A stretch of DNA of 64,000 nt from an uncultured Gammaproteobacteria bacterium (GTDB lineage Bacteria; Patescibacteriota; Microgenomatia; Daviesbacterales; UBA10151). The position numbers were made by a program, and so were the translations under genes. The stretch is taken from the NCBI GenBank assembly GCA_964547465.1, contig CAZJNI010000005.1, positions 7,020 through 71,019 on the forward strand, read 5' to 3'. The notes beneath the pieces were generated by a model. The model was not told where the DNA came from and did no database searches. It saw only the letters and a program-made list of their open reading frames with translations. Below, one piece after another: positions 1 through 64,000 of the stretch (position 1 is the stretch's first letter; each line of letters opens with the position of its first letter).

Positions 1-2042
1 GCACGGGCACACAATGTCAGAACTATTCTATCCAGGATCCTTATTATCCTCCGGAAGGAGTTTGCCCCGGAGGAAATTATGTTCCTTGTGGATATGGAAG
101 TTATCCTGCCTGCAATGATCCAAATGTTTGTGGGGGGCCTAGCTGTAATTACAACAGAACTTATAACCAATGCTGTGGCAGTAGTTTAAGTCAGAGTGTG
201 CAGGAATACACATACTCTGACGGTTCTGGAGTATGTAATTATGTAGTAGGAGCATGTAATCAATCTGATCCTGCCTGTGCACCTACTCCAACCCCAACTC
301 CTGTACCCACCAATGATGCCTCAACTTGTACGGCCATCAGTGTAAATGGTGGTAATCCTGTTATTGTTGGAAGAAATTATCCTGCCACAGTCAGCATGAG
401 AAATGATGGAGACACTAACTGGATATGGGACCAGCCAAACCCATACAGATTAGGCTCCCAGGACCCTCAAGATAATAATGTTTGGAGTTTAAGCAGGGTG
501 GATTTGCCAAGTTCCCCCAAGGCCCCGGGTACTACTGCCACATTTAATTTTAATGTCTGGGCCCCAACCACTGCCGGAACATATAGCTTTAACTGGCGGA
601 TGGTTAAAGAAGGGATTCACTGGTTTGGATCTAAATGTTTTTATAATGTCGCAGTTAGCCCGGCCCCAACTCCTACTCCAACACCTATTCCTTTTACCTA
701 TACCTTAACAAATGGTGGAGACAGAAGTATTATTCAAGGCTCATCCACCACAAATACTATAACTGCCACTCTTGGTTCCGGTACAACTCAACTGGTTAAC
801 CTTTCTGTTTCAGGTTGCCCGTCTGGAGTGACCTGCTCTCTTTCCCCCACCTCCGGTAATCCTACTTACACAAGCAGCTTAACCATGAGCGCCAGTTCAA
901 CTGCCGCCACAGGGACTTTTCCGATAACAGTAACCGGTACATCTTCCGGGTTATCTAACAGAACCTCCACCTTTAATTTAATTGTTAACCCTGCTTTAAG
1001 TCCACCAGCTCCAACTGCTTCCACTCCTTTACCTTGTATTAATGCCGGTTACAATGGATCCGGGGTAACTATTTCCTGGAATACCTCGACTAACCCTGGG
1101 GTAACATATGTGGATATAGACAATGACTCTAATTGGGCTAATGGTTATTATCACAAAGCTGTCAGCGGCTCTTCTACCACTGCTGATAATTTTAACGGCT
1201 TTGCCGGTTTATCCGGAGTATTAACTTTAAATCCCAACACTACCTACTATTTCAGGACCTGGAATGGGACTCAAAATAGTGCTGTAAATTCTTTTAGCAT
1301 TCCCAGCTGTGCAGACCTGACAGTAGATTCTCTTTCTCCCACTAGCGCTGTAGCGGGAAATGCTGTCAGCTTTTCCGGCAGGGTGCTAAATTCAGGCAGT
1401 ATCTCTGCCGGAGCATCTTCAACCAGGTTAAGGTTTGCATCAGTTGCCGGAGGAAGTTTAGATACTACCCCGGCCAATCAACCAGTGGCAGCTTTGGCTG
1501 CCGGAGGCAGCCAGACAGCCAGCTGGGCCTCTGTTTGGACTGCCAGTGGAGCAGGAAATCATACATATGAAATTTGTGCCGATACTCCTGCCAATGCAGT
1601 TTTAGAATCCAGTGAAGTAAATAACTGTACCACTGGCAATATAAATGTCACTTCTGCCCCGGCTTTTGATTATTCCCTTTCTAATTCAGGGAATATCACC
1701 CTTACTCAAGGTTCTTCCGGATCCAATACCATTACCAGAAATTACCTTTCAGGAACCTCCAGCGGAGTAACTATTTCTGTTGTTTCAGGATTGCCTGCCG
1801 GTGCCACAGCTGCTTTCACCGCTAACCCTTGCAGCCCAACCTGCTCCAGTACCCTGACTATCTCCACTTTATCTTCCACCCCAACCGGCTCTTATCCTAT
1901 TTCTGTTACCGGTTCTCCCTTAGGTGTTAGTACCACACCTACTAATTTTACACTGACAGTTAACCCGTCTCTTGGAGGTAATCCCTGGTTTCAGACAATA
2001 GGTGGAGATGTACACTCAAATACTGAAATATATACAAGATGA
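1..2042 (+). CDS. 5'-truncated surface/secreted protein. The reading frame is open from the window edge (frame of nt 3), so the GTG at 198 is not the true start. It has a Cys-rich N-terminal part, repeated Ig-like/CARDB-like beta-sandwich modules, Pro-Thr linkers (PTPTPTP) and S/T-rich stretches.
   Basis: The frame has no stop from nt 3 to 2042. PTPT linkers and repeated NxT/S-rich modules are present. There is no ATG at 198. Confidence 0.6.
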   Translation, partial: TGTQCQNYSIQDPYYPPEGVCPGGNYVPCGYGSYPACNDPNVCGGPSCNYNRTYNQCCGSSLSQSVQEYTYSDGSGVCNYVVGACNQSDPACAPTPTPTPVPTNDASTCTAISVNGGNPVIVGRNYPATVSMRNDGDTNWIWDQPNPYRLGSQDPQDNNVWSLSRVDLPSSPKAPGTTATFNFNVWAPTTAGTYSFNWRMVKEGIHWFGSKCFYNVAVSPAPTPTPTPIPFTYTLTNGGDRSIIQGSSTTNTITATLGSGTTQLVNLSVSGCPSGVTCSLSPTSGNPTYTSSLTMSASSTAATGTFPITVTGTSSGLSNRTSTFNLIVNPALSPPAPTASTPLPCINAGYNGSGVTISWNTSTNPGVTYVDIDNDSNWANGYYHKAVSGSSTTADNFNGFAGLSGVLTLNPNTTYYFRTWNGTQNSAVNSFSIPSCADLTVDSLSPTSAVAGNAVSFSGRVLNSGSISAGASSTRLRFASVAGGSLDTTPANQPVAALAAGGSQTASWASVWTASGAGNHTYEICADTPANAVLESSEVNNCTTGNINVTSAPAFDYSLSNSGNITLTQGSSGSNTITRNYLSGTSSGVTISVVSGLPAGATAAFTANPCSPTCSSTLTISTLSSTPTGSYPISVTGSPLGVSTTPTNFTLTVNPSLGGNPWFQTIGGDVHSNTEIYTR

Positions 2043-2048
2043 AAAAAT
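2004..2048. repeat. Left copy of a 44-bp perfect direct repeat (tGGAGATGTACACTCAAATACTGAAATATATACAAGATGAAAAA). It forms the C-terminus and stop of the upstream gene.
   Basis: Identical to 3026-3069. Confidence 0.9.
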
Positions 2049-2068
2049 AGTGATGATATAATTAACTA

Positions 2069-2368
2069 ATGCAAAAAATGCCTCTCTTTTTAGAACAATA
2101 CTTCTGGGATGTAGATTTTAAAAAGCTCACTTTTCAAAAATCAAAAACTTTTATTTTAAAACGGGTACTAGATAGAGGCGATGACAAAGCAGTCAAGTGG
2201 CTACTAAAACACTATTCAAAAGAAGACATTACGCAATTATTATTAACAAGCCGGGATCTTTCTCCAAAAACTGCTAATTTTTGGGCAGACTTGCTAAGTT
2301 TAGACAAAAGAAAGGTTGTATGTTTACAAAAACCTTACTCCCGGATACAATTCGGGCTCTCAAGCTAG
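2069..2368 (+). CDS. Small protein (99 aa) immediately upstream of, and overlapping, the AbiEii-like gene. It is a putative cognate partner or antitoxin.
   Basis: It overlaps the downstream toxin-like gene by 48 nt and shares its orientation. The family assignment is uncertain. Confidence 0.45.
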   Translation: MQKMPLFLEQYFWDVDFKKLTFQKSKTFILKRVLDRGDDKAVKWLLKHYSKEDITQLLLTSRDLSPKTANFWADLLSLDKRKVVCLQKPYSRIQFGLSS

Positions 2369-2955
2369 TATCTAAAATAGATATTATCAAAAAAAGTTAT
2401 TTAGCAGGAGGCACTGCATTAGCTTTGCATTTGGGGCATAGAATCTCAGTGGATTTAGACTTTTTTACTTTGCATGTTTTTGATGAAAAGTCATTGGCTG
2501 GCGAGCTTAAAATGCTGCCTGAATATAAAGAGGACGGCATAGCCTGGAGAACTGTCTGGGGAAAAGTTAGCAAGACTAAATTCAGTTTATTTTACTATCA
2601 ATATCCCCTGATTAAAAAAACCGTTAACTTTGAGGGCATCCAAATTCTTCAAAAAGAAGATATTGCTGCCATGAAAATACATGCTATGGAAGACAGAGGC
2701 ACTAAGAGGGACTTTTTTGATTTGTATTTTCTGGCAAAGGAGTTTAGTTTGGAACAAATGCTAAAGTTTTATGATCAAAAATATGACAATTTAAAAGAAC
2801 ATATCTATATAATTATCAGAAGTTTAAACTACTTTGCTGATGCAGAAAAAGATAATGACCCCAAAATGCTCACTTCCGTTTCCTGGGAAGAAGTTAAAAA
2901 TTTCTTCAAAAATCAATCCCTCCAACTTGCCAAAGACAAACTAAAACTCAAATAG
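2320..2955 (+). CDS. Nucleotidyltransferase of the AbiEii/AbiGii (DUF1814) toxin family. The likely start is the internal Met at 2320, whereas the ORF track starts at 2281.
   Basis: The motif YLAGGTALALHLGHRISVDLDFF is typical of AbiEii-type NTases. Confidence 0.6.
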   Translation: MFTKTLLPDTIRALKLVSKIDIIKKSYLAGGTALALHLGHRISVDLDFFTLHVFDEKSLAGELKMLPEYKEDGIAWRTVWGKVSKTKFSLFYYQYPLIKKTVNFEGIQILQKEDIAAMKIHAMEDRGTKRDFFDLYFLAKEFSLEQMLKFYDQKYDNLKEHIYIIIRSLNYFADAEKDNDPKMLTSVSWEEVKNFFKNQSLQLAKDKLKLK

Positions 2956-3025
2956 ATGATTAGGTTTTGACATCTATCCCAAAAAAACCTAAGATAAAAT
3001 GGTGTCAACATTCCAGGCAATGAAT

Positions 3026-3069
3026 GGAGATGTACACTCAAATACTGAAATATATACAAGATGAAAAAT
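3026..3069. repeat. Right copy of the 44-bp direct repeat. It contains the ATG of the downstream gene.
   Basis: Identical to 2004-2048. Confidence 0.9.
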
Positions 3070-5262
3070 ATTAACTTAAAATATCTGGAATTATTACTTT
3101 TGTTTTTTCTCTTAACCTTGATTTTGGCATTGAAAACTCAAGTCGCTTCCGCCCAAACTCCAACTCCAGTACCTCTGCCTTGTGGTTTTGGGGTAGCCAG
3201 AGCAACTGGATTGGTTACTACACCAAAGTTCCAGTCAGGTAGCAGTAACTTTGGCACCACTGGAGCTTGTATTATTGACCCTAAAACTTCTTTTGCTCCA
3301 TTTAAGATTCCTTCATTTGATGATTTAAAATCACTTTATTATAATCAAAAAAATAGTACTAACGTCACTAAACATGAGTTGAGTGGAAATCCGCCGTACA
3401 GCCAAACCAACATACCTTTCACTGATTCTACAGACTCTCTTTATCTTGTTAACAGTGATCTAACAATCAGCGGCAATAACACTGGTACTCATACCGGTGT
3501 TGTTTTTGTAGAAGGGAACCTGAATATAACTGGAAATTATTGTTACGGAAGCACTTGCCCTGCAGGTTCTGTCAATGGCACAATAGGCACTGTATTTATT
3601 GTTAGTGGGAATGTTAATATTGCCTCAACAGTTACCAGGATTGATGCGGTTTTAATCTCCAGTGGCACAATTTATACTGCCGGAGCAAATTGTAATCCTA
3701 ATTCTGTGACAGGAAGCAGCAAACTAACTATAAACGGTAGCTTAATATCCTTAAAACAGCCTTCAATCACGGATCCAAACGCTTCTTATATCAAATTCTG
3801 TAGATCTCTAACAGATAATAGTCAACCTGCAGAAGTAATTAATCATCAGGTAAAATATTTAGTAATTTTACGGGATCTCATATCTGATACCTGGCAAAAA
3901 TGGTCAGAGATCGATGCCAGCTTACCCCTGCCAACACCTGGCTCTACCCCTGCCCCAACCCCCATTCCCACCCCAACCCCCACACCCACACCAACACCTA
4001 CCTCAACTCCAACACCAACTTCCTGTTCTGTGACCGCAGGGGTTGTAACCTGTAACTATGCTGGTACTCAACAAACATGGGTTGTACCAACTGGTATAAC
4101 TTCTATTAGTGTCGACGCCAAAGGCGCCCAAGGAAGTAATGGTAATCGGGGTGCAACTGGTGGAAAAGGGGCGCGTGTTATAGCAACTATTAGTGTTACT
4201 GCAGGAGAGACTTTGTATATCTATGTAGGCGGACAGTCTCTTGGGAGGTCGGGTGGATATAACGGAGGAGGGACAGGTGGCACAGACCCATCAAGTGATC
4301 TTGCCGGGGGTGGCGGAGGTGCGTCCGACATCCGGAAAGGCGGAACAGCGATTAGTAACCGTGTTGTAATTGCGGGTGGTGGAGGAGGTGGCGGCTCGGA
4401 ATGTTCCGCATGCTTAAATGTAGCAGGATCAGGCGGAGCTGCCGGTGACCCTCTAGGTAAAATTGGGTCTAATGGAACCGGGACTTATAAGGGATTTGGT
4501 GGTGGGGGTGGTACTATGACTGCCGGAGGAAGCGGAGGTGCAAGCGGTGGTGGTGCTTCAACTGCCGGCTCTAGTCCTGTTAGTGCTGGTATTGGTGGGG
4601 CTGGAGGAAATGGCGCTGGTAATGGAGGTGGAGGTGGAGGTGGCGGAGGCGGTTATTATGGTGGAGGCGGTGGAGGTGGTGGTGATAATGCCGGCAGTAA
4701 TGCTGGAGGTGGCGGTGGAGGTGGTGGATCCAGCTATGGTGATACATTTACCAGCGGCTATCAAAGTGGCAACGGTCAAATTATTATCACGTATTCAACT
4801 TCTACTCCCCAACCTGTTGTGACTTACTACCGTGATGCGGATGGTGATACATATGGTAATCCCAGTGTCACAACCACTTCTTCAACAGGTGCACCTGCCG
4901 GTTATGTCTCCAATAATACTGACTGTTATGACTCAAATGCCAATGCCAAACCAGGCCAAACTCTTTACTTTGCTACCCAAAGAGGTGATGGCAGTTTTGA
5001 TTATGATTGTAATGGGACAATAGAAACAGACGGAAAAGCAATCCATCAAGGTACAGGTGGTTATAGTAAAAATATTGTTTCTGGTAACTGTGCCTATGTT
5101 TCTAATGCTAAATACGGTGCTAAACTTACAAGTAGTTCTTGTGGAACTACTGGAACCTATTATGTTTATGAAGATAACAGGGTGTACGATGGCAGTTGTA
5201 CAGGGACTCTTCTTGGGTATCTTCTTCAAGATATAGGTACATACACAATGCAATGCAGATAA
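3061..5262 (+). CDS. Secreted glycine-rich protein (733 aa). It has a signal peptide, a Pro-Thr linker, a long poly-Gly/GGxGG low-complexity region and a C-terminal Cys-containing domain.
   Basis: The N-terminus MKNINLKYLELLLLFFLLTLILALKTQVASA is a signal peptide. The protein contains PTPTPTPTPTPTS and GGGGGGG runs. Confidence 0.6.
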   Translation: MKNINLKYLELLLLFFLLTLILALKTQVASAQTPTPVPLPCGFGVARATGLVTTPKFQSGSSNFGTTGACIIDPKTSFAPFKIPSFDDLKSLYYNQKNSTNVTKHELSGNPPYSQTNIPFTDSTDSLYLVNSDLTISGNNTGTHTGVVFVEGNLNITGNYCYGSTCPAGSVNGTIGTVFIVSGNVNIASTVTRIDAVLISSGTIYTAGANCNPNSVTGSSKLTINGSLISLKQPSITDPNASYIKFCRSLTDNSQPAEVINHQVKYLVILRDLISDTWQKWSEIDASLPLPTPGSTPAPTPIPTPTPTPTPTPTSTPTPTSCSVTAGVVTCNYAGTQQTWVVPTGITSISVDAKGAQGSNGNRGATGGKGARVIATISVTAGETLYIYVGGQSLGRSGGYNGGGTGGTDPSSDLAGGGGGASDIRKGGTAISNRVVIAGGGGGGGSECSACLNVAGSGGAAGDPLGKIGSNGTGTYKGFGGGGGTMTAGGSGGASGGGASTAGSSPVSAGIGGAGGNGAGNGGGGGGGGGGYYGGGGGGGGDNAGSNAGGGGGGGGSSYGDTFTSGYQSGNGQIIITYSTSTPQPVVTYYRDADGDTYGNPSVTTTSSTGAPAGYVSNNTDCYDSNANAKPGQTLYFATQRGDGSFDYDCNGTIETDGKAIHQGTGGYSKNIVSGNCAYVSNAKYGAKLTSSSCGTTGTYYVYEDNRVYDGSCTGTLLGYLLQDIGTYTMQCR

Positions 5263-5319
5263 GCCGGACCTGTTTCCACTTTACCTAAAATATTTACTTC
5301 CCAAAATTTCTTTTCTGGT

Positions 5320-5952
5320 TTAGAAAACTATTTCTGCGTTGGGGAGTAACTTCTTAATATTGTCTTTTTCAGATTGTCCAAGATTGTTGCCGGTTAGTTT
5401 TAAACTGTGGAGCACACTTAAACTGCCTATTTCTTTTGGAAATTGGGTAAGTTTATTACCTGATAAATCAAGAGCTTGCAGGCTTACTAATTGATTAATT
5501 TCTGCCGGGATTTGAGTAATTTGATTATCAGATAAATCAAGACTCATTAAAGTTGTTGCGGCTAAAACCTCTGTTGGGAACTTGGTAAGATTATTCCCTT
5601 TTAAGGAAAGCTCGTTTAGTTTGGTAAGTTTACTTATATCATTGGGGACTGTTTCAAGTTTTTGTTCCGACAGGTTTAAAACACAGGCTATATCAATATT
5701 TTTTAAAGCCTCATCAAGTAAGCTAAACTGTTTGCAAATTACTTTAACAGGCTCATCTGTATTTAAGCTTGAAGAATTTGTGGATGAGTTTTGAACAGGA
5801 ACTGATGAGTTTTTACTGACCTGCTTTAAGTTTTTAAATAAGCCGAATCTTTGCAGGACAAAAAGGATAAAAATTATCACCAAAATCCCAATTACTATAA
5901 AAACAGCTTTTTTTACAAAATTGGTATTCCCTTCTGTTGGTTGCTGATCCAT
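5320..5952 (-). CDS. Leucine-rich-repeat protein with one N-terminal TM helix. The start is probably the internal Met at 5952, because the longer ORF to 6123 would overlap the pilin gene.
   Basis: LRR units are present (LxxLxLxxNxLtxfP, several copies). The TM segment is AVFIVIGILVIIFILFVL. Confidence 0.55.
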   Translation of the reverse strand: MDQQPTEGNTNFVKKAVFIVIGILVIIFILFVLQRFGLFKNLKQVSKNSSVPVQNSSTNSSSLNTDEPVKVICKQFSLLDEALKNIDIACVLNLSEQKLETVPNDISKLTKLNELSLKGNNLTKFPTEVLAATTLMSLDLSDNQITQIPAEINQLVSLQALDLSGNKLTQFPKEIGSLSVLHSLKLTGNNLGQSEKDNIKKLLPNAEIVF

Positions 5953-6043
5953 ATCTAAAGAGTATTTAAAATTGTTCTCTTTGTCAACGAGTACGTACCC
6001 CAAAAATTTCTTTTCTGGTTTTGGTATAGTTAGAATATATTGT

Positions 6044-7072
6044 ATGAAACGTGGCTTTACCTTAATTGAACTACTGGTTGCTGTCTCAATTATTGCTGTT
6101 TTATCTACCGTTGGTTTAACCACTTTCTCAAATGTTCAAAAAAGCGCCAGAGATAGTGTCAGGAAAGGTGATTTAGTAACTCTTGCCACAGCTTTGGAGA
6201 TATATTTCCAAACAAATGGGAAATACCTGGTAAATACTGGCAGCTGCATAGATAATACTGCAGGCTCAAGTCTTTATACTAATGCTGATTATGCAAAATT
6301 AATCAATGGATCATTACCTAAAGATCCCAAAACCGCAGCAAATTATTGCTATGAATCCCCTTCCGGTTTAACCTTTAAACTTTATGCAAAGCTGGAAGAT
6401 AATACAGACTATATCTTGACTTCTGAAGATTATATAGCCCAGGCAACCCCTGCTCCCACATCCACACCAACTCCAACTTCCACACCAACAAGCACTCCAG
6501 CCCCAACTGCAACACCAACTCCTATCCCAACCGCAACCCCCATTCCCACTCCAACCCCCATTCCTGCCAAACGTGTTTTTGTCACCTCAACTACATATAA
6601 TGGAAATTTGGGAGGATTATCCGGAGCAGATATTAAGTGTCAAACCAAGGCTAATGCTGTGCCTTTGGGTGGGACTTGGAAAGCATGGTTAAGTGATAAT
6701 ACAACTAATGCAAAAGACCGTTTATCTCATCACAATGGGCAATATCAACTGACTAACGGGACCAAGATTGCTGACAATTGGGATGATTTAATCAATCTTT
6801 CTGCATCAAATTTCCTTGATAGCCCTATCAGTTTAACGGAATTTGGTTCTTCAATTATCTCTAGTGGTACTACATGGACAGATACTTCACCTACAGGTGA
6901 TATAATAGTGATTTCAGGACAAAATAATAATTGTTACGGATGGACTAGCCCGTATAATGTAGCTTTTGCGCTTGTGGGAGAAATAGGCAGACAGGATGAA
7001 CGCTGGACACAGAGCATTGCTCCCCGCCAATACTGTAATTATTATTACCGTTTATATTGCTTTGAGCAGTAA
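6044..7072 (+). CDS. Type IV pilin-like protein. It combines an N-terminal prepilin methylation motif with a Pro-Thr linker and a C-terminal DUF1554-like Cys-containing domain.
   Basis: MKRGFTLIELLVAVSIIAVLSTVGL is a class III signal and the G|FTLIE cleavage motif. The C-terminal FVTSTTYNGNLGGLSGADIKCQ resembles DUF1554. Confidence 0.75.
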   Translation: MKRGFTLIELLVAVSIIAVLSTVGLTTFSNVQKSARDSVRKGDLVTLATALEIYFQTNGKYLVNTGSCIDNTAGSSLYTNADYAKLINGSLPKDPKTAANYCYESPSGLTFKLYAKLEDNTDYILTSEDYIAQATPAPTSTPTPTSTPTSTPAPTATPTPIPTATPIPTPTPIPAKRVFVTSTTYNGNLGGLSGADIKCQTKANAVPLGGTWKAWLSDNTTNAKDRLSHHNGQYQLTNGTKIADNWDDLINLSASNFLDSPISLTEFGSSIISSGTTWTDTSPTGDIIVISGQNNNCYGWTSPYNVAFALVGEIGRQDERWTQSIAPRQYCNYYYRLYCFEQ

Positions 7073-7141
7073 CTGCTTTCCAAAATTTCTTTTTTGGATT
7101 TGGTTCATATTGTTGTTTGACTGCAAATTATTTTTAATGAT

Positions 7142-7360
7142 ATGATGGTTTTTAGTGAGAAACTATCAGTTGGGCAGCAGAGAACCTTGTCCGAATTCTT
7201 TGGCAATGCAGGCGTTGCTTGGCTTTCAGCAGGCGTAATTGTACCCTTTTTTACCGGGAGAACATTGGCTAATTTTATTACTTCGATAGCATGGGGAACT
7301 TTGTTTGCGATAGGATTTCTTATAATTGCTTTGGTAGTAACGAAAGGAGTTAAATCATGA
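7142..7360 (+). CDS. Small membrane protein (72 aa) with two predicted TM helices.
   Basis: It is hydrophobic. Its stop overlaps the next ATG as ATGA. Confidence 0.45.
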   Translation: MMVFSEKLSVGQQRTLSEFFGNAGVAWLSAGVIVPFFTGRTLANFITSIAWGTLFAIGFLIIALVVTKGVKS

Positions 7361-7455
7361 TTTCTCAAGATTTACTTAATTTCTTTGCCGCTGCTTCTAT
7401 CGCGAGTGCTATTGTTGTAGTGATTATTTATATTCTTTTCCTGAAAGAGAGATGA
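7357..7455 (+). CDS. Micro-ORF of 32 aa forming a single TM helix (MISQDLLNFFAAASIASAIVVVIIYILFLKER).
   Basis: Its ATG overlaps the stop of the preceding ORF. It is hydrophobic. It is absent from the ORF track because it is shorter than 60 aa. Confidence 0.35.
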   Translation: MISQDLLNFFAAASIASAIVVVIIYILFLKER

Positions 7456-7464
7456 GGTGAGATT

Positions 7465-7548
7465 ATGTTAACACCACTGGTGATTGCTGGAATTATTGCC
7501 ACTATTATTGTGGTGTTTATTGCTATCACTCTTTATCGCCGTTAAAAT
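7465..7548 (+). CDS. Micro-ORF of 26 aa forming a single TM helix (MLTPLVIAGIIATIIVVFIAITLYRR).
   Basis: The ATG follows a GAGGTGA ribosome-binding site. It is hydrophobic. Confidence 0.35.
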
Positions 7549-7635
7549 CATGTACAAGGACAATCCACTTTATTGATGCTTTATTTCACTTCCCAAAATT
7601 TCTTTTCTGGATTTGGTATAGTTAGAATATATTGT

Positions 7636-17249: not shown

Positions 17250-17743
17250 ACACAACAGATAATCAGAATGAACTTCTAGTAGTTGTTGATCCTGATGATA
17301 AAGTTTTAGACTATCTTCCCCGCAAAGTGGTCCATGCACAAAAATTATTACATAGGACAATAAGCGTTTCTGTTTTCAATGACAAAGGAGAAATACTTCT
17401 CCAAAAAAGAAGTGCTACAAAAGATAGTAATGCTGGTAAGTGGGCTAATGCTGCTGGAGGACATGTAACTAAAAATAAAGATTATGAAGAAACCACAAGT
17501 AGAGAAGTTGAAGAAGAACTTGGCATCCAGCCAAAACTTACTTTAATTAAGAAGATGATAATAAATGATCCAGTCCACACCACCATGACTTGTGTGTACA
17601 AAACTTTTGCAAATGGTCCTTTTGAGTTTAATAAAGAGGAAATTGATGAAGTTAAGTTTTATTCCAAACAAAATTTAAGGACTATTGAAAATCAACTTTC
17701 TGAATCAGCAAGAATTGTTTTACACTTACAAGGAATGATATGA
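17246..17743 (+). CDS. Nudix hydrolase resembling type-1 IPP isomerase (Idi-like). The catalytic Cys is not conserved (NAAGGHV).
   Basis: Nudix box GG.....EE....REV.EELG. Its position in the mevalonate operon supports the call. Confidence 0.55.
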   Translation: MNTTDNQNELLVVVDPDDKVLDYLPRKVVHAQKLLHRTISVSVFNDKGEILLQKRSATKDSNAGKWANAAGGHVTKNKDYEETTSREVEEELGIQPKLTLIKKMIINDPVHTTMTCVYKTFANGPFEFNKEEIDEVKFYSKQNLRTIENQLSESARIVLHLQGMI

Positions 17744-18732
17744 AAGCTACAGCTATTGCACCAACTAATATTGCTTTTACCAAATATTGGGGTAAAAAAG
17801 ATGAAGTTTTACGCTTGCCGGAGAATGGTTCTATCTCCATGACTCTAAGCAATCTTTTAGCCACCACTACAGTTGAATTTTCCCCTACTTATAAAAAGGA
17901 TCTGATCATAATAAATGGAGGCGGAGTTGAAGTAGATGAAGCAGAAAGAGTGATTAAACATCTAGACAGAGTCAGAAATTTAGCTTCCCACCTCGAAGGT
18001 GCAAAGCTAAAAGCTAAGGTGGTTTCTAAAAATAATTTTCCCATAGGTACCGGGCTTTCATCCTCTGCTTCTGGCTTTGCAGCATTAACTTTGGCAGCGT
18101 CTCAAGCTGTCGGATTAAAACTTTCAGAAAAGCAGTTATCCGTTCTGGCCAGGCAAGGAGCTGGATCTGCTTGCAGATCTATTCCTTCTGGCTTTGTAGA
18201 ATGGTTAGATGGAAATACTTCTGATACCTCCTATGCCAAACAGATTTTTCCGCCAAATTATTGGGCTATAGCAGATGTAGTGACAATTGTTTCTGAAGGT
18301 AAAAAAGAAGTTTCTTCCTCTTTGGGAATGAAGGTGGCACGCTCCTCCCCTTTTATGAAACTTAGGCTTTCCAGAATGAAGCAGAAGAATAAACAAGTTA
18401 AACAGTTTATAAAAACGCGGAATTTTAAAGCTTTAGGAGAACTTACTGAACAAGATGCGCTGGAACTGCACTCTATTATGTTAACCCAATACCCTCCATT
18501 AATTTATTGGACTCCGGGAACGCTGCAGATTATGAAATTAGTTCCACACTGGAGAAAGATGGGAATTCCTGTTTATTTCACCATTAACACCGGCCAGGAT
18601 ATTCACCTAATTTGTGAGCAAAAAAATGTAGAAAAAGTAGTGGCTAAATTAAAAAGCTTAAATTTTGTAAAAGATATTATCGTTAATACCCCAGGAGAAG
18701 GAGTAAGACTTTCAGAAAAACATCTTTTCTAA
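17740..18732 (+). CDS. mvaD: Diphosphomevalonate decarboxylase.
   Basis: GHMP-type motif GTGLSSSASGFAAL and an MVD-like N-terminus. Confidence 0.85.
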   Translation: MKATAIAPTNIAFTKYWGKKDEVLRLPENGSISMTLSNLLATTTVEFSPTYKKDLIIINGGGVEVDEAERVIKHLDRVRNLASHLEGAKLKAKVVSKNNFPIGTGLSSSASGFAALTLAASQAVGLKLSEKQLSVLARQGAGSACRSIPSGFVEWLDGNTSDTSYAKQIFPPNYWAIADVVTIVSEGKKEVSSSLGMKVARSSPFMKLRLSRMKQKNKQVKQFIKTRNFKALGELTEQDALELHSIMLTQYPPLIYWTPGTLQIMKLVPHWRKMGIPVYFTINTGQDIHLICEQKNVEKVVAKLKSLNFVKDIIVNTPGEGVRLSEKHLF

Positions 18733-19259
18733 CTAAAAAATCCTGTTTGTTTTAACACTTTTAACCCCTCTTTTGCCCAGGCTGTATAGTTTTGTGGGTT
18801 TGCTTCCATATCTTTAAGAACCTCTTCTTTATCCACCCATTTTGCTTCATACCCCATATCAGGGTTTAGTTTAATTTCTCCATTATATTCTCCCGCTAAA
18901 ATATGATCATGTTCATTCTCGCAAAGCCCATTTATTTTGGCATAATAATTAAACTCCCCAATTTCCCTGATTTCCCCAATCTCCCTTATCTGATACTCAT
19001 CTAAAAGAGCGCGTCTAGCTGCCTCCTCCAAAGTCTCATCCCCTTTTTCCAGATGCAAAGGATGAGTGGAAGCTGTAAAATCCCAAATATTATCAAAAAC
19101 TTTATGTTTTCTTCTCTGAAGTAAAACTTGACCTTTATTATTGTAAATTAAAACAGTGATGGCTAAATGCCTTCTTCCCTGCCCTGTGTGACCTATTTCT
19201 TTTGGAATATATTTCTGGAATTTTCCCTGATCATCACAAGCTAAAATTGTTTGTTCCAT
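18729..19259 (-). CDS. Second Nudix/Idi-like hydrolase carrying an EIGEIREIGE insertion from 9-nt repeats.
   Basis: Nudix motif E.L.EAARRALLDEYQI. The insertion is encoded by a repeat. Confidence 0.5.
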   Translation of the reverse strand: MEQTILACDDQGKFQKYIPKEIGHTGQGRRHLAITVLIYNNKGQVLLQRRKHKVFDNIWDFTASTHPLHLEKGDETLEEAARRALLDEYQIREIGEIREIGEFNYYAKINGLCENEHDHILAGEYNGEIKLNPDMGYEAKWVDKEEVLKDMEANPQNYTAWAKEGLKVLKQTGFFS

Positions 19260-19268
19260 TTGGGTATT

Positions 19269-20033
19269 TTAAACTGCCAGATTCAAAGCTTCAAGAGTGG
19301 TTATTGTAATATAAATCACTAAAACTCCTATAAAGAGCATAATGGTTTCCCAAAAAGCCTTTTTTTGATTTTCCCGGGAGTGAATTTCCGGAATTAAATT
19401 TGCTGCAGCAATATAGATGAAAAAACCTGAAGTTAGCGCTAATACAACTGGCAGTAACCCTGCAATAAAATCTTTGGCCAGATAGGTTATTATTGCCCCG
19501 GCCATAGCTGCTAGCGCTGAATAGAAGTTAATTAATAATACTTTTTTCCTTGATACCCCTTTATTGAGCATTAAACCAAAATCTCCTATTTCCTGGGGGA
19601 TTTCATGAGCAGCAACAGCAAGTGAAGTCACAATTCCTAAAGGAATAGATACTAAAAATGTTCCTGCCATTGCCACACCATCTATAAAATTATGTACGCT
19701 GTCTCCAATTACAATTAAAGGTACTACAGTCTTTTTCTCACCTGGATTTATGAATTGTTCATGATGGTGAATAAATCTTTCTAAAATAAAAAATGCTAGG
19801 ATTCCAATAAAAGTCCAAAGGAAAATACTAACTTCACCTTCCCCTGCTGCCTCTTGAGCTTCCGGTAATAGATCAAAAAAAGCAGTGCCCAGTAACGCTC
19901 CTGCTGCAAATGATGCTAAATAGTGAGAAATTTTGATGGCAAATTTCTCTCTGGCTAAGAGTAGTACTCCACCAATTAGAGAAACCACACTACCTATGAA
20001 GCTAAATATTAGAATATACCCTAAAATCGGCAT
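19269..20033 (-). CDS. ZIP family metal (Zn/Fe) transporter.
   Basis: Contains HEIPQEIGDF and HNFIDG, with a multi-TM topology. Confidence 0.85.
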   Translation of the reverse strand: MPILGYILIFSFIGSVVSLIGGVLLLAREKFAIKISHYLASFAAGALLGTAFFDLLPEAQEAAGEGEVSIFLWTFIGILAFFILERFIHHHEQFINPGEKKTVVPLIVIGDSVHNFIDGVAMAGTFLVSIPLGIVTSLAVAAHEIPQEIGDFGLMLNKGVSRKKVLLINFYSALAAMAGAIITYLAKDFIAGLLPVVLALTSGFFIYIAAANLIPEIHSRENQKKAFWETIMLFIGVLVIYITITTLEALNLAV

Positions 20034-20050
20034 GTAGAAATTATACCTTA

Positions 20051-20680
20051 TTACTCCGTAGTTTTCTCGGGGCCCTGATTTAGATAAGCATCAATAAATT
20101 TTTCTATGCGGGGTTGATCAAACTCATTAAATTTATCTATATAATTCCAGGCTGTTAAGGCAATTCTCGCATCCAAATTTGGTCTGGGGACTACAATCAG
20201 TCTTATTTTACCCTTTTTCTCATAAATGGAAATCAGCTGATCAACTAACTTATGGCAATCCTCGCTTTTGAATTCATCAGATAAGGTAGCTGATGAACTG
20301 GATTCTTGTGTGGATTGGCTGGTTTCCTCCTCTACTCCATGAGCATAAACTGTACTTGTAACTTGTAACTTGTAACTTGTAACTTTGTAATCACAGTTAT
20401 ATGACATGATCACGTATCCATGTTCCAGTGAATGAACCAGGTTTCCATCATCTTTAGGTCCCTCATACACTCCGGATCTAACCCAATCTTCATAGTGTGA
20501 TCCTGACGTGGGAGGATTGGAATTGTAATCTACTTTCTCTCCAACCGGCACATGTTTTCTGCCTAAATCAGATATCTTCTGTCCCGATAAAGGCTTTGAA
20601 GATGCAATAAAAAGCCAGGCTAGAAAGGCAGCTAATATAAGGAGGGCAGCTGCTCCGATTATTAAAGTTTTTTTAGACAT
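20051..20680 (-). CDS. Secreted DUF3105-like protein.
   Basis: N-terminal signal/TM followed by HGYVIMSYNC. It is adjacent to the DsbA-like gene. Confidence 0.5.
   Translation of the reverse strand: MSKKTLIIGAAALLILAAFLAWLFIASSKPLSGQKISDLGRKHVPVGEKVDYNSNPPTSGSHYEDWVRSGVYEGPKDDGNLVHSLEHGYVIMSYNCDYKVTSYKLQVTSTVYAHGVEEETSQSTQESSSSATLSDEFKSEDCHKLVDQLISIYEKKGKIRLIVVPRPNLDARIALTAWNYIDKFNEFDQPRIEKFIDAYLNQGPEKTTE
20354..20389. repeat. Heptamer tandem repeat (ACTTGTA) x4 plus one imperfect unit inside the coding sequence, encoding YKLQVTS repeats.
   Basis: Perfect period-7 repeat. Confidence 0.9.
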
Positions 20681-21460
20681 TTAAAAAATATTCTGTTGGT
20701 TTTGGAAAACCAGATCATGATACTGCCAGTATTTATTTTGATCACCTGCACATCTGGCTGCTTCAGCTGCTTTTTGTGCTCCCGGGTGAATCTGACTAAG
20801 TGGAAAATCTCTGTAATAGAATTTCACTAATCCTTTATCTATATATTCTTTTTTAATTTGCCCTTCTGCCTGGCTAAAATGTCTACCACAGAATGGGCAT
20901 TGATAATCTGAAAATTCAATCAGGGTTACTTTGGCATTTTGATTGCCTGAAACAGGCAAATCCCCTATCCCTACAGTCTGCCTTTGGGTATTGTCTGGAG
21001 CTTTTCCTGATAATTCCTCATCTATAACTTGTTTGAATTGCTCAAAGGGTACTGCACCGGAAATTAATCTTCCGTTAATAAAAAATGCCGGTGTCCCATT
21101 TACCCCAACTTCAGTCCCATCATTTAAATCAGCAGAAACCAATGAAGCTTTAGAGCCAGAATCTAAACAGGAATTGAATTTATTAGTATCCAAGCCTAAT
21201 TTACCTGCATAATCTTTCAGGTTTTTGACAATATCTGCCTCGGTTTTTTGAGCTTGAGCTTGAGCTGCAGGTTGTTGTGTTGGTTGGACTTGACTGGTAG
21301 TTGATACTCCACCTACTCTAATAACTCCTCCGGCTGTTAAGATACTAACACCTATCACAAATGAGCCCAAAAGAATTGCAACAGGGGTAGTTAGAAAAGG
21401 ATTTGGCTTGTCTTCCATGTTTATTGTCACATAATACCGAAAGCTTGCTGCGCCGGTCAC
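20681..21460 (-). CDS. DsbA-family thiol:disulfide oxidoreductase with an N-terminal membrane anchor.
   Basis: CPFC active site (DYQCPFCGRH). Confidence 0.75.
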   Translation of the reverse strand: MTGAASFRYYVTINMEDKPNPFLTTPVAILLGSFVIGVSILTAGGVIRVGGVSTTSQVQPTQQPAAQAQAQKTEADIVKNLKDYAGKLGLDTNKFNSCLDSGSKASLVSADLNDGTEVGVNGTPAFFINGRLISGAVPFEQFKQVIDEELSGKAPDNTQRQTVGIGDLPVSGNQNAKVTLIEFSDYQCPFCGRHFSQAEGQIKKEYIDKGLVKFYYRDFPLSQIHPGAQKAAEAARCAGDQNKYWQYHDLVFQNQQNIF

Positions 21461-21522
21461 AAATCCTGTGACAAGAACTTGTTCATTTAGTCTAAAGGGA
21501 AAAAATCATTGTGTCAAGACTC

Positions 21523-22098
21523 TTAATTAAACTGGTTTTGGGCTTTTTCCAAACCTTTCTCCAAAAGTAAATCCAGCGCTTTTATAGCTTGTTTTAACAT
21601 ATGCTTAACCGGTGATTTTTCAGAATGTATAAATGGCTCTAAAACAAATTTTTCTGCAGAAACATGAACTCTTCTGTGTTCTGCAGATTGAGTTTTTAAA
21701 TTTCCTATCCCCAACCTAACCCTGATAAATTGATCTGAACCTAAATGCTGCATAATAGATTCAACCCCATGATGGCCTGCAGCTGCTCCTCCCATTCTGA
21801 CCTTAATTTTTCCTAAGGGTAAATCCAACTCATCATATACAACAATTACATCAGTAGTTGGTATTTTGTAATAAGCAGTAAGTAATTTAACTGCTAGACC
21901 AGAGTTGTTCATATAAGCTTGGGGCCGAGCCAAAATTATCTCATCTTTCTTGACTATTTCTGACTTGAATTTTCCCTCATCTGCCCAATCTCCCCAATCC
22001 CCCTCACGCCTAAATTCTTCCACGGCATTAAAGCCCAAATTATGCCTGACGTTTTGATATTTTTCCCCAGGATTTCCCAAACCTACAACTAATTTCAT
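21523..22098 (-). CDS. pth: Peptidyl-tRNA hydrolase.
   Basis: N-terminus MKLVVGLGNPG.KY...RHNLGF. Confidence 0.9.
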   Translation of the reverse strand: MKLVVGLGNPGEKYQNVRHNLGFNAVEEFRREGDWGDWADEGKFKSEIVKKDEIILARPQAYMNNSGLAVKLLTAYYKIPTTDVIVVYDELDLPLGKIKVRMGGAAAGHHGVESIMQHLGSDQFIRVRLGIGNLKTQSAEHRRVHVSAEKFVLEPFIHSEKSPVKHMLKQAIKALDLLLEKGLEKAQNQFN

Positions 22099-22871
22099 TT
22101 CAAAGCCTCCAAAATCTGATTATGAATTAAACCATTTGAGGCAATAACACCAATTTTTTCTTTACTCCAATTGGGTTCTTTACCTGTCAAATCAGTCACT
22201 TTTCCTCCAGCCTCCCTAACAATTACAGTTCCTGCTAAATTATCCCAGATTCCACCTATCTGAATATGTAATGTTAAAACCCCTTTTGCCACTAAAGCAA
22301 GTGACAGCGCTCCTGATCCTAAACTGTAAATATACCCAACCTTATTCATTAAAGATGAAATGTAAGTCTCAAACTTTTCTTGCCTTTGGTTTTTATGTCC
22401 AAAATCAAGCGAAACAGTTGAGCTATTTAAACTATTTTTTTTATTAACTTTAATCCTTTTATTATTTAAAAAAGCTCCTTTACTATCTGCTGAATAAAGA
22501 TCTCCTCTTTCTACATGATAAATAACTCCTGTAATTGGATAATTATTTTTCATTAGCCCAATTGATACTGTAAAAGTAGGCATACCTGTTGCATAAGATA
22601 TTGTTCCGTCTAAAGGGTCTACAGCCCAAGTAAACTCTGAGTTGTTATTAATTTTGGTTTTTTCTTCTGCCAATATATTGTGGTCTGGAAAATTTTTACT
22701 TAACAGCGAAATAATAATTTTTTCCGCTTCAGTATCAGCAATAGTTGCAAAATCAGATGCATCTCCAAATTTAACATTACGTTTTAAATTTTTACCAGAA
22801 TATTTTTGTATTATCTTTCCAGCTTCTAGTGCAACTTGCTTAGCAACTTTTAAAAATTGATCTTCACTCAT
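22095..22871 (-). CDS. Inositol monophosphatase family protein.
   Basis: Contains WAVDPLDGT and GSGALSLALVA. Confidence 0.8.
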   Translation of the reverse strand: MSEDQFLKVAKQVALEAGKIIQKYSGKNLKRNVKFGDASDFATIADTEAEKIIISLLSKNFPDHNILAEEKTKINNNSEFTWAVDPLDGTISYATGMPTFTVSIGLMKNNYPITGVIYHVERGDLYSADSKGAFLNNKRIKVNKKNSLNSSTVSLDFGHKNQRQEKFETYISSLMNKVGYIYSLGSGALSLALVAKGVLTLHIQIGGIWDNLAGTVIVREAGGKVTDLTGKEPNWSKEKIGVIASNGLIHNQILEALK

Positions 22872-23500
22872 GACAGCAATTGTATCACCTCTTCATCAGA
22901 AACGGGTAAGAACTCATGGTAAAACTGGCCAACTGCTTGGAAATCTTCTGGTGTTTCTAACACTATCACCTCCCCTATCTCCCTTATCTCCCCAATTTCC
23001 CCTCTCACCCTTTCTACTGACTCCTTACTAGCCACAGGTACAGCTAAAACGATCTTTTTAGCTTGATGTCTTTTTAAAAACCTGATGGCAGCCAAAATAG
23101 TAGCACCTGTAGCTATCCCATCATCCACCAAAATCACAACTTTATCACTCACCTCCAGAGGATTCCTTCCTCCTCTATAGAGCTTTTCTCTTCTTTTAAT
23201 CTCCCCAATTTCCCTATCGATTATTTCCCTTATTTCCCCAACCTCCCCAAATTCCCCTACCACCTTACCATCCCCATCCACTGCTCCCAATGCCAGCTCA
23301 GGTTGCATAGGAGCTCCAATTTTTCTGGTTACAATAATGTCCAGAGGCAACTTTAGCTCCTTAGCCACTTCAGCTGCCACCACCACTCCACCTCTGGGAA
23401 TTCCTAAAACTATCCCCTTATCCCCCAAATCTCCCTTAAGATGTTTCGCCAGTATTTTCCCGGCAGATTGGCGATCTTTAAATATCTTCATTCTAGTCAA
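22868..23500 (-). CDS. Phosphoribosyltransferase-domain protein carrying (EIG/EIR)n repeat insertions.
   Basis: PRPP-binding loop VILVDDGIATGATI. Confidence 0.75.
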   Translation of the reverse strand: MTRMKIFKDRQSAGKILAKHLKGDLGDKGIVLGIPRGGVVVAAEVAKELKLPLDIIVTRKIGAPMQPELALGAVDGDGKVVGEFGEVGEIREIIDREIGEIKRREKLYRGGRNPLEVSDKVVILVDDGIATGATILAAIRFLKRHQAKKIVLAVPVASKESVERVRGEIGEIREIGEVIVLETPEDFQAVGQFYHEFLPVSDEEVIQLLS

Positions 23501-24866
23501 ACAATCCTAGCTGCGGAGCTTCTTTTATCAGATCGCCCCTATCTCCCTGATTACCCTGATCTGCCCATATCTTCACTACTCCATAAACTCCATCATATCC
23601 CGGATCTATTACCAAATCTCCTCTCCTATCCTTATCTACCCCTTCTGCCACTTTAGGCCCTGATATTTTGGCTATATCATCCAAAGAAGCTTTGGTTAAA
23701 ACCTTAATTTCTCCCCCCAAAGTAGTTACTAACTTTTTGTATTCATTTAAAACCTTTTGGCTTGTTGGAGCAGTATTTAATACTTCTGCTATAACTTGGT
23801 GCAGGGGCACTAACATTCTATATCCCGCTCTACTGGGAAAGGTCTTACTTTTTATTACCCCAATCTCTTTTATCTCCCCAATTTCCCCTATCTTCCTTCC
23901 TGCCAACTCCTCCACTCTTTCCATAACCCCCACTGTTAAACCTCTTTTACAAACCGGACAAATAGTCCCTTTTGCTTTAGTATCCTCCGGGGTGTATTTC
24001 ACATTGCAATTTCTGTGTCCGGTATAGTGATATTTTCCCTGCTCCGGATAAAACTCCAAAGTCCCGATTACCTTGTCATTGCGAGTCCGCCCATTGGCGG
24101 ACGTGGCAATCTCTTGATTAGATTGCTTCGCTCCGCTCGCAATGACGGAGGGAGAAGTAATTGCACTCCATAAACCATCGTAAGTAAATTCTCCAGCAAA
24201 AACAGTTGCCTCCCTGCCTAGATTTGGCAGCGAATGAGCATCTGAAAAAGAAATAATAGATCTATTATCCAGCTCTTTAACTCTCCAGTTCATGGCCGGA
24301 TCCGAGCTCAAACCGGTTTCTATACCATAAACATATTCAGTTAAATCCTCAAAACACTCCTCCAGCGAATCATAGCCTGATTCAGAACCAAAAACTCCAA
24401 ACCAGGGAGTCCAGGCATGAGCAGGAATAAATAAAGCTTTATCAGATGCTTGCAAAGCCAAAGAAAGCAAATCTTTAGAGGATATACCTACAATAGGCCT
24501 ACCATCAGAGCCTAAATTGGCCTTTCTTGATAAAAGCTCTTTTTGAAAAACTTCAGCAGAGGCAAAATCAGGAAGAATTACTAAATTATGCACCCTTCTT
24601 CCTCTATTCTTATCTGTATAAATCGAGGCAATTTCAACTGTTAAAACAAACCTAATCTCCGAGGAATTATGCTTCAGGAATCCTGATCCATCTTCTGTCA
24701 GATCCTTTTTGAGCTCGGCAAACCAAAGAGGATGCAGGGAATCCCCTGTTCCCAAAACATTAATACCCTTATACTTTGCCCATTCAACTAAATTTGGGAT
24801 ATTTAATTGCGGGGAGCAGGCTCTGGAAAACCTGGAATGAATATGCAAATCCGCCACATATGCCAT
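23493..24866 (-). CDS. PHP-domain protein resembling endonuclease Q, with a C-terminal Zn finger. It carries a MITE insertion and EIGEIKEIG repeats.
   Basis: N-terminal DLHIHSRFSRACS (PHP), NVLGTGD, and a C-terminal CPVCKRG zinc motif. Confidence 0.45.
   Translation of the reverse strand: MAYVADLHIHSRFSRACSPQLNIPNLVEWAKYKGINVLGTGDSLHPLWFAELKKDLTEDGSGFLKHNSSEIRFVLTVEIASIYTDKNRGRRVHNLVILPDFASAEVFQKELLSRKANLGSDGRPIVGISSKDLLSLALQASDKALFIPAHAWTPWFGVFGSESGYDSLEECFEDLTEYVYGIETGLSSDPAMNWRVKELDNRSIISFSDAHSLPNLGREATVFAGEFTYDGLWSAITSPSVIASGAKQSNQEIATSANGRTRNDKVIGTLEFYPEQGKYHYTGHRNCNVKYTPEDTKAKGTICPVCKRGLTVGVMERVEELAGRKIGEIGEIKEIGVIKSKTFPSRAGYRMLVPLHQVIAEVLNTAPTSQKVLNEYKKLVTTLGGEIKVLTKASLDDIAKISGPKVAEGVDKDRRGDLVIDPGYDGVYGVVKIWADQGNQGDRGDLIKEAPQLGLFD
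24075..24146. mobile_element. Palindromic MITE-like element of 72 bp, in-frame within the EndoQ-like gene.
   Basis: gtcattgcgag-tccgcccattggcgga-cgtggcaatc...gattgcttcgctccgctcgcaatgac. Confidence 0.85.
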
Positions 24867-24885
24867 ATTGCAGGGATTCTACCAC

Positions 24886-25263
24886 TTAGCCCCTTACCTG
24901 TACAAACTGGAAATAGTTTCCATCCACATCCTCAAAAGTGGCAATATATCCATATCCTTCAACATGGTAGATATCGGCTACTACTTTGACCCCAGCATCT
25001 GTTAATCTTTTTACTTCCACTTCCTCATCATCCACTTCTATATTAAACATGATTCTGGCTGGGTTTGTATTTTTACCCTTTATATCTGAATGCGGTAAAA
25101 TTGTTAAACCAGTACTACCTACCTTAAACATAAAGCCAGCTTCCCCTTTCTCTCCATATTCAAACTCATCCTCAAACTCTAGTCCTACTTTATCTTTGTA
25201 GAAATCAGCTAAAGCTTTTGGATTTTCTGATGAAATTAAAACTGAATCTAATCCTCTAATCAT
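24886..25263 (-). CDS. VOC/glyoxalase-family protein.
   Basis: ~125 aa with the beta-alpha-beta-beta-beta module pattern. Confidence 0.6.
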   Translation of the reverse strand: MIRGLDSVLISSENPKALADFYKDKVGLEFEDEFEYGEKGEAGFMFKVGSTGLTILPHSDIKGKNTNPARIMFNIEVDDEEVEVKRLTDAGVKVVADIYHVEGYGYIATFEDVDGNYFQFVQVRG

Positions 25264-25311
25264 TTATTCTCACCCCCTTTCACTTTTTGCGAAGCAAATA
25301 GCAAGCTCTGC

Positions 25312-27168
25312 TTATTTTTTAAATTGTTGTTGGTACATTTCAATCAGCTCTTTCACTGTTGTTGCATCTTCTGCTTTTTTGTCTGCTTCACGGAATTTAA
25401 CAAGTCTGGGGAATCTTAAAGCATAGCCAGGCTCAGAGCTAGTCTTACCAGCTGTATGAGTTGGGGATCTGGTAATCTCATCTGCCAAAACTTCTATCAC
25501 GATTTTTGGTATTACCCAAACACTGGGCGTGATTAATGATTTCACCCGTGCTGGCTTACTTTGCACTTTGAACTTTTCACTTTTCACTTTTATTTCTCTC
25601 CATTCCTCATCTGTTAAACCGGTGCCGATTTTGGAAACAGTCACGAATTCGTCTTTCGACTCATCGTAAACCCCGACGAGTAGTGCCCCAGCCCCAAAAC
25701 TAGATCTTTTCCCTTTACCAAAAATATAACCCAAAATTACACAATCAATTGTATCGGAAAGCTCACCACTGGAGTGTCGCTTTAGCTTAACCCAGTTAAA
25801 ATTCCTTCCTCCAGCCTCATATTTACTATCAGGCCTTTTAACAATTAATCCCTCCAATCCTTTTGTTAGTGCATCATCAAAAAGTTCCTGTATTCTATCA
25901 GGCGAGTCTGTTATTTCCCCAGGTTGTGGAATCAGCACCTCGTTACCTTTTACCGTCTGCTCTAGATTCTTGATTCTTGACTCTAGCGACTCTTCCATTA
26001 GGGATTTGCCATTTAAATACATAATGTCAAATACAAAAGCTTTCAGCGGAAGTTTTACTGCCATCTCTTCTATTCCATACTTACGGCGCCTTTTGGTAGT
26101 TTCCTGAAATGGCAAAAATTCTTCTGATACAGGATTAAAAGCCAGAGCTTCTGAATCCAGAATTGCAGATTTTGCTTTTACTTGAGACAATACTCCTTTA
26201 ATAATTTCCGGAAACATGGGGGTTGTTTCTTCCAAATTCCGGGAAAATAACCTTACCACAGTCTTGTCATTGCGAGGGTCCGAAGGACCCGTGGCAATCT
26301 TACTGAGATTAGCAGAAGATGAAATCTTATTATTATCTTTAGAAGATTGCTTCGCCACTTTGTGGTCTCGCAATGACGAGCCGGTGCGATCTAAATGAAT
26401 TTGTACCCTGAAGCCATCAAATTTTTGCTGAACATGAGCCGCTCCTCCAAACTTTTCCAAAATAGTTTTGGGATCAGGCAGTCTCTCTGCCAACTGAGAG
26501 CGGATCGGTCTTCCCACGGTTACATCCAGATCCCGAACTCCCCGAATACCCCGAGACCACAAAACCTCTCCAATTAAACCTAGATCGGAAGTTCTATTAT
26601 ATGCTTCTTCAAGCTCTTTTCTTTTTTTTCTATCCCCCAGTTTTGAAGCAGCAAATGCATCTAAAATAGTGGGGTCCCCTATTCCAAGTCTTGACACACC
26701 AAGTGGAATTCTAACCAGATGCTTGGCGCCTATCCCATCCACTTTTTGTAAAAGTCCAACCAAGCTGGATACTTTTTTCTCAACAGTCCCCTCCCCAGTT
26801 GTCTTTGCAATTTCAGTTAATACTTCAAAAACCTCATTCACTCTTAAATCTTTAATCTTAAATCTTAAATCTTTTGCTAGATTCTCCGCTACCAACCCTA
26901 AATCCCCAACTTTTCCATATTCTTTTAGCACTTGCTCACGACTCACCCCATATGCTCGGGCCATACTTTGAGCAATCAACTTCTCACTCATCCCAATCTC
27001 AATAGGTTCATAAAAAGGGGCTACTCTACCCTGAAGTAAATAAACAACTTGGGCTATCTCATCTGATTTAACTTCATTGAAGAGCTTAGACATAATGTCA
27101 ATTAAAGCTAGACGGGAGGAGGTCTCTTCTAATTTTTCAAAATACTGTACAAGGCGCGAAAATAACAT
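25312..27168 (-). CDS. ATP-dependent DNA ligase (archaeal/eukaryotic Lig1-like) carrying a MITE insertion.
   Basis: Adenylation motif KFDGFRVQIH (KxDG) and a conserved C-terminal OB region. Confidence 0.85.
   Translation of the reverse strand: MLFSRLVQYFEKLEETSSRLALIDIMSKLFNEVKSDEIAQVVYLLQGRVAPFYEPIEIGMSEKLIAQSMARAYGVSREQVLKEYGKVGDLGLVAENLAKDLRFKIKDLRVNEVFEVLTEIAKTTGEGTVEKKVSSLVGLLQKVDGIGAKHLVRIPLGVSRLGIGDPTILDAFAASKLGDRKKRKELEEAYNRTSDLGLIGEVLWSRGIRGVRDLDVTVGRPIRSQLAERLPDPKTILEKFGGAAHVQQKFDGFRVQIHLDRTGSSLRDHKVAKQSSKDNNKISSSANLSKIATGPSDPRNDKTVVRLFSRNLEETTPMFPEIIKGVLSQVKAKSAILDSEALAFNPVSEEFLPFQETTKRRRKYGIEEMAVKLPLKAFVFDIMYLNGKSLMEESLESRIKNLEQTVKGNEVLIPQPGEITDSPDRIQELFDDALTKGLEGLIVKRPDSKYEAGGRNFNWVKLKRHSSGELSDTIDCVILGYIFGKGKRSSFGAGALLVGVYDESKDEFVTVSKIGTGLTDEEWREIKVKSEKFKVQSKPARVKSLITPSVWVIPKIVIEVLADEITRSPTHTAGKTSSEPGYALRFPRLVKFREADKKAEDATTVKELIEMYQQQFKK
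26266..26377. mobile_element. Palindromic MITE-like element (~112 bp, long variant) within the ligase gene.
   Basis: gtcattgcgag-ggtccgaaggaccc-gtggcaatc...gattgcttcgccactttgtggtctcgcaatgac. Confidence 0.85.
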
Positions 27169-27212
27169 TAGTAGGATTGTAATAGATTAGGTTTATCTTG
27201 TAAAATATAAAA

Positions 27213-28061
27213 ATGACAGAGGTACGTAATGATGCATCTGATTCATCATCAATAGAAGCGATACAGGTAGATCCAAAACTGGTGGAATATTATTTGGAAA
27301 GAATCCGAATTACACCTGACGAAAAACTTGCCCAAGAACTTGCTTCGGAACGACAAAAATTGGAAGCAGAAAAAGCCGAAGCAGAGGAAACCTCAAGGAT
27401 TGATTCATTAACTGGGTTAGGAAACAGAAGATTGCATGATGAAGAGCTTTCAAGAGCAGTAGAAGCTGCCATTAGTACAGGTAGGCCATTTTCTGTAACT
27501 TTTGCTGATATAGATCATTTTAAAATAATTAATGATAACCACGAGGGTAAACATCAAGCTGGCGATGCAGTATTAAAAACTGTTGCCCAGGCTTTAGTAA
27601 ATAGTACAAAAAGAGGGATAGATAGATCCTTTCGGTATGGAGGAGAAGAAATGGTAACTATCTTGCCAGTAGATTTAGAAGCTGCAATTGGTGTAGCAGA
27701 AAGACAACGGAGAAATGCAGAACAAGCTACTGCTCATTTTAATGGAGAAGATATTAAAGTCACAATCTCTTTAGGCATAAGCTGTTTTGACCCCAAAGAA
27801 GTTCCTTTGCTTACTTCTTTAGATCCAAATGATCATGCAAAAAATAAACAAATAGTCGATATTGTAGTGCAGGAGGCAACAAAAAGAATTATACTTGAGG
27901 CAGATACAGCTATGTATGAAGCAAAAAAGGCAGGTAGAAATATGGTCGCGCTTAAAGAGAAAGGTAGCGATACAGTGGGTATTATGAAAAGAGATCCTCA
28001 AAACCCTAGGAATACTTCAATGGATCGCGTACCTTTTGTCCCGAATGCAAAATCAGGATAA
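27213..28061 (+). CDS. GGDEF-domain protein (putative diguanylate cyclase) with an N-terminal coiled-coil. The motif reads RYGGEEM rather than GGDEF/GGEEF.
   Basis: Contains DIDHFKIIND and RYGGEEMV. Confidence 0.7.
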   Translation: MTEVRNDASDSSSIEAIQVDPKLVEYYLERIRITPDEKLAQELASERQKLEAEKAEAEETSRIDSLTGLGNRRLHDEELSRAVEAAISTGRPFSVTFADIDHFKIINDNHEGKHQAGDAVLKTVAQALVNSTKRGIDRSFRYGGEEMVTILPVDLEAAIGVAERQRRNAEQATAHFNGEDIKVTISLGISCFDPKEVPLLTSLDPNDHAKNKQIVDIVVQEATKRIILEADTAMYEAKKAGRNMVALKEKGSDTVGIMKRDPQNPRNTSMDRVPFVPNAKSG

Positions 28062-28081
28062 ATCTTGTAAAATATCCCACT

Positions 28082-28621
28082 ATGACTTATCCTAGAGTAG
28101 AAACAATGGTTGATCAGATACCGGAAAATAGTACTTTTGATCCTACCGAAATACTGGATAAAGGACCTTTTTTAAGATTATTAACCGACAAAACAGCACA
28201 GGCTGCTACCCATAAAACCAATTTAACACTTATGATGTTAGACTTTAGTGTAAATACCGAAGAAGCACTTAAATCAGCTTTACAAATGGTAAAAGAAAAA
28301 AGTGCAGGTATAGTTGAGTCTGGAAAAATTGGTATCATCCTACCCAAACTTGATATGGACACTTCACTTGCAACAGCTGTACTTTTATTAAATACTATAT
28401 CAGCATTATTGTCCCGAAAAGGGGGCTTTGTACCAACCATTGGTGTAGCTTTTTATGATCGTAGCGACAAAGGAAGCACGAATTTTTTATACAGCAGGGC
28501 TTTTGATGCATTAAGTAAAGCTCAAAAAGGAGATAAAAATATTGCTGTGGTTTTGACACCAAAACAAAAAATATCACTTAATGGATTACGGGAAGATATC
28601 CGAGCGCAAATTATAGTATAA
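28082..28621 (+). CDS. Hypothetical protein with a degenerate GGDEF-like fold and no catalytic motif.
   Basis: LTLMMLDF...ESGKIGIILP...PTIGVAFY parallels the GGDEF scaffold. Confidence 0.35.
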   Translation: MTYPRVETMVDQIPENSTFDPTEILDKGPFLRLLTDKTAQAATHKTNLTLMMLDFSVNTEEALKSALQMVKEKSAGIVESGKIGIILPKLDMDTSLATAVLLLNTISALLSRKGGFVPTIGVAFYDRSDKGSTNFLYSRAFDALSKAQKGDKNIAVVLTPKQKISLNGLREDIRAQIIV

Positions 28622-28623
28622 AA

Positions 28624-29700
28624 TTACTTCAATACATAAATAGCTTTTTTGGTGCCGCCGGACTTTTTTACCAGACCTTTTTGGCGCAAAAACTTAAGCT
28701 CCCGCAAAACTGTATCATCTGAAAAATCCGGGAATATTTTTCTAAAATCTTTATTAGATAAACCCTTATGCCGGTGAATATATTCCATAATCATCATCTG
28801 CCGCTCATTTAAGGCAATCTGCTCCCCTAATTTATCCTTAATCCTGGCATCTGTTGAAATCCTCTGGACTTTTTCTTTAACTCTATTTAACTCAATAGCC
28901 ACACCTTCTGTAAAATATTCCAGCCATGGAGTTAAATCCCGCTCATGAGTATCCAAAACCAGCTGATTTGAGACAGCCTGCAGCGTTAAATAATAATCCA
29001 TGGGGTTTTCATCAAAATATTCCTCAAATGAGAAAAATTTCCTGATGTCATATCCATCCAGAAACATAATTAAAGTAGCAGTGGCCCTGGCAACTCTGCC
29101 ATTCCCATCCACAAAAGGGTGAATCCTGGCCAACTCATAATGAATGATACCGGCTTTTATAACAGGATTGCTGGATTTTGCCTCATCAGAGTTTATCCAG
29201 TTAACTAAATCCTCAACCTGGTATGGCACTTCCACTGCCGGAGGAGGAGTATAGGAAACTTGTCCGGTTTTGGTATTCCTGATTACCACTTGACGGATTC
29301 TAAATTTGCCACAAGAGTTCTCGGGCAGGATTTTTTCTGTGGTTAGCTTGTGCATTTCTAAAATTGTCTCCAAAGTAAAATTATATGCACCACTCTGACC
29401 AATTTGAGCTTGCACAGTATCTATAAACTTTAAAACATTCCTATAATTTAGTACCTCTTGAACATCCCGATCGCGTGCTACTACCTCCTGGCCATCCAAC
29501 ACATCTTTCACCTCTTCCTCTGACAGGGCATTTCCTTCCAGATGAGTGCCATGATGGACAGTTCTCTCCATAGCCTCTTTTCTAAATTTAGCCTCCCAGG
29601 CAGGAACCAGCGGAGCATTCATGATGACCTCACGAGCAGCTTCAACTATACCAATAGATTTTAAAACCTTGTTGGTGATCGTATACTTGGGAATAAACAT
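28624..29700 (-). CDS. Fic/DOC family protein.
   Basis: Canonical Fic motif HPFVDGNGRVAR. Confidence 0.85.
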   Translation of the reverse strand: MFIPKYTITNKVLKSIGIVEAAREVIMNAPLVPAWEAKFRKEAMERTVHHGTHLEGNALSEEEVKDVLDGQEVVARDRDVQEVLNYRNVLKFIDTVQAQIGQSGAYNFTLETILEMHKLTTEKILPENSCGKFRIRQVVIRNTKTGQVSYTPPPAVEVPYQVEDLVNWINSDEAKSSNPVIKAGIIHYELARIHPFVDGNGRVARATATLIMFLDGYDIRKFFSFEEYFDENPMDYYLTLQAVSNQLVLDTHERDLTPWLEYFTEGVAIELNRVKEKVQRISTDARIKDKLGEQIALNERQMMIMEYIHRHKGLSNKDFRKIFPDFSDDTVLRELKFLRQKGLVKKSGGTKKAIYVLK

Positions 29701-29763
29701 TGACTCAATTTTCGCACATTTCCCGCAAAAAATCTAATTAAGAGTGGGACAATCTAGGACCTT

Positions 29764-30168
29764 CTACCTTTGATCCCGTGTGTCTCTAGCCTGATCATTA
29801 GCCTTCCTATTTTTTTCGTCCTTTATATCCCAAGCTCGGAGTATTGCTTCTTTGGATACACCTGCTTCAATTAAAGACCAAACCCATTGAGAATCATTAA
29901 TAAATTTTTCCCCTGCCTCAACTACTTTTCCAAAATCTCTAGCTAGTTCTATATGTTCTATGTTGTCAATTAGTTTGAATCTCTCAACAGTTTCTGTTTT
30001 TCTTGAAACTGCTAATCTGCCTAATCTAGTGTTTTCTTCCATTCTAGCTGAAAATCTTTCTTGAACAGGAACCTCATTTCCTGAGCCTTCATTACCTATC
30101 ATATGATTCCAATTAAACTCTCTCTCTCTCTCTGCCTTTGTCAAGCTTCCGCTTCTACAGTCATTCAT
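29764..30168 (-). CDS. Hypothetical protein (134 aa) with a (GA)7 dinucleotide tract near its 5' end.
   Basis: The ORF is present. ctctctctctctct lies at 30121-30134. Confidence 0.4.
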   Translation of the reverse strand: MNDCRSGSLTKAEREREFNWNHMIGNEGSGNEVPVQERFSARMEENTRLGRLAVSRKTETVERFKLIDNIEHIELARDFGKVVEAGEKFINDSQWVWSLIEAGVSKEAILRAWDIKDEKNRKANDQARDTRDQR

Positions 30169-30190
30169 ACCATTTGCTTGTACGATCGTA

Positions 30191-30730
30191 TCACGAAATG
30201 GTATGGCTTAATTTATTGGATTCAATAATTATCACCCACTTCTCTATCCCCAAATCCTTAATATAAGAATTTAGCTTATCAAAAATATTTCTTTTGGAAA
30301 TCCAGACACTTTTTTGTAAATGTTTGAAACCCCATTTTTTAAGATTCCTTCTAAAAAGGTTTCTGATAATCCGCTTTTCCTCCGGGATATCAAAAATAAC
30401 AATCCTGTATTTCCCATCCCATTTACTTTCATCAAATGGATCTTGTATCAAATCCCTTCCCTCTTCTGTTAATTTTATAATTATATCCTTTTTCAGCTTT
30501 ACTTCCTCAATTAAGCCATTTTCTCTTAATCTTTTAAGAGCTTGAGAAAGTGATGACTGCCTAAGCTCTGGGACCCCATAATGATACCTATAATAGTGGT
30601 TTGCAAAATCTTCAAATCTAACATAACCATCTACAGTTTTCTCTAATACTAAAAGGATTGCTTTTGTTAAACTTCCTTCCCTTCTGGCCTTCATAACAAT
30701 ATGATGTACGATCGCATACCGTATTGTCAA
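30191..30730 (-). CDS. PaaX-like regulator with an N-terminal wHTH and a C-terminal Cas2-like fold.
   Basis: The C-terminal YRIVIFDIPEEKR...LQKSVWIS is Cas2/PaaX_C-like. Confidence 0.55.
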   Translation of the reverse strand: MTIRYAIVHHIVMKARREGSLTKAILLVLEKTVDGYVRFEDFANHYYRYHYGVPELRQSSLSQALKRLRENGLIEEVKLKKDIIIKLTEEGRDLIQDPFDESKWDGKYRIVIFDIPEEKRIIRNLFRRNLKKWGFKHLQKSVWISKRNIFDKLNSYIKDLGIEKWVIIIESNKLSHTIS

Positions 30731-30739
30731 TATATGAAC

Positions 30740-33700
30740 TTAATTACTGACATACTCATCCCAGGATTTTATTTGAAGATCCCCCATTTTTTTGGAAGAT
30801 AAGGCGGAAATCAAAAGTTGTGCTGATTGAAGATTGGTAACAAGCGTAATTCCCAAATCCACACAATTTCTTCTGATAATATAGCCGTCAGTCTCTCCTT
30901 TTTCCCCTCCTCCCTCCGAGATATTTATGGCCAAATCGATTTTGCCGTCTTTTAATAAATCCAAAATTGACGGGTGTTTTTTCTCTGAAATTTTATAAAC
31001 TTTAGTATTTTTAACACCGGATTCCTTCAGGAAATCTGCTGTCCCTTCTGTTGCATAAATTTCAAAGCCTAAATTGTTCAATCTTTTTGCAGCAATCAGC
31101 ATATCAAGTTTATTCTTCTGCCCGCCTAAGGATAAAAAAATATATTTCTTTGGCCATTTAAATCCTGTTGAAAGCAGAGATTTAAGATATGCTTCTTGCA
31201 AATCCAAGCCAAAACAAGCAACCTCTCCGGTTGAGGACATCTCCACCCGAAGCCTTGGATCTGCTCCTTTAATTCTATTAAAAGAAAACTGCGGTGCTTT
31301 AACAGCCACATAATCTAGATCTAGCGTTTTAAAATCCCCCTCTATTTTCTCACCCAGCATAACTTTGGTGGCCAAATCTATAAAATTATATCCTGTTACT
31401 TTTGAAACAAAGGGGAAAGATCTGGACGCTCTAAGGTTTAGTTCAATTACCAAAATTTTATTTTCTTTGGCTAAGAATTGGATATTAAATGGTCCGTTAA
31501 TTTTTAATTCTTTGATTATTTTTTTGGTTGCATCTTTTATTTTTCTGACAGTTTCCAAATAAAGCCGTTGAGGCGGCAAAACTATAGTTGAGTCCCCTGA
31601 ATGAACCCCGGCATTTTCAACATGTTCTGAAATTGCATATATTAAAAGTTCACCGTTTTGTCCAACACCATCAATTTCGATTTCCTTTGCCCCTTCCACA
31701 AATTTGGAAATTACCACCGGATGTTCGCTGGATACATCTGAAGCCTCTTTTAAATATTTTTTTAAATCAGAAGATGAATATGCAACATTCATGGCCGAGC
31801 CTGAAAGTACATAAGATGGCCTCACTAGCACCGGATAGCCGATCTTTCTTGAAAAAGTTAATGCTTCAGAAACATTTTTCAAGATACTCCATAAAGGTTG
31901 TTTAATTTTTAACTTATCCAAAAGCGCGGAGAATTTATTCCTATCTTCTGCAATATCAATAGAGATGGGTGATGTTCCTAAAATTTTGTATCCAAAGTTA
32001 TGACACCTCATTGCCAGATTATTTGGCACCTGCCCCCCGAAACCTAAAATAAGACTTGCTGTTTGTTCCAAGTCATAAATATCTGATACCCGCTCATATG
32101 TTAACTCTTCAAAATATAGCTTGTCAGCTAAATCATAATCTGTTGAAACAGTTTCAGGATTACAATTTATAATAATTGTCTCTAAACCTTTATTCCTTAA
32201 AGTCTGTGCACAAGTTACGGAACACCAGTCAAATTCCACAGATGATCCGATTCTATAAGGTCCGGATCCCAAGACTATTGCTTTAGCGCGTAAGCGCGAG
32301 CTTTGCTCGTTACTTGGAACTTGGAACTTGGAACTTGGAACTTCTGATTCATCAGCATGATATGTCAGATATAAATAATTTGTTTTGGCCGGGAATTCTC
32401 CTGCCAAAGTATCAATATGTTTTACTTTCGGAATTATTTTATGCTTTTTTCTAAACTCTCTAATTTTTTGCTCTGTTGTTTTAACAGCTTTTGCAATCAG
32501 TTTGTCAGAAAACCCCAGCTTTTTCGCATTCAAAATAGTCTGATAGCTGATAGCTGACGACTGATAGCTTCTTAAATTTTTCTCGAATTCTACAATTTCC
32601 TCAATATGATACAAAAACCAGGGATCAATTCCTGTTTCCTCATATACTTTCTCAATACTTTCTCCTTTTAAAAATCTTTGAGATATAGCAAAAATTCTTT
32701 CAGTTGTTGGCAGAAGCTTTGTATCGTCAACATCATTCCCGAGTAACCCATCCTGGCCAGTCTCCAACATCCTAATGGCTTTTTGCATTGCCTCTGGAAA
32801 ACTTCTGCCAACGGCCATCACCTCACCTACTGATTTCATTTCAGAGCCAATAGTTTCATGAGCCCCAACAAACTTCTGCAGATCCCATCTGGGGATTTTA
32901 ACCACAATATAATCCAAAGCCGGCTCAAAAAAAGCAGAGCTGGATTGTGTGACAGAGTTTCTTAAATCAGTTAGATTATGGCCAAGTCCTATTTTGGCAG
33001 CAATGTAGGCCAGCGGATAACCTGTGGCTTTGGAAGCTAGCGCTGATGATCTTGAAAGTCTGGCATTAACCTCAATTACTCTATAATCATTATTTTCCGG
33101 ATTTAGAGCATATTGAATATTACACTCCCCAACAATCCCTAAATATTCAATCACCTGCAAAGCCATTCTTCGTAACATATGATACTGATAATTGTTTAAA
33201 GTTTGAGAAGGAGCAACCACGATTGATTCTCCAGTGTGAATCCCTAACGGATCTAAATTCTCCATATTACAAACAGTGATTTTGTTGCCACTTTTATCTC
33301 TAACTACTTCATATTCAATCTCTTTCCAATGCTTTAAATACTCTTCAACAGCAATCTGGGGGGCTTGATGTAGAGCAGCTGAGGCCATCTTTACTAACTC
33401 ATCTTTACTGTTAACAACTCCAGATCCTAGGCCACCCAAAGAAAAGGCTGATCTGATAAGTAAAGGATAGCCCAATTTTTCAGCTAAATTTAGCGCTTGA
33501 TTTAAGGTTTTGGCAAAACCTCCTTTGGGGACTTTGATATTAATTTTTGAGAGCGTTTTGGCAAATAATTCCCTATCTTCTGTCACTTCGATAGTTTTAA
33601 CTGAAGTTCCCAAAACTTTAATCCCGTGTTTTTTAAACACCCCGCTCTTTTCCAAGGCTAAACCACAATTTAGGGCTGTTTGCCCTCCAAAAGAAAGATA

Positions 33701-33964
33701 TATTCCATCTGGTTTTTCTTTTTTAATTATTGCTTCCACAAAATAAGGGGTAACAGGAAGAAAATAAATCTTGTCCGCGAGATCTTTTGATGTTTGAATT
33801 GTAGCAATGTTAGGATTTATTAAAATAGTCTGCAGGCCTTCTTCTTTTAAGGCTTTCAAAGCCTGGGAGCCAGAGTAATCAAATTCCCCTGCCTCCCCTA
33901 TCTTTAGCGCTCCTGATCCTAAAACTAAAATTTTTTTCATAAGCAAAGCTTGCGATAACTTCAT
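30740..33964 (-). CDS. carB: Carbamoyl-phosphate synthase large subunit.
   Basis: 1074 aa with duplicated ATP-grasp halves and an MGS-like C-terminus. Confidence 0.95.
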   Translation of the reverse strand: MKLSQALLMKKILVLGSGALKIGEAGEFDYSGSQALKALKEEGLQTILINPNIATIQTSKDLADKIYFLPVTPYFVEAIIKKEKPDGIYLSFGGQTALNCGLALEKSGVFKKHGIKVLGTSVKTIEVTEDRELFAKTLSKINIKVPKGGFAKTLNQALNLAEKLGYPLLIRSAFSLGGLGSGVVNSKDELVKMASAALHQAPQIAVEEYLKHWKEIEYEVVRDKSGNKITVCNMENLDPLGIHTGESIVVAPSQTLNNYQYHMLRRMALQVIEYLGIVGECNIQYALNPENNDYRVIEVNARLSRSSALASKATGYPLAYIAAKIGLGHNLTDLRNSVTQSSSAFFEPALDYIVVKIPRWDLQKFVGAHETIGSEMKSVGEVMAVGRSFPEAMQKAIRMLETGQDGLLGNDVDDTKLLPTTERIFAISQRFLKGESIEKVYEETGIDPWFLYHIEEIVEFEKNLRSYQSSAISYQTILNAKKLGFSDKLIAKAVKTTEQKIREFRKKHKIIPKVKHIDTLAGEFPAKTNYLYLTYHADESEVPSSKFQVPSNEQSSRLRAKAIVLGSGPYRIGSSVEFDWCSVTCAQTLRNKGLETIIINCNPETVSTDYDLADKLYFEELTYERVSDIYDLEQTASLILGFGGQVPNNLAMRCHNFGYKILGTSPISIDIAEDRNKFSALLDKLKIKQPLWSILKNVSEALTFSRKIGYPVLVRPSYVLSGSAMNVAYSSSDLKKYLKEASDVSSEHPVVISKFVEGAKEIEIDGVGQNGELLIYAISEHVENAGVHSGDSTIVLPPQRLYLETVRKIKDATKKIIKELKINGPFNIQFLAKENKILVIELNLRASRSFPFVSKVTGYNFIDLATKVMLGEKIEGDFKTLDLDYVAVKAPQFSFNRIKGADPRLRVEMSSTGEVACFGLDLQEAYLKSLLSTGFKWPKKYIFLSLGGQKNKLDMLIAAKRLNNLGFEIYATEGTADFLKESGVKNTKVYKISEKKHPSILDLLKDGKIDLAINISEGGGEKGETDGYIIRRNCVDLGITLVTNLQSAQLLISALSSKKMGDLQIKSWDEYVSN
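32312..32339. repeat. Heptamer tandem repeat (ACTTGGA/GGAACTT) x4 inside the carB inter-domain linker, encoding KFQVPSS.
   Basis: Perfect period-7 repeat. Confidence 0.9.
32541..32568. repeat. Heptamer tandem repeat (TGATAGC) x3-4 inside carB.
   Basis: Period-7 repeat. Confidence 0.8.
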
Positions 33965-33982
33965 TATCTTAAGTAACTTAAG

Positions 33983-35086
33983 TTACTTAAGTAACTTAAT
34001 ATATTCATCAAAGAGAAATCCTGCATCAAATGGGCCTGGATTGGCTTCAGGATGAAATTGCACTGCCATAAATGGTTTTTTCTTATGCCTTATTCCTTCA
34101 TTTGTACCATCATTTAAATTCACAAACCACTCTTCCCATTCTTTACCCAAGGATTTCATGTCCACAGCAAAACCATGATTTTGAGAAGTTATAATTGCTT
34201 GATTGGTTACTTTATTTATAACAGGTTGGTTCTGCCCCCTATGACCAAACTTTAGCTTATATGTATTTCCTCCTGCAGCAAGACAGATAATCTGGGACCC
34301 TAAACAAATTCCAAAAGTGGGAAGTCCTTTTTTTAAAACATCAGCCACATTCTTAATTGTAATTTGGGCTTGTTTTGGATCTCCCGGCCCATTTGAAATA
34401 AATACTCCATTATATTTAAAATCAGCCTCTAGCGGATTAAAATCCCAGGGTACTTTGGTTATTTTTACCCCTCTTCTATTCAGTGATCTAATAATATTTT
34501 CCTTATCCCCGCAATCAATTAACACAACATTTTTCTTTCCTTCACCATACACCTCTATCTTATCCACACTCACATACGGCAGTACATTCTCTGAATTGGG
34601 ATCATAGATCTTCTTTCCACCTTCCATCTTCAATTTTCCAACTTCCAACTTTCCCAGCATCACCCCATGTTTCCTTAACTTGATGGTTAATGATCTTGTA
34701 TCAACCCCGGCTAATGCAGGGACACCTTCAGTTTTTAGCCAATCAGAAAGTGTTCTTTCAGATTCAAAATGAGAAGGGTCATCAATATAATTTTGTACAA
34801 TTAAAGCTTTAACCTGAATCTTTTTTGATTCCCAGAATTTTTTATCAGGAACACCATAATTGCCAACCAGCGGGTAAGTTAAAACCAAAATTTGTCCAAA
34901 ATATGATGGGTCTGTTAGAGATTCCGGGTATCCTACCATTCCGGTATTAAAAACCACCTCGCCGGACGTGGGCTCATCGCCCAATGAGGTACTAACCCCT
35001 GCTCCAAAGCTTTGCCCTAAAAAAACTGTCCCATCGGACAGAATCAGTTTACCCATATTTTGTCCTTTAAACTTAAAGCCTGCCAA
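33983..35086 (-). CDS. carA: Carbamoyl-phosphate synthase small subunit (glutamine amidotransferase).
   Basis: Class I GATase catalytic Cys context GICLGSQ. Confidence 0.9.
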   Translation of the reverse strand: MAGFKFKGQNMGKLILSDGTVFLGQSFGAGVSTSLGDEPTSGEVVFNTGMVGYPESLTDPSYFGQILVLTYPLVGNYGVPDKKFWESKKIQVKALIVQNYIDDPSHFESERTLSDWLKTEGVPALAGVDTRSLTIKLRKHGVMLGKLEVGKLKMEGGKKIYDPNSENVLPYVSVDKIEVYGEGKKNVVLIDCGDKENIIRSLNRRGVKITKVPWDFNPLEADFKYNGVFISNGPGDPKQAQITIKNVADVLKKGLPTFGICLGSQIICLAAGGNTYKLKFGHRGQNQPVINKVTNQAIITSQNHGFAVDMKSLGKEWEEWFVNLNDGTNEGIRHKKKPFMAVQFHPEANPGPFDAGFLFDEYIKLLK

Positions 35087-36014
35087 GCACTAAACTAAGT
35101 AATGCCTCACGAACATATAAACCATTTCTGGCCTGGGAAAAATAAATAGCATTCGGGTGTGCATCCAACTCTGATGTCATTTCATTTACTCTGGGTAGTG
35201 GGTGCATTAACTTTACCCCCTTATCCAACTGACTTAAGAACTCCTTGCCTAATATGAATTCATCTTTGATCTTGTTATAAATTTTCATATCTTCAAACCT
35301 TTCTTTTTGAACTCTTGTTTGATACAGAAAATTTATTCCATTAAAATCTTCAGGGGTTTTTGTCAAAATCTTAAAATTTATCTTTCTTTTTTTCAAAAGT
35401 TTAAGATATTCATCAGGCATAGCCAAGCTCGGATGGGAGATGAAAATTTGTTTTACTCTAAAATTAGACAAAGCAACAGAAAGGGCATGTACAGTTCTGC
35501 CATATTTTAAATCACCCATAAAAGCTACACTAATGCCGTCGATTTTACCAGCTTCTTTGAGCATTGTATAAAGATCAAGCATAGTTTGAGTAGGATGCTG
35601 GTTAGGTCCGTCTCCGGCATTAATTACTGGAATTTGGGCTACATCTGCAGCTTCCTTGGCAGCCCCGGCCTTTGGGTGTCTGATAATCAATACATCTGCG
35701 TAAGCATCCATAATTCTGATGGTATCGGCAAAAGTTTCACCTTTGTGGATACTGGTAGACTCCGGGTCATTAAACCCAATTACCCCCATGCCTATTTTTT
35801 GGGCAGCTGACCTGAAGGATTGTTCAGTACGGGTGGATTGCTCAAAAAACAACACTGCGGCAATTTTACCCTGGGCAATTGTGTAATTGGATCTGTCTTT
35901 TTTGACAAAGTAAGGATCAAATTTTTTAGCTGTTTTTAAAATGAATAATAATTCCTTCCTGGAAAAATCATTTATGTCTATAATGTCTCTACCCTTAAAG
36001 TTAGCTGTACCCAT
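35073..36014 (-). CDS. pyrB: Aspartate carbamoyltransferase catalytic subunit. The likely start is the Met at 36014. The longer ORF to 36038 begins inside a hairpin.
   Basis: Contains STRTR (QSTRTEQSF) and HPLP. Confidence 0.9.
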   Translation of the reverse strand: MGTANFKGRDIIDINDFSRKELLFILKTAKKFDPYFVKKDRSNYTIAQGKIAAVLFFEQSTRTEQSFRSAAQKIGMGVIGFNDPESTSIHKGETFADTIRIMDAYADVLIIRHPKAGAAKEAADVAQIPVINAGDGPNQHPTQTMLDLYTMLKEAGKIDGISVAFMGDLKYGRTVHALSVALSNFRVKQIFISHPSLAMPDEYLKLLKKRKINFKILTKTPEDFNGINFLYQTRVQKERFEDMKIYNKIKDEFILGKEFLSQLDKGVKLMHPLPRVNEMTSELDAHPNAIYFSQARNGLYVREALLSLVLGRL

Positions 36015-36138
36015 ATTTTTTAAAAAAAATCCGCCCATTGGCGGATCAACTAATTATCAAAAATAATCTAAAAATGTATCTTTTAAGCATAGAACCTTTG
36101 CATAGTTTAATATTAATGAATCTGCTTGTCAACAACTA

Positions 36139-36645
36139 TCAAGAAAGCGTGATATCATACATTTTCATAAGAGCTGGTTTATTGTTTTTTGTTTTTAAAA
36201 ATTTTGAATATGTGGGCTTACTCTTAACTCTTAACATACCTTCGATTACTTTTTGAGCTTTTTTATTTTCCAGTTCCACAATTGCTATTAGTTGAGAACC
36301 GGGGTAAAGATCTAAATGTAGATCTCTGGCCGATTTTAATATTAACACCCCGAAACCTCCTGGTTTAAAAGACAACCACGAGCCGAATTCTTTTATCTCT
36401 TGGCCGGTGGAGTTTTGTCCATAATGCCAGATCTGTCCAAAAGCCAGAAGATTTCCCTTATTATCCAGACATAAAATTGTCCTGCCATCATTCATAGCTT
36501 CAACAATCTGATTGGGACTAAATTGAACCATGGTATAGGGATGCACAGACAACCCCTGACTTATTTGATTGGCATAACCCAAAAGTCTGTCTTGAGGAAG
36601 TTGTTTAACAGCTTCTCCCATAATAATTTTTTCAGCCCTGTTCAT
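36139..36645 (-). CDS. Hypothetical protein, possibly GNAT-like, embedded in the pyr operon.
   Basis: ATGA overlap with the pyrC stop. A weak GNAT motif (KPGGFG). Confidence 0.3.
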   Translation of the reverse strand: MNRAEKIIMGEAVKQLPQDRLLGYANQISQGLSVHPYTMVQFSPNQIVEAMNDGRTILCLDNKGNLLAFGQIWHYGQNSTGQEIKEFGSWLSFKPGGFGVLILKSARDLHLDLYPGSQLIAIVELENKKAQKVIEGMLRVKSKPTYSKFLKTKNNKPALMKMYDITLS

Positions 36646-37703
36646 CTCTTACTGGAATTAGCTGGATATATTACCCGTCCCATTGATCTTAAAATATTTT
36701 CACCATCATATATTTTTTGACCCCTAATAGTTACACCTGTTATCCTCCCTTTTACCTTTTTTCCGGCAAATGGTGTCCAGTCACACTTGGTGAAAAAGTT
36801 TTTAGGGTTTAGGGTATAGGGTATAGTATCTTCAACTTCAATATAAGTTCTGGAATCTGTTGGGGTATTAAAAATTTTGGCAGGATTGCTGTGGCAAAGA
36901 CGAATAATATCCTCTACTTTTAATTTATCCTCATGGACTGCTGTTAAAAGCAGCGGCAGAGTAGTTTCCAGTCCGGGAACACCAAACGGCGGATTAGCTC
37001 CATTTTTCTCTTGTTTGGTATGAGGAGCATGATCAGATTCTATAATATCAATAACATCCAAATTCTGCCAAAGATAATCTTGGTCTTTTTGGCTTTTTAA
37101 GGATGGCTTCATTAGGCCAAATGGGCCCAATCTTTTTACATCTGCCTCTGTCAAAAACAGATGATGAGGAGTAACACCACAAGTTATAGGTAAACCCGTC
37201 TTTTTAGCCAAAATAATGCTAGACAGTTCCTCTTTTGAGGAAACGTGGCAAATATGAGTCTTTTTTTGTGTAGTGCGAATTACATTCAAAGCCATTTGCA
37301 TAGTTTCACCTTCGCAATGTAGCAGTATTGGTTGATTCGAAGGCCAACTCTGATAAATCCTAGTTAGCTTTTCTTCATTAATTAGGAAGTTTCCAGTCGT
37401 AGAATTTAAGTAGAGTTTAATTCCAAATGCCAAATCTTTTACTTTTTCAAATTCATCCAGATTATCTCCCAGGGATCCAAAGTAAAAACCTACATCACAT
37501 ATGGCGTTTTTTCTGGCGAGCTCTATTTTCTCTTGAAGCTTATCTTCACTAGTAATAGGTTCTTTATTATTGGGCATATCCAAAACCGTTACAAAACCAC
37601 CGGCAATTGCAGCCTTCGTGCCGGTTAAAAAATCTTCCTTATGTTCCTGACCAGGAGTTCTTAAATGTACATGGCTATCAATCAGTCCTGGAAGAATAAT
37701 CAT
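36642..37703 (-). CDS. pyrC: Dihydroorotase. The likely start is the Met at 37703. The ORF track extends it to 37916.
   Basis: Contains PGLIDSHVHLR, and the metal-binding His/Asp residues are conserved. Confidence 0.85.
   Translation of the reverse strand: MIILPGLIDSHVHLRTPGQEHKEDFLTGTKAAIAGGFVTVLDMPNNKEPITSEDKLQEKIELARKNAICDVGFYFGSLGDNLDEFEKVKDLAFGIKLYLNSTTGNFLINEEKLTRIYQSWPSNQPILLHCEGETMQMALNVIRTTQKKTHICHVSSKEELSSIILAKKTGLPITCGVTPHHLFLTEADVKRLGPFGLMKPSLKSQKDQDYLWQNLDVIDIIESDHAPHTKQEKNGANPPFGVPGLETTLPLLLTAVHEDKLKVEDIIRLCHSNPAKIFNTPTDSRTYIEVEDTIPYTLNPKNFFTKCDWTPFAGKKVKGRITGVTIRGQKIYDGENILRSMGRVIYPANSSKR
36801..36828. repeat. Heptamer tandem repeat (TTTAGGG/TATAGGG) x4 inside pyrC.
   Basis: Period-7 repeat. 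Confidence 0.8.
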
Positions 37704-37764
37704 TGAGAGTTTATAGAGTTTAATATATCTTGATGTAATTTTAAAGTACCTGTACAATCTAGAT

Positions 37765-38025
37765 ATGGCTAAAAAGAACGGATTTATATTCCATAAAGAG
37801 TTAATGCAACAGCTGGTTACTTTATCTACCTCTGCTTTTGGTTTGGCTGCAGCTTTAGCCTGGAATGATACTATCCAGCAAACTGTTAAGGAATTTATTG
37901 AACCAAGAATTCCCAATTCAGGATTACTTTCCCGCTTTATTTATGCAGCAATGGTGACTGCATTGGGAGTTATTGTCACCTTTGAACTCTCCCGCCTTGC
38001 CTCCCGCTGGGGCATTAAGAAATGA
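37765..38025 (+). CDS. Small membrane protein (86 aa), DUF5654-like.
   Basis: Two hydrophobic segments and an AFGLAAALAWN motif. Confidence 0.4.
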   Translation: MAKKNGFIFHKELMQQLVTLSTSAFGLAAALAWNDTIQQTVKEFIEPRIPNSGLLSRFIYAAMVTALGVIVTFELSRLASRWGIKK

Positions 38026-38641
38026 TATACTAACTTTAATGTCCCAAAAAGGGCTTGCACCAATAACTATAATAGTTGGGATTTTAATAGCAGTGATTAT
38101 TGCTGGTGGAGCATATTATTTAGGAAGACAAACTACTCCCAAATCCTCACCTGCTGTTGTTTCCCAAACTCCACAACCTACTCCATCTCCAACTCCAGAT
38201 GCCAGCCCTGTACCGAATGGTACCGGGGAAACTGCCAACTGGAAAACATATACAAATACAGTCTATCAGTATTCTTTAAAATATCCGCCTCATTGGCAAT
38301 ATATCATATGTCAATCTTCTAATAATTTTTACTTTGATCCTAATCCTGCTTGTGAAACTGATGATCCTGGGGTACTTACATTGCACATTGATAACGAAAT
38401 AAAACAGCCACTTATTAATATTAGCGATGAATTTCAGGCGGTAAGCAAAAAGGTGGTCACAATAGGAAATGAGCAGGGAGAGAAAATTTTAGTTGAGAAA
38501 GTGAAACCAGCACCAGGAGCAGATAAAATTACAATTGCTGCAGTAACCCACAATGGTAAAACTTACACATTTAACCTACAAGACATTAATGAAGAAAATA
38601 CACTTGATCAAATCCTTTCCACCTTTAAATTCCTACCTTAG
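37973..38641 (+). CDS. Membrane-anchored hypothetical protein with a Pro-Thr linker.
   Basis: TM segment ITIIVGILIAVIIAGGAYYLG, then PQPTPSPTPD. Confidence 0.5.
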   Translation: MSPLNSPALPPAGALRNDILTLMSQKGLAPITIIVGILIAVIIAGGAYYLGRQTTPKSSPAVVSQTPQPTPSPTPDASPVPNGTGETANWKTYTNTVYQYSLKYPPHWQYIICQSSNNFYFDPNPACETDDPGVLTLHIDNEIKQPLINISDEFQAVSKKVVTIGNEQGEKILVEKVKPAPGADKITIAAVTHNGKTYTFNLQDINEENTLDQILSTFKFLP

Positions 38642-38667
38642 TTTTTCTCCTATTAGTCTTGCATTGG

Positions 38668-38829
38668 AACAAAGGGCGTTAAACGATGAGTGTTTTGGCA
38701 GCAGGGGGAAACGACAACTGAACAATTAGTGAATTGTCGAGGGGGTAAGCCCCCGCTAGACAAAACACGAAGAGTAGCCCGACTTCCCTGCAAGAAACTT
38801 TTGTCACACTTTTGGTTACAAAAGTGTGA
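38668..38829. ncRNA. Structured non-coding element, copy 1, of an unidentified family.
   Basis: ~80% identical to 45658-45820, with compensatory substitutions in three stems. Confidence 0.55.
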
Positions 38830-38843
38830 AGAAAAAATGACAA

Positions 38844-39998
38844 TTACAAAATCTTTCCATCCTCTACTTTTAAAATCCTGCTGGAATCTAAAAATTCCTG
38901 TGGGATGTTTTCTAGCTCTACTGTGGCAATTATGGTTTGTTGTTTAGAAACTATCTCCACCACATGAGCTCTATGATTTGCATCTAATTCTGAAAATACA
39001 TCATCAAGCAGTAAAATTGGCCTTTGATTTAATATTTTGGCCATATATTCCAGCTGGGCCAATTTAAAAGCCAAAGTGGCTGTTCTTTGTTCACCTCTGG
39101 AACCAAAATGTGCCAAATCACGTCCACCCCCACCGTCATTGCGAGGTCCGACATTCTGTCGGACCGTGGCAATCTTTACTGAATCAAGATTCCTACGCTC
39201 GCTTCGCTCGCTCGGAATGACATCTTGATATAGGATGACACGAAAATCATCCCTGTGGGGACCAATTAAAGTTTGGGCAGCAGCCACTTCCCTGCCATTT
39301 GTTTCTTTTAATTTCTCCACTGAAATTGGGCTTTGTTTGTATTCAAACTTAAACTCACCTAAAGGAGTTTCTAAACTATTAATAAAATTAAAAAAATCTT
39401 CACGCTTTACCCTTACCCCTTCACCCTGTTTGACTAATTCATCTGTCCAGTATTCCAGCTCATCCAGCCTTCCATGTCCTTCCCTAATTTTTTTTAACAC
39501 CCTATTTCTGGAAGTTAAAAATGCCTCATATTGAGTCAGAGTTTTTTTATAAACAGAATCAATCTGGGCTAAACCTAAATCCAAATGCCACCTCCTTAAA
39601 GATGGCGGACCTGTCACCATATTTATATCAGATGGATAAAAAATCACAGCCGGTAAATTTCCTATAAAATCAACTACTTTTCTGGAAATACCATTAACCA
39701 AGACTTTCTTTTTAAAATTCACATCTTTATTAGGTCTATTTAGAATTACCAAAAGTTCAGTCTCTCCTCCATCCACAACAAACCCTTCAACTTTGGCAAA
39801 TTCCTTACCTGTCTTTATTAACTCATCCTCCTGTTCTACCCTTTGAGATTTAGAAGTAGACAGTAAATATACTGCCTCTAAAATATTGGATTTACCTGCA
39901 GCATTATTGCCTACAAAAATAGTGGGACGAGCATCAAAAGTGAGTTCTAAATTAGGGTAGTTTCTAAAGTTTGTAAGATTTAGGCTTTTAAGATGCAT
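38844..39998 (-). CDS. recF: DNA replication and repair protein RecF carrying a MITE insertion.
   Basis: Walker A GNNAAGKSNILEA. SMC-like C-terminal signature. Confidence 0.85.
   Translation of the reverse strand: MHLKSLNLTNFRNYPNLELTFDARPTIFVGNNAAGKSNILEAVYLLSTSKSQRVEQEDELIKTGKEFAKVEGFVVDGGETELLVILNRPNKDVNFKKKVLVNGISRKVVDFIGNLPAVIFYPSDINMVTGPPSLRRWHLDLGLAQIDSVYKKTLTQYEAFLTSRNRVLKKIREGHGRLDELEYWTDELVKQGEGVRVKREDFFNFINSLETPLGEFKFEYKQSPISVEKLKETNGREVAAAQTLIGPHRDDFRVILYQDVIPSERSERRNLDSVKIATVRQNVGPRNDGGGGRDLAHFGSRGEQRTATLAFKLAQLEYMAKILNQRPILLLDDVFSELDANHRAHVVEIVSKQQTIIATVELENIPQEFLDSSRILKVEDGKIL
39135..39221. mobile_element. Palindromic MITE-like element of 87 bp, in-frame within recF.
   Basis: gtcattgcgag-gtccgacattctgtcggac-cgtggcaatc...cgctcgcttcgctcgctcggaatgac. 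Confidence 0.85.
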
Positions 39999-40099
39999 GA
40001 AGGGAATATTACAGGTTCAAAGTGCAAAATGCAAAGTGAAAAGTGATTGTCTTTTTCTTTTCAGAAAACTTTTAATTTTTAACTTTAAACTTTTAACTT

Positions 40100-41473
40100 T
40101 TAACTTTTATTCTCCCAATGTCCAAATCCCAAAAACTCTCTAATGTGTGCGGGCAGGAATTTTTCTGAAAAAAACAGGCTGGGTTTTAAACCAAAAATCC
40201 CTATTAAAGTAATCATTACCCCAACACCCATAAGTATCGGCGTTACACCAAATAAATCTGCAAAAATACCTGCCAATAGTACCGGGACTAAAGATAATGC
40301 TGACATGGCAGCCCCCAGTGTTGCAAAAACTTTTCCTCTATCTTCATCGGGGGTATTTTCCTGCAACACTGTTTGAGATGGTACCAAAATTGAAACCATT
40401 GCAAGTCCTAAAAGGAAAGATGAAACTATAAATAATATAGATAAAGGTGGCTGGTAAAAAAATGGTAACGGTCTTGGGATTTTAAAATAACTTATGGCCG
40501 GGAATACCACCGGGGCGATAGCCATAAATAAAAATATTAATCCTCCTAAAAGAATCCCTTTACCAACAACTACCCTTTTTATCAGAGTTGAACCGAGTTT
40601 TCCCAAAATAATTCCACCTAATACAATCCCCAACCCTAACGGAATAACTAATATGTAGGAAGCATTAGTAGCTTCAATATGCAATGATCTCTCTAAAAAA
40701 GCAGGCAGCAGCACTGCTAAAACTCCGATCACAACTTGTACTCCTGCCAGGATTGCAATTGATGTCAAAACAGGCAATTTTCCCCTGATCAGCCTTAGAG
40801 TTTGTAGAATCTCATTCATACCTATCTCCTTAACATCTGAATATTTTTTATATTTTAGTGCATGAAGAAGTTTTCTTCCCTGCTCATCAGGTTTCGCGAG
40901 AATTTTGGGAAATGTATAAGCTAAAACAAAACCTAAAGTCAATATTGCTGCTCCAAAACCAAAGATAAAATCTATTCCTAATAAAGAAATAACCAACCCG
41001 GCCAGGCCAAAGCCTATAAGGAAACATGAATATAAAGTTACGGAAAAAATCGAATTGGCTGTTAAAAGTTGTTCTCTTTTGACAATCAAGGGTATGGCTG
41101 ATGCCTCTGTTGGTAAATAGAATTGCCCCAGAGAATTAACCAAAAATGCGATCAGAAGTACTGCCGGATAATACCCTTTTAAAGAAATAAGGCTCAAAAA
41201 TAAAATTGCTAGACTAATATTAATTACCAGTATAATTTTTTTGCGATCCATTAAATCAACCAGTACTCCGGAAAATAAACTGAAAAAAACACCAGGTAAG
41301 TAAACTACAGCCATTAAGGTTGCCACAGCTGTATTAGAATTGGTTAATTTAAAAACCCAAATGATCAGAGCAAAATTTAGGGCATTATAGGAAAGCTGGA
41401 CAATAATTTGGTTTATCCAAAGGTTTAAAAATCCCCGGTTTTGAAAAACCGAGGTAAAGGTCTGTTTCTCCAT
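40100..41473 (-). CDS. MFS transporter.
   Basis: 12 or more hydrophobic helices over 457 aa. Confidence 0.75.
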   Translation of the reverse strand: MEKQTFTSVFQNRGFLNLWINQIIVQLSYNALNFALIIWVFKLTNSNTAVATLMAVVYLPGVFFSLFSGVLVDLMDRKKIILVINISLAILFLSLISLKGYYPAVLLIAFLVNSLGQFYLPTEASAIPLIVKREQLLTANSIFSVTLYSCFLIGFGLAGLVISLLGIDFIFGFGAAILTLGFVLAYTFPKILAKPDEQGRKLLHALKYKKYSDVKEIGMNEILQTLRLIRGKLPVLTSIAILAGVQVVIGVLAVLLPAFLERSLHIEATNASYILVIPLGLGIVLGGIILGKLGSTLIKRVVVGKGILLGGLIFLFMAIAPVVFPAISYFKIPRPLPFFYQPPLSILFIVSSFLLGLAMVSILVPSQTVLQENTPDEDRGKVFATLGAAMSALSLVPVLLAGIFADLFGVTPILMGVGVMITLIGIFGLKPSLFFSEKFLPAHIREFLGFGHWENKS

Positions 41474-41491
41474 ACAACTTTAGTATTATAC

Positions 41492-42409
41492 TCATTTTTG
41501 ACAATTTGGGCAAAAATATGTGCCGCGGCCCCCAAGAGTAATCTTTTTAATTTCGCTGCCATCTCTGGGGCAAGGCTTTCCATTTTTCCAATACACTTTA
41601 GCATAATCCAGGAAGTAGCCTTTTCTACCTTCAGAATCTACAAAATGTGCTCTGGTTGCTCCTCCATATTTGATCCCATTTTTGATCACCCTGATCACCC
41701 CTTTGTGTATTGCTTTAAATTCCCTATCCCCCATATCTCCCACTTTAGTCCTGGGATCTAATTTAGCATCAAAACAAGCTTCATTGGAGTAAATATTTCC
41801 TACTCCCGCAACAACTTGCTGATCCATCAAAGCCACTTTTACAGGCATGGATTTGTGCTTCAGTAAATTAGTCTTCAGAACTTGCCAAGTAAAACTTTTC
41901 TCCAGTGGTTCTGGCCCCAAATTCCCCAAATTTCCCCAATCTCCCTTAATTACTCGGATCCAGCCAAAACGCCGCTGGTCATTAAAATATAAATGTGAAC
42001 CGTCAGAAAAAGAAAAAATTACTCTGGTATGTGAATTCGGTAACGGTCCAACCATATCTTCTGTTGGGTGTCCACCGACAAAACGGGTTCCATCTTCATA
42101 GATTATTTGTCCTGTCATTTTAAGATGAAATAGCAAAGTAACATCCTTGTCATTGCGAGGAGACGCAGTCGACGAAGCAATCTGTTTTAGTAGATTGCCA
42201 CGCCCCTTCGGGGCTCGCAATGACGGGGTTAGGTCTATGCCTAATATTTTGGCTCTTCTCCAGATATTGAGTACTTTTTTACCCTGGGCCAAATTAGGAT
42301 TTCCAATGAAAGATTTGGCAGATAAAACCTGGATTTTGGTAATTTTTAACCCAATAATTTTCTTTTGCAACCCTAACTTAATTGTCTCAACTTCTGGCAA
42401 CTCCGGCAT
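41492..42409 (-). CDS. mutM: Formamidopyrimidine-DNA glycosylase (Fpg/MutM) carrying a MITE insertion and a GNLGNLG repeat.
   Basis: N-terminal MPELPEVETI and a C-terminal CxxC...CxxC zinc finger. Confidence 0.85.
   Translation of the reverse strand: MPELPEVETIKLGLQKKIIGLKITKIQVLSAKSFIGNPNLAQGKKVLNIWRRAKILGIDLTPSLRAPKGRGNLLKQIASSTASPRNDKDVTLLFHLKMTGQIIYEDGTRFVGGHPTEDMVGPLPNSHTRVIFSFSDGSHLYFNDQRRFGWIRVIKGDWGNLGNLGPEPLEKSFTWQVLKTNLLKHKSMPVKVALMDQQVVAGVGNIYSNEACFDAKLDPRTKVGDMGDREFKAIHKGVIRVIKNGIKYGGATRAHFVDSEGRKGYFLDYAKVYWKNGKPCPRDGSEIKKITLGGRGTYFCPNCQK
42149..42224. mobile_element. Palindromic MITE-like element in the opposite orientation, in-frame within fpg.
   Basis: gtcattgcgaggagacgcagtcgacgaagcaatc...gattgccacgccccttcggggctcgcaatgac. 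Confidence 0.85.
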
Positions 42410-42428
42410 GAAGTTATTCTAGCAGGAT

Positions 42429-43442
42429 TTAAGAAGATTTACCTGCCCGGGCAGGAAGGCCCTGGCGGGCTAAAGAGGCTGATTTGCATCTTTTATAAAA
42501 TTCATCCTGGGATGCTTTAATATTTTCCTCTTTACCTGCCCAGATTTTCATGGGAGCATTCTGCAATCCTCTGGAATAGGAAAAAGTCAGCGGCCAGGGC
42601 CCCCCGATTTTGCTAATTTCTAAAAGATTTTCTATGGATGCTTCATCAGATTGTCCGCCGGATAAAAATGCTATTCCCCCCGCTTCCGGAGGAACTGACT
42701 GCTTTAGTGCATCAACGCTCATTTTTGCCACAGTTTTTGAATCAGCTTGAACAGAACAATCTTTGCCGGATAAAACCATGCTGGGCTTTAAAATCATACC
42801 TTCTAATACTCCTTTATGCGCCTTAATCCTTTCAAAAACCTTTTTTAAGGTTCTGATTTGAGCTTCAAAACACTGCTCAATAGTATGATTCCCGTCAAGT
42901 AATACCTCCGGCTCCACAATTGGCACAATATCAGCCTCCTGACAAAGCGTGGCATAACGGGCTAAAACCTCTGCATTTGCCTCAATACAGGTATCTGTAG
43001 GGATTCCATCCCCTATTGCAATTGTGGCCCTGAATTTGGCAAACTTTGCACCCAGATCCTTATACTCTACTAACCTGTCTCTTAACCCATCCAATCCTTC
43101 TGCTACTTTTTCTCCTGGAAAATTAGGCAAATCATGAACTCCTTTATCTACTTTTATTCCGGGAATAATACCTTTACCTGCTAAAAGTTTGGGTATAGCT
43201 ATACCATCAGTTGTTTTTTGTCTTAGTGTTTCATCAAATAAAATTACCCCTGATAAAAACTCTTCAACACCGGGAGTGGTAAAAAGCATCTGTCTGTAAG
43301 CTAACCTGTTTTCTTCTGTACACTCAATCCCCAGAACATCAAATCTTTTTTGGATAGTTTTGGTAGATTCATCTGCTGCCAGAAGCCCTTTGGGGGATGT
43401 CATCATGGCTTGAGCTGTTTGTTTAAGAGTTATTATATCCAT
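42429..43442 (-). CDS. fba: Fructose-bisphosphate aldolase, class I.
   Basis: LLAADESTKTIQKRF matches the class I aldolase signature. Confidence 0.75.
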   Translation of the reverse strand: MDIITLKQTAQAMMTSPKGLLAADESTKTIQKRFDVLGIECTEENRLAYRQMLFTTPGVEEFLSGVILFDETLRQKTTDGIAIPKLLAGKGIIPGIKVDKGVHDLPNFPGEKVAEGLDGLRDRLVEYKDLGAKFAKFRATIAIGDGIPTDTCIEANAEVLARYATLCQEADIVPIVEPEVLLDGNHTIEQCFEAQIRTLKKVFERIKAHKGVLEGMILKPSMVLSGKDCSVQADSKTVAKMSVDALKQSVPPEAGGIAFLSGGQSDEASIENLLEISKIGGPWPLTFSYSRGLQNAPMKIWAGKEENIKASQDEFYKRCKSASLARQGLPARAGKSS

Positions 43443-43454
43443 TCTTTCTCTCTG

Positions 43455-43555
43455 TCATTGCGAGCGAACTTTAGTTCGCGTGGCAATCTAATTCATGAAT
43501 AAGATTGCTTCGTCACTCGAAAGTCGTCTAGACTTTCTCCCTCCTCGCAATGACG
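43455..43555. mobile_element. Intergenic copy of the palindromic MITE-like element (101 bp).
   Basis: gtcattgcgag-cgaactttagttcg-cgtggcaatc...gattgcttcgtcactcgaaagtcgtctagactttctccctcctcgcaatgac. Confidence 0.8.
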
Positions 43556-43556
43556 G

Positions 43557-44549
43557 TTAGTGGTGAACCGTGTTATTTATCTTTACACCAGCAGAGTCAA
43601 CTGTCAAGGTGGTCACCTTACTTTCCCCTTTCCCCTTTCCCCTTTCCCCTTTTAAATCAAACCATTTATTCTCATCCGTAATTGCAGAAATAGACACCAA
43701 ACAATCCGAAAGTTTTCCGGAAACCAGATCATCAACGCTCCATACTTTTTCATATCTTTTAGCTATTTCAGGATCTGGCGTCCAACCCCTTGCTTCAACA
43801 AAAGCTCCCAAAGCTTTTCCTGCAACAGCAGCCATCACCCCTTCCTCAAATCCCCCGGAACCCATAATCAGGTGTAGTCCTTTCTTATGTTTTTTGGGAT
43901 CCAAAAATGCCAGAATTGAAGGCATAAAATCCCCGGCTTTAATTAAAATTAAATTCACCCCGAATTTCTGGCAGGCATTAATATAGTGGGCATTTCTATC
44001 CCGCTCCATTATTACCACATTAATCTCATGAGGTTCTATTTTGAAAGTATCCACTACTTCTGCTAAATTTTCTTCCACACTATTTTCCATAGACAGCTTT
44101 CCCTTAAGTTGGGGCGGGCCGAACAGCTTATCCATATAATCAATGTCGTCAGGTGTTGCCATTAAGCCTTTATGAGTTGATACAGCAATCACAGAAACAG
44201 CTCCTGGGGAATTTAGCTTGGCAGCTTTTGACCCTTCTACCACATCATTAACCATATCCAGTTTAGGTTCTCCGGATCCGAATGTACCCATCAGGGTAGG
44301 CAGCGCTTCTCCATATTGATGAATATGTTTTCTGCCTTCTGATCCGACAATTTCTAAAGTAAACGGGATATCTGTCAATGCCGTTGCCATGGCATCCACT
44401 CCGGCCTGATCTATCAGCTTTTCGCGGGCTTTAGATTCTTCCTCCTCCAATAAATCATTTGGGGTAAACCCTCTTTCTTTAATTAGTTTGGAAACAGAAA
44501 TAGCAGTAAGTTCAGTTGCGCGGGTTATATGTTTCTTAACAGAATCCAT
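43557..44549 (-). CDS. glpX: Fructose-1,6-bisphosphatase class II (GlpX-like) carrying a (GKG)n repeat insertion.
   Basis: DMVNDVVEGSKAAKLNSPGAVSVIAVS...DIDYMDKLFGPP parallels GlpX. Confidence 0.6.
   Translation of the reverse strand: MDSVKKHITRATELTAISVSKLIKERGFTPNDLLEEEESKAREKLIDQAGVDAMATALTDIPFTLEIVGSEGRKHIHQYGEALPTLMGTFGSGEPKLDMVNDVVEGSKAAKLNSPGAVSVIAVSTHKGLMATPDDIDYMDKLFGPPQLKGKLSMENSVEENLAEVVDTFKIEPHEINVVIMERDRNAHYINACQKFGVNLILIKAGDFMPSILAFLDPKKHKKGLHLIMGSGGFEEGVMAAVAGKALGAFVEARGWTPDPEIAKRYEKVWSVDDLVSGKLSDCLVSISAITDENKWFDLKGERGKGKGESKVTTLTVDSAGVKINNTVHH
43621..43652. repeat. Heptamer tandem repeat (CTTTCCC) x4 inside glpX.
   Basis: Perfect period-7 repeat. Confidence 0.9.
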
Positions 44550-44593
44550 GAGGTAGAAGTTACACTATCGTAAGTTTTGTTCTCTGTCAATTA

Positions 44594-45358
44594 CTAAACC
44601 TGTTGTCGCTTTGGCCTGAGTCCTGTATCTTCCAGGATTTTATCTTTCTGGACATAGAAATCAGTCAACGCTTGATAATGTTGCTGCTCCCTACCACATC
44701 CAGCACAACGGAATACAGGTATCTGCTCAAAAGTCATGTGTACTGTTGCATCTTTGCCTCCCCGCATCTGTTCTGTATTATCAAAACGCTGAAATGGAGC
44801 GGAAGATTGACATTCTTCATCTAGACAAGTCACTTGTAAATTTCGATACGCCTCAGCGTTATCAGGAACTAGGGTGTAACTTCGTAAGTTGGGCGACCAA
44901 CCCGGAGGAATTAATACCACGCTCGTAGCTTCTTTATTAAGTAAACCTAAATACTTGGTTCTAGCAGCTTCAGGATACTGACCTACAATTCCATCTAATG
45001 AAGAAGCAGGTACATAATCAAGCTCTACTCCTATACCACCAGGACGCAGATATTGCACAATTTGTCGGTCGAAAAGCTGATTGAACTCTCTTTTTTGTTC
45101 TTCTGTCATATTTTGTCCAACATCATTTTGCCCACCCTGTAAAACATGAAATGATAGATATCGTCCTGGATAATCTCTTCTTGCGCTTGTACTTGTACCG
45201 ACAACACCGATATCAACCGCTCCTAAAATATTATTTACTTTTCTACGATAGAAACCTCTGAATAATGCAACATACATATATGCTCTACTTGGGGTAACTT
45301 GATTGTCGGTAAACCATCCTCTTACCTGTTCCAGTGTATTTGGTACCTGCTCAACCAT
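44594..45358 (-). CDS. Hypothetical protein (254 aa) with C-terminal Cys pairs (CLDEEC...CAGCG). Its GC content is noticeably higher than that of its neighbours.
   Basis: Intact ORF. No recognisable family from sequence alone. Confidence 0.5.
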   Translation of the reverse strand: MVEQVPNTLEQVRGWFTDNQVTPSRAYMYVALFRGFYRRKVNNILGAVDIGVVGTSTSARRDYPGRYLSFHVLQGGQNDVGQNMTEEQKREFNQLFDRQIVQYLRPGGIGVELDYVPASSLDGIVGQYPEAARTKYLGLLNKEATSVVLIPPGWSPNLRSYTLVPDNAEAYRNLQVTCLDEECQSSAPFQRFDNTEQMRGGKDATVHMTFEQIPVFRCAGCGREQQHYQALTDFYVQKDKILEDTGLRPKRQQV

Positions 45359-45475
45359 ACGGAGCGATTATATATCCCTACCTCATTATTTGCAAATTTT
45401 TCTCTATTAGCTCCAAAATCTCTTTTTTAAATCTTTCTTTAGGGTGTAATAATCTTAATATCTCTCATTGGAAAA

Positions 45476-45625
45476 TCAGATTTGTTGTTTTATATTAAGA
45501 ACACGTTCATAAAGAGCCATACGGATATACCCTGATATACTTTCTCCACTAAGCTTGCGATACTTATCAATATCTTTGCGGAGTCTTTTTGACATTAAAA
45601 CCTCAACTCTCTGCATTCTAGCCAT
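45476..45625 (-). CDS. Small ribbon-helix-helix (CopG/Arc-like) protein of 49 aa. It is not in the ORF track.
   Basis: MARMQRVEVLMSKRLRKDIDKYRKLSGESISGYIRMALYERVLNIKQQI has the beta strand plus two helices pattern of RHH antitoxins and regulators. Confidence 0.45.
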   Translation of the reverse strand: MARMQRVEVLMSKRLRKDIDKYRKLSGESISGYIRMALYERVLNIKQQI

Positions 45626-45657
45626 ATATTCTTAAATTATATTTCTTTTTTGCTTAG

Positions 45658-45820
45658 AAACAAAGAGCGTTAAACGAGGAAGATTTTGATATCAGGGGGA
45701 ACCGGAAACTGAACGATTAGTGAATTTCCGAGGGGGTGAACCCCCGATCAGCAAAATCTGACGAGTAGCTCGACTTTCCAGCAAAAAGAGTTTTGTGATA
45801 CTTTTGCGGTCAAAAGTATC
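45658..45820. ncRNA. Structured non-coding element, copy 2.
   Basis: Homologous to 38668-38829. It has no ORF. Confidence 0.55.
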
Positions 45821-45918
45821 AAATAAGAAATAATTAATGAATCCTGAAATAAATTCAGGATGACATTTTAGGAAGATTCTCCTATACTAATTCCAAAATT
45901 TCTTTTTTGAATATTTCT

Positions 45919-46239
45919 TTAAATTTGGGCAGATTTGGGGGAATCTAGCGGAATCACTCTTACTTCAACTCTGGCTTTTAATGCCTTGGCAATTTTTTCC
46001 AGAGTCTGCCGGGTATAACTTGTATAATCTGCAGACTCTAATCTGGCGATATTAGACTGCTTAGTTCCTACAAGATCAGCTAATTGCTTTTGAGTTAACC
46101 CAGCTTTTTTTCTTAAATCATAAACTTGATAAGCAATATCAAATGCCTGTCCAGTTTTTTCCATTTCATCCTTCATTTCAGGATGTCTTTTTAATAATTC
46201 TTCTGTATATCTATCTAAATCATCTTTTCTTCTTCTCAT
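45919..46239 (-). CDS. HTH-XRE antitoxin (HigA-like).
   Basis: Helix-turn-helix LTQKQLADLVGTKQSNIARLE. It overlaps the upstream toxin gene. Confidence 0.7.
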   Translation of the reverse strand: MRRRKDDLDRYTEELLKRHPEMKDEMEKTGQAFDIAYQVYDLRKKAGLTQKQLADLVGTKQSNIARLESADYTSYTRQTLEKIAKALKARVEVRVIPLDSPKSAQI

Positions 46240-46589
46240 GATTCTATCCTCCTTAATTGATTTAATCTCTTTCTTGCTATTTTTAACTCTTTAGTTGGTG
46301 TCTTCTGTTTTTTCTTAATAAAAATGTGCAACAAAATTATTATTTTGCCTTTTTCAAAAGTATACAAAATTCTTAAAATATCTGTACCTGACTTAACTCT
46401 TAACTCCCATAAACCTGGTTCTATATGTTTTGAAAAAGGCTCTTTATGATAAGCTCTGTTTCTTAATCTCTCAATTGCTTCCCTCGCCTGAAATATAAAC
46501 CTAAGATTACTTTTTTCTAATTCCAGTAAAAATTCTTCTATTGGACTCTTATTAGAATTATCTTTATAAAAGTTTACTTCAAATTCCAT
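46236..46589 (-). CDS. HigB/RelE-superfamily toxin (phage Gp49-like, DUF891).
   Basis: Contains WELR....RILYTF...IILLHIFIKKKQKTP. Confidence 0.65.
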   Translation of the reverse strand: MEFEVNFYKDNSNKSPIEEFLLELEKSNLRFIFQAREAIERLRNRAYHKEPFSKHIEPGLWELRVKSGTDILRILYTFEKGKIIILLHIFIKKKQKTPTKELKIARKRLNQLRRIES

Positions 46590-46665
46590 CTTAATTATAT
46601 CAAATTTGATATATAAATCAAGTAGGTAAATTCTCTTTTACCAATTTAAAAATCTTTCTTTTAAA

Positions 46666-47814
46666 TTACAATTTTAACAATGCTTCTGCTGTTAGGGCAT
46701 CTGTAACTAATCTATTAACCAAACCTATATTAATGGCGTGCTGAATCTGGAAAGTTTTATGTAATCCTCCAGCAATGACTAGTCTGGCTGGAATTTTTTG
46801 AAAATTTTCTCTGCGCATACCATTAGCATACTGGTTCAATTCCAAGGCTATCCCTCCTAATCTTTCTGCCATTCCCTTCATAACCGGCTCTAAATTTTCT
46901 GGTGGCCGGATAACAAAAATACTATTAAGCGCTTCCAGCAACGGATAATAATATCCGCCAGATTCCTCATCTTTAATACCGGAAAAATCTTCAACTTCAT
47001 GGGTAAGATCAATTAATAGGCTTCTAACCTCTGGGGAAAATCCCCTTCCGTAAAATCTATCTGTCACCATAAAATGTTTCAAGCGCGGAGAAACATTACC
47101 AAGACCAATCACCGCAATATCAGGTATCTTTGTTTCTGGATAATCGCCTTTTTTCCTCAGAAAAGCTGTTCCGGAATTAAGAACTGGCTGATTCCACTTT
47201 CCATTTTCATCAAATGATATTAAGGAGGACAAGTAATAGGCAGCGCTCATAGCAGATACATCCATTCTTTTCCCATCTGGCAATTCATACCGGTGCACTC
47301 CACCACAAAGTGAAATAATTTGGGCAGATTTGTCCAAAAAAGATAGTTTTTCATAAAACTGGGCAAATTGCCTCATTTCTACCCCTCCACCAACGCCGAT
47401 ATTGTCATCTCTTCGCAGTAGACTACGAAAATCACTAGCCGCCATCCTAGCCAAAAATCCATGCAAATAATAATCCCACTTAAAATCATAATCTTCCTCA
47501 CCAGAAACTTGCACAGGCAATTCCCACACTGTAGCTTGTAGATCTAGTTGAGAAAATTTCGCTGCTAATTGTCTTTCTAGCGTAGGTGAATTTCCAACCT
47601 TAAGATATGTTAAATAATCATCAGGTAGCTCAGCATGTATCATTCCCTGATTTCTGGCCAGATTTAAAAGGGCAAAAAAATTAACCCTGCTGACATTTAA
47701 AGTTTTTGCAACATCATCAGCTTTTCTTCCTTCTATAAAATGTAACCGGGCTGCTTGTGCTGCCTGTTCTAACCTATTAAATTCTTTTGCCAAACGTTCT
47801 CGATCACGACTCAT
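46666..47814 (-). CDS. Putative SorC/DeoR-type sugar-binding transcriptional regulator.
   Basis: N-terminal HTH and a C-terminal NIGVGGG sugar-binding-like region. Confidence 0.4.
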   Translation of the reverse strand: MSRDRERLAKEFNRLEQAAQAARLHFIEGRKADDVAKTLNVSRVNFFALLNLARNQGMIHAELPDDYLTYLKVGNSPTLERQLAAKFSQLDLQATVWELPVQVSGEEDYDFKWDYYLHGFLARMAASDFRSLLRRDDNIGVGGGVEMRQFAQFYEKLSFLDKSAQIISLCGGVHRYELPDGKRMDVSAMSAAYYLSSLISFDENGKWNQPVLNSGTAFLRKKGDYPETKIPDIAVIGLGNVSPRLKHFMVTDRFYGRGFSPEVRSLLIDLTHEVEDFSGIKDEESGGYYYPLLEALNSIFVIRPPENLEPVMKGMAERLGGIALELNQYANGMRRENFQKIPARLVIAGGLHKTFQIQHAINIGLVNRLVTDALTAEALLKL

Positions 47815-47823
47815 AACATGGAA

Positions 47824-48957
47824 TTATACCTTATTTTTACTAATTAATTCCAAAATTTCCTTTTTAAACCTTTCTTTGGAAAATTTTTCAGCCTGTTTGC
47901 GGCAATCTTCCGGATTAAAATCTTTTGGATCAAACTTTTGTAAAGTATCCATCAAAGCATCAACTGTAACTTGTCCTGACCCACCATATAATAGTCCTGT
48001 TGCCTGATCAATCACTGTTTCCAAAAATCCACCAGATGCCGGAGCAATGACCGGAGTCCCTGCAGCCTGGGCCTCAATTGAGGTAATCCCAAAATCCTCA
48101 TCTTCTGAGGCTACAATTAAAGCTTTTGCATTTTGCAGCAGCTTTACCCTTTCTGCATCACTGACCCATCCTAAAAAGTTGGTAGTTGGTAGTTTGTAGT
48201 TAGTAGCAAGCTTCTTTAGATTTTCCAGCTCCGGACCTGTGCCAGCAACCATAAGATTCAAACCCAATTTCCCGCATGCTTCAACTATCACCTCTACCCC
48301 TTTTCCTCTTACTAGTCTGCTTAATACCAAAAAATGATCTTTCTTTCCCTTACTACTTACTACTTTATACCTACTACTAATTTCCACCGGCGGATAAATC
48401 ACCATACTATCCCGTCTGTAAAACTTTTGTATTCTGGCAGCAATATTTTTAGAATTTGCCGCTAAAATATCTGGCCTTTGAGAAGTTTCAAAGTCATAAA
48501 TTCTTAAGATGTGATTTACTAATTCTCCTAAAATATGAGTTATTGGATTCTTTTTATAATTAAAAGAAGTGGTAAACCCGTATAAATATCTTGGTGGAGT
48601 GTGAATGTAGCTTATGTGTAAGCTACCGGGTTTGGTGATAACTGCCTTGGAAAAGTAAATACTACATGAGGAAATTACCAAATCATATTCTGATAAATCA
48701 AAACTCTCAAACATCATCGGAGCAAATAAACGGAAAGGTGATAAAAGTCTTTCTGCAAATGGAAAATGCTGAAACCAGGAAGTCTTAATGTTCCAATCCT
48801 TAAATCTTTTCCCATTCTCACCCATGGAGTCTAAATTTACAAAAGAGGTGTACAAAGGAGCATCTGGAAAAATCTCATGTAAAGCTTCCAAAACTCTCTC
48901 TGCACCACCATACTCCTTCAGATAATCATGCGTCAGAGCTACTTTTAAATTTTTCAT
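47824..48957 (-). CDS. Glycosyltransferase family 4.
   Basis: EDFGITSIEAQAAGTPVIA (GT-B EX7E region). Confidence 0.8.
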   Translation of the reverse strand: MKNLKVALTHDYLKEYGGAERVLEALHEIFPDAPLYTSFVNLDSMGENGKRFKDWNIKTSWFQHFPFAERLLSPFRLFAPMMFESFDLSEYDLVISSCSIYFSKAVITKPGSLHISYIHTPPRYLYGFTTSFNYKKNPITHILGELVNHILRIYDFETSQRPDILAANSKNIAARIQKFYRRDSMVIYPPVEISSRYKVVSSKGKKDHFLVLSRLVRGKGVEVIVEACGKLGLNLMVAGTGPELENLKKLATNYKLPTTNFLGWVSDAERVKLLQNAKALIVASEDEDFGITSIEAQAAGTPVIAPASGGFLETVIDQATGLLYGGSGQVTVDALMDTLQKFDPKDFNPEDCRKQAEKFSKERFKKEILELISKNKV

Positions 48958-48994
48958 AAAATTTACCCTGAGCGAAGTCGAAGGGCAACTTTAA

Positions 48995-49807
48995 TTAAAT
49001 TCCTTTCACCATTTCAATCACCTGTTCAAAAGAAAGGCTGGTTTTTTGAGAATCAGGGGAGGAACCAGAACCGCAAATTAAAATATGGTGGGAATGATGC
49101 AGGAACCAGCCTGCTTTTATATCAACCTCTTTTAATTTTTCATACACAGGTTCTAAATCCAAATCATTTCTGGGTGTAAAAAATTGTACATATCCTGTTT
49201 TTGGTCCCATAATTAAAAATAAATCCCCACCCTTTTTTTTACAAAAAGGCCTGTCAACTTTATCTGATAAAACTGCGTAGGATTTACCAAAACTAGTTTC
49301 AAACTCTTCTTTCTTCTGCCAATCCAGCTCTGCCTCCTCATCATCTTTTACAACATTTAAGATCCTATCCAAAATTTCCGCTCCCAGTTCTGTTGATTTA
49401 CCTGAAGTTTTAGCGTCATTATCCTTAAGTCTGATAAATGCCGGAATGTTAAATTGATCAAAATCTTCCTGGGGCAGCCTTCCTGTATCATCCAGCCTGA
49501 CCCATTCAACAATCCTGTTGTATGCTTTTTTTTCAGTCTCATCTTTAGGTGAAAGTGAGGAGGAGATTACATCTTTCCAAACCAAAGATGTTGCACACTC
49601 ATTAATATCACCTTTATGCTCGTCAAACTTGCCCCTACCTACCCCAAAGTAGACTTTATCATCTGAATTCTCTAAACCCTTGTTCCCTTCTTCCGCAGAG
49701 ATAAATTCAAGATGAGCACCCATAAATTCCGGATGGAATTTTTTAAAAAGCCAAATTGCAGCAATATCATCTAAATGCGGGTTAATATGAGTTACTAGTG
49801 TCTTCAT
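48995..49807 (-). CDS. Metal-dependent hydrolase, UPF0160/MYG1-like (tentative).
   Basis: THINPHLDDIAAIWLF and FDEHKGD resemble the MYG1 His/Asp motifs. Confidence 0.35.
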   Translation of the reverse strand: MKTLVTHINPHLDDIAAIWLFKKFHPEFMGAHLEFISAEEGNKGLENSDDKVYFGVGRGKFDEHKGDINECATSLVWKDVISSSLSPKDETEKKAYNRIVEWVRLDDTGRLPQEDFDQFNIPAFIRLKDNDAKTSGKSTELGAEILDRILNVVKDDEEAELDWQKKEEFETSFGKSYAVLSDKVDRPFCKKKGGDLFLIMGPKTGYVQFFTPRNDLDLEPVYEKLKEVDIKAGWFLHHSHHILICGSGSSPDSQKTSLSFEQVIEMVKGI

Positions 49808-49810
49808 GTT

Positions 49811-50737
49811 ATGATGAAGTATATCATGATTATAGCCAAAAAACTCCTTTTCGCTCCTTTATTTTTAATAGTATTTGTCATACTGCTTTCTCAACTTTCC
49901 CTTATTTTTAAATCCTATGATTTAATTTTTTCTCTATCTTTACAAACTTTTATGCAGCTGATTATTATTTCAATCCTAATAACCCTGGCCAGTTTTTCAT
50001 TTATATTATTTGCAACTCTTTGTCTGGATTGGAAATTAATCTTGCCTACTGCAGCATTAGCATCTTTAATCCCTATGCTATTTTTTGAACCCTCTTTAGG
50101 GTTAATATTTAGCGTTGGGAGTTTGGTAACTATGATATTGGTTTTTGCAGGTTTGGAAAATACTATGAAAAGCTATCTGACATTCAAACCATTTTCTCTT
50201 TTAGGTCCATCTATTAGACTATTGTCTACTTTTTTAATTCTGGTAATTTCCATTACATATTTTTTATCAGTAAATAAAATAGTTTCAGAAAAAGGCTTTC
50301 AAATCCCTGATTCGCTAATTGATACTGCGCTAAATTTAACTAACCAGACTGGATCAAATAAACAGGAAACTCAAAGCCCTCTACCCTCTCTTACTCAAGA
50401 ACAAATAGATCTTTTAAAGAAAAACCCTGATCTTTTAAGACAATCTGGTCTGGATCCTAAAATTCTGGATACCCTAAACTCCCCAAAATCCCAAAACCCC
50501 ACAAATGATCTAATCAAACAAACAGTTAAAGATCAGCTTCAAAATTTCCTGAAACCATATTTAGGTTTTATTCCAGCCTTATTGGCTGTACTTTTATTCT
50601 TAACCCTCCAATCTCTAACTTCAATCATCAACCTTCTAATCTATCCCTTACTTTGGATAACTTTTTATATTTTAGAAAAAACAGGATTTATTAAATTTAC
50701 AACTGAAATGAGACCAGTTAAAAAAATGATTGTTTAA
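49811..50737 (+). CDS. Polytopic membrane protein, hypothetical.
   Basis: Multiple hydrophobic helices. Confidence 0.55.
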   Translation: MMKYIMIIAKKLLFAPLFLIVFVILLSQLSLIFKSYDLIFSLSLQTFMQLIIISILITLASFSFILFATLCLDWKLILPTAALASLIPMLFFEPSLGLIFSVGSLVTMILVFAGLENTMKSYLTFKPFSLLGPSIRLLSTFLILVISITYFLSVNKIVSEKGFQIPDSLIDTALNLTNQTGSNKQETQSPLPSLTQEQIDLLKKNPDLLRQSGLDPKILDTLNSPKSQNPTNDLIKQTVKDQLQNFLKPYLGFIPALLAVLLFLTLQSLTSIINLLIYPLLWITFYILEKTGFIKFTTEMRPVKKMIV

Positions 50738-51744
50738 AAATAACCTCTCAATGCTTGCTCTGGCCAAGTTTTTGGCCTGAAGTCAAACACCTCTCCGGAA
50801 CTGTCTAGATATTTTCTTGTAAATATTTCAGTCATTTGAGTGGTTTCAATAAACTGCTCAACAAATACTCTTGCAACAATATTAGTCGTTGATGAAGGCA
50901 TAGAAATAGCAGGCAAATTTGGAGATACTGCATTTACCCAACCAACAAATTCTTCCAAAAATCCTCCTACAGCTGTATCAGAAATTTCAGGTGCAACTAA
51001 GTCAATTACCTTAAATCCATATTTTACTGCCCTTTTTCTAACTTCCTCGGTCTGCCTCATTTTTGAATAAGCAATTGGCCAATAAAAGGCGGGACCAGGA
51101 TAAATATATTTTGCAGTTCTGGGACTAACATCGGCAGAAAATGGACTTGCTAACATACCAACTACGGAAAGGTGATCTATATGACCTCTTGCTATTAATT
51201 CATCAAGTATTAGCGTGTGAGCAATACAATTTGATTGCATAGCAGGTCTTACCTTTTCATCAGCGGTGTAATTTCGCCATAATTTTTCTGTTACCTCTAT
51301 AAGCATTTCTTGTGTTAACGGATGAGCTGCAGAAGCATTCCTTATATCTTTTAAGTCCCTAGCTAATGAAAGCTTATATTTATTTATCCCCTCTGCTGCT
51401 ATTGGTACATGATGCACTGGCTCTCCCGGGACTAGATTAAACCTATCAACAAGAGCTCTTGCTTTTTCAGAGGTATCAATTTTCCCAAGGTCTCCTCTAG
51501 CTACAAGTGGCCTTATTCCCGTTTTAGATTCTACTGTATCTTGAAAATTAGTTATTCTGTCATCTGAATTAACTTTTACCTTTTCACCTGTATCAGGGTC
51601 TTCTATAATCTTTTCTACTTCACGTATTAAAACAAGCGGAACCAACTTATGCTGGGCAAATTCTATTACTGCTGGCAGACCGGTTGCACCTGTTCCACCT
51701 GTAACAACAACTTTTCTCTCAAGGGCTTCTGTACTTGCTATCAT
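50734..51744 (-). CDS. NAD(P)-binding Rossmann-fold oxidoreductase, hypothetical.
   Basis: N-terminal VVVTGGTGATG dinucleotide-binding loop. Confidence 0.45.
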   Translation of the reverse strand: MIASTEALERKVVVTGGTGATGLPAVIEFAQHKLVPLVLIREVEKIIEDPDTGEKVKVNSDDRITNFQDTVESKTGIRPLVARGDLGKIDTSEKARALVDRFNLVPGEPVHHVPIAAEGINKYKLSLARDLKDIRNASAAHPLTQEMLIEVTEKLWRNYTADEKVRPAMQSNCIAHTLILDELIARGHIDHLSVVGMLASPFSADVSPRTAKYIYPGPAFYWPIAYSKMRQTEEVRKRAVKYGFKVIDLVAPEISDTAVGGFLEEFVGWVNAVSPNLPAISMPSSTTNIVARVFVEQFIETTQMTEIFTRKYLDSSGEVFDFRPKTWPEQALRGYF

Positions 51745-51810
51745 AATTAAGATGCAGTTTTACACAATATAGGGTATAAAAGTCAAGAATGTGATATAAA
51801 GTATCCTAAT

Positions 51811-53322
51811 ATGACTCTGGTCGCAGGAGCTGAAAGAATTAGAGGCGGCGCTATGGGGCTTTTTATAACTAATGATTTATTACCCCGCGCAATATCTTTA
51901 ACTGGAGGAATGGGAATGACCTCTATTGAAGGAATTGATCATATTTTAGCCAGGCTACTGCAAAGAGGAGATCCCACAGGCAGTATATTAAGAACAGTAG
52001 ATGAATTTGAGGATAGATTTGATGCTCATGAACTATCAGACTATGTTAGAAGTCTTTATGTGCCCGGAGGAATCCCAAAAGGCCAACCTTACCGGCAGCT
52101 GCCTATGTTTGGAATCAATCCAGACAAACGGATAGAAGGTCTTAATGTTTTTGGAGGATACTGGATTGTCAGGGCTGCAAAAATGGGCAGATACTTAAAA
52201 GGTCCTGAAGTAAAAATTGCCGCTAATAAGCTCGAAGAGGTCCAAACTCCGGTTATGGCTGTAACTTTTGGAGTAATGCTGGCCGGTGGAGATGAAATAG
52301 AAATCAGTGCCGGTTTACCTTTTCAAATGCGGGAGAATATCAAAAAGTTGTGCGCTTTAGAATCTGTCAAATATGATCTTACTGTTCACCATGGGACCGA
52401 TGAAAGAAAAGAAGATTTTAAAAGATATATGGTCCGTTTTAATCCCAAAAATCATATTGGCCGTCTTGACCATGACCTTAAAGAACCCAGAATAACCGGA
52501 GTTGCATCTTCTAATTTTGCTGTAAAGATCTTGACAGATAGCAAAAGACACCCTAACGCTATAGATCAGCTTAAAGTAGAACTTCCTCAAAAAACCGGGG
52601 GGCATAGTACAAAACCACGCGATATTGCATATAACGAGAGAGGCGAATATCAATATGGTCCAAGAGATGAAATAGATTTAGAATTGGTTATAAGGTTAAC
52701 CAGGGACATTGGTATCCCTGTCACATTGGCCGGAGGATTTTCTACCCCGGAAGCAGTCAAAGGAGCCATTGAATTAGGTGCTGATAGTGTTACAGTTGCA
52801 ACCCCATTTCAGTATTGTATGGAATCCGGCCTCCCGCAAAATGTGAAACGAGCGATTATTAATCAGGCTTCAAAGGGAAATCTGGATGTTTATAACGACC
52901 CAAGAATCTCTCCCACCTATTATGCTTTTAGGGTTGATAGAAATATTGAAGGGGTACCTAGTATAGGAGATACTGATGTATATGAGGACTGGAGTGCAAA
53001 TCATAGATCCTGCACAATTGGACGGCTTAGAGAACGTACTACTCACAATGGAAGATTAACCTGGATATGTAAAGCTGAACCTGTTGAAGATTATATCCGG
53101 AAGGGAGGAAAAACCGAAGATACTGTGGGTGCAGGGTGTCTTTGTGAAAACCTACTTTCCGCTATAGATTTAGGTCAAACTCATAAAGACGGTTATGAAG
53201 TGCCCCCTTTATATAGTTCCGGGACTGAACAGGGACAGTATTTTTTACCTGAAGTTTTACGCGGAAGAAACTCATATACAGCCAAAGATGTTGTTGAATT
53301 TTTAGTATCAGGGTTAAGATAA
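51811..53322 (+). CDS. Flavin-dependent TIM-barrel oxidoreductase of the NMO/FabK-like family (tentative).
   Basis: LTGGMGMTSIEG and IPVTLAGGFSTPEAVKGAIELGADSV resemble nitronate monooxygenase and FabK motifs. Confidence 0.4.
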   Translation: MTLVAGAERIRGGAMGLFITNDLLPRAISLTGGMGMTSIEGIDHILARLLQRGDPTGSILRTVDEFEDRFDAHELSDYVRSLYVPGGIPKGQPYRQLPMFGINPDKRIEGLNVFGGYWIVRAAKMGRYLKGPEVKIAANKLEEVQTPVMAVTFGVMLAGGDEIEISAGLPFQMRENIKKLCALESVKYDLTVHHGTDERKEDFKRYMVRFNPKNHIGRLDHDLKEPRITGVASSNFAVKILTDSKRHPNAIDQLKVELPQKTGGHSTKPRDIAYNERGEYQYGPRDEIDLELVIRLTRDIGIPVTLAGGFSTPEAVKGAIELGADSVTVATPFQYCMESGLPQNVKRAIINQASKGNLDVYNDPRISPTYYAFRVDRNIEGVPSIGDTDVYEDWSANHRSCTIGRLRERTTHNGRLTWICKAEPVEDYIRKGGKTEDTVGAGCLCENLLSAIDLGQTHKDGYEVPPLYSSGTEQGQYFLPEVLRGRNSYTAKDVVEFLVSGLR

Positions 53323-55515
53323 TTTTAACTTTTCCATCTCCCCCCAATTTGGGCCTGTTTTTAGATCCACAACCACCGGCACAGATAACTTCAGGGCATT
53401 TTCCATTTTTTCTTTGACCATTTTGGCTATTTCTTCTACCTGTTTTGGGTTACATTCAAAAAGCAGTTCATCATGAATCTGTAAAACGAGGGAGCACCCT
53501 TCTGTCATCCCGGACTTGATCCGGGATCCATGTGATTCTTTATTTGTATAGATTCCCGCCTTCGCGGGAATGACAGAGGAAATTTCCACCATTGCCTTCT
53601 TAATCATATCCGCAGCTGTTCCCTGAACAGGATGATTAATGGCAGCCCGCTCACCAGCTGCTTTTATCATATGGTTGGCAATCTTAAGCTCCGGAATATA
53701 TCTTTTTCTGCCCCATAAAGTTTCTACATAGCCATTCTCGTAGCCAAATTCCAATGTTTTCTGCATCCACTCCCGCACTTTGGGGAATTGTTCAAAATAT
53801 TCAGCTATATATTGGCGCGCCAGCTCATATTCCACTCCCAGCTGGCGTGACAGCGCATGAGGGCCTTGGCCATAAAGAGTGGCAAAATTCATGGTTTTAC
53901 CCACATTTCTTTGCTGCTTAGTCACTTTATCCAAAGGGACTTTAAAAATCTTAGCTGCTGTGGCTGTGTGAATATCTATACCAGACTCAAATGCACGTTT
54001 TAAGCCTGGATCATCGGCCAAATGAGCCATAATCCGAAGCTCGATTTGTGAATAATCAGCTCCAAGTAAAACTTTACCCTTTGGAGCCACAAAAGCCTTG
54101 CGCATCTCACCACCCAACTCACCTTTAATTGGAATATTTTGTAAATTAGGATCTTTGGAAGATAGCCTGCCTGTAGCAGCTCCTTCTACATTAAAAGTGG
54201 AATGAATCCTTCCGTCTTTTGCATATTTAGGCAAAGCATCAATATAGGTAGAAACCAGTTTAAAAAGCTGGCGGTATTCCAGCAAAAGTGGAATTACAGG
54301 ATGAGCTGGAGCTAATTCATGTAACGTGGCTTCATCTGTAGATCTGCCTGTTTTGGTTTTTCGAAAAACCGGTAAATTTAGCTCATCAAAAAGTATAACT
54401 TGAAGTTGCTTTGGGCTGTTGATATTAAACTGATGTCCTACTTTTGAGTAAATATCTTTCTCTAACTTGATTAATTTAACCTTCATCTCTTTACCAAACT
54501 TAGCTAAAAACTTCAAATCAACAGCTATTCCGGTTGCAGTCATTTTCTGCAAAACTTTTTCAACCTCTTTGTCTAAATCTGAGGTTACACCTCCGAGGTG
54601 TGAACTTGACGTCTCCTTGACTTCACCTCGGAGGTGAGTACCAGGAATCCTTGCAATTAAGCTTTTAAACTCCAGCTCTTCAAATAGCTTAACTACTTTA
54701 TCTTTATCAAAATCATGAACCACACAGGCGGCAAAATCCAGCTTGATTGGAGCCTTAAGATCTAAGGTGGCCAGTTTTTTACTCATCACAGCAGATTCTG
54801 CACCTTCGGATAAAAGAGTTTGCATTCTTTCTGGCAAAGTTTTCAGGTTCTCAACTTTATAAATCTCTTCAATTGGACCAAACTGGTGTATTAATTTGGT
54901 AGCCGAAACATCACCAATCCCCGCCACCCCCGGAATATTATCTGATTGATCTCCTGCCAGCGCTTTGTAGTCAACCAGTTGACTGGGCATAAAGCCATAT
55001 TTGGCCACAAACTCCTCTTCCCCATAAAGTCCCACATCAGATAAAGTTTTCTTGGGCATAAAGACCTTAATCCTTTCATTAATCAGCTGCATAATATCCC
55101 TATCTCCTGTCACAATAATAGTTTGTAGTTTGTAGTTGGTAGTTGGTAGTTTGGTTGCCTGCACTGCAAGTGTTCCTATTAAATCATCTGCTTCAAAACC
55201 TGCCAGTTTAAATTCTGGAATATTAAATGCTTTAACCACTTCGTGTACCCTTTTATACTGACCTGACAGTGCCTCATCTGCCGGACCTCTGGTGGCTTTA
55301 TACTGGGTATACGCCTGGTGTCTGAATGTTGGGCCTTTTTCATCCCAGGTAACAGCCAGATAATCAGGCTTTAACTCATCAATTACTTTTAAAACCATCG
55401 AGGAAAAACCATAAACCGCATTAACCAGTTCACCTTTGCTGGTTGTAAAAGGAGGAGTAGCATGATAAGCCCGATGCAGCAGGGCATTTCCATCTACTAA
55501 AACCAGTCTTTTCAT
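53314..55515 (-). CDS. polA: DNA polymerase I (5'-3' exonuclease plus polymerase domains) carrying a MITE insertion.
   Basis: N-terminal LVLVDGNALLHRAYHA, motif A DYSQIELRI and motif C HDEL. Confidence 0.9.
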   Translation of the reverse strand: MKRLVLVDGNALLHRAYHATPPFTTSKGELVNAVYGFSSMVLKVIDELKPDYLAVTWDEKGPTFRHQAYTQYKATRGPADEALSGQYKRVHEVVKAFNIPEFKLAGFEADDLIGTLAVQATKLPTTNYKLQTIIVTGDRDIMQLINERIKVFMPKKTLSDVGLYGEEEFVAKYGFMPSQLVDYKALAGDQSDNIPGVAGIGDVSATKLIHQFGPIEEIYKVENLKTLPERMQTLLSEGAESAVMSKKLATLDLKAPIKLDFAACVVHDFDKDKVVKLFEELEFKSLIARIPGTHLRGEVKETSSSHLGGVTSDLDKEVEKVLQKMTATGIAVDLKFLAKFGKEMKVKLIKLEKDIYSKVGHQFNINSPKQLQVILFDELNLPVFRKTKTGRSTDEATLHELAPAHPVIPLLLEYRQLFKLVSTYIDALPKYAKDGRIHSTFNVEGAATGRLSSKDPNLQNIPIKGELGGEMRKAFVAPKGKVLLGADYSQIELRIMAHLADDPGLKRAFESGIDIHTATAAKIFKVPLDKVTKQQRNVGKTMNFATLYGQGPHALSRQLGVEYELARQYIAEYFEQFPKVREWMQKTLEFGYENGYVETLWGRKRYIPELKIANHMIKAAGERAAINHPVQGTAADMIKKAMVEISSVIPAKAGIYTNKESHGSRIKSGMTEGCSLVLQIHDELLFECNPKQVEEIAKMVKEKMENALKLSVPVVVDLKTGPNWGEMEKLKLS
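53514..53574. mobile_element. Variant palindromic element (GTCATCCCGGACTTGATCCGGGAT...CCCGCCTTCGCGGGAATGAC) in-frame within polA, encoding VIPAKAGI.
   Basis: Inverted termini related to the GTCATTGCGAG family. Confidence 0.7.
55119..55153. repeat. Heptamer tandem repeat (TAGTTTG/TAGTTGG) x5 inside polA, encoding PTTNYKLQT.
   Basis: Period-7 repeat. The same unit occurs at 48183-48203 in the GT4 gene. Confidence 0.9.
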
Positions 55516-55559
55516 AATTTATGGCTAGATTGTAGCATTATCTGTTAAACTAATTCCAT

Positions 55560-56384
55560 ATGAGTAGAAAATACTTTACTTCTTTTGACGGGGCAAAAAT
55601 TTATTATCATAAAACTGAAAAAGACAAGAATAAGTGGCTAATATTTTTACATGGGTTAGGAGGAGATTTAACCGGTTGGAAAAAAGAAAGAGGTTATTTT
55701 AGTAAAAAAGGATTCTCAACAATTGCCATGGATTTAAGGGGTCATGGCCTATCTGAAAGAAGAGAAAATAAAAATTTTTATAAGTTTGAAAACTTTGCCA
55801 AAGATGTGGAAAGCTTAATCCGGCAAGAGAAAATAACTGATGCGGTCATTATTGGTCATTGCCTGGGTGGGATTATCTCCATGTATTTTCAAGCCCAATT
55901 CCCAAATCAATCCAAGGCTTTGGTGTTAATTGATACAAGCTACAAACCGGCTTTTTTTGGGAAAAATTTCATCCCCAAGGTTTTAATGAATAAGATGATT
56001 GATCTTTTACTGACAGTGTCCTCTATCAAAAAAGCTTCAGGTCATGAAAAAGATGACCAGTTTGTTGGCACAAATGATATTGATTTAAGAAGACTTTTAT
56101 CAGATATCCTGCATACTTCCTTAAAAAGCTATCTGCTGGTTTTCAAAAGCATGGTAAATCTGGATGCCGAGGATATTTTAAAAAAAATCCTGGTCCCAAC
56201 CCTGGTGATAGAGGGCAGTAAAGACACAATTTTCCCGCCTAATTTGGCAGAAGATCTAAGCAAAAGAATCAAAAAATCCTATCTGCAGTTTGTTGAGGGA
56301 GCAAATCATATAATTGTTCTAAATAATCCTTATGATCTGGAGCAATCTATATTTGATTTTCTTAAAAAAATTAATTTTGTTTAA
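55560..56384 (+). CDS. Alpha/beta hydrolase. The nucleophile elbow reads GHCLGG, with Cys in place of Ser.
   Basis: HGLGGD near the N-terminus and IIGHCLGGIIS. Confidence 0.7.
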   Translation: MSRKYFTSFDGAKIYYHKTEKDKNKWLIFLHGLGGDLTGWKKERGYFSKKGFSTIAMDLRGHGLSERRENKNFYKFENFAKDVESLIRQEKITDAVIIGHCLGGIISMYFQAQFPNQSKALVLIDTSYKPAFFGKNFIPKVLMNKMIDLLLTVSSIKKASGHEKDDQFVGTNDIDLRRLLSDILHTSLKSYLLVFKSMVNLDAEDILKKILVPTLVIEGSKDTIFPPNLAEDLSKRIKKSYLQFVEGANHIIVLNNPYDLEQSIFDFLKKINFV

Positions 56385-56399
56385 AGCATATTAAGCTAG

Positions 56400-57416
56400 C
56401 TAAAAAAGGGTTTTTGCATACTCCAGATAATCTGGATATCCATGATCCTTCATAAAATACCACCACTCCAATCCCCAAAGATATTGGGTATCAATTCCCA
56501 CTTTTTGGGCATAATTTATATAACTTTGAAGTTTTGATAAAGGGAAAAACTGTACTTGAGCTTGTGGCTTACCCTTAAGTTCCGGGGTCCCTAACCAGGG
56601 TTCTGCCTGAAGCTCAATAATGATTGTTTTTTGATTACTTCTGGCAAATAACCTTCTGACAATTTGTGATTTTAGATTATAAAAATAGGGCAGGATGGGA
56701 TAGCGGGTATAACCCAGGATTGGGTTATAAACATCTCTATACAAAGTGGTGCCGAAAACATCAGACAGCTGCATTGGTAAAATCCAATTACCCAGCTCTC
56801 CTGAATCTGAAATAATAATTGTTTTATTAGATAAACTTCTTACCAGCTCCACCTCTTTTTTCAAAAAAGTTGAATCAGGATAATCACAATCCTGGCCAAA
56901 AAATGGCAGCAGCGGTTCGTTCTCTACCTGCCAGGAGGTAATTTCCGGACGGCTTCTATATCTTTCTACAGTAGTTTTAATAAACTGCAAAATCTGCTCC
57001 TGCCTGTCTTTTAAGCTTAAAGTTCTGGCCCACGGCGGTGTATGACATTCTGGCCAGCGGGGCTGTTTATTCCCAACAGTTAAAATTACCTCTACCCCAC
57101 TTTTAGATGCCTCATCCAGCATAAAATCACTTTCCGAAAAATCCAGCATCCCTTGTTTTTTCTCCACATTATCCCATTCTGTGGGTAATCTTAAGTTTTT
57201 AACTTTTAGATCATTTAAAACTGAAAGATAAGTTTTTTCCCAATCTAGCTTTAAAAACTTTGCATAAGAAGGTGAGAAGGTAACACCATATATTATTTTT
57301 GGGAAATTATAAACTTTATCAAAAACAGATTCTCCAACAAATGCCAAAATCACAATTATCAAAATTGCAGCAGAGATAAATAAAAAGGTTTTTAAAACAG
57401 TAGAGAAAAATGGCAC
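56400..57416 (-). CDS. Membrane-anchored glycoside hydrolase-like protein (GH5-like TIM barrel, tentative).
   Basis: N-terminal TM, and a WQVENEP catalytic-acid-like motif. Confidence 0.35.
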   Translation of the reverse strand: MPFFSTVLKTFLFISAAILIIVILAFVGESVFDKVYNFPKIIYGVTFSPSYAKFLKLDWEKTYLSVLNDLKVKNLRLPTEWDNVEKKQGMLDFSESDFMLDEASKSGVEVILTVGNKQPRWPECHTPPWARTLSLKDRQEQILQFIKTTVERYRSRPEITSWQVENEPLLPFFGQDCDYPDSTFLKKEVELVRSLSNKTIIISDSGELGNWILPMQLSDVFGTTLYRDVYNPILGYTRYPILPYFYNLKSQIVRRLFARSNQKTIIIELQAEPWLGTPELKGKPQAQVQFFPLSKLQSYINYAQKVGIDTQYLWGLEWWYFMKDHGYPDYLEYAKTLF

Positions 57417-57481
57417 AAATTCAATTTATCACAAATTTTTGACTGGGGGTAGCAAATGATATAATATAGATATCCCATAAT

Positions 57482-58672
57482 ATGAGGATCGCTTACTTTA
57501 CAGACACATACTACCCACAACTAAACGGCGTTGCCGTATCTGTTGGATATTTTGTTAAAAATTTAAAAAAAAAAGGCTTGAGGGTTTTTTTATTTGCTCC
57601 CAGGATGAAAGGCTTTAGAAATGATCATGAAGATACCCATCATCTACCTTCTATGAGAGTCTCACCTACTCTACCAGACTCAATCAGATTCCCTATACCA
57701 ATTCCCCATAAAAATTTTTGGCAAATTATCAGACGTGATTTTGATTTAGTTCACGCCCATGGAAACGGAGTATTCTCATTTTTAGGTTTTATTACTGCCA
57801 GGAGTAAAAAAGTTCCCTTTATCATGACTTTCCATACTCAAATGAGTCAATTTGCCCACTATTTTTTAAAAGGCAAAGTTCTAACAGCCAGCCACATTAA
57901 TAATATCTTTTTCAAAAGATTTGGGAATTTATGTGACGGGATAGTGGCTCCTTCAGAAAAAATGAAGCAGGAGCTGATAAAGTCTGGCGTCAAAAAGCCC
58001 ATTATTGTGATTCCAAATTTTGTAGAGTTTGATAAGTTTAAAGTTAAAGATGTCCAGTTCTTACGCAAAAATTATAATATTCCCAAAACTTATCCTATCC
58101 TTTTAGCTGTAGGAAGGTTGGGTAAAGAGAAAAACTTTGAATTTTTGCTCCATATTTTTCAACGCATAACAGAGCTTGATAATAAACCATACCTTGTCAT
58201 TGTTGGTGAGGGGGTAGATTTTAAAAAATTAAAAAAACTTTCTGAAAAATTGGGTATTGAAAAAAGAGTCAGGCTGACTGGTGGCATTCCCAATGATAAA
58301 ATGCCCTATGTTTATAAAGATGCGGATATTTTTGTTTTCCCGTCAGTTGCTGAAGTTCACCCGATGGTGGCAATTGAGGCTGCTGCATCTGGTTTACCTT
58401 TAATTGTGGCCAAAGACCAGGCTTATAAAGGAGTAGTTGTCAATGGTAAAAACGGTTATGCCCTACCCCTGGATTGGGAAATATTTACCAAAAGAATTAT
58501 TTCTCTTCTTAAAGACACTGAAAAAATGAGTGAATTCTCCAAAAATTCTCCATTAATTGTTAAAGAAAACTTTAATTCAGAAAAATTAATTAGAAAACTT
58601 CTAAGATTCTACGAAAAAATTCTTAAAAATTATCATCCTTCTCAATCAGACACTTTTGCGAGCGCTCCATAA
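57482..58672 (+). CDS. Glycosyltransferase family 4.
   Basis: GT-B architecture, with EVHPMVAIEAAASGLPLIV. Confidence 0.8.
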   Translation: MRIAYFTDTYYPQLNGVAVSVGYFVKNLKKKGLRVFLFAPRMKGFRNDHEDTHHLPSMRVSPTLPDSIRFPIPIPHKNFWQIIRRDFDLVHAHGNGVFSFLGFITARSKKVPFIMTFHTQMSQFAHYFLKGKVLTASHINNIFFKRFGNLCDGIVAPSEKMKQELIKSGVKKPIIVIPNFVEFDKFKVKDVQFLRKNYNIPKTYPILLAVGRLGKEKNFEFLLHIFQRITELDNKPYLVIVGEGVDFKKLKKLSEKLGIEKRVRLTGGIPNDKMPYVYKDADIFVFPSVAEVHPMVAIEAAASGLPLIVAKDQAYKGVVVNGKNGYALPLDWEIFTKRIISLLKDTEKMSEFSKNSPLIVKENFNSEKLIRKLLRFYEKILKNYHPSQSDTFASAP

Positions 58673-59234
58673 GGATTACCCTTTCTGTATCATTTAAACT
58701 GGCAGAGGTTGAGGCTTCAAGGATAAATAAATTACAAACAGGCAATCTGGCATCACTTGGAACATCCGCTCTTCCGATTACTCTATTTAAAGCAGACCTG
58801 ATGGACATTTTGGCTCTTAAATTTGAAACTTGAGCATAAATTTTCTCCAGAGTTTTGAGATGAATAGGAAGATTCTGTTTAATACTGGTTGCAATTTCCT
58901 GATCTTTCAAATCCTTATCCGGCAACCTTGATATATAAAACCAATATCTCTCCAAAGTAGGCTCAATTAAATCCTGTCTGTTTGTGGATACTAGCGTTTT
59001 TGCCTCTCTCAATCTTCTGGTGGCAAACTCTAAATTTCTGATTAATTTAACTCTTGGTGTTAGGGCCAAGCGCCATTCCAGATCTTCCCTGACTGTTTTT
59101 AAAAAATAGATTGGGGAGGTTGGATCAATACGGGAAGTCCCGATATCATCATCGTATGCAAAAGTACTTCCACAAAATCCTAAAAAAATCAGAGCTGTCA
59201 GGAAAAAGATTAAAGGAATAATGGTAACGCGCAT
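58623..59234 (-). CDS. Secreted hypothetical protein.
   Basis: Signal peptide MRVTIIPLIFFLTALIFLGFCGSTFA. Confidence 0.5.
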   Translation of the reverse strand: MRVTIIPLIFFLTALIFLGFCGSTFAYDDDIGTSRIDPTSPIYFLKTVREDLEWRLALTPRVKLIRNLEFATRRLREAKTLVSTNRQDLIEPTLERYWFYISRLPDKDLKDQEIATSIKQNLPIHLKTLEKIYAQVSNLRAKMSIRSALNRVIGRADVPSDARLPVCNLFILEASTSASLNDTERVILMERSQKCLIEKDDNF

Positions 59235-59256
59235 ACAAAGATCTTACCACAAAAAG

Positions 59257-59661
59257 TCAGCTTTTTTTCTCGCCCACAATTTTTTCAAATTCTTTTGCTA
59301 GCTTTATATCAAAAGTTTTAAATTCTGTCACTCCCGCCATTTTTGAAAATGCAAGATTGTAACAGTCCTCCAAACCTATAACTGATTTTTCATAAAAAGC
59401 AAGACTTTCCTGTAATAGCTGTTTTTCCGGGAATATTATGCTTAAATTAAGTATTTTAGATAGGATTTCTACCAAAAATGATTTATCTTTTTTGTAGAAA
59501 GATTTTAATACAAAGTGTATTTCAAAAAATACCACCGAGGAAGTAATTAATTCAATTTCCCCTTTTGCAGCTCCAAGAAAAAGTTTTTTAGCTTCTAAAT
59601 ATTGAAGTTTATTCTCTCGTAAAATGAATCTTAAAAAATAATTAGTATCAACAAAAATCAT
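59257..59661 (-). CDS. vapC: PIN-domain ribonuclease toxin (VapC).
   Basis: MIFVDTNYFLRF and acidic PIN residues. It overlaps the upstream antitoxin. Confidence 0.75.
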   Translation of the reverse strand: MIFVDTNYFLRFILRENKLQYLEAKKLFLGAAKGEIELITSSVVFFEIHFVLKSFYKKDKSFLVEILSKILNLSIIFPEKQLLQESLAFYEKSVIGLEDCYNLAFSKMAGVTEFKTFDIKLAKEFEKIVGEKKS

Positions 59662-59918
59662 TTGGAGCTATATTTACTTTTATAATATTCATCCCGCGCT
59701 TCATCAATAATTTGATCCAAATTTTTACCTTTCCATTTTTTGGGCATAGGTACAGAACCTGCCAACTCCTCAACTAGCCTTTCTGCTGAAGTAATTTTTA
59801 AGCTACCATTTTCCTCTGATACTATTACCCTCTGGCCTATCTGCAACCTAGCTTTTCTAAAAATTTCAGCCGGGATGGTTAACTGTTTTTTACTGGTAAT
59901 GGTGGCCATTTGATTCAT
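59658..59918 (-). CDS. vapB: AbrB/MazE-type antitoxin (VapB).
   Basis: SpoVT/AbrB-like ITSKKQLTIPAEIFRKARLQIGQRVIV. Confidence 0.7.
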   Translation of the reverse strand: MNQMATITSKKQLTIPAEIFRKARLQIGQRVIVSEENGSLKITSAERLVEELAGSVPMPKKWKGKNLDQIIDEARDEYYKSKYSSK

Positions 59919-59996
59919 ACAAGGTAATTATATCATATGCAAGGAGAATTTTTATTTGCAAGGTAAATGCCCACAAAATCCGCTAAAGGTCTTCTT

Positions 59997-61841
59997 CTAG
60001 TTTCCTTTCTTCTTACCCACAATTTTTTCAAATTCATCAGATTCCAGGGTTTCTTTTTCCAGTAAGGCTTTGGCTACTTTATCAAGCTTAAGTTTGTGTT
60101 GTTTTAAAATAATGACTGCATTTTTAAAAGACGAATCCATAATTTTTTTTATTTCTTTATCAACCGCATTATGCAAATCAGGCGACATTTCCCCGCTATC
60201 ATCCATTCCCCTCCAGACTACAAACATCGACTTTGATTGCATAGTGATTGGACCCAAAGAGGACATGCCATATTCCATTACCATTTGTCTGGCAATTTGG
60301 GTTGCAACAGAAATGTCAGAAGCTGCACCTGTTGAGATATCTCTAAATTCCATCTCCTCCGCAGCCTGTCCACCTAAAGCAGCACTAATTTGTTCAAGTA
60401 AGCGAGATTTGGTTTCATTTGACCTATCTTCTGTGGGAGGAAAAAGTGTATGCCCACCAGACATGCCTCTTGAGACAATAGAAATTCGATGAACCGGGTC
60501 AACATTTTTCAAAAAATGTCCCACAATGGCATGACCTGCTTCATGATATGCTGCCAGTTTTCTGTCTCTTTCTGATTGCATTCTCTTCCTTTGTGGCCCT
60601 AATTTTTCCTTGGTGGCTGCTTCTTCCAAATCTTTTGCATCTATGGCTTTTTTGCCTTCCCTGGCTGCTAAAATTGCCGCCTCATTTAACATATTGGCCA
60701 AATCTGCACCTGAAAAACCAACTGTACGTCTTGCTAATTTTTCTGTTGAAACCTCTTTGGTAAAAGGCTTTCCTTTCATATGAAGTTCAATAATGGCTTT
60801 TCTCTCCACCAAATCAGGCAGGGATAAAACCACTCTTCTGTCAAACCTTCCGGGTCTTACCAAAGCTGAATCCAAAAGGTCTGGCCTATTAGTTGCAGCA
60901 ATCACAATCACATGATCAGTTTGAGTAAACCCATCCATCTCCACCAATATCTGATTTAGTGTTTGCTCCCGCTCATCATGCCCGCCAGAAAACCCCATGC
61001 CTCTTTGTCTGCCAATTGATTCCACCTCATCTATAAAAATGATTGCCGGGGCTGCTTTTTTGGCCTGGGCAAACATGTCGCGGACTCTGGCAGCACCAAC
61101 TCCCACCAGCATTTCCATAAATTCTGATCCGGCAATTGAGAAAAAAGGCACTCCTGCCTCCCCTGCCACAGCCCTGGCAAGTAAAGTTTTTCCAACTCCG
61201 GCCGGTCCCACCATTAAAACTCCTTTGGGGATTCTGGCACCCAAAGCTTTAAATTTATCCGGAGTTTTTAAAAACTCCACTACTTCAGTTAACTCTCTTT
61301 TTGCCTCCTCTGCCCCAGCTACATCGCTGAATTTAATTTGCGGAGCATCTTTGGTAAAAAGTTTAGCTTTAGATTGGGCAAAAGAAAATATTCCCTGACC
61401 TGCTTCCCTGGCATTTCTGAAAAGTAGAAACATCAGTCCTACTAAAAGTAGAATAGGCAAAATGGCAGATAAAAGCCCAATCCAGGCTTGCTGGATAGAT
61501 AAATCTTTTACTTCAACAGTGACAGTTTTGGGATCAACACCGCTAGATTGCAGGATTTTATAAATTGATTCTCCCGGCTCTTTTCTGGAAGTTAGTTTTT
61601 GATCAGAGTCCTTAACATCAGCAGTTACTTTATCCCCTTCTAAAGAAAGTTTCGTAACTTTGCCGTCTTTGACATCATTTATAATTTGAGATATTGGCAC
61701 ATCAGTGCCTGTTGTAGGAGAACCTGAAACCTGATAAAAAAAGATTAAAGCTGCAAAAGCAATTAAAAGATAAACTGCTAAGCCTTTGACTAAACCTAAA
61801 ATCTTTTTATTTAAATTAATTCTCCTTTTACCATTTGCCAT
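59997..61841 (-). CDS. ftsH: ATP-dependent zinc metalloprotease FtsH.
   Basis: Walker [12 protein letters not shown], and HEAGH zinc motif. Confidence 0.95.
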
Positions 61842-61877
61842 ATTAGGGGAAAGTTTAGCACAGTCAGCTTGGAATTG

Positions 61878-62219
61878 CTACCTCACCTTGGTGCCTGGAG
61901 AAACTTTTTTAGGGGTAGTTAAAAATACTGGGCCATCATCAGTATCTGCTGCCAACATCATCCCCTGAGATTCTATTCCCATCATAATGCGCGGTTTTAA
62001 ATTAGCCACTACTACTACTTGTTTACCCACAAAATCCTTGGGTTTATACCACTGTTTTACCCCAGCCAGGATTTGTCTTGGATTCTCTTCTCCTAAATCC
62101 ACCTTTAATTTTATCAGCTTTTCAGATCCTTTTACTTCTTCTGCTTCTAATACAGTTCCAACTCTAAATTCAACTTTGGCAAAATCATCAAAATTAATCA
62201 TGTTTAATAAGTTTTCCAA
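61878..62219 (-). CDS. tRNA-binding domain protein (CsaA/Trbp111-like).
   Basis: KVEFRVGTVLEAEEV...KLKVDLGEE matches the OB-fold tRNA-binding signature. Confidence 0.7.
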   Translation of the reverse strand: MENLLNMINFDDFAKVEFRVGTVLEAEEVKGSEKLIKLKVDLGEENPRQILAGVKQWYKPKDFVGKQVVVVANLKPRIMMGIESQGMMLAADTDDGPVFLTTPKKVSPGTKVR

Positions 62220-62263
62220 GTACCAAATTACAAGTATTCCAAAAAATAATCAATTACCAAATT

Positions 62264-62617
62264 CTAAATAGACTTTTTAATCATTGTTGAAAACATCCTT
62301 ATAAATTCAGTTGATTCCCCAATTAACGGGTCTATAGTTCCTTTGAGGCCCTGGTTATTGTGTAATATAAGCTCTAACCAATACCTGGTTTCTTTTGCTT
62401 CTTTTCTACATATCCTAATTCTCATATAAAAGTCTTTCTTGCCTAGAGCTTCATTTGCTTCTCTATAGTTTGCACCAACAGATCCTGCAGATCTTACAAT
62501 TTGGCTGATCAATTCAAAATTTACAGAGTTTTTAGGAAGTATTTTCACTAAATCAATGATCCTTTTTGAGAAGTTTAATGTTCTATCTTCAAGATCAAAT
62601 TTGCGATCATTGGTCAT
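62264..62617 (-). CDS. Four-helix-bundle protein (23S rRNA intervening-sequence protein family, TIGR02436).
   Basis: GANYREANEA motif. Confidence 0.7.
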   Translation of the reverse strand: MTNDRKFDLEDRTLNFSKRIIDLVKILPKNSVNFELISQIVRSAGSVGANYREANEALGKKDFYMRIRICRKEAKETRYWLELILHNNQGLKGTIDPLIGESTEFIRMFSTMIKKSI

Positions 62618-62671
62618 TTATGTTTATTATTTGGTTTTTACTTTGGTACTTGGTTTTTGGATACTTGGTAC

Positions 62672-63703
62672 TTATGGATTACTGAAGTAATCCATCTTCA
62701 TTGCCTTTTTAACCTCTTCTAATGTTTTCTGGGCTTCTGCACGGGCTTTTACAGTTCCTTCTTTTAAGATCTTTTCCACCAGTTCTGGCTGATTTTCAAA
62801 TTCAGCACGTTTTTTTCTGATAGGTTCCAGGAAATTATTTAAAACTTTTACCAGATACTTTTTTACCTCAATATCACCTACTTGGCCTTTTGTATAAGAT
62901 AACTTATAACTTATAACTTGTGACTTGTCAGCATCAGAGCCAAATGCATCTAAATAAATAAACACAGGATTTCCTTCAACTGTTCCAGGATCAGTTGCAT
63001 GTATTCTATTAGGATCTGTATACATACTCATGACCTTTTTTTCTACTTCTTCCGGAGAATCTGAAAGATTTATCACATTCCCAGCTGATTTACTCATTTT
63101 GGCTTTACCATCTGTACCTGGTAAAGTACCTAGATCTTGGGGAACCAGAGCTTCTGGAACAGGTAAAGTTTTACCATATATTTTGTTAAATTCCCTGGCT
63201 ATTTCTCTGGTTACTTCAATATGGGAAACCTGATCTTTACCAACTGGCACAAGATGTGCCCTGGGCATTAAAATATCTGCAGCCTGAAGTACTGGATAAC
63301 CTAATAAACCATAAGATGGAGTTTGAATTTGGGCATCTCTCATCACATCTTTTAAAGTAGGAACGCGTTCCAGTCTGGGAGTAGTCACCAGATTTGCAAA
63401 AATTACAGCTAATTCCCCTACTTCTGGAATTTGGGATTGAACATAAATAGTAGATTTTTCCGGATCAATTCCCACAGATAAATAATCCAATACCATCTGA
63501 TAGATATTTTCTTTAAGATCTGCTGTTTTTTCCGGTCTGGTGGTTAAAGTGTGCAAATCAGCAATAATAAAAAAGCACTCGTACTCATCCTGCAGCCTCA
63601 CGCGGTTGCGCAGGCTACCTATATAGTGCCCTAAATGCAACTTCCCTGTTGGCCTATCCCCTGTTAGTATGCGTTTCATGCTTTTATTATACCTCCCTTT
63701 CAT
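62672..63703 (-). CDS. trpS: Tryptophan--tRNA ligase.
   Basis: HIGH region TGDRPTGKLHLGH and KMSKS. Confidence 0.92.
   Translation of the reverse strand: MKGRYNKSMKRILTGDRPTGKLHLGHYIGSLRNRVRLQDEYECFFIIADLHTLTTRPEKTADLKENIYQMVLDYLSVGIDPEKSTIYVQSQIPEVGELAVIFANLVTTPRLERVPTLKDVMRDAQIQTPSYGLLGYPVLQAADILMPRAHLVPVGKDQVSHIEVTREIAREFNKIYGKTLPVPEALVPQDLGTLPGTDGKAKMSKSAGNVINLSDSPEEVEKKVMSMYTDPNRIHATDPGTVEGNPVFIYLDAFGSDADKSQVISYKLSYTKGQVGDIEVKKYLVKVLNNFLEPIRKKRAEFENQPELVEKILKEGTVKARAEAQKTLEEVKKAMKMDYFSNP
62899..62926. repeat. Heptamer tandem repeat (ATAACTT) x3 plus GTGACTT inside trpS.
   Basis: Period-7 repeat. Confidence 0.85.
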
Positions 63704-63828
63704 TAAAAAAGCCCTTGTTTAAACAAGGGCCAATCTTATTGCTCTGCTCCCCGGTTTCCAACCTTCCGGATCAAAGCGTTTATGCATTAATTATATCATT
63801 TTATTAAAAGAAAATCAAAACTAATCTT

Positions 63829-64000
63829 TATCTGACTTTTAATAAAGAATCAACTGGAATATAGGGCTTTCTGGGTAGTGGAAGAGGCTGTCTGACAACA
63901 ATTAGCTGACCTGCTCTTATCGCTTCAGCAGGAAATTCTACCAACCCATATTTTCCAGTTAATAATCGAACTAAATCCATATCTTCTGGATTTAAACCCA
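63829..64000 (-). CDS. 3' end of a minus-strand gene truncated by the window edge (hypothetical).
   Basis: The frame is open to the edge and ends ...SLLKVR*. Confidence 0.3.

Follow-up and report, generated by a model that had tools for sequence, protein, structure and literature searches.

It is poorly understood how toxin-antitoxin and other small defence modules reach new genomes where no transposase or integrase is involved. Insertion with long target duplication was described in 2000 for restriction-modification genes and was tentatively tied to the DNA cutting performed by the cargo itself. In the 64-kb window analysed here (the whole stretch of DNA under study), a cassette of two small genes lies between two copies of the junction of two surface-protein genes. 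The same signature, seen twice in this single window and again in other Microgenomates genomes, surrounds cassettes of AbiEii, VapBC and Fic, toxin families whose targets are RNA or protein; this points to the host as the source of the insertions and to addiction only as what keeps them in place.

A direct repeat at the junction of two surface-protein genes

The locus is organized as follows.

1–2042, + strand: 3' part of a large surface-protein gene that begins beyond the window start, with a translated open reading frame ending in ...NPWFQTIGGDVHSNTEIYTR*
1989–2046, + strand: left repeat copy, perfect core at 2003–2046 and diverged extension at 1989–2002
2047–2068, + strand: cassette 5' end, with an extended -10-like TGATATAAT at 2054–2062
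2069–2368, + strand: DUF6922 small protein, putative antitoxin or regulator (99 aa; PF21956, E=2.8e-17)
2320–2955, + strand: short AbiEii/DUF1814 nucleotidyltransferase, putative toxin (211 aa; PF08843)
2956–3010, + strand: 55-nt spacer at the right end of the insert, with a promoter-like TTGACA-17-TAAGAT (2967–2995) facing the downstream gene
3011–3068, + strand: right repeat copy, perfect core at 3025–3068, corresponding to the displaced end of the upstream gene
3061–5262, + strand: secreted protein of 733 aa, with a beta-helix-like N-terminal region and a Gly-rich region, its ATG lying within the right repeat

Pattern search of the window places a perfect 44-nt direct repeat at 2003–2046 and 3025–3068. 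The initial annotation had recognized this repeat, which is real and perfect, with coordinates (2004–2048 and 3026–3069) that are off by 1–2 nt; core identity stops at 2046/3068, position 2047 being A and position 3069 T. Even with up to three mismatches tolerated, the core sequence TGGAGATGTACACTCAAATACTGAAATATATACAAGATGAAAAA has exactly two copies in the window, the number expected by chance being 0 (100 shuffles, same tolerance). Similarity continues upstream of the core to give a repeat of 58 nt at 91% identity (1989–2046 versus 3011–3068), the 14-nt extension containing five mismatches, every one of them a transition. A 14-mer match of this quality has a chance probability of ~4e-5, and the confinement of all five differences to the first 14 of 58 positions one of ~4e-4. 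Simple duplication plus drift gives no account of this abrupt step from 0/44 to 5/14 differences. Neither JGI metagenome contigs nor IMG/VR contain a 36-nt core of the repeat, which is therefore not a dispersed element; the wider search for the 44-mer that had been proposed at the outset thus leaves, across the window, JGI contigs and IMG/VR, the two window copies only. Neither terminal inverted repeats at the insert ends nor hairpin potential of the repeats was found, folding z-scores ranging from -0.25 to +0.5 relative to shuffles.

The left copy encodes the final 12 codons of the upstream gene (GDVHSNTEIYTR) and its TGA, the gene ending at 2042, and an ATG at 2039–2041 overlaps this TGA (2040–2042). 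The 733-aa Gly-rich gene takes its ATG (3061) from the right copy, again in an ATGA arrangement, and this copy also forms a mini-ORF running from ATG 3020 to TGA 3062–3064 (MNGDVHSNTEIYTR*) that keeps the overlap with the downstream start. Reading of the sequence and its open reading frames therefore agrees with the original proposal that one copy supplies the last 12 codons and stop of the surface-protein gene and the other the start codon of the secreted protein gene. The upstream protein matches Pfam CARDB (2.3e-12) and has an Ig-like domain, and the downstream protein has 245 homologues, the best being 61% identical.

GC content is 0.30–0.39 in the insert, 0.41–0.49 in the upstream gene and 0.36–0.40 in the first kilobase of the downstream gene. 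Base composition was rejected as a marker of the insert, the downstream gene start overlapping it in range.

The insert is a DUF6922–AbiEii cassette

The insert measures 978 nt, and its sole credible genes are DUF6922 and AbiEii/DUF1814, overlapping by 49 nt; Pfam and PADLOC matches bear out the small protein plus nucleotidyltransferase content first assigned to it. AbiEii scores 59.4 bits against PF08843 (cut-off 22.5; E=6.6e-16), reaches a best E of 1.5e-9 against the PADLOC AbiEii models and has 5013 homologues. Its motifs AGG-TALALHLGHRISV-DLD (GG-x13-DLD) and MKIHAMEDRGTKRDFFDL (K..ED RGTKRDFFDL) align with blocks of PDB 4o8s/4ok0, and all four AbiEii/DUF1814 motifs (pol-beta I and II, C-terminal III and IV) appear to be present, as assigned by inspection, not structure, with the definitions of PMC7450476. 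A 100%-identical AbiEii match exists in NCBI (P0121). No AbiEii relatives were found in IMG/VR, so there is no evidence of phage carriage.

DUF6922 has 433 homologues, all of ~100 aa, and an AlphaFold model of five helices (pLDDT 87.7) with no fold match in the PDB; zero NCBIfam or PADLOC matches and nothing in a literature search were obtained for it. In the source annotation the gene starts at 2078, giving 96 aa. The toxin and antitoxin roles are putative, being taken from family membership only.

The extended -10-like element sits just 6 nt ahead of the ATG, which suggests a leaderless or near-leaderless transcript, and a TGnTAAAAT/TGATATAAT-like motif is kept at the equivalent position upstream of DUF6922 in other loci. 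The cassette would appear to be a self-contained, promoter-bearing unit, putatively of addiction or defence. At the other end, the promoter-like site in the spacer has 10/12 matches, such sites being no commoner than in shuffles, and the 55-nt spacer shows no conservation across other cassette loci. A reading of the spacer as the footprint of an earlier pyrD-adjacent site (TAAAATGGnGTC..AACATT, common to cassette locus L006) was rejected, because P is only ~0.015 by shuffling and the match is missing from the orthologous pyrD locus L046.

A syntenic relative has the junction but not the insert

The locus of Ca. Daviesbacteria CP066688 (L001) has a UppS 74% identical to that of the window and four further neighbouring genes in common with it (37–71% identical). 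Here, a large surface protein ending in ..WIQTTGGDIYSNT.. overlaps the homologue of the downstream gene (49% identical at the protein level) via ATGA, the C-terminal motif W-x-Q-T-x-G-G-D-x-x-S-N-T being common to this protein and the upstream protein of the window, and both the cassette and the repeat are absent from the junction. L001 is a distant relative, matching at the level of protein and architecture and not of strain-level DNA, and is the sole usable syntenic comparator, the upstream genes being different in the L003 and L004 contexts; an empty site at strain level was not found. Excising one repeat and the insert from the window rebuilds the ATGA overlap, as the initial annotation had anticipated, and the same single-copy arrangement stands in this distant relative, which bears, at the protein and architecture level only, on its call for comparison with an empty site.

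The cassette and the signature recur in other Microgenomates

Other Microgenomates have the same cassette (70–87% identical) in seven or more unrelated settings, with AbiEii 70–87% identical across Davies-, Roizman-, Levy- and Blackburnbacteria. In other genomes its neighbours are secE-nusG, pyrD, fmt, the gene for the CCA-adding enzyme and others, and because a near-identical architecture (99-aa and 210-aa genes with a 49-nt overlap) adjoins different genes there, the cassette is mobile. It is also far better conserved than its surroundings: between the window and L006, AbiEii is 81% identical and dihydroorotase 64%, and homologues of the flanking surface protein reach 61% at most.

Long flanking repeats of local host sequence are present in three of seven scorable contexts—the window (44/58 nt), L006 (137 nt, ~93%) and the Roizmanbacteria fmt locus (39 nt, 33/39)—whereas such repeats accompany 18 of 942 random placements of pseudo-cassettes (1.9%). 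The remaining four contexts have no flanking repeat, and duplication is therefore not obligatory. The L006 repeat takes in the cassette's own promoter and its first ~20 nt, and is therefore not a pure target duplication.

At the Roizmanbacteria fmt locus, a copy of the fmt 3' end stands behind each of three AbiEii cassettes, which share only 42% identity, the repeats being ~90% identical. The array is polymorphic between filled and empty states, L022 having a 2.6-kb extra segment bounded by the array repeat and L016 one copy, and fmt-array structures are found in 24 independently assembled contigs (NCBI, JGI and ENA samples). A 309-aa "AbiEii" of the array was considered as a DUF6922–AbiEii fusion and rejected as an over-called ORF, because its AbiEii part begins at Met100 and its N-terminus has no DUF6922 similarity.

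A second such event lies within the window itself.

59257–60035, - strand: vapBC insertion at the ftsH 3' end
59918–59658, - strand: MazE/AbrB-type antitoxin gene of the vapBC insert
59661–59257, - strand: PIN/VapC gene of the vapBC insert

This insert is flanked by a 30-nt duplication (27/30, three transitions) at 60035–60006 and 59292–59263, and VapC now terminates in the displaced ftsH tail (EFEKIVGEKKS*). Additional cases were seen in L010 (a Fic gene) and L002 (an ATPase gene). For annotation, this mode of insertion accounts for short "orphan" fragments of gene ends and for chimeric C-termini beside toxin-antitoxin genes, such as the VapC with an FtsH tail, and the natural filled/empty pairs and the cassette array provide material for examining its mechanism.

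Origin of the duplicated junction

The most probable explanation is that the DUF6922–AbiEii cassette inserted at the ATGA junction and duplicated 44 nt of it (up to 58), an "insertion with long target duplication". The repeat and its non-dispersed nature, the L001 architecture and the mobility of the cassette all support this event, which had been proposed from the start as an insertion with duplication of the gene junction. At the insertion site, the stop of one surface-protein gene overlaps the start of another with which it is translationally coupled, and both genes stay intact.

The repeats might instead represent attL and attR, bounding a small element without an integrase (a satellite or decayed island) that a tyrosine or serine recombinase from another locus would mobilise in trans and whose own copy would restore the target 3' end. 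We regard this as unlikely. It fits the occupation and restoration of a gene 3' end, and a perfect core with an imperfect extension resembles an att core with diverged arms, but the repeats of different sites vary in length from 30 to 137 nt, have no sequence in common, and show neither hairpin nor dyad symmetry. The fmt 3' end is serially occupied with one repeat per cassette, like tandem islands or integron arrays, and the filled/empty polymorphism is delimited by the repeats; nevertheless, no recombinase gene is found in the insert or in the window's next 10 kb, no recombinase gene or integrase call lies within ±10 kb of the fmt array, and no sequence usable as attP is conserved across loci after the AbiEii stop.

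Less probable still, and in our view very unlikely, is a local origin, in which the junction was duplicated first by slippage or in tandem and the cassette landed later between the copies by chance, or in which junction and cassette were duplicated in tandem and the second cassette was then deleted. Either course requires two or three separate, precise events at the same place, whereas the joining of the left copy to the upstream gene and of the right copy to the downstream gene is what a single insertion would give. Chance insertion between pre-existing repeats is one class in Furuta et al. (PMC2853133), and tandem amplification is known for repeat-flanked restriction-modification units; the L006 repeat, moreover, contains the cassette 5' end, as a tandem-duplication remnant would. 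However, sites and cargo that are unrelated show the same pattern, and neighbours in the fmt array are 42% identical where the repeats are ~90% identical. Finally, a false duplication arising when a metagenome assembler misjoined a cassette fragment via a shared k-mer is barely credible: although the source is evidently a metagenome-assembled contig, and the L046 contig breaks within the cassette, which can therefore perturb assembly, a misjoin cannot yield two junction copies each in frame with a different host gene, and analogous structures occur in the 24 independent fmt-array contigs and in the second case of the window.

If the cassette was inserted with duplication of the gene junction, the event would have been driven by host recombination or repair and not by an element-encoded enzyme. 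One option would be a microhomology-guided illegitimate join, the junction having microhomology in an A-run on the left and in TGGAG.. plus 9/14 upstream matches on the right; another would be a Campbell-type or double-crossover homologous event with a donor that already had the form repeat-cassette-repeat. Survival would be restricted to junction-duplicating events: the upstream gene would keep its final 12 codons and stop codon through the left copy, and the downstream gene its start context through the right one, while the 14-codon mini-ORF ending in ATGA and the promoter-like site of the insert may maintain downstream expression. Repeat-flanked inserts would normally disappear via repeat–repeat recombination, and since toxin-antitoxin cargo would penalise such loss, toxin cassettes, like restriction-modification units, would be the cargo seen at these sites. 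By analogy with MenT and AbiEii, the 211-aa enzyme would add nucleotides to tRNA 3' ends, thereby blocking translation, and the small upstream protein would restrain it.

More broadly, and only tentatively, CPR/Microgenomates may capture promoter-bearing addiction or defence cassettes at gene ends in a recombinase-independent or host-recombinase-driven manner that copies 30–140 nt, repeated action at one site leading to integron-like arrays and the duplicated ends serving as portable homology arms. If true, such arms would let strains gain, lose and exchange cassettes by homologous recombination after DNA uptake.

Comparison with known systems

The insert differs from transposons and IS elements in having no inverted repeats at its ends and no transposase gene, and the duplications at the various sites are of variable length (30–137 nt) in place of a short, fixed one. 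With integron arrays (attI/attC, IntI), the fmt array shares small, often toxin-antitoxin cassettes that are stacked with a repeat after each, and cassette gain or loss between strains. In contrast with integrons, there is no IntI-like gene and no integrase was called in the flanks, the cassettes have their own promoters, and the repeats are host gene ends and not imperfect palindromes, folding no better than shuffles; attC-like or hairpin recombination sites were rejected on this last ground. Islands at the 3' ends of tRNA, tmRNA or protein genes likewise restore the 3' end on one side and displace it on the other, with an imperfect extension beside a perfect core, but the present insert, only 1 kb long, has no integrase, and each site has a different target sequence. 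The pdif (XerC/D) modules of Acinetobacter plasmids, some of which carry toxin-antitoxin genes, are moved by host recombinases at conserved 28-bp Xer sites of alternating orientation. They resemble the present cases as discrete toxin-antitoxin modules bounded by short repeats, and differ in that the repeats here are direct, locus-specific and host-gene-derived.

As a toxin-antitoxin unit, the cassette is closest to AbiE/MenAT (S. agalactiae AbiEii; M. tuberculosis MenT1-4; PMC7450476, PMC10435456, PMC11375011), sharing a Pfam AbiEii match above threshold, the pol-beta-type G-G-x13-D-x-D and C-terminal K...R-D-x-x-D motifs, and a small upstream gene that overlaps the toxin gene and is co-transcribed with it. 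It differs in the length of the toxin (211 aa versus roughly 250–300 aa) and in its partner, which is neither AbiEi (COG5340) nor any MenA type; the strict AbiE type IV definition asks for the winged-helix AbiEi protein, and the partner here is the 99-aa DUF6922. DUF1814 toxins are known for tRNA targets and diverse small upstream antitoxin partners (PMC7450476).

The mode of insertion finds its closest parallel in restriction-modification units (Nobusato et al. 2000, Gene 259:99; Furuta, Abe & Kobayashi 2010, NAR), which are flanked by target duplications of >30 bp, often spanning a start or stop codon, without mobility genes, by a mechanism given as unknown (PMC2853133; PMC3874152); these duplications measure 46 bp in H. 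influenzae and up to ~400 bp in H. pylori (PMC2853133). Judged by the features used in Furuta 2010, the present locus has repeats of >30 bp (44 perfect; 58 at 91%), an insert of 978 nt (<20 kb) with no transposase, integrase or mobile-element gene, and a repeat found nowhere else in the window, JGI contigs or IMG/VR; as for a single-copy target, L001 has one ATGA junction as a protein and architecture match, a DNA-level filled/empty pair being available only at the Roizmanbacteria array. Both kinds of insertion concern small addiction-type units with no mobility gene, between repeats of >30 bp that vary in length and often span a start or stop while leaving the neighbours intact; the repeats of the restriction-modification units copy a single-copy target and are unique in the genome, as is probably so here. 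They differ in cargo (AbiEii, VapBC and Fic modules), in hosts (CPR/Microgenomates) and in the array at the fmt 3' end. The AbiEii, VapBC and Fic toxins are not known to cut DNA, and a link through double-strand breaks made by the cargo therefore cannot apply to them. A full-text literature search returned no paper on such an insertion mode for classical toxin-antitoxin modules.

A duplicated gene junction encloses a two-gene insert

A 44-nt sequence occurs in exactly two perfect copies in the 64-kb window, at 2003-2046 and 3025-3068 (pattern search), where chance would yield none even if three mismatches are permitted. The initial annotation had rightly described this repeat as perfect, with coordinates that were 1-2 nt off. 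The similarity runs on for a further 14 nt upstream (1989-2002 versus 3011-3024), where 9/14 positions are identical and every one of the five mismatches is a transition. Random 14-mers of the window are equally similar, with transition-only mismatches, at a frequency of ~4e-5, and the probability that five differences all fall within the first 14 of 58 positions is ~4e-4. Because both the resemblance of the extension and the clustering of the differences (0/44 in the core versus 5/14 in the extension) exceed chance, the duplication is at least 58 nt long, with a sharp internal boundary.

As first annotated, the left copy is the end of a surface-protein gene, giving a large CARDB/Ig-type gene, which begins before the window, its final 12 codons (GDVHSNTEIYTR) and TGA, while the right copy holds the ATG (3061) of the gene for a 733-aa secreted Gly-rich protein; an ATGA stop/start overlap is present in both. 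When the repeat was searched for elsewhere, as had been recommended, the window held these two copies only, and the 36-nt core had no match in JGI metagenome contigs or IMG/VR. The 978-nt insert (2047-3024) contains two genes overlapping by 49 nt:

2069-2368, + strand, DUF6922 protein, 99 aa (PF21956, 2.8e-17)
2320-2955, + strand, AbiEii/DUF1814 nucleotidyltransferase, 211 aa (PF08843, 6.6e-16; PADLOC AbiEii, 1.5e-9)

ORFs, Pfam and PADLOC thus agree with the earlier view that the insert codes only for a small protein and an AbiEii/DUF1814 nucleotidyltransferase.

The insert resembles a toxin–antitoxin cassette

Homology predicts the 211-aa protein to be a DUF1814 nucleotidyltransferase, both its profile match and its motifs placing it in the family. 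It retains a pol-beta-type G-G-x13-D-L-D block and a C-terminal K...RGTKRDFFDL block, which both align with a solved DUF1814 structure and correspond to four motifs defined for the family (PMC7450476). The characterised members MenT1/3/4 and AbiEii cause growth arrest via tRNA 3'-end modification, or bind GTP, and some work in abortive infection (PMC7450476, PMC10435456, PMC11375011). These toxins pair with varied small antitoxins encoded upstream (PMC7450476), and DUF6922 is a putative antitoxin. This role is assigned from gene position, since we found no NCBIfam model, PADLOC model or publication for DUF6922, and its AlphaFold model, a confident five-helix bundle (pLDDT 87.7), had no fold match in the PDB. 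Because the partner gene is not AbiEi, the cassette falls outside the AbiE system in the strict sense.

An extended -10-like TGATATAAT is placed 6 nt ahead of the DUF6922 ATG, and a TGnTAAAAT-like motif is kept at the same upstream position in related cassettes; past the AbiEii stop, nothing is conserved among the related cassettes compared. The overlap of the two genes (2320-2368) and ~20 nt beyond it are near-invariant DNA between genomes (the window and the relatives' contigs L005 and L006), most simply explained by dual-coding constraint. In 30 of 31 homologues the DUF6922 tail CLQKPYSRIQFGLSS is near-identical.

A related chromosome has a single junction and the cassette recurs in unrelated contexts

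The single ATGA junction predicted in the absence of the insert is seen in L001, a Candidatus Daviesbacteria chromosome (CP066688) syntenic with the window across a pilin-like gene, UppS (74% identity), polyprenyl synthase and two more genes. There, a 1084-aa surface protein ending in ..DPWIQTTGGDIYSNTINTPGGP and a stop overlaps the homologue of the downstream gene through ATGA, with neither cassette nor repeat at the junction. Since the W-x-Q-T-x-G-G-D-x-x-S-N-T motif of this protein matches ..NPWFQTIGGDVHSNT.. of the window, the first half of the repeat derives from the host gene and the single junction is probably ancestral, a comparison made at the level of protein motif and gene architecture, no strain-level empty site having been found for the window junction. 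The closest relative of the downstream 733-aa protein is only 61% identical.

AbiEii has 5013 homologues, the best 120 of which show 70-87% identity across Davies-, Roizman-, Levy- and Blackburnbacteria, with one 100%-identical match on an 81.7-kb NCBI contig. Between the window and L006, a genome carrying the cassette beside pyrD, identity is 81% for AbiEii, 78% for DUF6922 and 64% for dihydroorotase, and the architecture of 99-aa plus 210-aa genes recurs beside secE-nusG, pyrD, fmt, the CCA-adding enzyme and other genes. From these comparisons the cassette is widespread and unusually conserved. The duplication of the junction together with the cassette is real, and its initial interpretation as an insertion gains support both from the single ATGA junction of L001 and from the presence of the cassette in unrelated contexts.

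A DUF6922 gene also lies beside pyrD in Daviesbacteria contig L046 (3151-5297), orthologous to the L006 context with ~80% DNA identity; the contig ends within the cassette, and a PIN/PhdYeFM pair lies on the far side of pyrD.

Flanking repeats at other cassette loci

All fetched cassette loci were scored for flanking direct repeats, giving seven independent contexts with both flanks. Repeats of local sequence were found in three of these, and no flanking repeat was found in the other four.

Direct repeats flanking AbiEii cassettes (locus; repeat; spacing)
Window; 44/58 nt; 1022
L006, beside pyrD; 137 nt, ~93%; 1001-1002
Roizmanbacteria fmt locus; 39 nt, 33/39; 1008

As a control, pseudo-cassettes placed in the window and the loci were put through the same procedure: 18 of 942 placements (1.9%) had a repeat of 29 nt or longer, most of these positives tracing to one paralogous pilin pair. 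At this rate the binomial probability of at least 3/7 is ~2e-4, a value that is indicative only, as the contexts had not been fixed in advance and the placements overlapped one another. In L006 the repeat takes in the first ~20 nt of the cassette as well as the intergenic region and the 5' end of pyrD, which is divergently oriented; given this cassette sequence, tandem duplication or Campbell-type recombination may be its origin instead.

At the fmt locus the cassettes form an array, the first two being only 42% identical:

L036 3838-7682, three AbiEii cassettes downstream of fmt; same array in the Roizmanbacteria contigs L016-L025 and L037-L045

A copy of the fmt 3' end (TTTYCTCAACGGCTACCCnGnGGCAAAAGA) comes 1-10 nt past each AbiEii stop, four copies in all with 0-5 substitutions where chance predicts none, and every copy translates as an fmt-like C-terminus (DFLNGYPGAKE..). 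The copy behind the first cassette closes with a TGA that overlaps the start codon (ATG) of the cassette that follows. L022 and L016 are a natural filled/empty pair: L022 has an extra 2.6-kb segment (2881-5509, versus L016 3644-3672) that is bounded and subdivided by fmt-end copies, where L016 has one, and that carries two further cassettes with genes of 222, 265 and 120 aa lacking Pfam matches. No integrase was called within 10 kb of the array. In L036, a T4SS-like cluster (T4SS pilin, PrgI, TraC-like, TraG/VirB4-like) lies ~2 kb past the array.

Two adjacent pilin-like genes of the window (5972-7072 and 7573-9678) have an N-terminal methylation motif (KGFTLIELLVAVSII); their 5' parts are 92-97% identical over ~460 nt and their C-terminal domains are unrelated, which points to recent duplication or conversion of the 5' module. 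A 29-nt motif (..TTCCCAAAATTTCTTTTCTGG..) occurs in five copies at gene boundaries around type IV pilin-like genes (5293-5321, 5993-6021, 7072-7100, 7585-7613 and 9799-9827) and may be a common promoter or terminator element.

Further repeat-flanked cassettes and genes

Setting aside paralogues and low-complexity Pro/Thr tracts, the window has only two long local direct repeats, both at toxin–antitoxin cassettes. Similar structures were found elsewhere, in L010 and L002.

59257-60035, - strand, vapBC insertion in the ftsH 3' end, 30-nt duplication (27/30)
L010 6455-7571, Fic/DOC-domain gene, 302 aa (HPFVDGNGRIGR), 63-nt direct repeat, 81% identity
L002 854-923 and 2174-2243, ~70-nt direct repeat (blocks 28/29 and 28/30) flanking a 408-aa AAA-type ATPase gene

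Directly downstream of ftsH lie a MazE/AbrB-type antitoxin gene (PF04014) and a PIN/VapC gene (PF01850), a second event in the window. VapC terminates in ..EFEKIVGEKKS, encoded by the copy of the ftsH 3' end, which differs by three transitions; the displaced ftsH tail thus supplies the last 11 residues and stop of VapC. Upstream of vapBC is a promoter-like TTGCAA-N18-TGATATAAT, whose second element also precedes the AbiEii cassette. On L010, the next, glycosyltransferase-like gene has its true start in the right copy, the left copy being a decayed duplicate; on L002, the ATPase gene adjoins a PIN/AbrB pair.

Possible mechanism and relation to known insertions

We favor a join made by host recombination or repair, which could have been illegitimate and microhomology-guided: the left junction shares an A-run, and the right junction TGGAG.. 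and the 9-of-14 ‘homeologous’ stretch, the latter then being donor sequence, which would account for the sharp boundary. Alternatively, the cassette could have come by homologous transfer from a relative already carrying repeat-cassette-repeat, the second repeat representing the right homology arm. A recombinase acting in trans is possible. A transposase, an integron integrase or one site-specific integrase with a fixed core is unlikely to have made the insertions, because the AbiEii insert has no recombinase gene or terminal inverted repeats, and the repeats at different sites have no common sequence, differ in length (30-137 nt) and showed no hairpin potential.

If host recombination or repair made the join, selection may have retained only events preserving both neighbouring genes. 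The right copy preserves the ATGA context of the downstream start. Of the five transitions, two yield an in-frame ATG (3020) and another an AGG shortly before it, and the 14-codon mini-ORF that results could sustain termination-reinitiation at the start of the downstream gene. Within the insert, a TTGACA-17-TAAGAT points towards this gene, such sites not being enriched over shuffles. Repeat-flanked DNA is prone to deletion, and the bias in cargo may arise because toxin–antitoxin genes would penalise loss.

These features fit the class known as ‘insertion with long target duplication’, in which restriction-modification units lie between >30 bp copies of a unique target; the copies often include a start or stop codon, which leaves the neighbouring gene intact (PMC2853133, PMC3874152). 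This class has neither a mobility gene nor an established mechanism; its authors proposed a tie to DNA breakage made by the cargo, and many hosts are naturally competent (PMC2853133, PMC3874152). Recurrence inside the window and across related genomes adds to the interest of what is a known, mechanistically unsolved kind of insertion, whose cargo here is, in contrast to the restriction-modification units, toxin–antitoxin genes and whose hosts are CPR bacteria.

Follow-up and report, generated by a model that had tools for sequence, protein, structure and literature searches.

Two segments of the window, as the whole 64,000-nt stretch of DNA analysed here is called, were originally predicted to be homologous copies (38668-38829 and 45658-45820) of a structured, non-coding RNA-like element, or else IS200/IS605-type ends bounding one mobile unit. 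The question raised by this locus is which kind of sequence they are, and what keeps them in the genome.

Copies and distribution

The two segments are genuine copies of one uncatalogued non-coding element. Alignment with MAFFT and the covariance model R1 agree on both, which extend slightly beyond the predicted limits (38655-38839 and 45646-45831, 198 bits each), with a mean column identity of 84% over 230 columns including the flanks, and 69% identity outside the core. No third copy was found within the window, and a covariance-model search for further copies recovered 18, giving 20 in all. Every named host of these 18 is a member of Candidatus Daviesbacteria (CPR), to which the family is confined as far as sampled. 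The element measures 182-193 nt (about 185 nt) and occurs as discrete subtypes, one or two copies per genome. For example, the metagenome-assembled genome MFDZ01 carries two copies of different subtypes (L123 and L127), and L146 is the single exact-pattern match on a 1.02-Mb contig. A scan of 185,579 species representatives for the exact pattern gave eight true matches, and among 5.8 billion proteins only four spurious ORFs overlie the element; gene callers place such ORFs over it and also extend real genes into it (P0241-P0244).

The absence of a conserved ORF, noted at the outset, was borne out by six-frame translation of 16 copies: stops interrupt every frame in some copies, and none stays open with a start codon throughout the set. 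A type I toxin-antitoxin or small-protein gene is rejected on this ground. Likewise, the failure to match known RNA families extends to Rfam 15 (4227 models), which gave no match in the whole window at gathering thresholds; at E up to 10, copy 1 had only sub-threshold chance matches of at most 15 bits and copy 2 had none. No Rfam family overlaps the element at 17 other loci. Similarity to a fragment or mimic of 23S rRNA domain I is also rejected, local alignments to E. coli rrlH scoring 35-43 against up to 49 for shuffled queries.

A fold kept by compensatory change

The element consists of a long irregular helix (P1-P4) leading to a three-way junction with two near-invariant hairpins, followed by a separate conserved 3' hairpin; U-rich sequence precedes the unit and A-rich sequence follows it. 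The parts of copy 1, which is flanked by the stop codons of a 222-aa ORF (38641) and of recF (38844), are as follows.

38655..38839, + strand: whole unit (R1 match 197.7 bits, E 7e-44; fold z -5.9)
38657..38669, + strand: P1 5' strands UCUUGCA and GGAA, with partners at 38784-38795 in the MFE fold
38674..38697, + strand: P2 (GGGC) and P3 (AACGAUGAGUGUUUUG) 5' strands, with partners at 38761-38780; the conserved internal loop GUUAA lies between them and P3 has tandem G.A mismatches
38700..38711, + strand: P4 5' strand AGC, pairing with GCU at 38755-38757, and junction strand A-GGGGG-AAA, whose first G-run (38704-38708) is complementary to the C-run at 38750-38754
38712..38739, + strand: apical hairpin P5, with stem CGACAA/UUGUCG, a bulged C, the symmetric motif UGAA/UGAA (tandem G.A) and loop CAAUUAG
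38741..38754, + strand: hairpin P6, GGGGG-UAAG-CCCCC (helix 8)
38797..38839, + strand: 3' module, with the box ACUUUUG (38797-38803), the hairpin UCACACUUUUG-GUUA-CAAAAGUGUGA (38804-38829) and an A-rich tail (38830-38839)

Copy 2 is placed antisense between higA (stop 45919) and a 49-aa RHH gene (start 45625).

45640..45832, + strand: whole unit (R1 match 45646-45831, 198 bits; fold z -3.6)
45640-45647 and 45825-45832: perfect 8-nt inverted ends TATTTCTT and AAGAAATA, A/T-rich and possibly due to chance
45636-45639 and 45833-45836: flanking direct repeat ATTA, also possibly due to chance
45646-45660, 45665-45668, 45674-45688 and 45691-45693, + strand: 5' strands of P1, P2, P3 and P4, with partners at 45746-45788
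45695..45745, + strand: near-invariant core, with the first G-run (45695-45699), P5 (45703-45730) and P6, GGGGG-UGAA-CCCCC (45732-45745)
45796..45821, + strand: 3' hairpin UGAUACUUUUG-CGGU-CAAAAGUAUCA

The covariation first claimed from two copies was checked over all 20 and supports a structured RNA-like element kept by compensatory change. Standard pairs fill 96.8% of the pair cells, against 32-50% when the partners are slid; compensatory double changes occur in 28 of the 42 pairs, and none of 500 shuffles reached the observed values. Even the window pair alone has 13 compensatory pairs among 53 predicted, with none broken. All three helices of the original prediction hold in the 20-copy alignment. 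The CGACAA/TTGTCG helix, which reads CGGAAA/TTTCCG in copy 2, is the apical hairpin P5 (helix 7), paired throughout and covarying in five of eight pairs, with its loop-closing A:U replaced by G:C in L158 and L160. The third is the 3' hairpin (helix 9), TCACACTTTTG..CAAAAGTGTGA, where seven of ten pairs covary. The GGGGG/CCCCC helix (P6) is also real, 99% paired, but the covariation claimed for it does not exist between the window copies, which differ only in the loop; it is supplied by double changes in L150 and L116. The long helix P1-P4, in which the 5' half pairs with the 3' half over about 135 nt, had been overlooked. Its outer helix 1 (P1) covaries in three of four pairs and helices 2-5 covary as well; tandem G.A pairs occur in the long helix, where CGUnAA opposite UAG forms a conserved internal loop. 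The junction strand A-GGGGG-AAC and both hairpins are almost invariant, and a near-invariant core of about 55 nt is set within stems that covary. The C-run can pair in two alternative ways of nearly equal energy (3.5 kcal/mol apart at the copy 1 junction), and L150 alters all three runs, the G-runs and the C-run, together.

Either strand folds far more stably than shuffled sequence (z -3.6 to -7.7). Purine-purine mismatches outnumber pyrimidine-pyrimidine ones by 17 to 2, and G.U exceeds A.C by 9 to 3 (p = 0.15), so the window + strand is moderately favoured as the folded strand, an assignment that is itself weak as both strands fold well.

Genomic sites and neighbours

Copies lie, in either orientation, in short spacers within transcription units or at their ends. 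Five sites are in sense orientation within a gene series, five are antisense within one, five lie between convergent genes and none between divergent genes. Of the copies embedded in operons, half run antisense to the operon, and the next start codon is only 3-40 nt away. The flanking genes (mvk/mvaD, atpA/atpG, gatC/gatA, prfB, pgk, topA, recF) have no common functional theme, and no recurrent neighbouring protein family was found near the copies analysed. In the window the element adjoins recF, higBA, the RHH gene and the Cys-rich ORF only incidentally: none of these recurs beside the other 18 copies. The last of them, a Zn-ribbon gene, had been described as GC-rich, which its GC content of 0.41 against 0.40-0.44 in its neighbours contradicts. 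The element has a hot spot in common with a GIY-YIG mini-element, and other mobile repeats cluster beside it. No copy was found on a phage, plasmid or viral contig.

A riboswitch or cis-regulatory 5' leader is rejected, as most copies face a convergent gene or sit antisense within a gene series, the downstream genes are unrelated, and neither a terminator nor a recognisable start-site sequestering helix is present. Beside the window copies, no intrinsic terminator-like site and no sigma-70-type promoter consensus were found, and no U-tract follows the 3' module of copy 1 on either strand. An A/T-rich hexamer resembling a -10 box often lies 5-12 nt upstream of P1. TCTTAA occurs in the 5' flank of seven copies at a variable distance and is native coding sequence in L128; otherwise the flanks have only A/T-richness in common.

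Occupancy of orthologous sites suggests that the element moves or is exchanged. It is absent from the recF sites of relatives L111-L115; between gatC and gatA, L155 has no element, whereas L136 and L156 each carry one, of different subtypes. L125 and L127 have a similar right flank (93% protein identity), but their subtypes and left flanks differ. In turn, identity outside the core between copies at non-orthologous sites is 85-91%; window copy 2 and L125, for instance, reach 89% there, though RecF of the two genomes is 71% identical in protein sequence. One site can hold different subtypes, and similar subtypes occupy different sites. In L121 and L146 a full copy is immediately preceded by a 27-nt remnant of another subtype, in L128 the element takes the place of the window's 165-aa ORF, and within the window each copy adjoins the edge of a segment missing from relatives. 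The putative traces of insertion at the termini vary: inverted A/T-rich ends of 7-8 nt occur in copy 1, copy 2 and L132, short enough to be chance, and flanking direct repeats are inconsistent (TATTCAT, 7 nt, in L136 and L156, possibly a coding constraint; ATTA, 4 nt, in copy 2; none in copy 1).

Competing explanations

The reading tentatively preferred, at somewhat less than an even chance, is that of a structured element of a new kind, present in few copies and mobile or exchanged horizontally, in which selection maintains a folded single strand; its function, strand and mobilising factor are inferred. One strand, with the window + strand moderately favoured, folds into a defined shape, and the module can be present or absent at orthologous sites and can be replaced in place by another subtype. 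Its outward-facing purine-rich ends lie just upstream of the next gene's start codon, at the position expected of a ribosome-binding site; because of these ends and the absence of a terminator on either strand, the element could sit inside operons without obvious polarity. A trans-acting factor would recognise the conserved fold and core on the single strand, be it RNA or ssDNA, and such recognition would be needed for the persistence or spread of the element. Against this reading, one or two copies per genome that are divergent within a genome are unlike a recently active repeat family and fit old paralogous RNA genes. The inconsistent direct repeats, the short A/T-rich inverted ends, the lack of a mobilising enzyme in the ORFs scanned or of copies on mobile replicons, and the weak strand assignment also count against it, and deep compensatory evolution with invariant loops is also expected of an RNA useful to the host.

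The main rival, possible though distinctly less probable, is a family of free-standing small RNA genes, trans-acting and probably protein-binding or catalytic, with one or two paralogues per genome and their own promoter on the window + strand; apparent mobility would then be ordinary gene gain, loss and horizontal replacement among Daviesbacteria. Long-term compensatory evolution, the invariant loops and junction, and motifs typical of RNA (tandem G.A pairs, UGAA/UGAA) fit such genes, as do the -10-like hexamer, the near-isoenergetic C-run pairings with the joint change of three runs in L150, and the divergence of within-genome copies into subtypes common to several genomes, in the window and in MFDZ01 alike. 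The missing promoter and terminator at the window copies, the antisense placement of half the operon-embedded copies so close to the next start codon, the patchy distribution and the unconserved sites speak against such genes.

It is unlikely that the element is a cis-acting part of polycistronic mRNAs that serves processing, stability or insulation in whatever transcript includes it. Such a role would explain why copies always lie in probably transcribed spacers and never in divergent promoter regions, and why both strands fold stably without a terminator, and it has a precedent in Yersinia, where ERIC elements are transcribed together with their neighbours and change mRNA stability according to their orientation (PMC2229807). 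However, a simple stability hairpin needs neither an invariant core of that length nor asymmetric purine-rich loops, the flanking genes share no theme, and with both orientations in use only half of the copies would present the conserved strand.

A palindrome-associated element of IS200/IS605 type, or a TnpB/IscB guide-RNA scaffold remaining from such an IS, is disfavoured and very improbable: the structured single strand, the conserved hairpin close to one of its ends, the neighbouring mobile repeats and insertion without consistent target duplication would suit it, but each unit has only one ACTTTTG-type hairpin (CTTTTG..CAAAAG), found elsewhere only as chance coding matches, the Rfam HEARO and IS605-orfB models fail to match, and the sequence after the scaffold is conserved and A-rich rather than a variable guide. 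Nor are the copies ends of one IS, as the earlier alternative had it; they are two complete units in the same orientation, and the intervening 6.8 kb (recF-MFS-mutM-fba-glpX) is housekeeping sequence syntenic in relatives without the element. The hint of mobility stands through site occupancy and subtype swaps, not through paired ends. No transposase, TnpA (Y1 HUH), TnpB, reverse transcriptase or integrase domain was found by Pfam in 28 ORFs scanned (about 27-56 kb of the window), and no recurrent protein family was found beside the copies analysed.

Comparison with known systems

The closest analogues are small mobile intergenic sequences of enterobacteria such as ERIC/IRU (127 bp) and YPAL/RU-2 (168 bp), the latter with target duplications of 3-26 bp (PMC2229807). 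Like these, the element is under 200 bp, non-coding and placed in probably co-transcribed intergenic spacers in either orientation, its transcript would fold as a long stem-loop, it has filled and empty orthologous sites, and it may have short inverted ends with variable or absent target duplications. ERIC and YPAL, however, reach tens to hundreds of copies per genome, whereas the element has one or two of divergent subtypes; its strongest conservation lies in an internal three-way junction with invariant loops and not in its ends, all its outer helices evolve by compensatory change, it shares no sequence similarity with them, and its host is CPR. Among traits of MITE-like families (ERIC, YPAL, RUP, Correia), it has a length below 200 bp without a protein and filled and empty sites, and lacks many near-identical copies per genome in the window, in MFDZ01 and on the L146 contig.

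With IS200/IS605 palindromes and the omega-RNA scaffolds of TnpB/IscB it shares small non-autonomous size, a conserved hairpin near one end and a folded single strand on which function would depend; unlike them, it has no matching pair of end hairpins, no TnpA, TnpB or IscB detected nearby and no variable guide segment. Orphan structured RNA motifs of Rfam, discovered through comparative genomics and in some cases associated with mobile DNA, are similarly defined by covariation, narrow in taxonomic range and conserved in junction and loops, but the element matches none of the 4227 models, has no consistent gene association and occurs antisense inside operons. In integron attC sites, too, structure is conserved over stem sequence and a folded single strand would function, and the GTTAAAC of the 5' half fits the GTTRRRY box. 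In the element, however, GTTAAAC faces UAG across an internal loop instead of pairing with an RYYYAAC box, conservation is highest in the terminal structure, which in attC is variable, and several insertions consist of the element alone with no cassette array. An attC site is rejected, the boxes being unpaired, the copies solitary and integrase domains absent from the ORFs scanned.

Significance

The non-coding RNA biology of CPR bacteria is almost unexplored, and one lineage carries a densely covarying element of 185 nt outside Rfam, for which a family model would clean up annotation. The element unites the deeply conserved structure and invariant core of a functional RNA with the site behaviour of a mobile repeat, two traits that are usually found apart. 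A bolder view, rather unlikely as it stands, is that it may be a mobile intergenic module carrying a functional RNA of a new class (a bistable sensor, or an RNA that processes itself in the manner of a ribozyme, with the invariant three-way junction as its active site) or the folded-strand substrate of a CPR-specific recombination or retro-mobility system, in either case non-autonomous and recognised through internal structure rather than ends. Should it be an RNA gene, it would join the candidates for new ribozymes, sensors or protein-binding RNAs; should it be a mobile element, recognition would act through its internal fold.

Two copies of a non-coding structured element

The two segments of the window in which the original prediction saw one repeated RNA-like element are homologous, with 84% mean column identity between 38640-38860 and 45630-45850 (MAFFT). 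The homology thus stands; the reported bounds do not, as each unit is slightly wider and scores about 198 bits with the covariance model. Neither pattern searches nor the covariance model found a third copy in the 64-kb window.

38655-38839, + strand, copy 1 of the element
45646-45831, + strand, copy 2 of the element

With the two window copies only, RNAalifold paired the 5' and 3' halves over ~135 nt, and among the 53 predicted pairs 13 were changed on both sides and none was broken. The three helices named originally all exist, although they are a minor share of the fold and not its whole structure. Both copies fold far better than dinucleotide shuffles on both strands (z -3.6 to -7.7). The predicted absence of a conserved ORF was borne out by six-frame translation of 16 copies, in which every frame is interrupted by stops in some copies and no start codon is common to all, and a coding hypothesis was rejected.

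The Rfam search proposed with the original prediction (Rfam 15) assigned no family anywhere in the window at gathering thresholds. At permissive settings copy 1 gave only chance matches of at most 15 bits and copy 2 none, and no Rfam family overlapped the element in 17 related loci. In the window ARAGORN detected neither tRNA nor tmRNA. A likeness to 23S rRNA spotted by eye (GGGGGAAC..CUGAA..UAAGU..CCGAGG..CCCCC..AGUAGC) was not significant, with alignment scores of 35-43 against up to 49 for shuffled queries. Tested as an Rfam family member, as IS200/IS605 ends, as an attC site, as a riboswitch leader and as a small-protein gene, the element qualified as none of these; therefore, it is assigned to no named family.

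Distribution of the family

RecF homologues place the window organism in Candidatus Daviesbacteria of the Microgenomates/CPR group. Relatives were sought with the 18 specified apical-loop bases as query in a set with a single genome for each species; this returned 14 places, eight of them true homologues by nhmmer. Seven of these are in Daviesbacteria MAGs, one of which holds two copies (loci L123 and L127), and the eighth, L116, is divergent and comes from a MAG without classification. Metagenome contigs yielded 7 further distinct copies with the same pattern, and another (L156) was met at a site fetched for a different purpose. A protein-database search with core translations matched only four proteins and added two copies, L158 and L160, through proteins wrongly predicted across the element. 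The search for more copies has thus brought the family to 20 in all. Spurious public ORFs of 87-202 aa lie over the element (P0241-P0244; in L146, L158, L160 and a JGI contig), and in L160 the call of a glyoxalase-like gene was extended upstream through it.

In viral contigs, a scan with CTGAACNATTAGTGAA gave 110 matches, all chance by nhmmer, and a second degenerate scan gave 11, none fitting the model. The phage and plasmid collections held no match by blastn. Within the collections searched, the family is restricted to Daviesbacteria, the host MAG of L116 being unclassified, and its copy number is low.

Secondary structure and covariation

Covariation was assessed on a model-based alignment of the 20 copies with the apical hairpin as revised below. 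Standard pairs make up 96.8% of 834 pair cells, and only 32-50% when the 3' partners are slid by 1-3 columns. Changes on both sides occur in 28 of 42 pairs (143 cells), and 500 column shuffles all fell short of the alignment in paired fraction, in the numbers of doubly changed pairs and cells, and in covariation score.

Structural parts of the element, 5' to 3' along the long helix (P1-P4) and its junction
P1: two segments, which close the domain
Asymmetric loop: conserved, CARAG opposite CGA(C/A)
P2: 4 bp, four pair types
Internal loop: conserved, CGUnAA opposite UAG
P3: ~15 positions; two tandem G.A/A.G blocks in one subtype group, fully Watson-Crick in another
P4: 3 bp
Three-way junction: strand A-GGGGG-AAC, apical hairpin P5, single A, hairpin P6 (GGGGG-YRAG-CCCCC)
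3' module: short linker with the box ACUUUUG, separate hairpin NNNACUUUUG-loop-CAAAAGUNNN, A-rich tail

For the inner stem of P5, a UGAA/UGAA tandem G.A model took the place of the first prediction, ACUGA/UUAGU with its invariant G.U. In L158 and L160, A->G and U->C occur at positions that are pairable only in the register of the tandem model, which fits better because A:U covaries to G:C there. These changes support a predicted P5 with a covarying 6-bp stem CGGAAA/UUUCCG and a bulged C, then U:A, G.A, A.G and A:U, topped by the loop CGAUUAG. The element represents a new family of non-coding sequences under structural constraint, with a three-way-junction core that is nearly invariant.

The first G-run, which lies in the junction, and the second are equally complementary to the C-run, and paired cells amount to 96-99% whichever pairing is counted. 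In L150 the three runs are altered jointly (GGGGG->GGGAA twice, CCCCC->UUCCC), and constrained folding of 11 copies puts the two conformations 0.4-4.6 kcal/mol apart. L116 (GGUGG/CCACC) agrees with P6 and not with the alternative. Since the support comes from a single sequence, L150, and L116 favours P6 alone, there is only a hint of a bistable switch.

Folding thermodynamics gave no strand preference for either window copy. On the + strand, mismatches in paired columns are 17 purine-purine versus 2 pyrimidine-pyrimidine, with 9 G.U versus 3 A.C (binomial p = 0.15), and on the opposite strand the tandem G.A blocks would read as C.U blocks. These biases are moderate evidence for the + strand of the window, and we infer that the folded + strand is the form under selection.

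Genomic sites

An all-against-all ORF comparison found no recurrent neighbour protein family, except for one syntenic group (L121, L125, L127) and a 222-aa protein of a common secreted-protein family, which lies beside three copies in differing arrangements. No counted independent site lies between divergent genes.

Orientation of the element at independent sites, shared loci merged
Sense in a co-directional gene series (5): L128 mvk-mvaD; L158 atpA-atpG; L160; L123/L135 before prfB; L129
Antisense in a co-directional series (5): copy 2 at higA/RHH gene; L136/L156 gatC/gatA; L138; L151; L121/L125/L127
Between convergent genes (5): window copy 1; L132; L150; L146; L117

As a rule the element takes up nearly the whole spacer. 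In L128, for example, it spans from the mvk stop codon to a few bases short of the mvaD ATG, and in L136 it begins ~10 nt past the gatC stop and ends a few nt ahead of the gatA start. Consensus scans found no sigma-70 promoter or intrinsic terminator at either window copy. On both strands a U-rich tract precedes the structure and an A-rich tract follows it, the reverse of a terminator, and purine-rich ends lie directly upstream of the next start codon in L128, L158, L136 and L156. The sites vary and are probably transcribed; the lack of terminators, together with purine-rich ends at the position of a ribosome-binding site, would make the element tolerable inside operons.

Filled and empty sites and subtype replacement

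Presence or absence of the element and replacement of its subtype (discrete sequence class) occur at orthologous sites. In the relatives L111-L115, recF abuts a DUF5654 gene and the element is missing; at this site the window carries a further 222-aa gene together with copy 1. Likewise, gatC-gatA is empty in L155, where the genes overlap (1937-1944, ATGAGTGA), and holds one subtype in L136 (3025-3207) and another in L156 (2348-2532). An unrelated GIY-YIG mini-element or its repeat remnants occupy it in L154 (3296-3520), L161 (906-980) and L163 (1507-1855). In Daviesbacteria this junction is a hot spot for insertions. L125 and L127 carry different subtypes and unrelated left flanks beside a right-flank product that is 93% identical. 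In L121 and L146 a full copy is directly preceded by a 27-nt piece from the 5' part of a different subtype (~7440-7470 on the minus strand in L121, 5810-5836 in L146), and both pieces stop at the conserved GC/GTT internal loop.

Outside the invariant core, copies of the same subtype at non-orthologous sites are 85-91% identical, and different subtypes differ by 30-55%. Copies 1 and 2 share 69% identity there; copy 2 and the L125 copy share 89%, the RecF proteins of their genomes being 71% identical.

The ends show no consistent direct repeats. L136 has TATTCAT at either end and L156 has nearly the same, a pattern that could stem from coding constraint on the end of gatC and the start of gatA. 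Copy 2 has flanking ATTA repeats beside perfect 8-nt inverted ends, and copy 1 has no direct repeats. The look-up found no strain-level empty site for copy 2. The mvk-mvaD spacer was discarded as a second clean empty site, as the window has an extra 165-aa ORF there (17246-17743), apparently Nudix/idi-like from its sequence; the element holds exactly the same position in L128 (6381-6565).

Neighbouring repeats

The window also contains an abundant palindromic repeat, GTCATTSCGAG...GSAATC facing GATTGC...GCAATGAC(A/G).

Pairs: 13733/13794, 15384/15456, 24082/24139, 26273/26370, 39142/39214, 42156/42217, 43461/43547
Single units: 11263, 14480, 53567

In relatives the halves flank a 94-aa GIY-YIG ORF (L163 1515-1870; truncated in L154), so the repeats resemble the termini of a miniature GIY-YIG mobile element and of derivatives without the ORF. 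Two pairs lie in frame within genes, 39142-39214 in recF and 42156-42217 in mutM. The former gives RecF an insert of ~34 aa (SERSERRNLD...GPRNDGGGG), which 350-aa RecF homologues lack. A single right-end unit of this type occurs ~5-70 nt downstream of the element in constant orientation (window 45850-45880; also L125, L121, L138, L123/L135, L117), which suggests that the repeat targets this spot or travels with the element. In L158 (4255-4315) a palindromic insert of ~60 nt (AGCTTGAAAAC...GCTTTCAAAC) interrupts the element inside P3, and this small repeat also occurs downstream of the element in L123/L135.

Between higBA and glpX (44594-45625) lie a 49-aa RHH gene and a 254-aa Cys-rich ORF with no Pfam match. 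The latter had been called GC-rich; its GC of 0.41 is ordinary for the region. L113 and L114 have an 88-aa and PIN pair in place of the RHH gene, the 254-aa ORF and copy 2, and the slot is probably a variable toxin-antitoxin slot.

Nature of the element

The element is read, tentatively, as a low-copy mobile or exchanged structured element, the likeliest account though at slightly below even odds. A free-standing small RNA gene family is possible though rather doubtful; it would suit the low copy number, the divergent subtypes within a genome and the invariant loops, but fits poorly with antisense sites in operons and the absent promoter and terminator signals. A cis-acting mRNA element is improbable. 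The suggestion of an IS200/IS605-type end is the least credible, and synteny and domain scans of ORFs around the copies contradict the two copies as ends of one IS.

For a mobile or exchanged element, the closest analogues are, by their described features, the enterobacterial small mobile intergenic sequences ERIC (127 bp) and YPAL (168 bp). These are non-coding, co-transcribed in either orientation and folded into long stem-loops, with filled and empty sites and variable target duplications (PMC2229807). The Daviesbacteria element differs from them in its copy number and in the divergence of copies within one genome. Unlike ERIC and YPAL, it is most conserved at the internal junction and not at the ends, and every outer helix is kept by compensatory change. 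Such an element would move or be exchanged as a module in Daviesbacteria, and a trans-acting factor may recognise its core.

Follow-up and report, generated by a model that had tools for sequence, protein, structure and literature searches.

Cargo accumulates serially at one site in att-type hot spots, where integrative elements duplicate the 3' ends of tRNA or protein genes as flanking direct repeats, in integron arrays and in the pdif modules of Acinetobacter. A copy of the target bounds each cargo and gives the gene upstream its 3' end back. Toxin-antitoxin (TA) modules and orphan genes are the typical cargo of such integration hot spots, integron arrays and pdif modules. The genomes of CPR bacteria are tiny and streamlined, and how genes come and go in them is little known. 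Across the Patescibacteria, genomic islands have been described as strain-variable, horizontally exchanged segments of such CPR genomes (PMC12455944). The locus described here belongs to Candidatus Daviesbacteria (CPR/Microgenomates) and lies in a window of 64 kb, the whole stretch of DNA that was analysed. It shares serial cargo at one site and bounding target copies with att-type hot spots, integrons and pdif modules, and variable, exchanged DNA with the Patescibacteria islands. It differs from the former in that no integrase, relaxase or transposase lies near the array, its cassettes consist of one or two genes with a promoter of their own, and the repeated unit is neither an attC nor a dif site but a 40-75-nt stretch of coding and promoter DNA. 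It differs from the latter by its size of only 3.2 kb and by the lack of a compositional signal. Searches of the literature found no description of this hot spot or of the structured RNA that it carries.

The insert (44594-47814, about 3.2 kb) is found between a GT4 glycosyltransferase gene (GT) and the glpX-fba operon. A glpX scan led to 58 related loci, and the 35 of them with both GT and glpX form the comparison set. In these Candidatus Daviesbacteria loci, glpX comes after GT. The gap between the two genes is at most 100 nt in 16 loci, 157-348 nt in five and 549-1271 nt in 14, versus 3274 nt in the window, which has the biggest insert. In the 16 loci where GT abuts glpX the flanks are conserved, the cargo is absent from the same site, a single intact copy of the repeated unit is present and glpX is 66-85% identical to that of the window. 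Cargo at the junction of the 35 loci comprises HigBA in seven, a ribbon-helix-helix (RHH) gene in four and unrelated orphan ORFs (77-357 aa) in the rest; neither a SorC-like gene nor the gene for a 254-aa protein occurs in any of them, and in this comparison both are restricted to the window. These loci are metagenome contigs without phylogenetic order, among which gains are not formally separable from losses. We privilege the hypothesis, with a probability of about 0.7, that the GT-glpX junction is a recombination hot spot, at which four cassettes, independently transcribed from predicted promoters, make up the strain-specific array of 44594-47814 (Table 1). The sequence-only reading had placed the minus-strand ORFs for the 254-aa, 49-aa, XRE helix-turn-helix and Gp49/HigB proteins correctly, and had drawn the island too narrowly (44594-46589), leaving out the SorC-like gene.

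Table 1. Features of the GT-glpX junction, in the order of minus-strand transcription (positions are those of the window)
Feature	Position	Strand	Evidence or remarks
Unit A, true 3' end of the GT4 gene (GT4 47824..48957)	47828..47877	-	AAAGAAAGGTTTAAAAAGGAAATTTTGG...; overlaps the SorC-like -10 box TATAAT
Cassette 1, SorC/CggR-like sugar-binding transcription regulator, 382 aa	46666..47814	-	Pfam Sugar-bind PF04198
Unit A', degenerate GT 3' end copy	46625..46662	-	about 11-nt internal deletion; 81-87% identity to other units
HigBA promoter, TTGATT-16-TATAAT with TG	46594..46621	-	promoter scan
Cassette 2 toxin, HigB (Gp49/RelE-superfamily), 117 aa	46236..46589	-	PF05973
Cassette 2 antitoxin, HigA (XRE helix-turn-helix), 106 aa	45919..46239	-	PF01381; AAGGAGG ribosome-binding site
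Unit B, GT 3' end copy	45871..45920	-	begins right at the HigA stop codon
Hairpin ATCCTGAA-TTTAT-TTCAGGAT and T-rich tail	45841..45861	-	by eye from sequence
Cassette 3a, structured RNA copy 2	45636-45825 (core about 45655-45818)	-	CM R1, 194.8 bits
Cassette 3b, small protein, 49 aa, probably ribbon-helix-helix	45476..45625	-	own -10 box TATAAT 10 nt before ATG
Conserved 9-codon ORF MRDIKIITP just after the RHH gene	45439..45468	-	seven loci: third-position variation, peptide conserved
Unit C, GT 3' end copy and glpX promoter copy	45367..45440	-	TTGCAA-17-TATAAT at 45395..45367
Cassette 4, near-orphan protein, 254 aa	44594..45358	-	N-domain of about 145 aa, alpha/beta; C-domain at about 150-250, four-Cys zinc ribbon and helix
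Unit D, resident glpX promoter TTGACA-17-TAGTGT	44550..44590	-	directly after the 254-aa stop; glpX ATG at 44549

The repeated unit has its original in Unit A, which is conserved in the GT orthologues of related loci and codes within GT for the conserved peptide FKKEILE. All four cassettes have in front of them a 40-75-nt copy, degenerate in sequence, of the GT 3' end/glpX promoter, a pattern that suggests serial recombination at a single site. Units A, A', B and C are mutually 80-87% identical, and share 74-91% identity with the GT ends and extra copies of loci L012, L034, L071 and L016. Unit A' is collinear with the junction between the GT end and the HigB promoter in L012, where two 50-nt units flank HigBA. 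A GT 3' end copy after HigA, arranged as for Unit B, is found also in L012 and L034. The empty-site GT-glpX junctions of L016 and L033 align collinearly with Unit C, promoter included, and the Unit D promoter is the same as in empty sites such as L016; Units C and D have little in common beyond promoter architecture. The rule of one unit per cassette is not universal, a unit copy being missing at most cassette boundaries of L034. The 29-nt core of the unit occurs three times versus none expected, and the copy of a dispersed motif that had been noticed between the RHH and 254-aa genes is present at 45412-45440. The 14-mer AAAAGAAATTTTGG is found eight times in the window, in a single orientation, versus 0.42 expected. 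Its copies at 5301-9807 have 6-bp inverted arms with a 6-nt spacer between them; the arms are degenerate in the island, with TTAAAA or TCAAAA instead of CCAAAA. A protein-level repeat (KKEILE) was discarded as explanation of the dispersed motif: the copy at 9807 is in another frame, and those of the island, three in number, are duplicated GT 3' ends.

Base composition gives no hint of the insertion. The 254-aa gene, said to have visibly higher GC than its surroundings, has a GC content of 0.412 (z about 1; window genes average 0.377, sd 0.035) and a GC3 lower than average (0.275). Its housekeeping neighbours glpX, fba and fpg have the same GC (0.41-0.42), and the whole island (0.363) compares with flanks at 0.381 and 0.373. 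HigB, at 0.274, is the real compositional outlier. The GC of the 254-aa gene is thus within normal gene-to-gene variance, the outcome that the sequence-only reading itself had named as refuting its argument, and these values eliminate a GC shift as evidence of transfer. Neither GC nor GC3 sets the region apart from its background as a compositionally distinct genomic island. The suggestion of a horizontally acquired module survives in the form of horizontally variable accessory DNA with a HigBA TA pair, now on the basis of synteny with the 35 loci and of flanking duplications. As the island is visible only by synteny and target duplications, predictors based on composition would probably miss it.

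The first cassette codes for the SorC-like regulator, which scores 48 bits against PF04198 (cutoff 27) with its best stretch limited to residues 325-381. Searches by tblastn in the 58 related loci did not find a homologue. The -10 box of its gene lies 8 nt upstream of the ATG. The second cassette is the HigBA operon. HigB matches PF05973 with 82.9 bits (cutoff 23.9, E 1.7e-23) over profile positions 1-89 of 90, and HigA matches PF01381 with 43.9 bits (cutoff 23, E 2.5e-11). The toxin gene comes first and its stop overlaps the start of the antitoxin gene by 4 nt (46236-46239), as in HigBA type II TA systems. Between the -35 and -10 boxes of the promoter there is a perfect palindrome of 18 nt (18/18 self-inverted, 46596-46613), as for HigA autoregulation, which we consider a candidate HigA operator. 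Family, gene order and promoter palindrome thus confirm the Gp49/HigB plus XRE/HigA pair as a canonical type II TA, most likely an ordinary addiction/stress module. Its only particular feature is its recurrence as a precise promoter-to-stop insert at the GT-glpX junction of at least eight Daviesbacteria-like loci (L012, L020, L028, L031, L032, L034, L061, L071); the promoter sequence is found also before HigB in L012, L020, L028, L031, L032 and L061. The hairpin that follows HigA is the probable terminator of the HigBA transcript, judging from its stem and T-rich tail; it failed a simple terminator scan that needs at least three GC pairs.

The third cassette combines a structured RNA and a small protein. 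The second copy of a structured element proposed for this region is indeed present, with 78% identity to the copy at 38645-38833. The RNA has a 5' hairpin of 9-11 bp and then an irregular rod of about 125-145 nt, whose apical part (55 nt) is nearly invariant. Covariation over 11 copies supports 41 pairs, 18 of them with compensatory changes; paired cells amount to 98.2%, versus 85.7% in shuffles (0/500) and 40-50% when slid. Copy 2 has a folding z of -6.2 on the minus strand versus -3.6 on the other strand. The family, of about 165-190 nt, was found in Daviesbacteria only. Rfam 15 gave no match at gathering thresholds and, for both copies at E up to 10, no overlapping match above 17 bits and none near its gathering score. 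6S RNA is a rod-shaped housekeeping small RNA whose shape is conserved rather than its sequence. The Daviesbacteria RNA resembles it by its size of about 190 nt, its long irregular hairpin with a large internal loop and its two or more paralogues per genome, at conserved syntenic positions and in an orientation independent of neighbour genes. However, there is no Rfam 6S match even at E 10, an extra 5' hairpin is conserved and the apical 55 nt are nearly invariant in sequence, so that membership of the 6S family is not supported. A role as 5' leader or riboswitch of the RHH gene is dismissed: the element precedes no RHH gene elsewhere, and of the ten other copies one (L036) shares the synteny of window copy 1 and the remaining nine lie among unrelated genes of either orientation. 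Two further candidates were rejected, a small ORF (GGSPPRKFTNRS...), whose frame is lost across copies that show the 18 compensatory pairs, and a phage-borne element, for which viral contigs gave no match.

The 49-aa protein belongs to a family of 14 members found in Daviesbacteria-like contigs only. Its ribbon-helix-helix label is a tentative one: DUF6290 scores 17 bits, below the cutoff of 27 (E 0.007), and the AlphaFold monomer consists of two helices (pLDDT 70). RHH proteins have a beta-alpha-alpha fold, whose N-terminal strand forms only in the dimer. Other faint resemblances are to antitoxin-type RHH families, HicB-like (0.035) and, for one relative, RelB_antitoxin (0.028). The seven contexts of RHH homologues examined include the orders GT-HigBA-RHH, HigBA-RHH-fpg, fpg-RHH-MFS, GT-RHH and 238aa-RHH-178aa; neighbours differ over these loci, none of them offers a conserved adjacent toxin gene, and downstream conservation is limited to the 9-codon ORF. 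This ORF continues the RHH frame in two relatives, whose proteins reach 60 and 63 aa, and the window has it in the +1 frame. This indicates a variant C-terminal tail and led us to reject the stump of a toxin gene. We infer that the RHH-like polypeptide acts on its own as a small DNA-binding protein, whose gene is often carried along right after HigA.

The fourth cassette codes for a protein that was rightly said to have no recognisable family: it has no match in Pfam, NCBIfam, PADLOC (defence-family profiles) or PHROGs. The CxxC-like pairs attributed to it are two in number, C218-x2-C221 and C178-x4-C183, the latter a Cx4C. W154 and the four cysteines are invariant in six aligned relatives; the C-domain is a zinc ribbon with a predicted four-Cys metal site. 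A search of 5.8 billion clusters returned the protein itself only, and HMMER against 1.84 billion representatives found one full-length homologue, P0002 (E 4.5e-24), and about six stand-alone C-domain proteins, so the N-domain is known from two proteins only. In the AF2 model the C-domain has a pLDDT of about 90 and the N-domain of 50-70. The structure search proposed by the sequence-only reading was carried out with Foldseek and gave nothing significant (best E 0.2 in PDB, 0.02 in BFVD). Low-probability Foldseek matches of the N-domain to nucleotidyltransferases (AadA, HI0073, pol-beta) give a tentative lead at most; read by eye, the two sequences show no conserved DxD after the G[ST] motif. 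The 3' end of a tRNA gene is a classic integration site. P0002 comes directly after a tRNA-like 3' end, of which the T-arm and acceptor were read from the sequence by eye, the gene being cut by the end of contig L003. The stand-alone C-domain homologues form a tiny family of small proteins, encoded by solitary genes amid housekeeping or redox genes, without a toxin partner. In the window, the 254-aa gene is probably driven by the Unit C promoter and read from a leaderless mRNA, its ATG being only 8 nt past the -10 box. Our best guess, of low confidence, is that the protein acts as a zinc-dependent adaptor binding protein or nucleic acids and not as toxin partner of the RHH protein.

Two other roles can be imagined for the 254-aa protein. 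That an RHH antitoxin or regulator and the zinc-ribbon effector build a new addiction or defence module, the undescribed two-gene system proposed at the outset, would fit the adjacency of the genes on one strand, the TA-rich setting and the antitoxin-type resemblances of the RHH protein. It is nevertheless highly improbable: a duplicated GT-3'-end/promoter unit separates the two genes, which have separate predicted promoters, PADLOC gave no match, no 254-aa homologue is found in the seven RHH-homologue contexts or near the RHH gene in L023, L034, L061, L071, L072 and L073, and P0002 follows a tRNA-like end and not an RHH gene. A second proposal is an MqsA/YgiT-like antitoxin or a fused toxin-antitoxin, whose zinc ribbon would neutralise its own N-domain or a partner in trans. 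The MqsA/YgiT zinc finger (TIGR03831; PDB 3ga8) likewise has two Cys pairs about 30-35 residues apart, set on a small beta structure with a helix after it. Foldseek hits 3ga8 and 3hi2 (probability 0.6, TM 0.49 relative to target) and a phage YgiT-family protein (0.80), and the NCBIfam YgiT_finger profile matches two of six relatives below cutoff (E 0.003 and 0.14). However, the structure matches are sub-significant (E 0.1-0.5), TIGR03831 and TIGR03830 do not match the window protein, the latter lacks an HTH domain, and no MqsR-like or toxin-like neighbour is found here or beside relatives. The Cx4C spacing of the first pair, a conserved PPGWSxN before the ribbon and the fused N-domain also depart from MqsA. 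We regard this relationship as unlikely.

At the level of the whole array, inverted arms of 6 bp around a 6-nt spacer are the geometry of tyrosine-recombinase core sites. Dedicated site-specific recombination, integron-like or Xer/dif-module-like, would use as its site the unit with the imperfect dyad (T/C)(T/C)AAAA-AAGAAA-TTTTGG, and the unit at all four cassette boundaries, the uniform orientation of the 14-mer and the arms at 5301-9807 are in its favour. Yet a search by regular expressions only, in window ORFs of at least 80 aa, found no recombinase/integrase (tyrosine-recombinase) motif nor any sign of an IntI integrase beside an attI site, the arms are degenerate in the island, and the unit is coding in GT. 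Unlike promoterless integron cassettes with attC hairpins, those of the window have their own promoters with -10 boxes and are bounded by GT 3' end copies. Similarity between units spans 40-50 nt, more typical of homologous exchange, and a dedicated system appears unlikely. A region ancestral and vertically inherited, whose short junctions in relatives result from deletions without any island, is very unlikely. Deletions do occur here, L071 having lost nearly all of glpX beside a unit copy, and several relatives also have HigBA; against this stand the mutually unrelated cargo at the same point of different genomes, the uniqueness of the SorC-like and 254-aa genes among the 35 loci, the unit duplications that flank inserts and the single intact unit of the 16 abutting loci.

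Homologous or unequal recombination may suffice for building the strain-specific array. The repeated unit is the 3' end of GT, doubling as upstream/promoter region of glpX, and recombination inside it would let cassettes enter or be reshuffled. Circles bearing the unit could integrate by Campbell-type single crossovers, or unequal crossing-over could take place, after DNA uptake, between genomes with different cargo. Such events could have built the order of SorC-like regulator, HigB-HigA operon, structured RNA with the 49-aa RHH-like protein and 254-aa zinc-ribbon protein, the latter as mobile cargo. Every insertion would duplicate the unit and so provide the incoming gene with a promoter. 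Most cassette genes appear to have leaderless mRNAs; in a promoter scan, 27 of 58 window genes have a -10-like box at 10-18 nt upstream of their start codon. A bolder proposal, possible but doubtful, is that the GT-glpX junction is a self-propagating cassette-capture site without a dedicated recombinase, in which a unit of about 50 nt (gene 3' end and promoter) is copied per insertion, leaving the site ready for another event. It would have taken up a regulator, a TA pair, an orphan zinc-ribbon protein and a copy of an RNA class not described before. The structured RNA would then also be mobile, since its presence in the array departs from its conserved syntenic loci.

As a TA pair, HigBA is ordinary. 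Two leads come from the locus: a family of near-orphan zinc-ribbon proteins and a Daviesbacteria-restricted, covariation-supported RNA family without Rfam counterpart. It is also a clean natural example of a single junction that holds different cargo in about 35 related genomes, and at which target duplications record the order of events.

The junction between the GT4 glycosyltransferase gene (GT) and the housekeeping gene glpX is an insertion hot spot defined by synteny and neutral in composition. In the window it holds four cassettes, each after a duplicate of the target sequence: a SorC-like regulator, the HigB-HigA pair, a structured RNA with a 49-aa probable ribbon-helix-helix (RHH) protein, and a 254-aa protein. 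All genes of the 41.5-49.8 kb segment lie on the minus strand. Metagenomes scanned with GlpX gave 58 related loci (59-85% identity), on which the window proteins were placed by tblastn; their usual order is DHH-like, GT, glpX, fba, fpg. Among the 35 loci holding both GT and glpX, the gap between them is 3-99 nt in 16, 157-348 nt in five and 549-1271 nt in 14. The window gap of 3274 nt is the longest seen and tblastn placed neither the SorC-like gene nor a relative of the 254-aa protein in any of the 35 loci, so the accessory region extends from 44594 to 47814, SorC included. The sequence-only reading had recognized a real island and drawn it too small, at 44594-46589. Cargo of other gaps comprises HigBA (L012, L020, L028, L031, L032, L034, L061), an RHH-like gene (L023/24, L034, L061) and orphan ORFs, unrelated to each other and between 77 and 357 aa long.

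Features of the GT-glpX region and other elements of the window, with structured RNA copies in related loci
Feature	Position	Strand	Remark
DHH-like gene	48995..49807	-	first in transcription direction
GT	47824..48957	-	second in transcription direction
Unit A	47828-47877		genuine GT end
SorC-like regulator	46666..47814	-	Pfam sugar-binding domain, 1.2e-12
Unit A'	46625-46662		internal deletion; collinear with GT-to-HigB junction of L012
Palindrome	46596-46613		18 nt, perfect
Gp49/HigB	46236..46589	-	Pfam, E 1.7e-23
XRE/HigA	45919..46239	-	Pfam, 2.5e-11
Unit B	45871-45920		immediately 3' of HigA stop
Spacer	between HigA and 49-aa ORF		293 nt
Structured RNA, copy 2	45636-45825	-	
49-aa ORF (RHH-like)	45476..45625	-	no Pfam match above threshold
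9-codon ORF	45439-45468	-	directly 3' of RHH gene
Unit C	45367-45440		extends into glpX promoter copy, TTGCAA-17-TATAAT
254-aa ORF	44594..45358	-	no Pfam match above threshold
Unit D	44550-44590		resident glpX promoter, 3' of 254-aa stop codon
glpX	43557..44549	-	Pfam GlpX, 1.1e-42; then class I fba, then fpg
Structured RNA, copy 1	38645-38833	-	
Structured RNA, other loci	L004-L010; L027 3544-3732; L036 16408-16601		
AAAAGAAATTTTGG copies	5301, 6001, 7080, 7593, 9807, 45413, 45893, 47850	-	
GC-rich repeat	15407-15463; 39165-39221; about 26266-26283; about 43454-43471		
Pilin-like genes	5972-7072; 7573-9678	+	
Pilin-like gene region	3061-5262		
AbrB/SpoVT-like and PIN-like ORFs	59257-59918	-	by eye only

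Cassette boundaries carry copies of the GT 3' end and/or the glpX promoter (units A, A', B, C and D). The motif earlier described as dispersed beside these genes reproduces the final ~50 nt of GT, which encode ...KERFKKEILEL... and in empty sites lead directly into the glpX promoter. The GT end is present four times (A, A', B, C), and 0-5 nt past the stop codon of each cassette the next unit starts, with AAAGAAAG. The 29-nt unit consensus has three occurrences versus none in 100 shuffles; identity is 80-87% among the window units, and 74-91% between these and further copies found in other genomes. Two 50-nt units flank HigBA in L012, and a unit follows HigA in L034 and RHH in L071. Cargo would enter or be reshuffled through recombination within the GT-end unit: a circle bearing the unit could integrate by a single crossover, or genomes that differ in cargo could undergo unequal exchange. 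Both routes would duplicate the unit at each step. A regex search of the window found no recombinase motif, and most boundaries of L034 lack the unit. At L071 (about 2430-2545) glpX is lost save its last ~20 codons, joined directly to a copy of the unit, which shows that the GT-end unit also serves as a deletion end point.

Other repeats are found in the window. The 14-mer AAAAGAAATTTTGG has eight copies with at most one mismatch (0.42 expected), all in one absolute orientation. Five of them, at 5.3-9.8 kb and close to paralogous genes for type IV pilin-like proteins (GFTLIELLVAVSIIAVL), are arranged as a dyad, CCAAAA-N6-TTTTGG; these five may have no connection with the three GT-end units in which the core recurs. 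The 5' regions of these paralogues are 92% identical over 300 nt, and the GC-rich blocks of the window correspond to their Pro/Thr-rich repeat linkers. Another repeat, GC-rich, dispersed and about 57 nt long (...GCTTCGCTCGCTCGGAATGAC), has four matches versus 0.04 expected and is probably also present inside fpg, at about 42.2 kb. It is both intergenic and in frame within ORFs (a mevalonate-kinase-like gene, recF), where it contributes peptides such as ...RRGNL..KIAS...ARND.....

Base composition does not set the insert apart. The 254-aa gene had been described as visibly GC-richer than its surroundings; its GC of 0.412, against a mean of 0.377 (sd 0.035) over 62 long window ORFs, is within normal gene-to-gene variance, the yardstick of the sequence-only reading itself, and the argument is therefore refuted. 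The three downstream housekeeping genes have 0.411-0.419, and its GC3 (0.275) is below average. The whole insert has 0.363 and its flanks 0.381 and 0.373, HigB (0.274) being the sole outlier.

A -10-like box precedes each of SorC, HigB, RHH, the 254-aa gene and glpX, and an independent consensus promoter scan found TTGATT-16-TATAAT for HigB and TTGCAA-17-TATAAT for the 254-aa gene; the cassettes are predicted to be separate transcription units. Since such boxes lie 10-18 nt 5' of the start codon in 27 of the 58 window genes and SD-like motifs precede only 10 of 58, mostly internal operon genes like HigA, leaderless mRNAs may be widespread in this CPR genome. The HigBA pair, correctly recognized earlier and with both proteins matched by Pfam, is ordinary. 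Its genes overlap by 4 nt, and the HigB promoter, kept 5' of HigB in six other loci, contains a palindrome that would fit the expected HigA autoregulation. A second probable toxin-antitoxin pair begins with an AbrB/SpoVT-like ORF of 86 aa; its second gene is a PIN-like ORF of 134 aa (MIFVDTNYF...).

The RHH-like family has 14 members, 48-100% identical, all on Daviesbacteria-like contigs. Its assignment is based on sub-threshold profile matches and sequence pattern; a monomer structure model was uninformative. The gene is found in the contexts GT-HigB-HigA-RHH (L061, L071), HigB-HigA-RHH-fpg (L072), fpg-RHH-MFS (L073), GT-RHH (L023/24) and 238aa-RHH-178aa (L034). Because it often starts 10-12 nt past HigA, RHH may be a third component of the HigBA module; it is also found alone, and the window copy lies apart from HigA, with unit B, a hairpin and the structured RNA in between. 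The suggestion that it forms a two-gene system with the 254-aa protein fails, as in none of these contexts does RHH adjoin a 254-aa relative; judged by gene neighbourhood, the two are probably not partners. The 9-codon ORF, M[RK][DN][IV]K[IV]I[TS]P, is present also in L023, L061, L071, L072 and L073, with changes chiefly at third codon positions; in two relatives, of 60 and 63 aa, it is fused to RHH and continues its reading frame, and elsewhere it starts from an ATG of its own in the +1 frame.

The 254-aa protein is real, conserved and extremely rare. Searched by word index, 5.8 billion clusters yielded no match other than the protein itself. Exhaustive HMMER against 1.84 billion representatives gave one full-length homologue, P0002 (242 aa, 33% identity, E 4.5e-24), and a handful of 113-136-aa proteins aligning to residues 150-250 (E 2.5e-11 to 5.6e-4); a profile search added only two relatives. 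W154, C178, C183, C218 and C221 are invariant in the alignment, together with a PPGWSxN motif, and the carboxyl-terminal part is a predicted four-Cys zinc ribbon, in line with the Cys pairs first noticed. The absence of a recognizable family also holds, with no match above threshold in Pfam and none in PADLOC or PHROGs. The AlphaFold model has pLDDT of about 90 in the C-domain and 50-70 in the N-domain, and Foldseek gave nothing significant against PDB and BFVD. The non-significant Foldseek hits repeatedly include MqsA N-domain entries and members of the YgiT family (probability 0.6-0.8) and, for the N-domain of the 254-aa protein, nucleotidyltransferases of low probability; NCBIfam YgiT_finger matches two relatives at 0.003 and leaves the window protein unmatched. 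Stand-alone C-domain relatives come from non-CPR contexts, where they are solitary amid genes of housekeeping or redox function, and none has a toxin-like partner beside it. Antitoxin or defence readings, the latter proposed earlier, are unsupported. The P0002 gene starts 1 nt past the apparent 3' end of a tRNA gene (L003 1-60; T-arm GGTTCGAATCC and acceptor end, read by eye). The sequence resembles the 3' portion of a tRNA-Arg(TCT)-like gene; since the contig ends within that gene, ARAGORN makes no call. tRNA 3' ends are typical sites for mobile cargo.

The structured RNA is about 165-190 nt long with a nearly invariant apical 55 nt (GGGGGCUCACCCCCUCGGAAAUUCACUAAUCGUUCAGUUUCCGGUUCCCCCUG), and its core pattern is so far found only in Candidatus Daviesbacteria MAGs, a distribution that assigns the window to this lineage. 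The two window copies already differ by 13 compensatory pairs. Aligned with nine copies from Daviesbacteria genomes and metagenome loci, they give 41 RNAalifold pairs, 18 with double (compensatory) changes; 98.2% of cells are paired versus 85.7% in shuffles (0/500 reach the observed value) and 40-50% with partners slid. Invariant G-U pairs and the stronger folding z-score (-6.2 versus -3.6) indicate that the minus strand encodes the RNA. The L036 copy, with a UUCG-capped extension instead of the apical loop, is syntenic with window copy 1 (MFS-recF-RNA), and in three other loci the element occupies a second shared position, behind the gene for a small membrane protein. Beyond these at least two conserved positions, copies are scattered amid varying genes and orientations. 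As neighbours vary, no copy elsewhere lies upstream of an RHH gene, and neither Rfam nor viral contigs gave a match, the element is an independent small-RNA family, of which one paralogue landed in the hot spot, and not part of a toxin-antitoxin system. A 6S-like or protein-binding role is only a guess.

Integration hot spots and islets are already known as a kind. This one has among its cargo a HigBA pair of the ordinary type, an orphan protein bearing a zinc ribbon, and one copy of a structured RNA that belongs to no classified family. Its main value lies in what it tells of CPR genome dynamics and in the structured-RNA lead.
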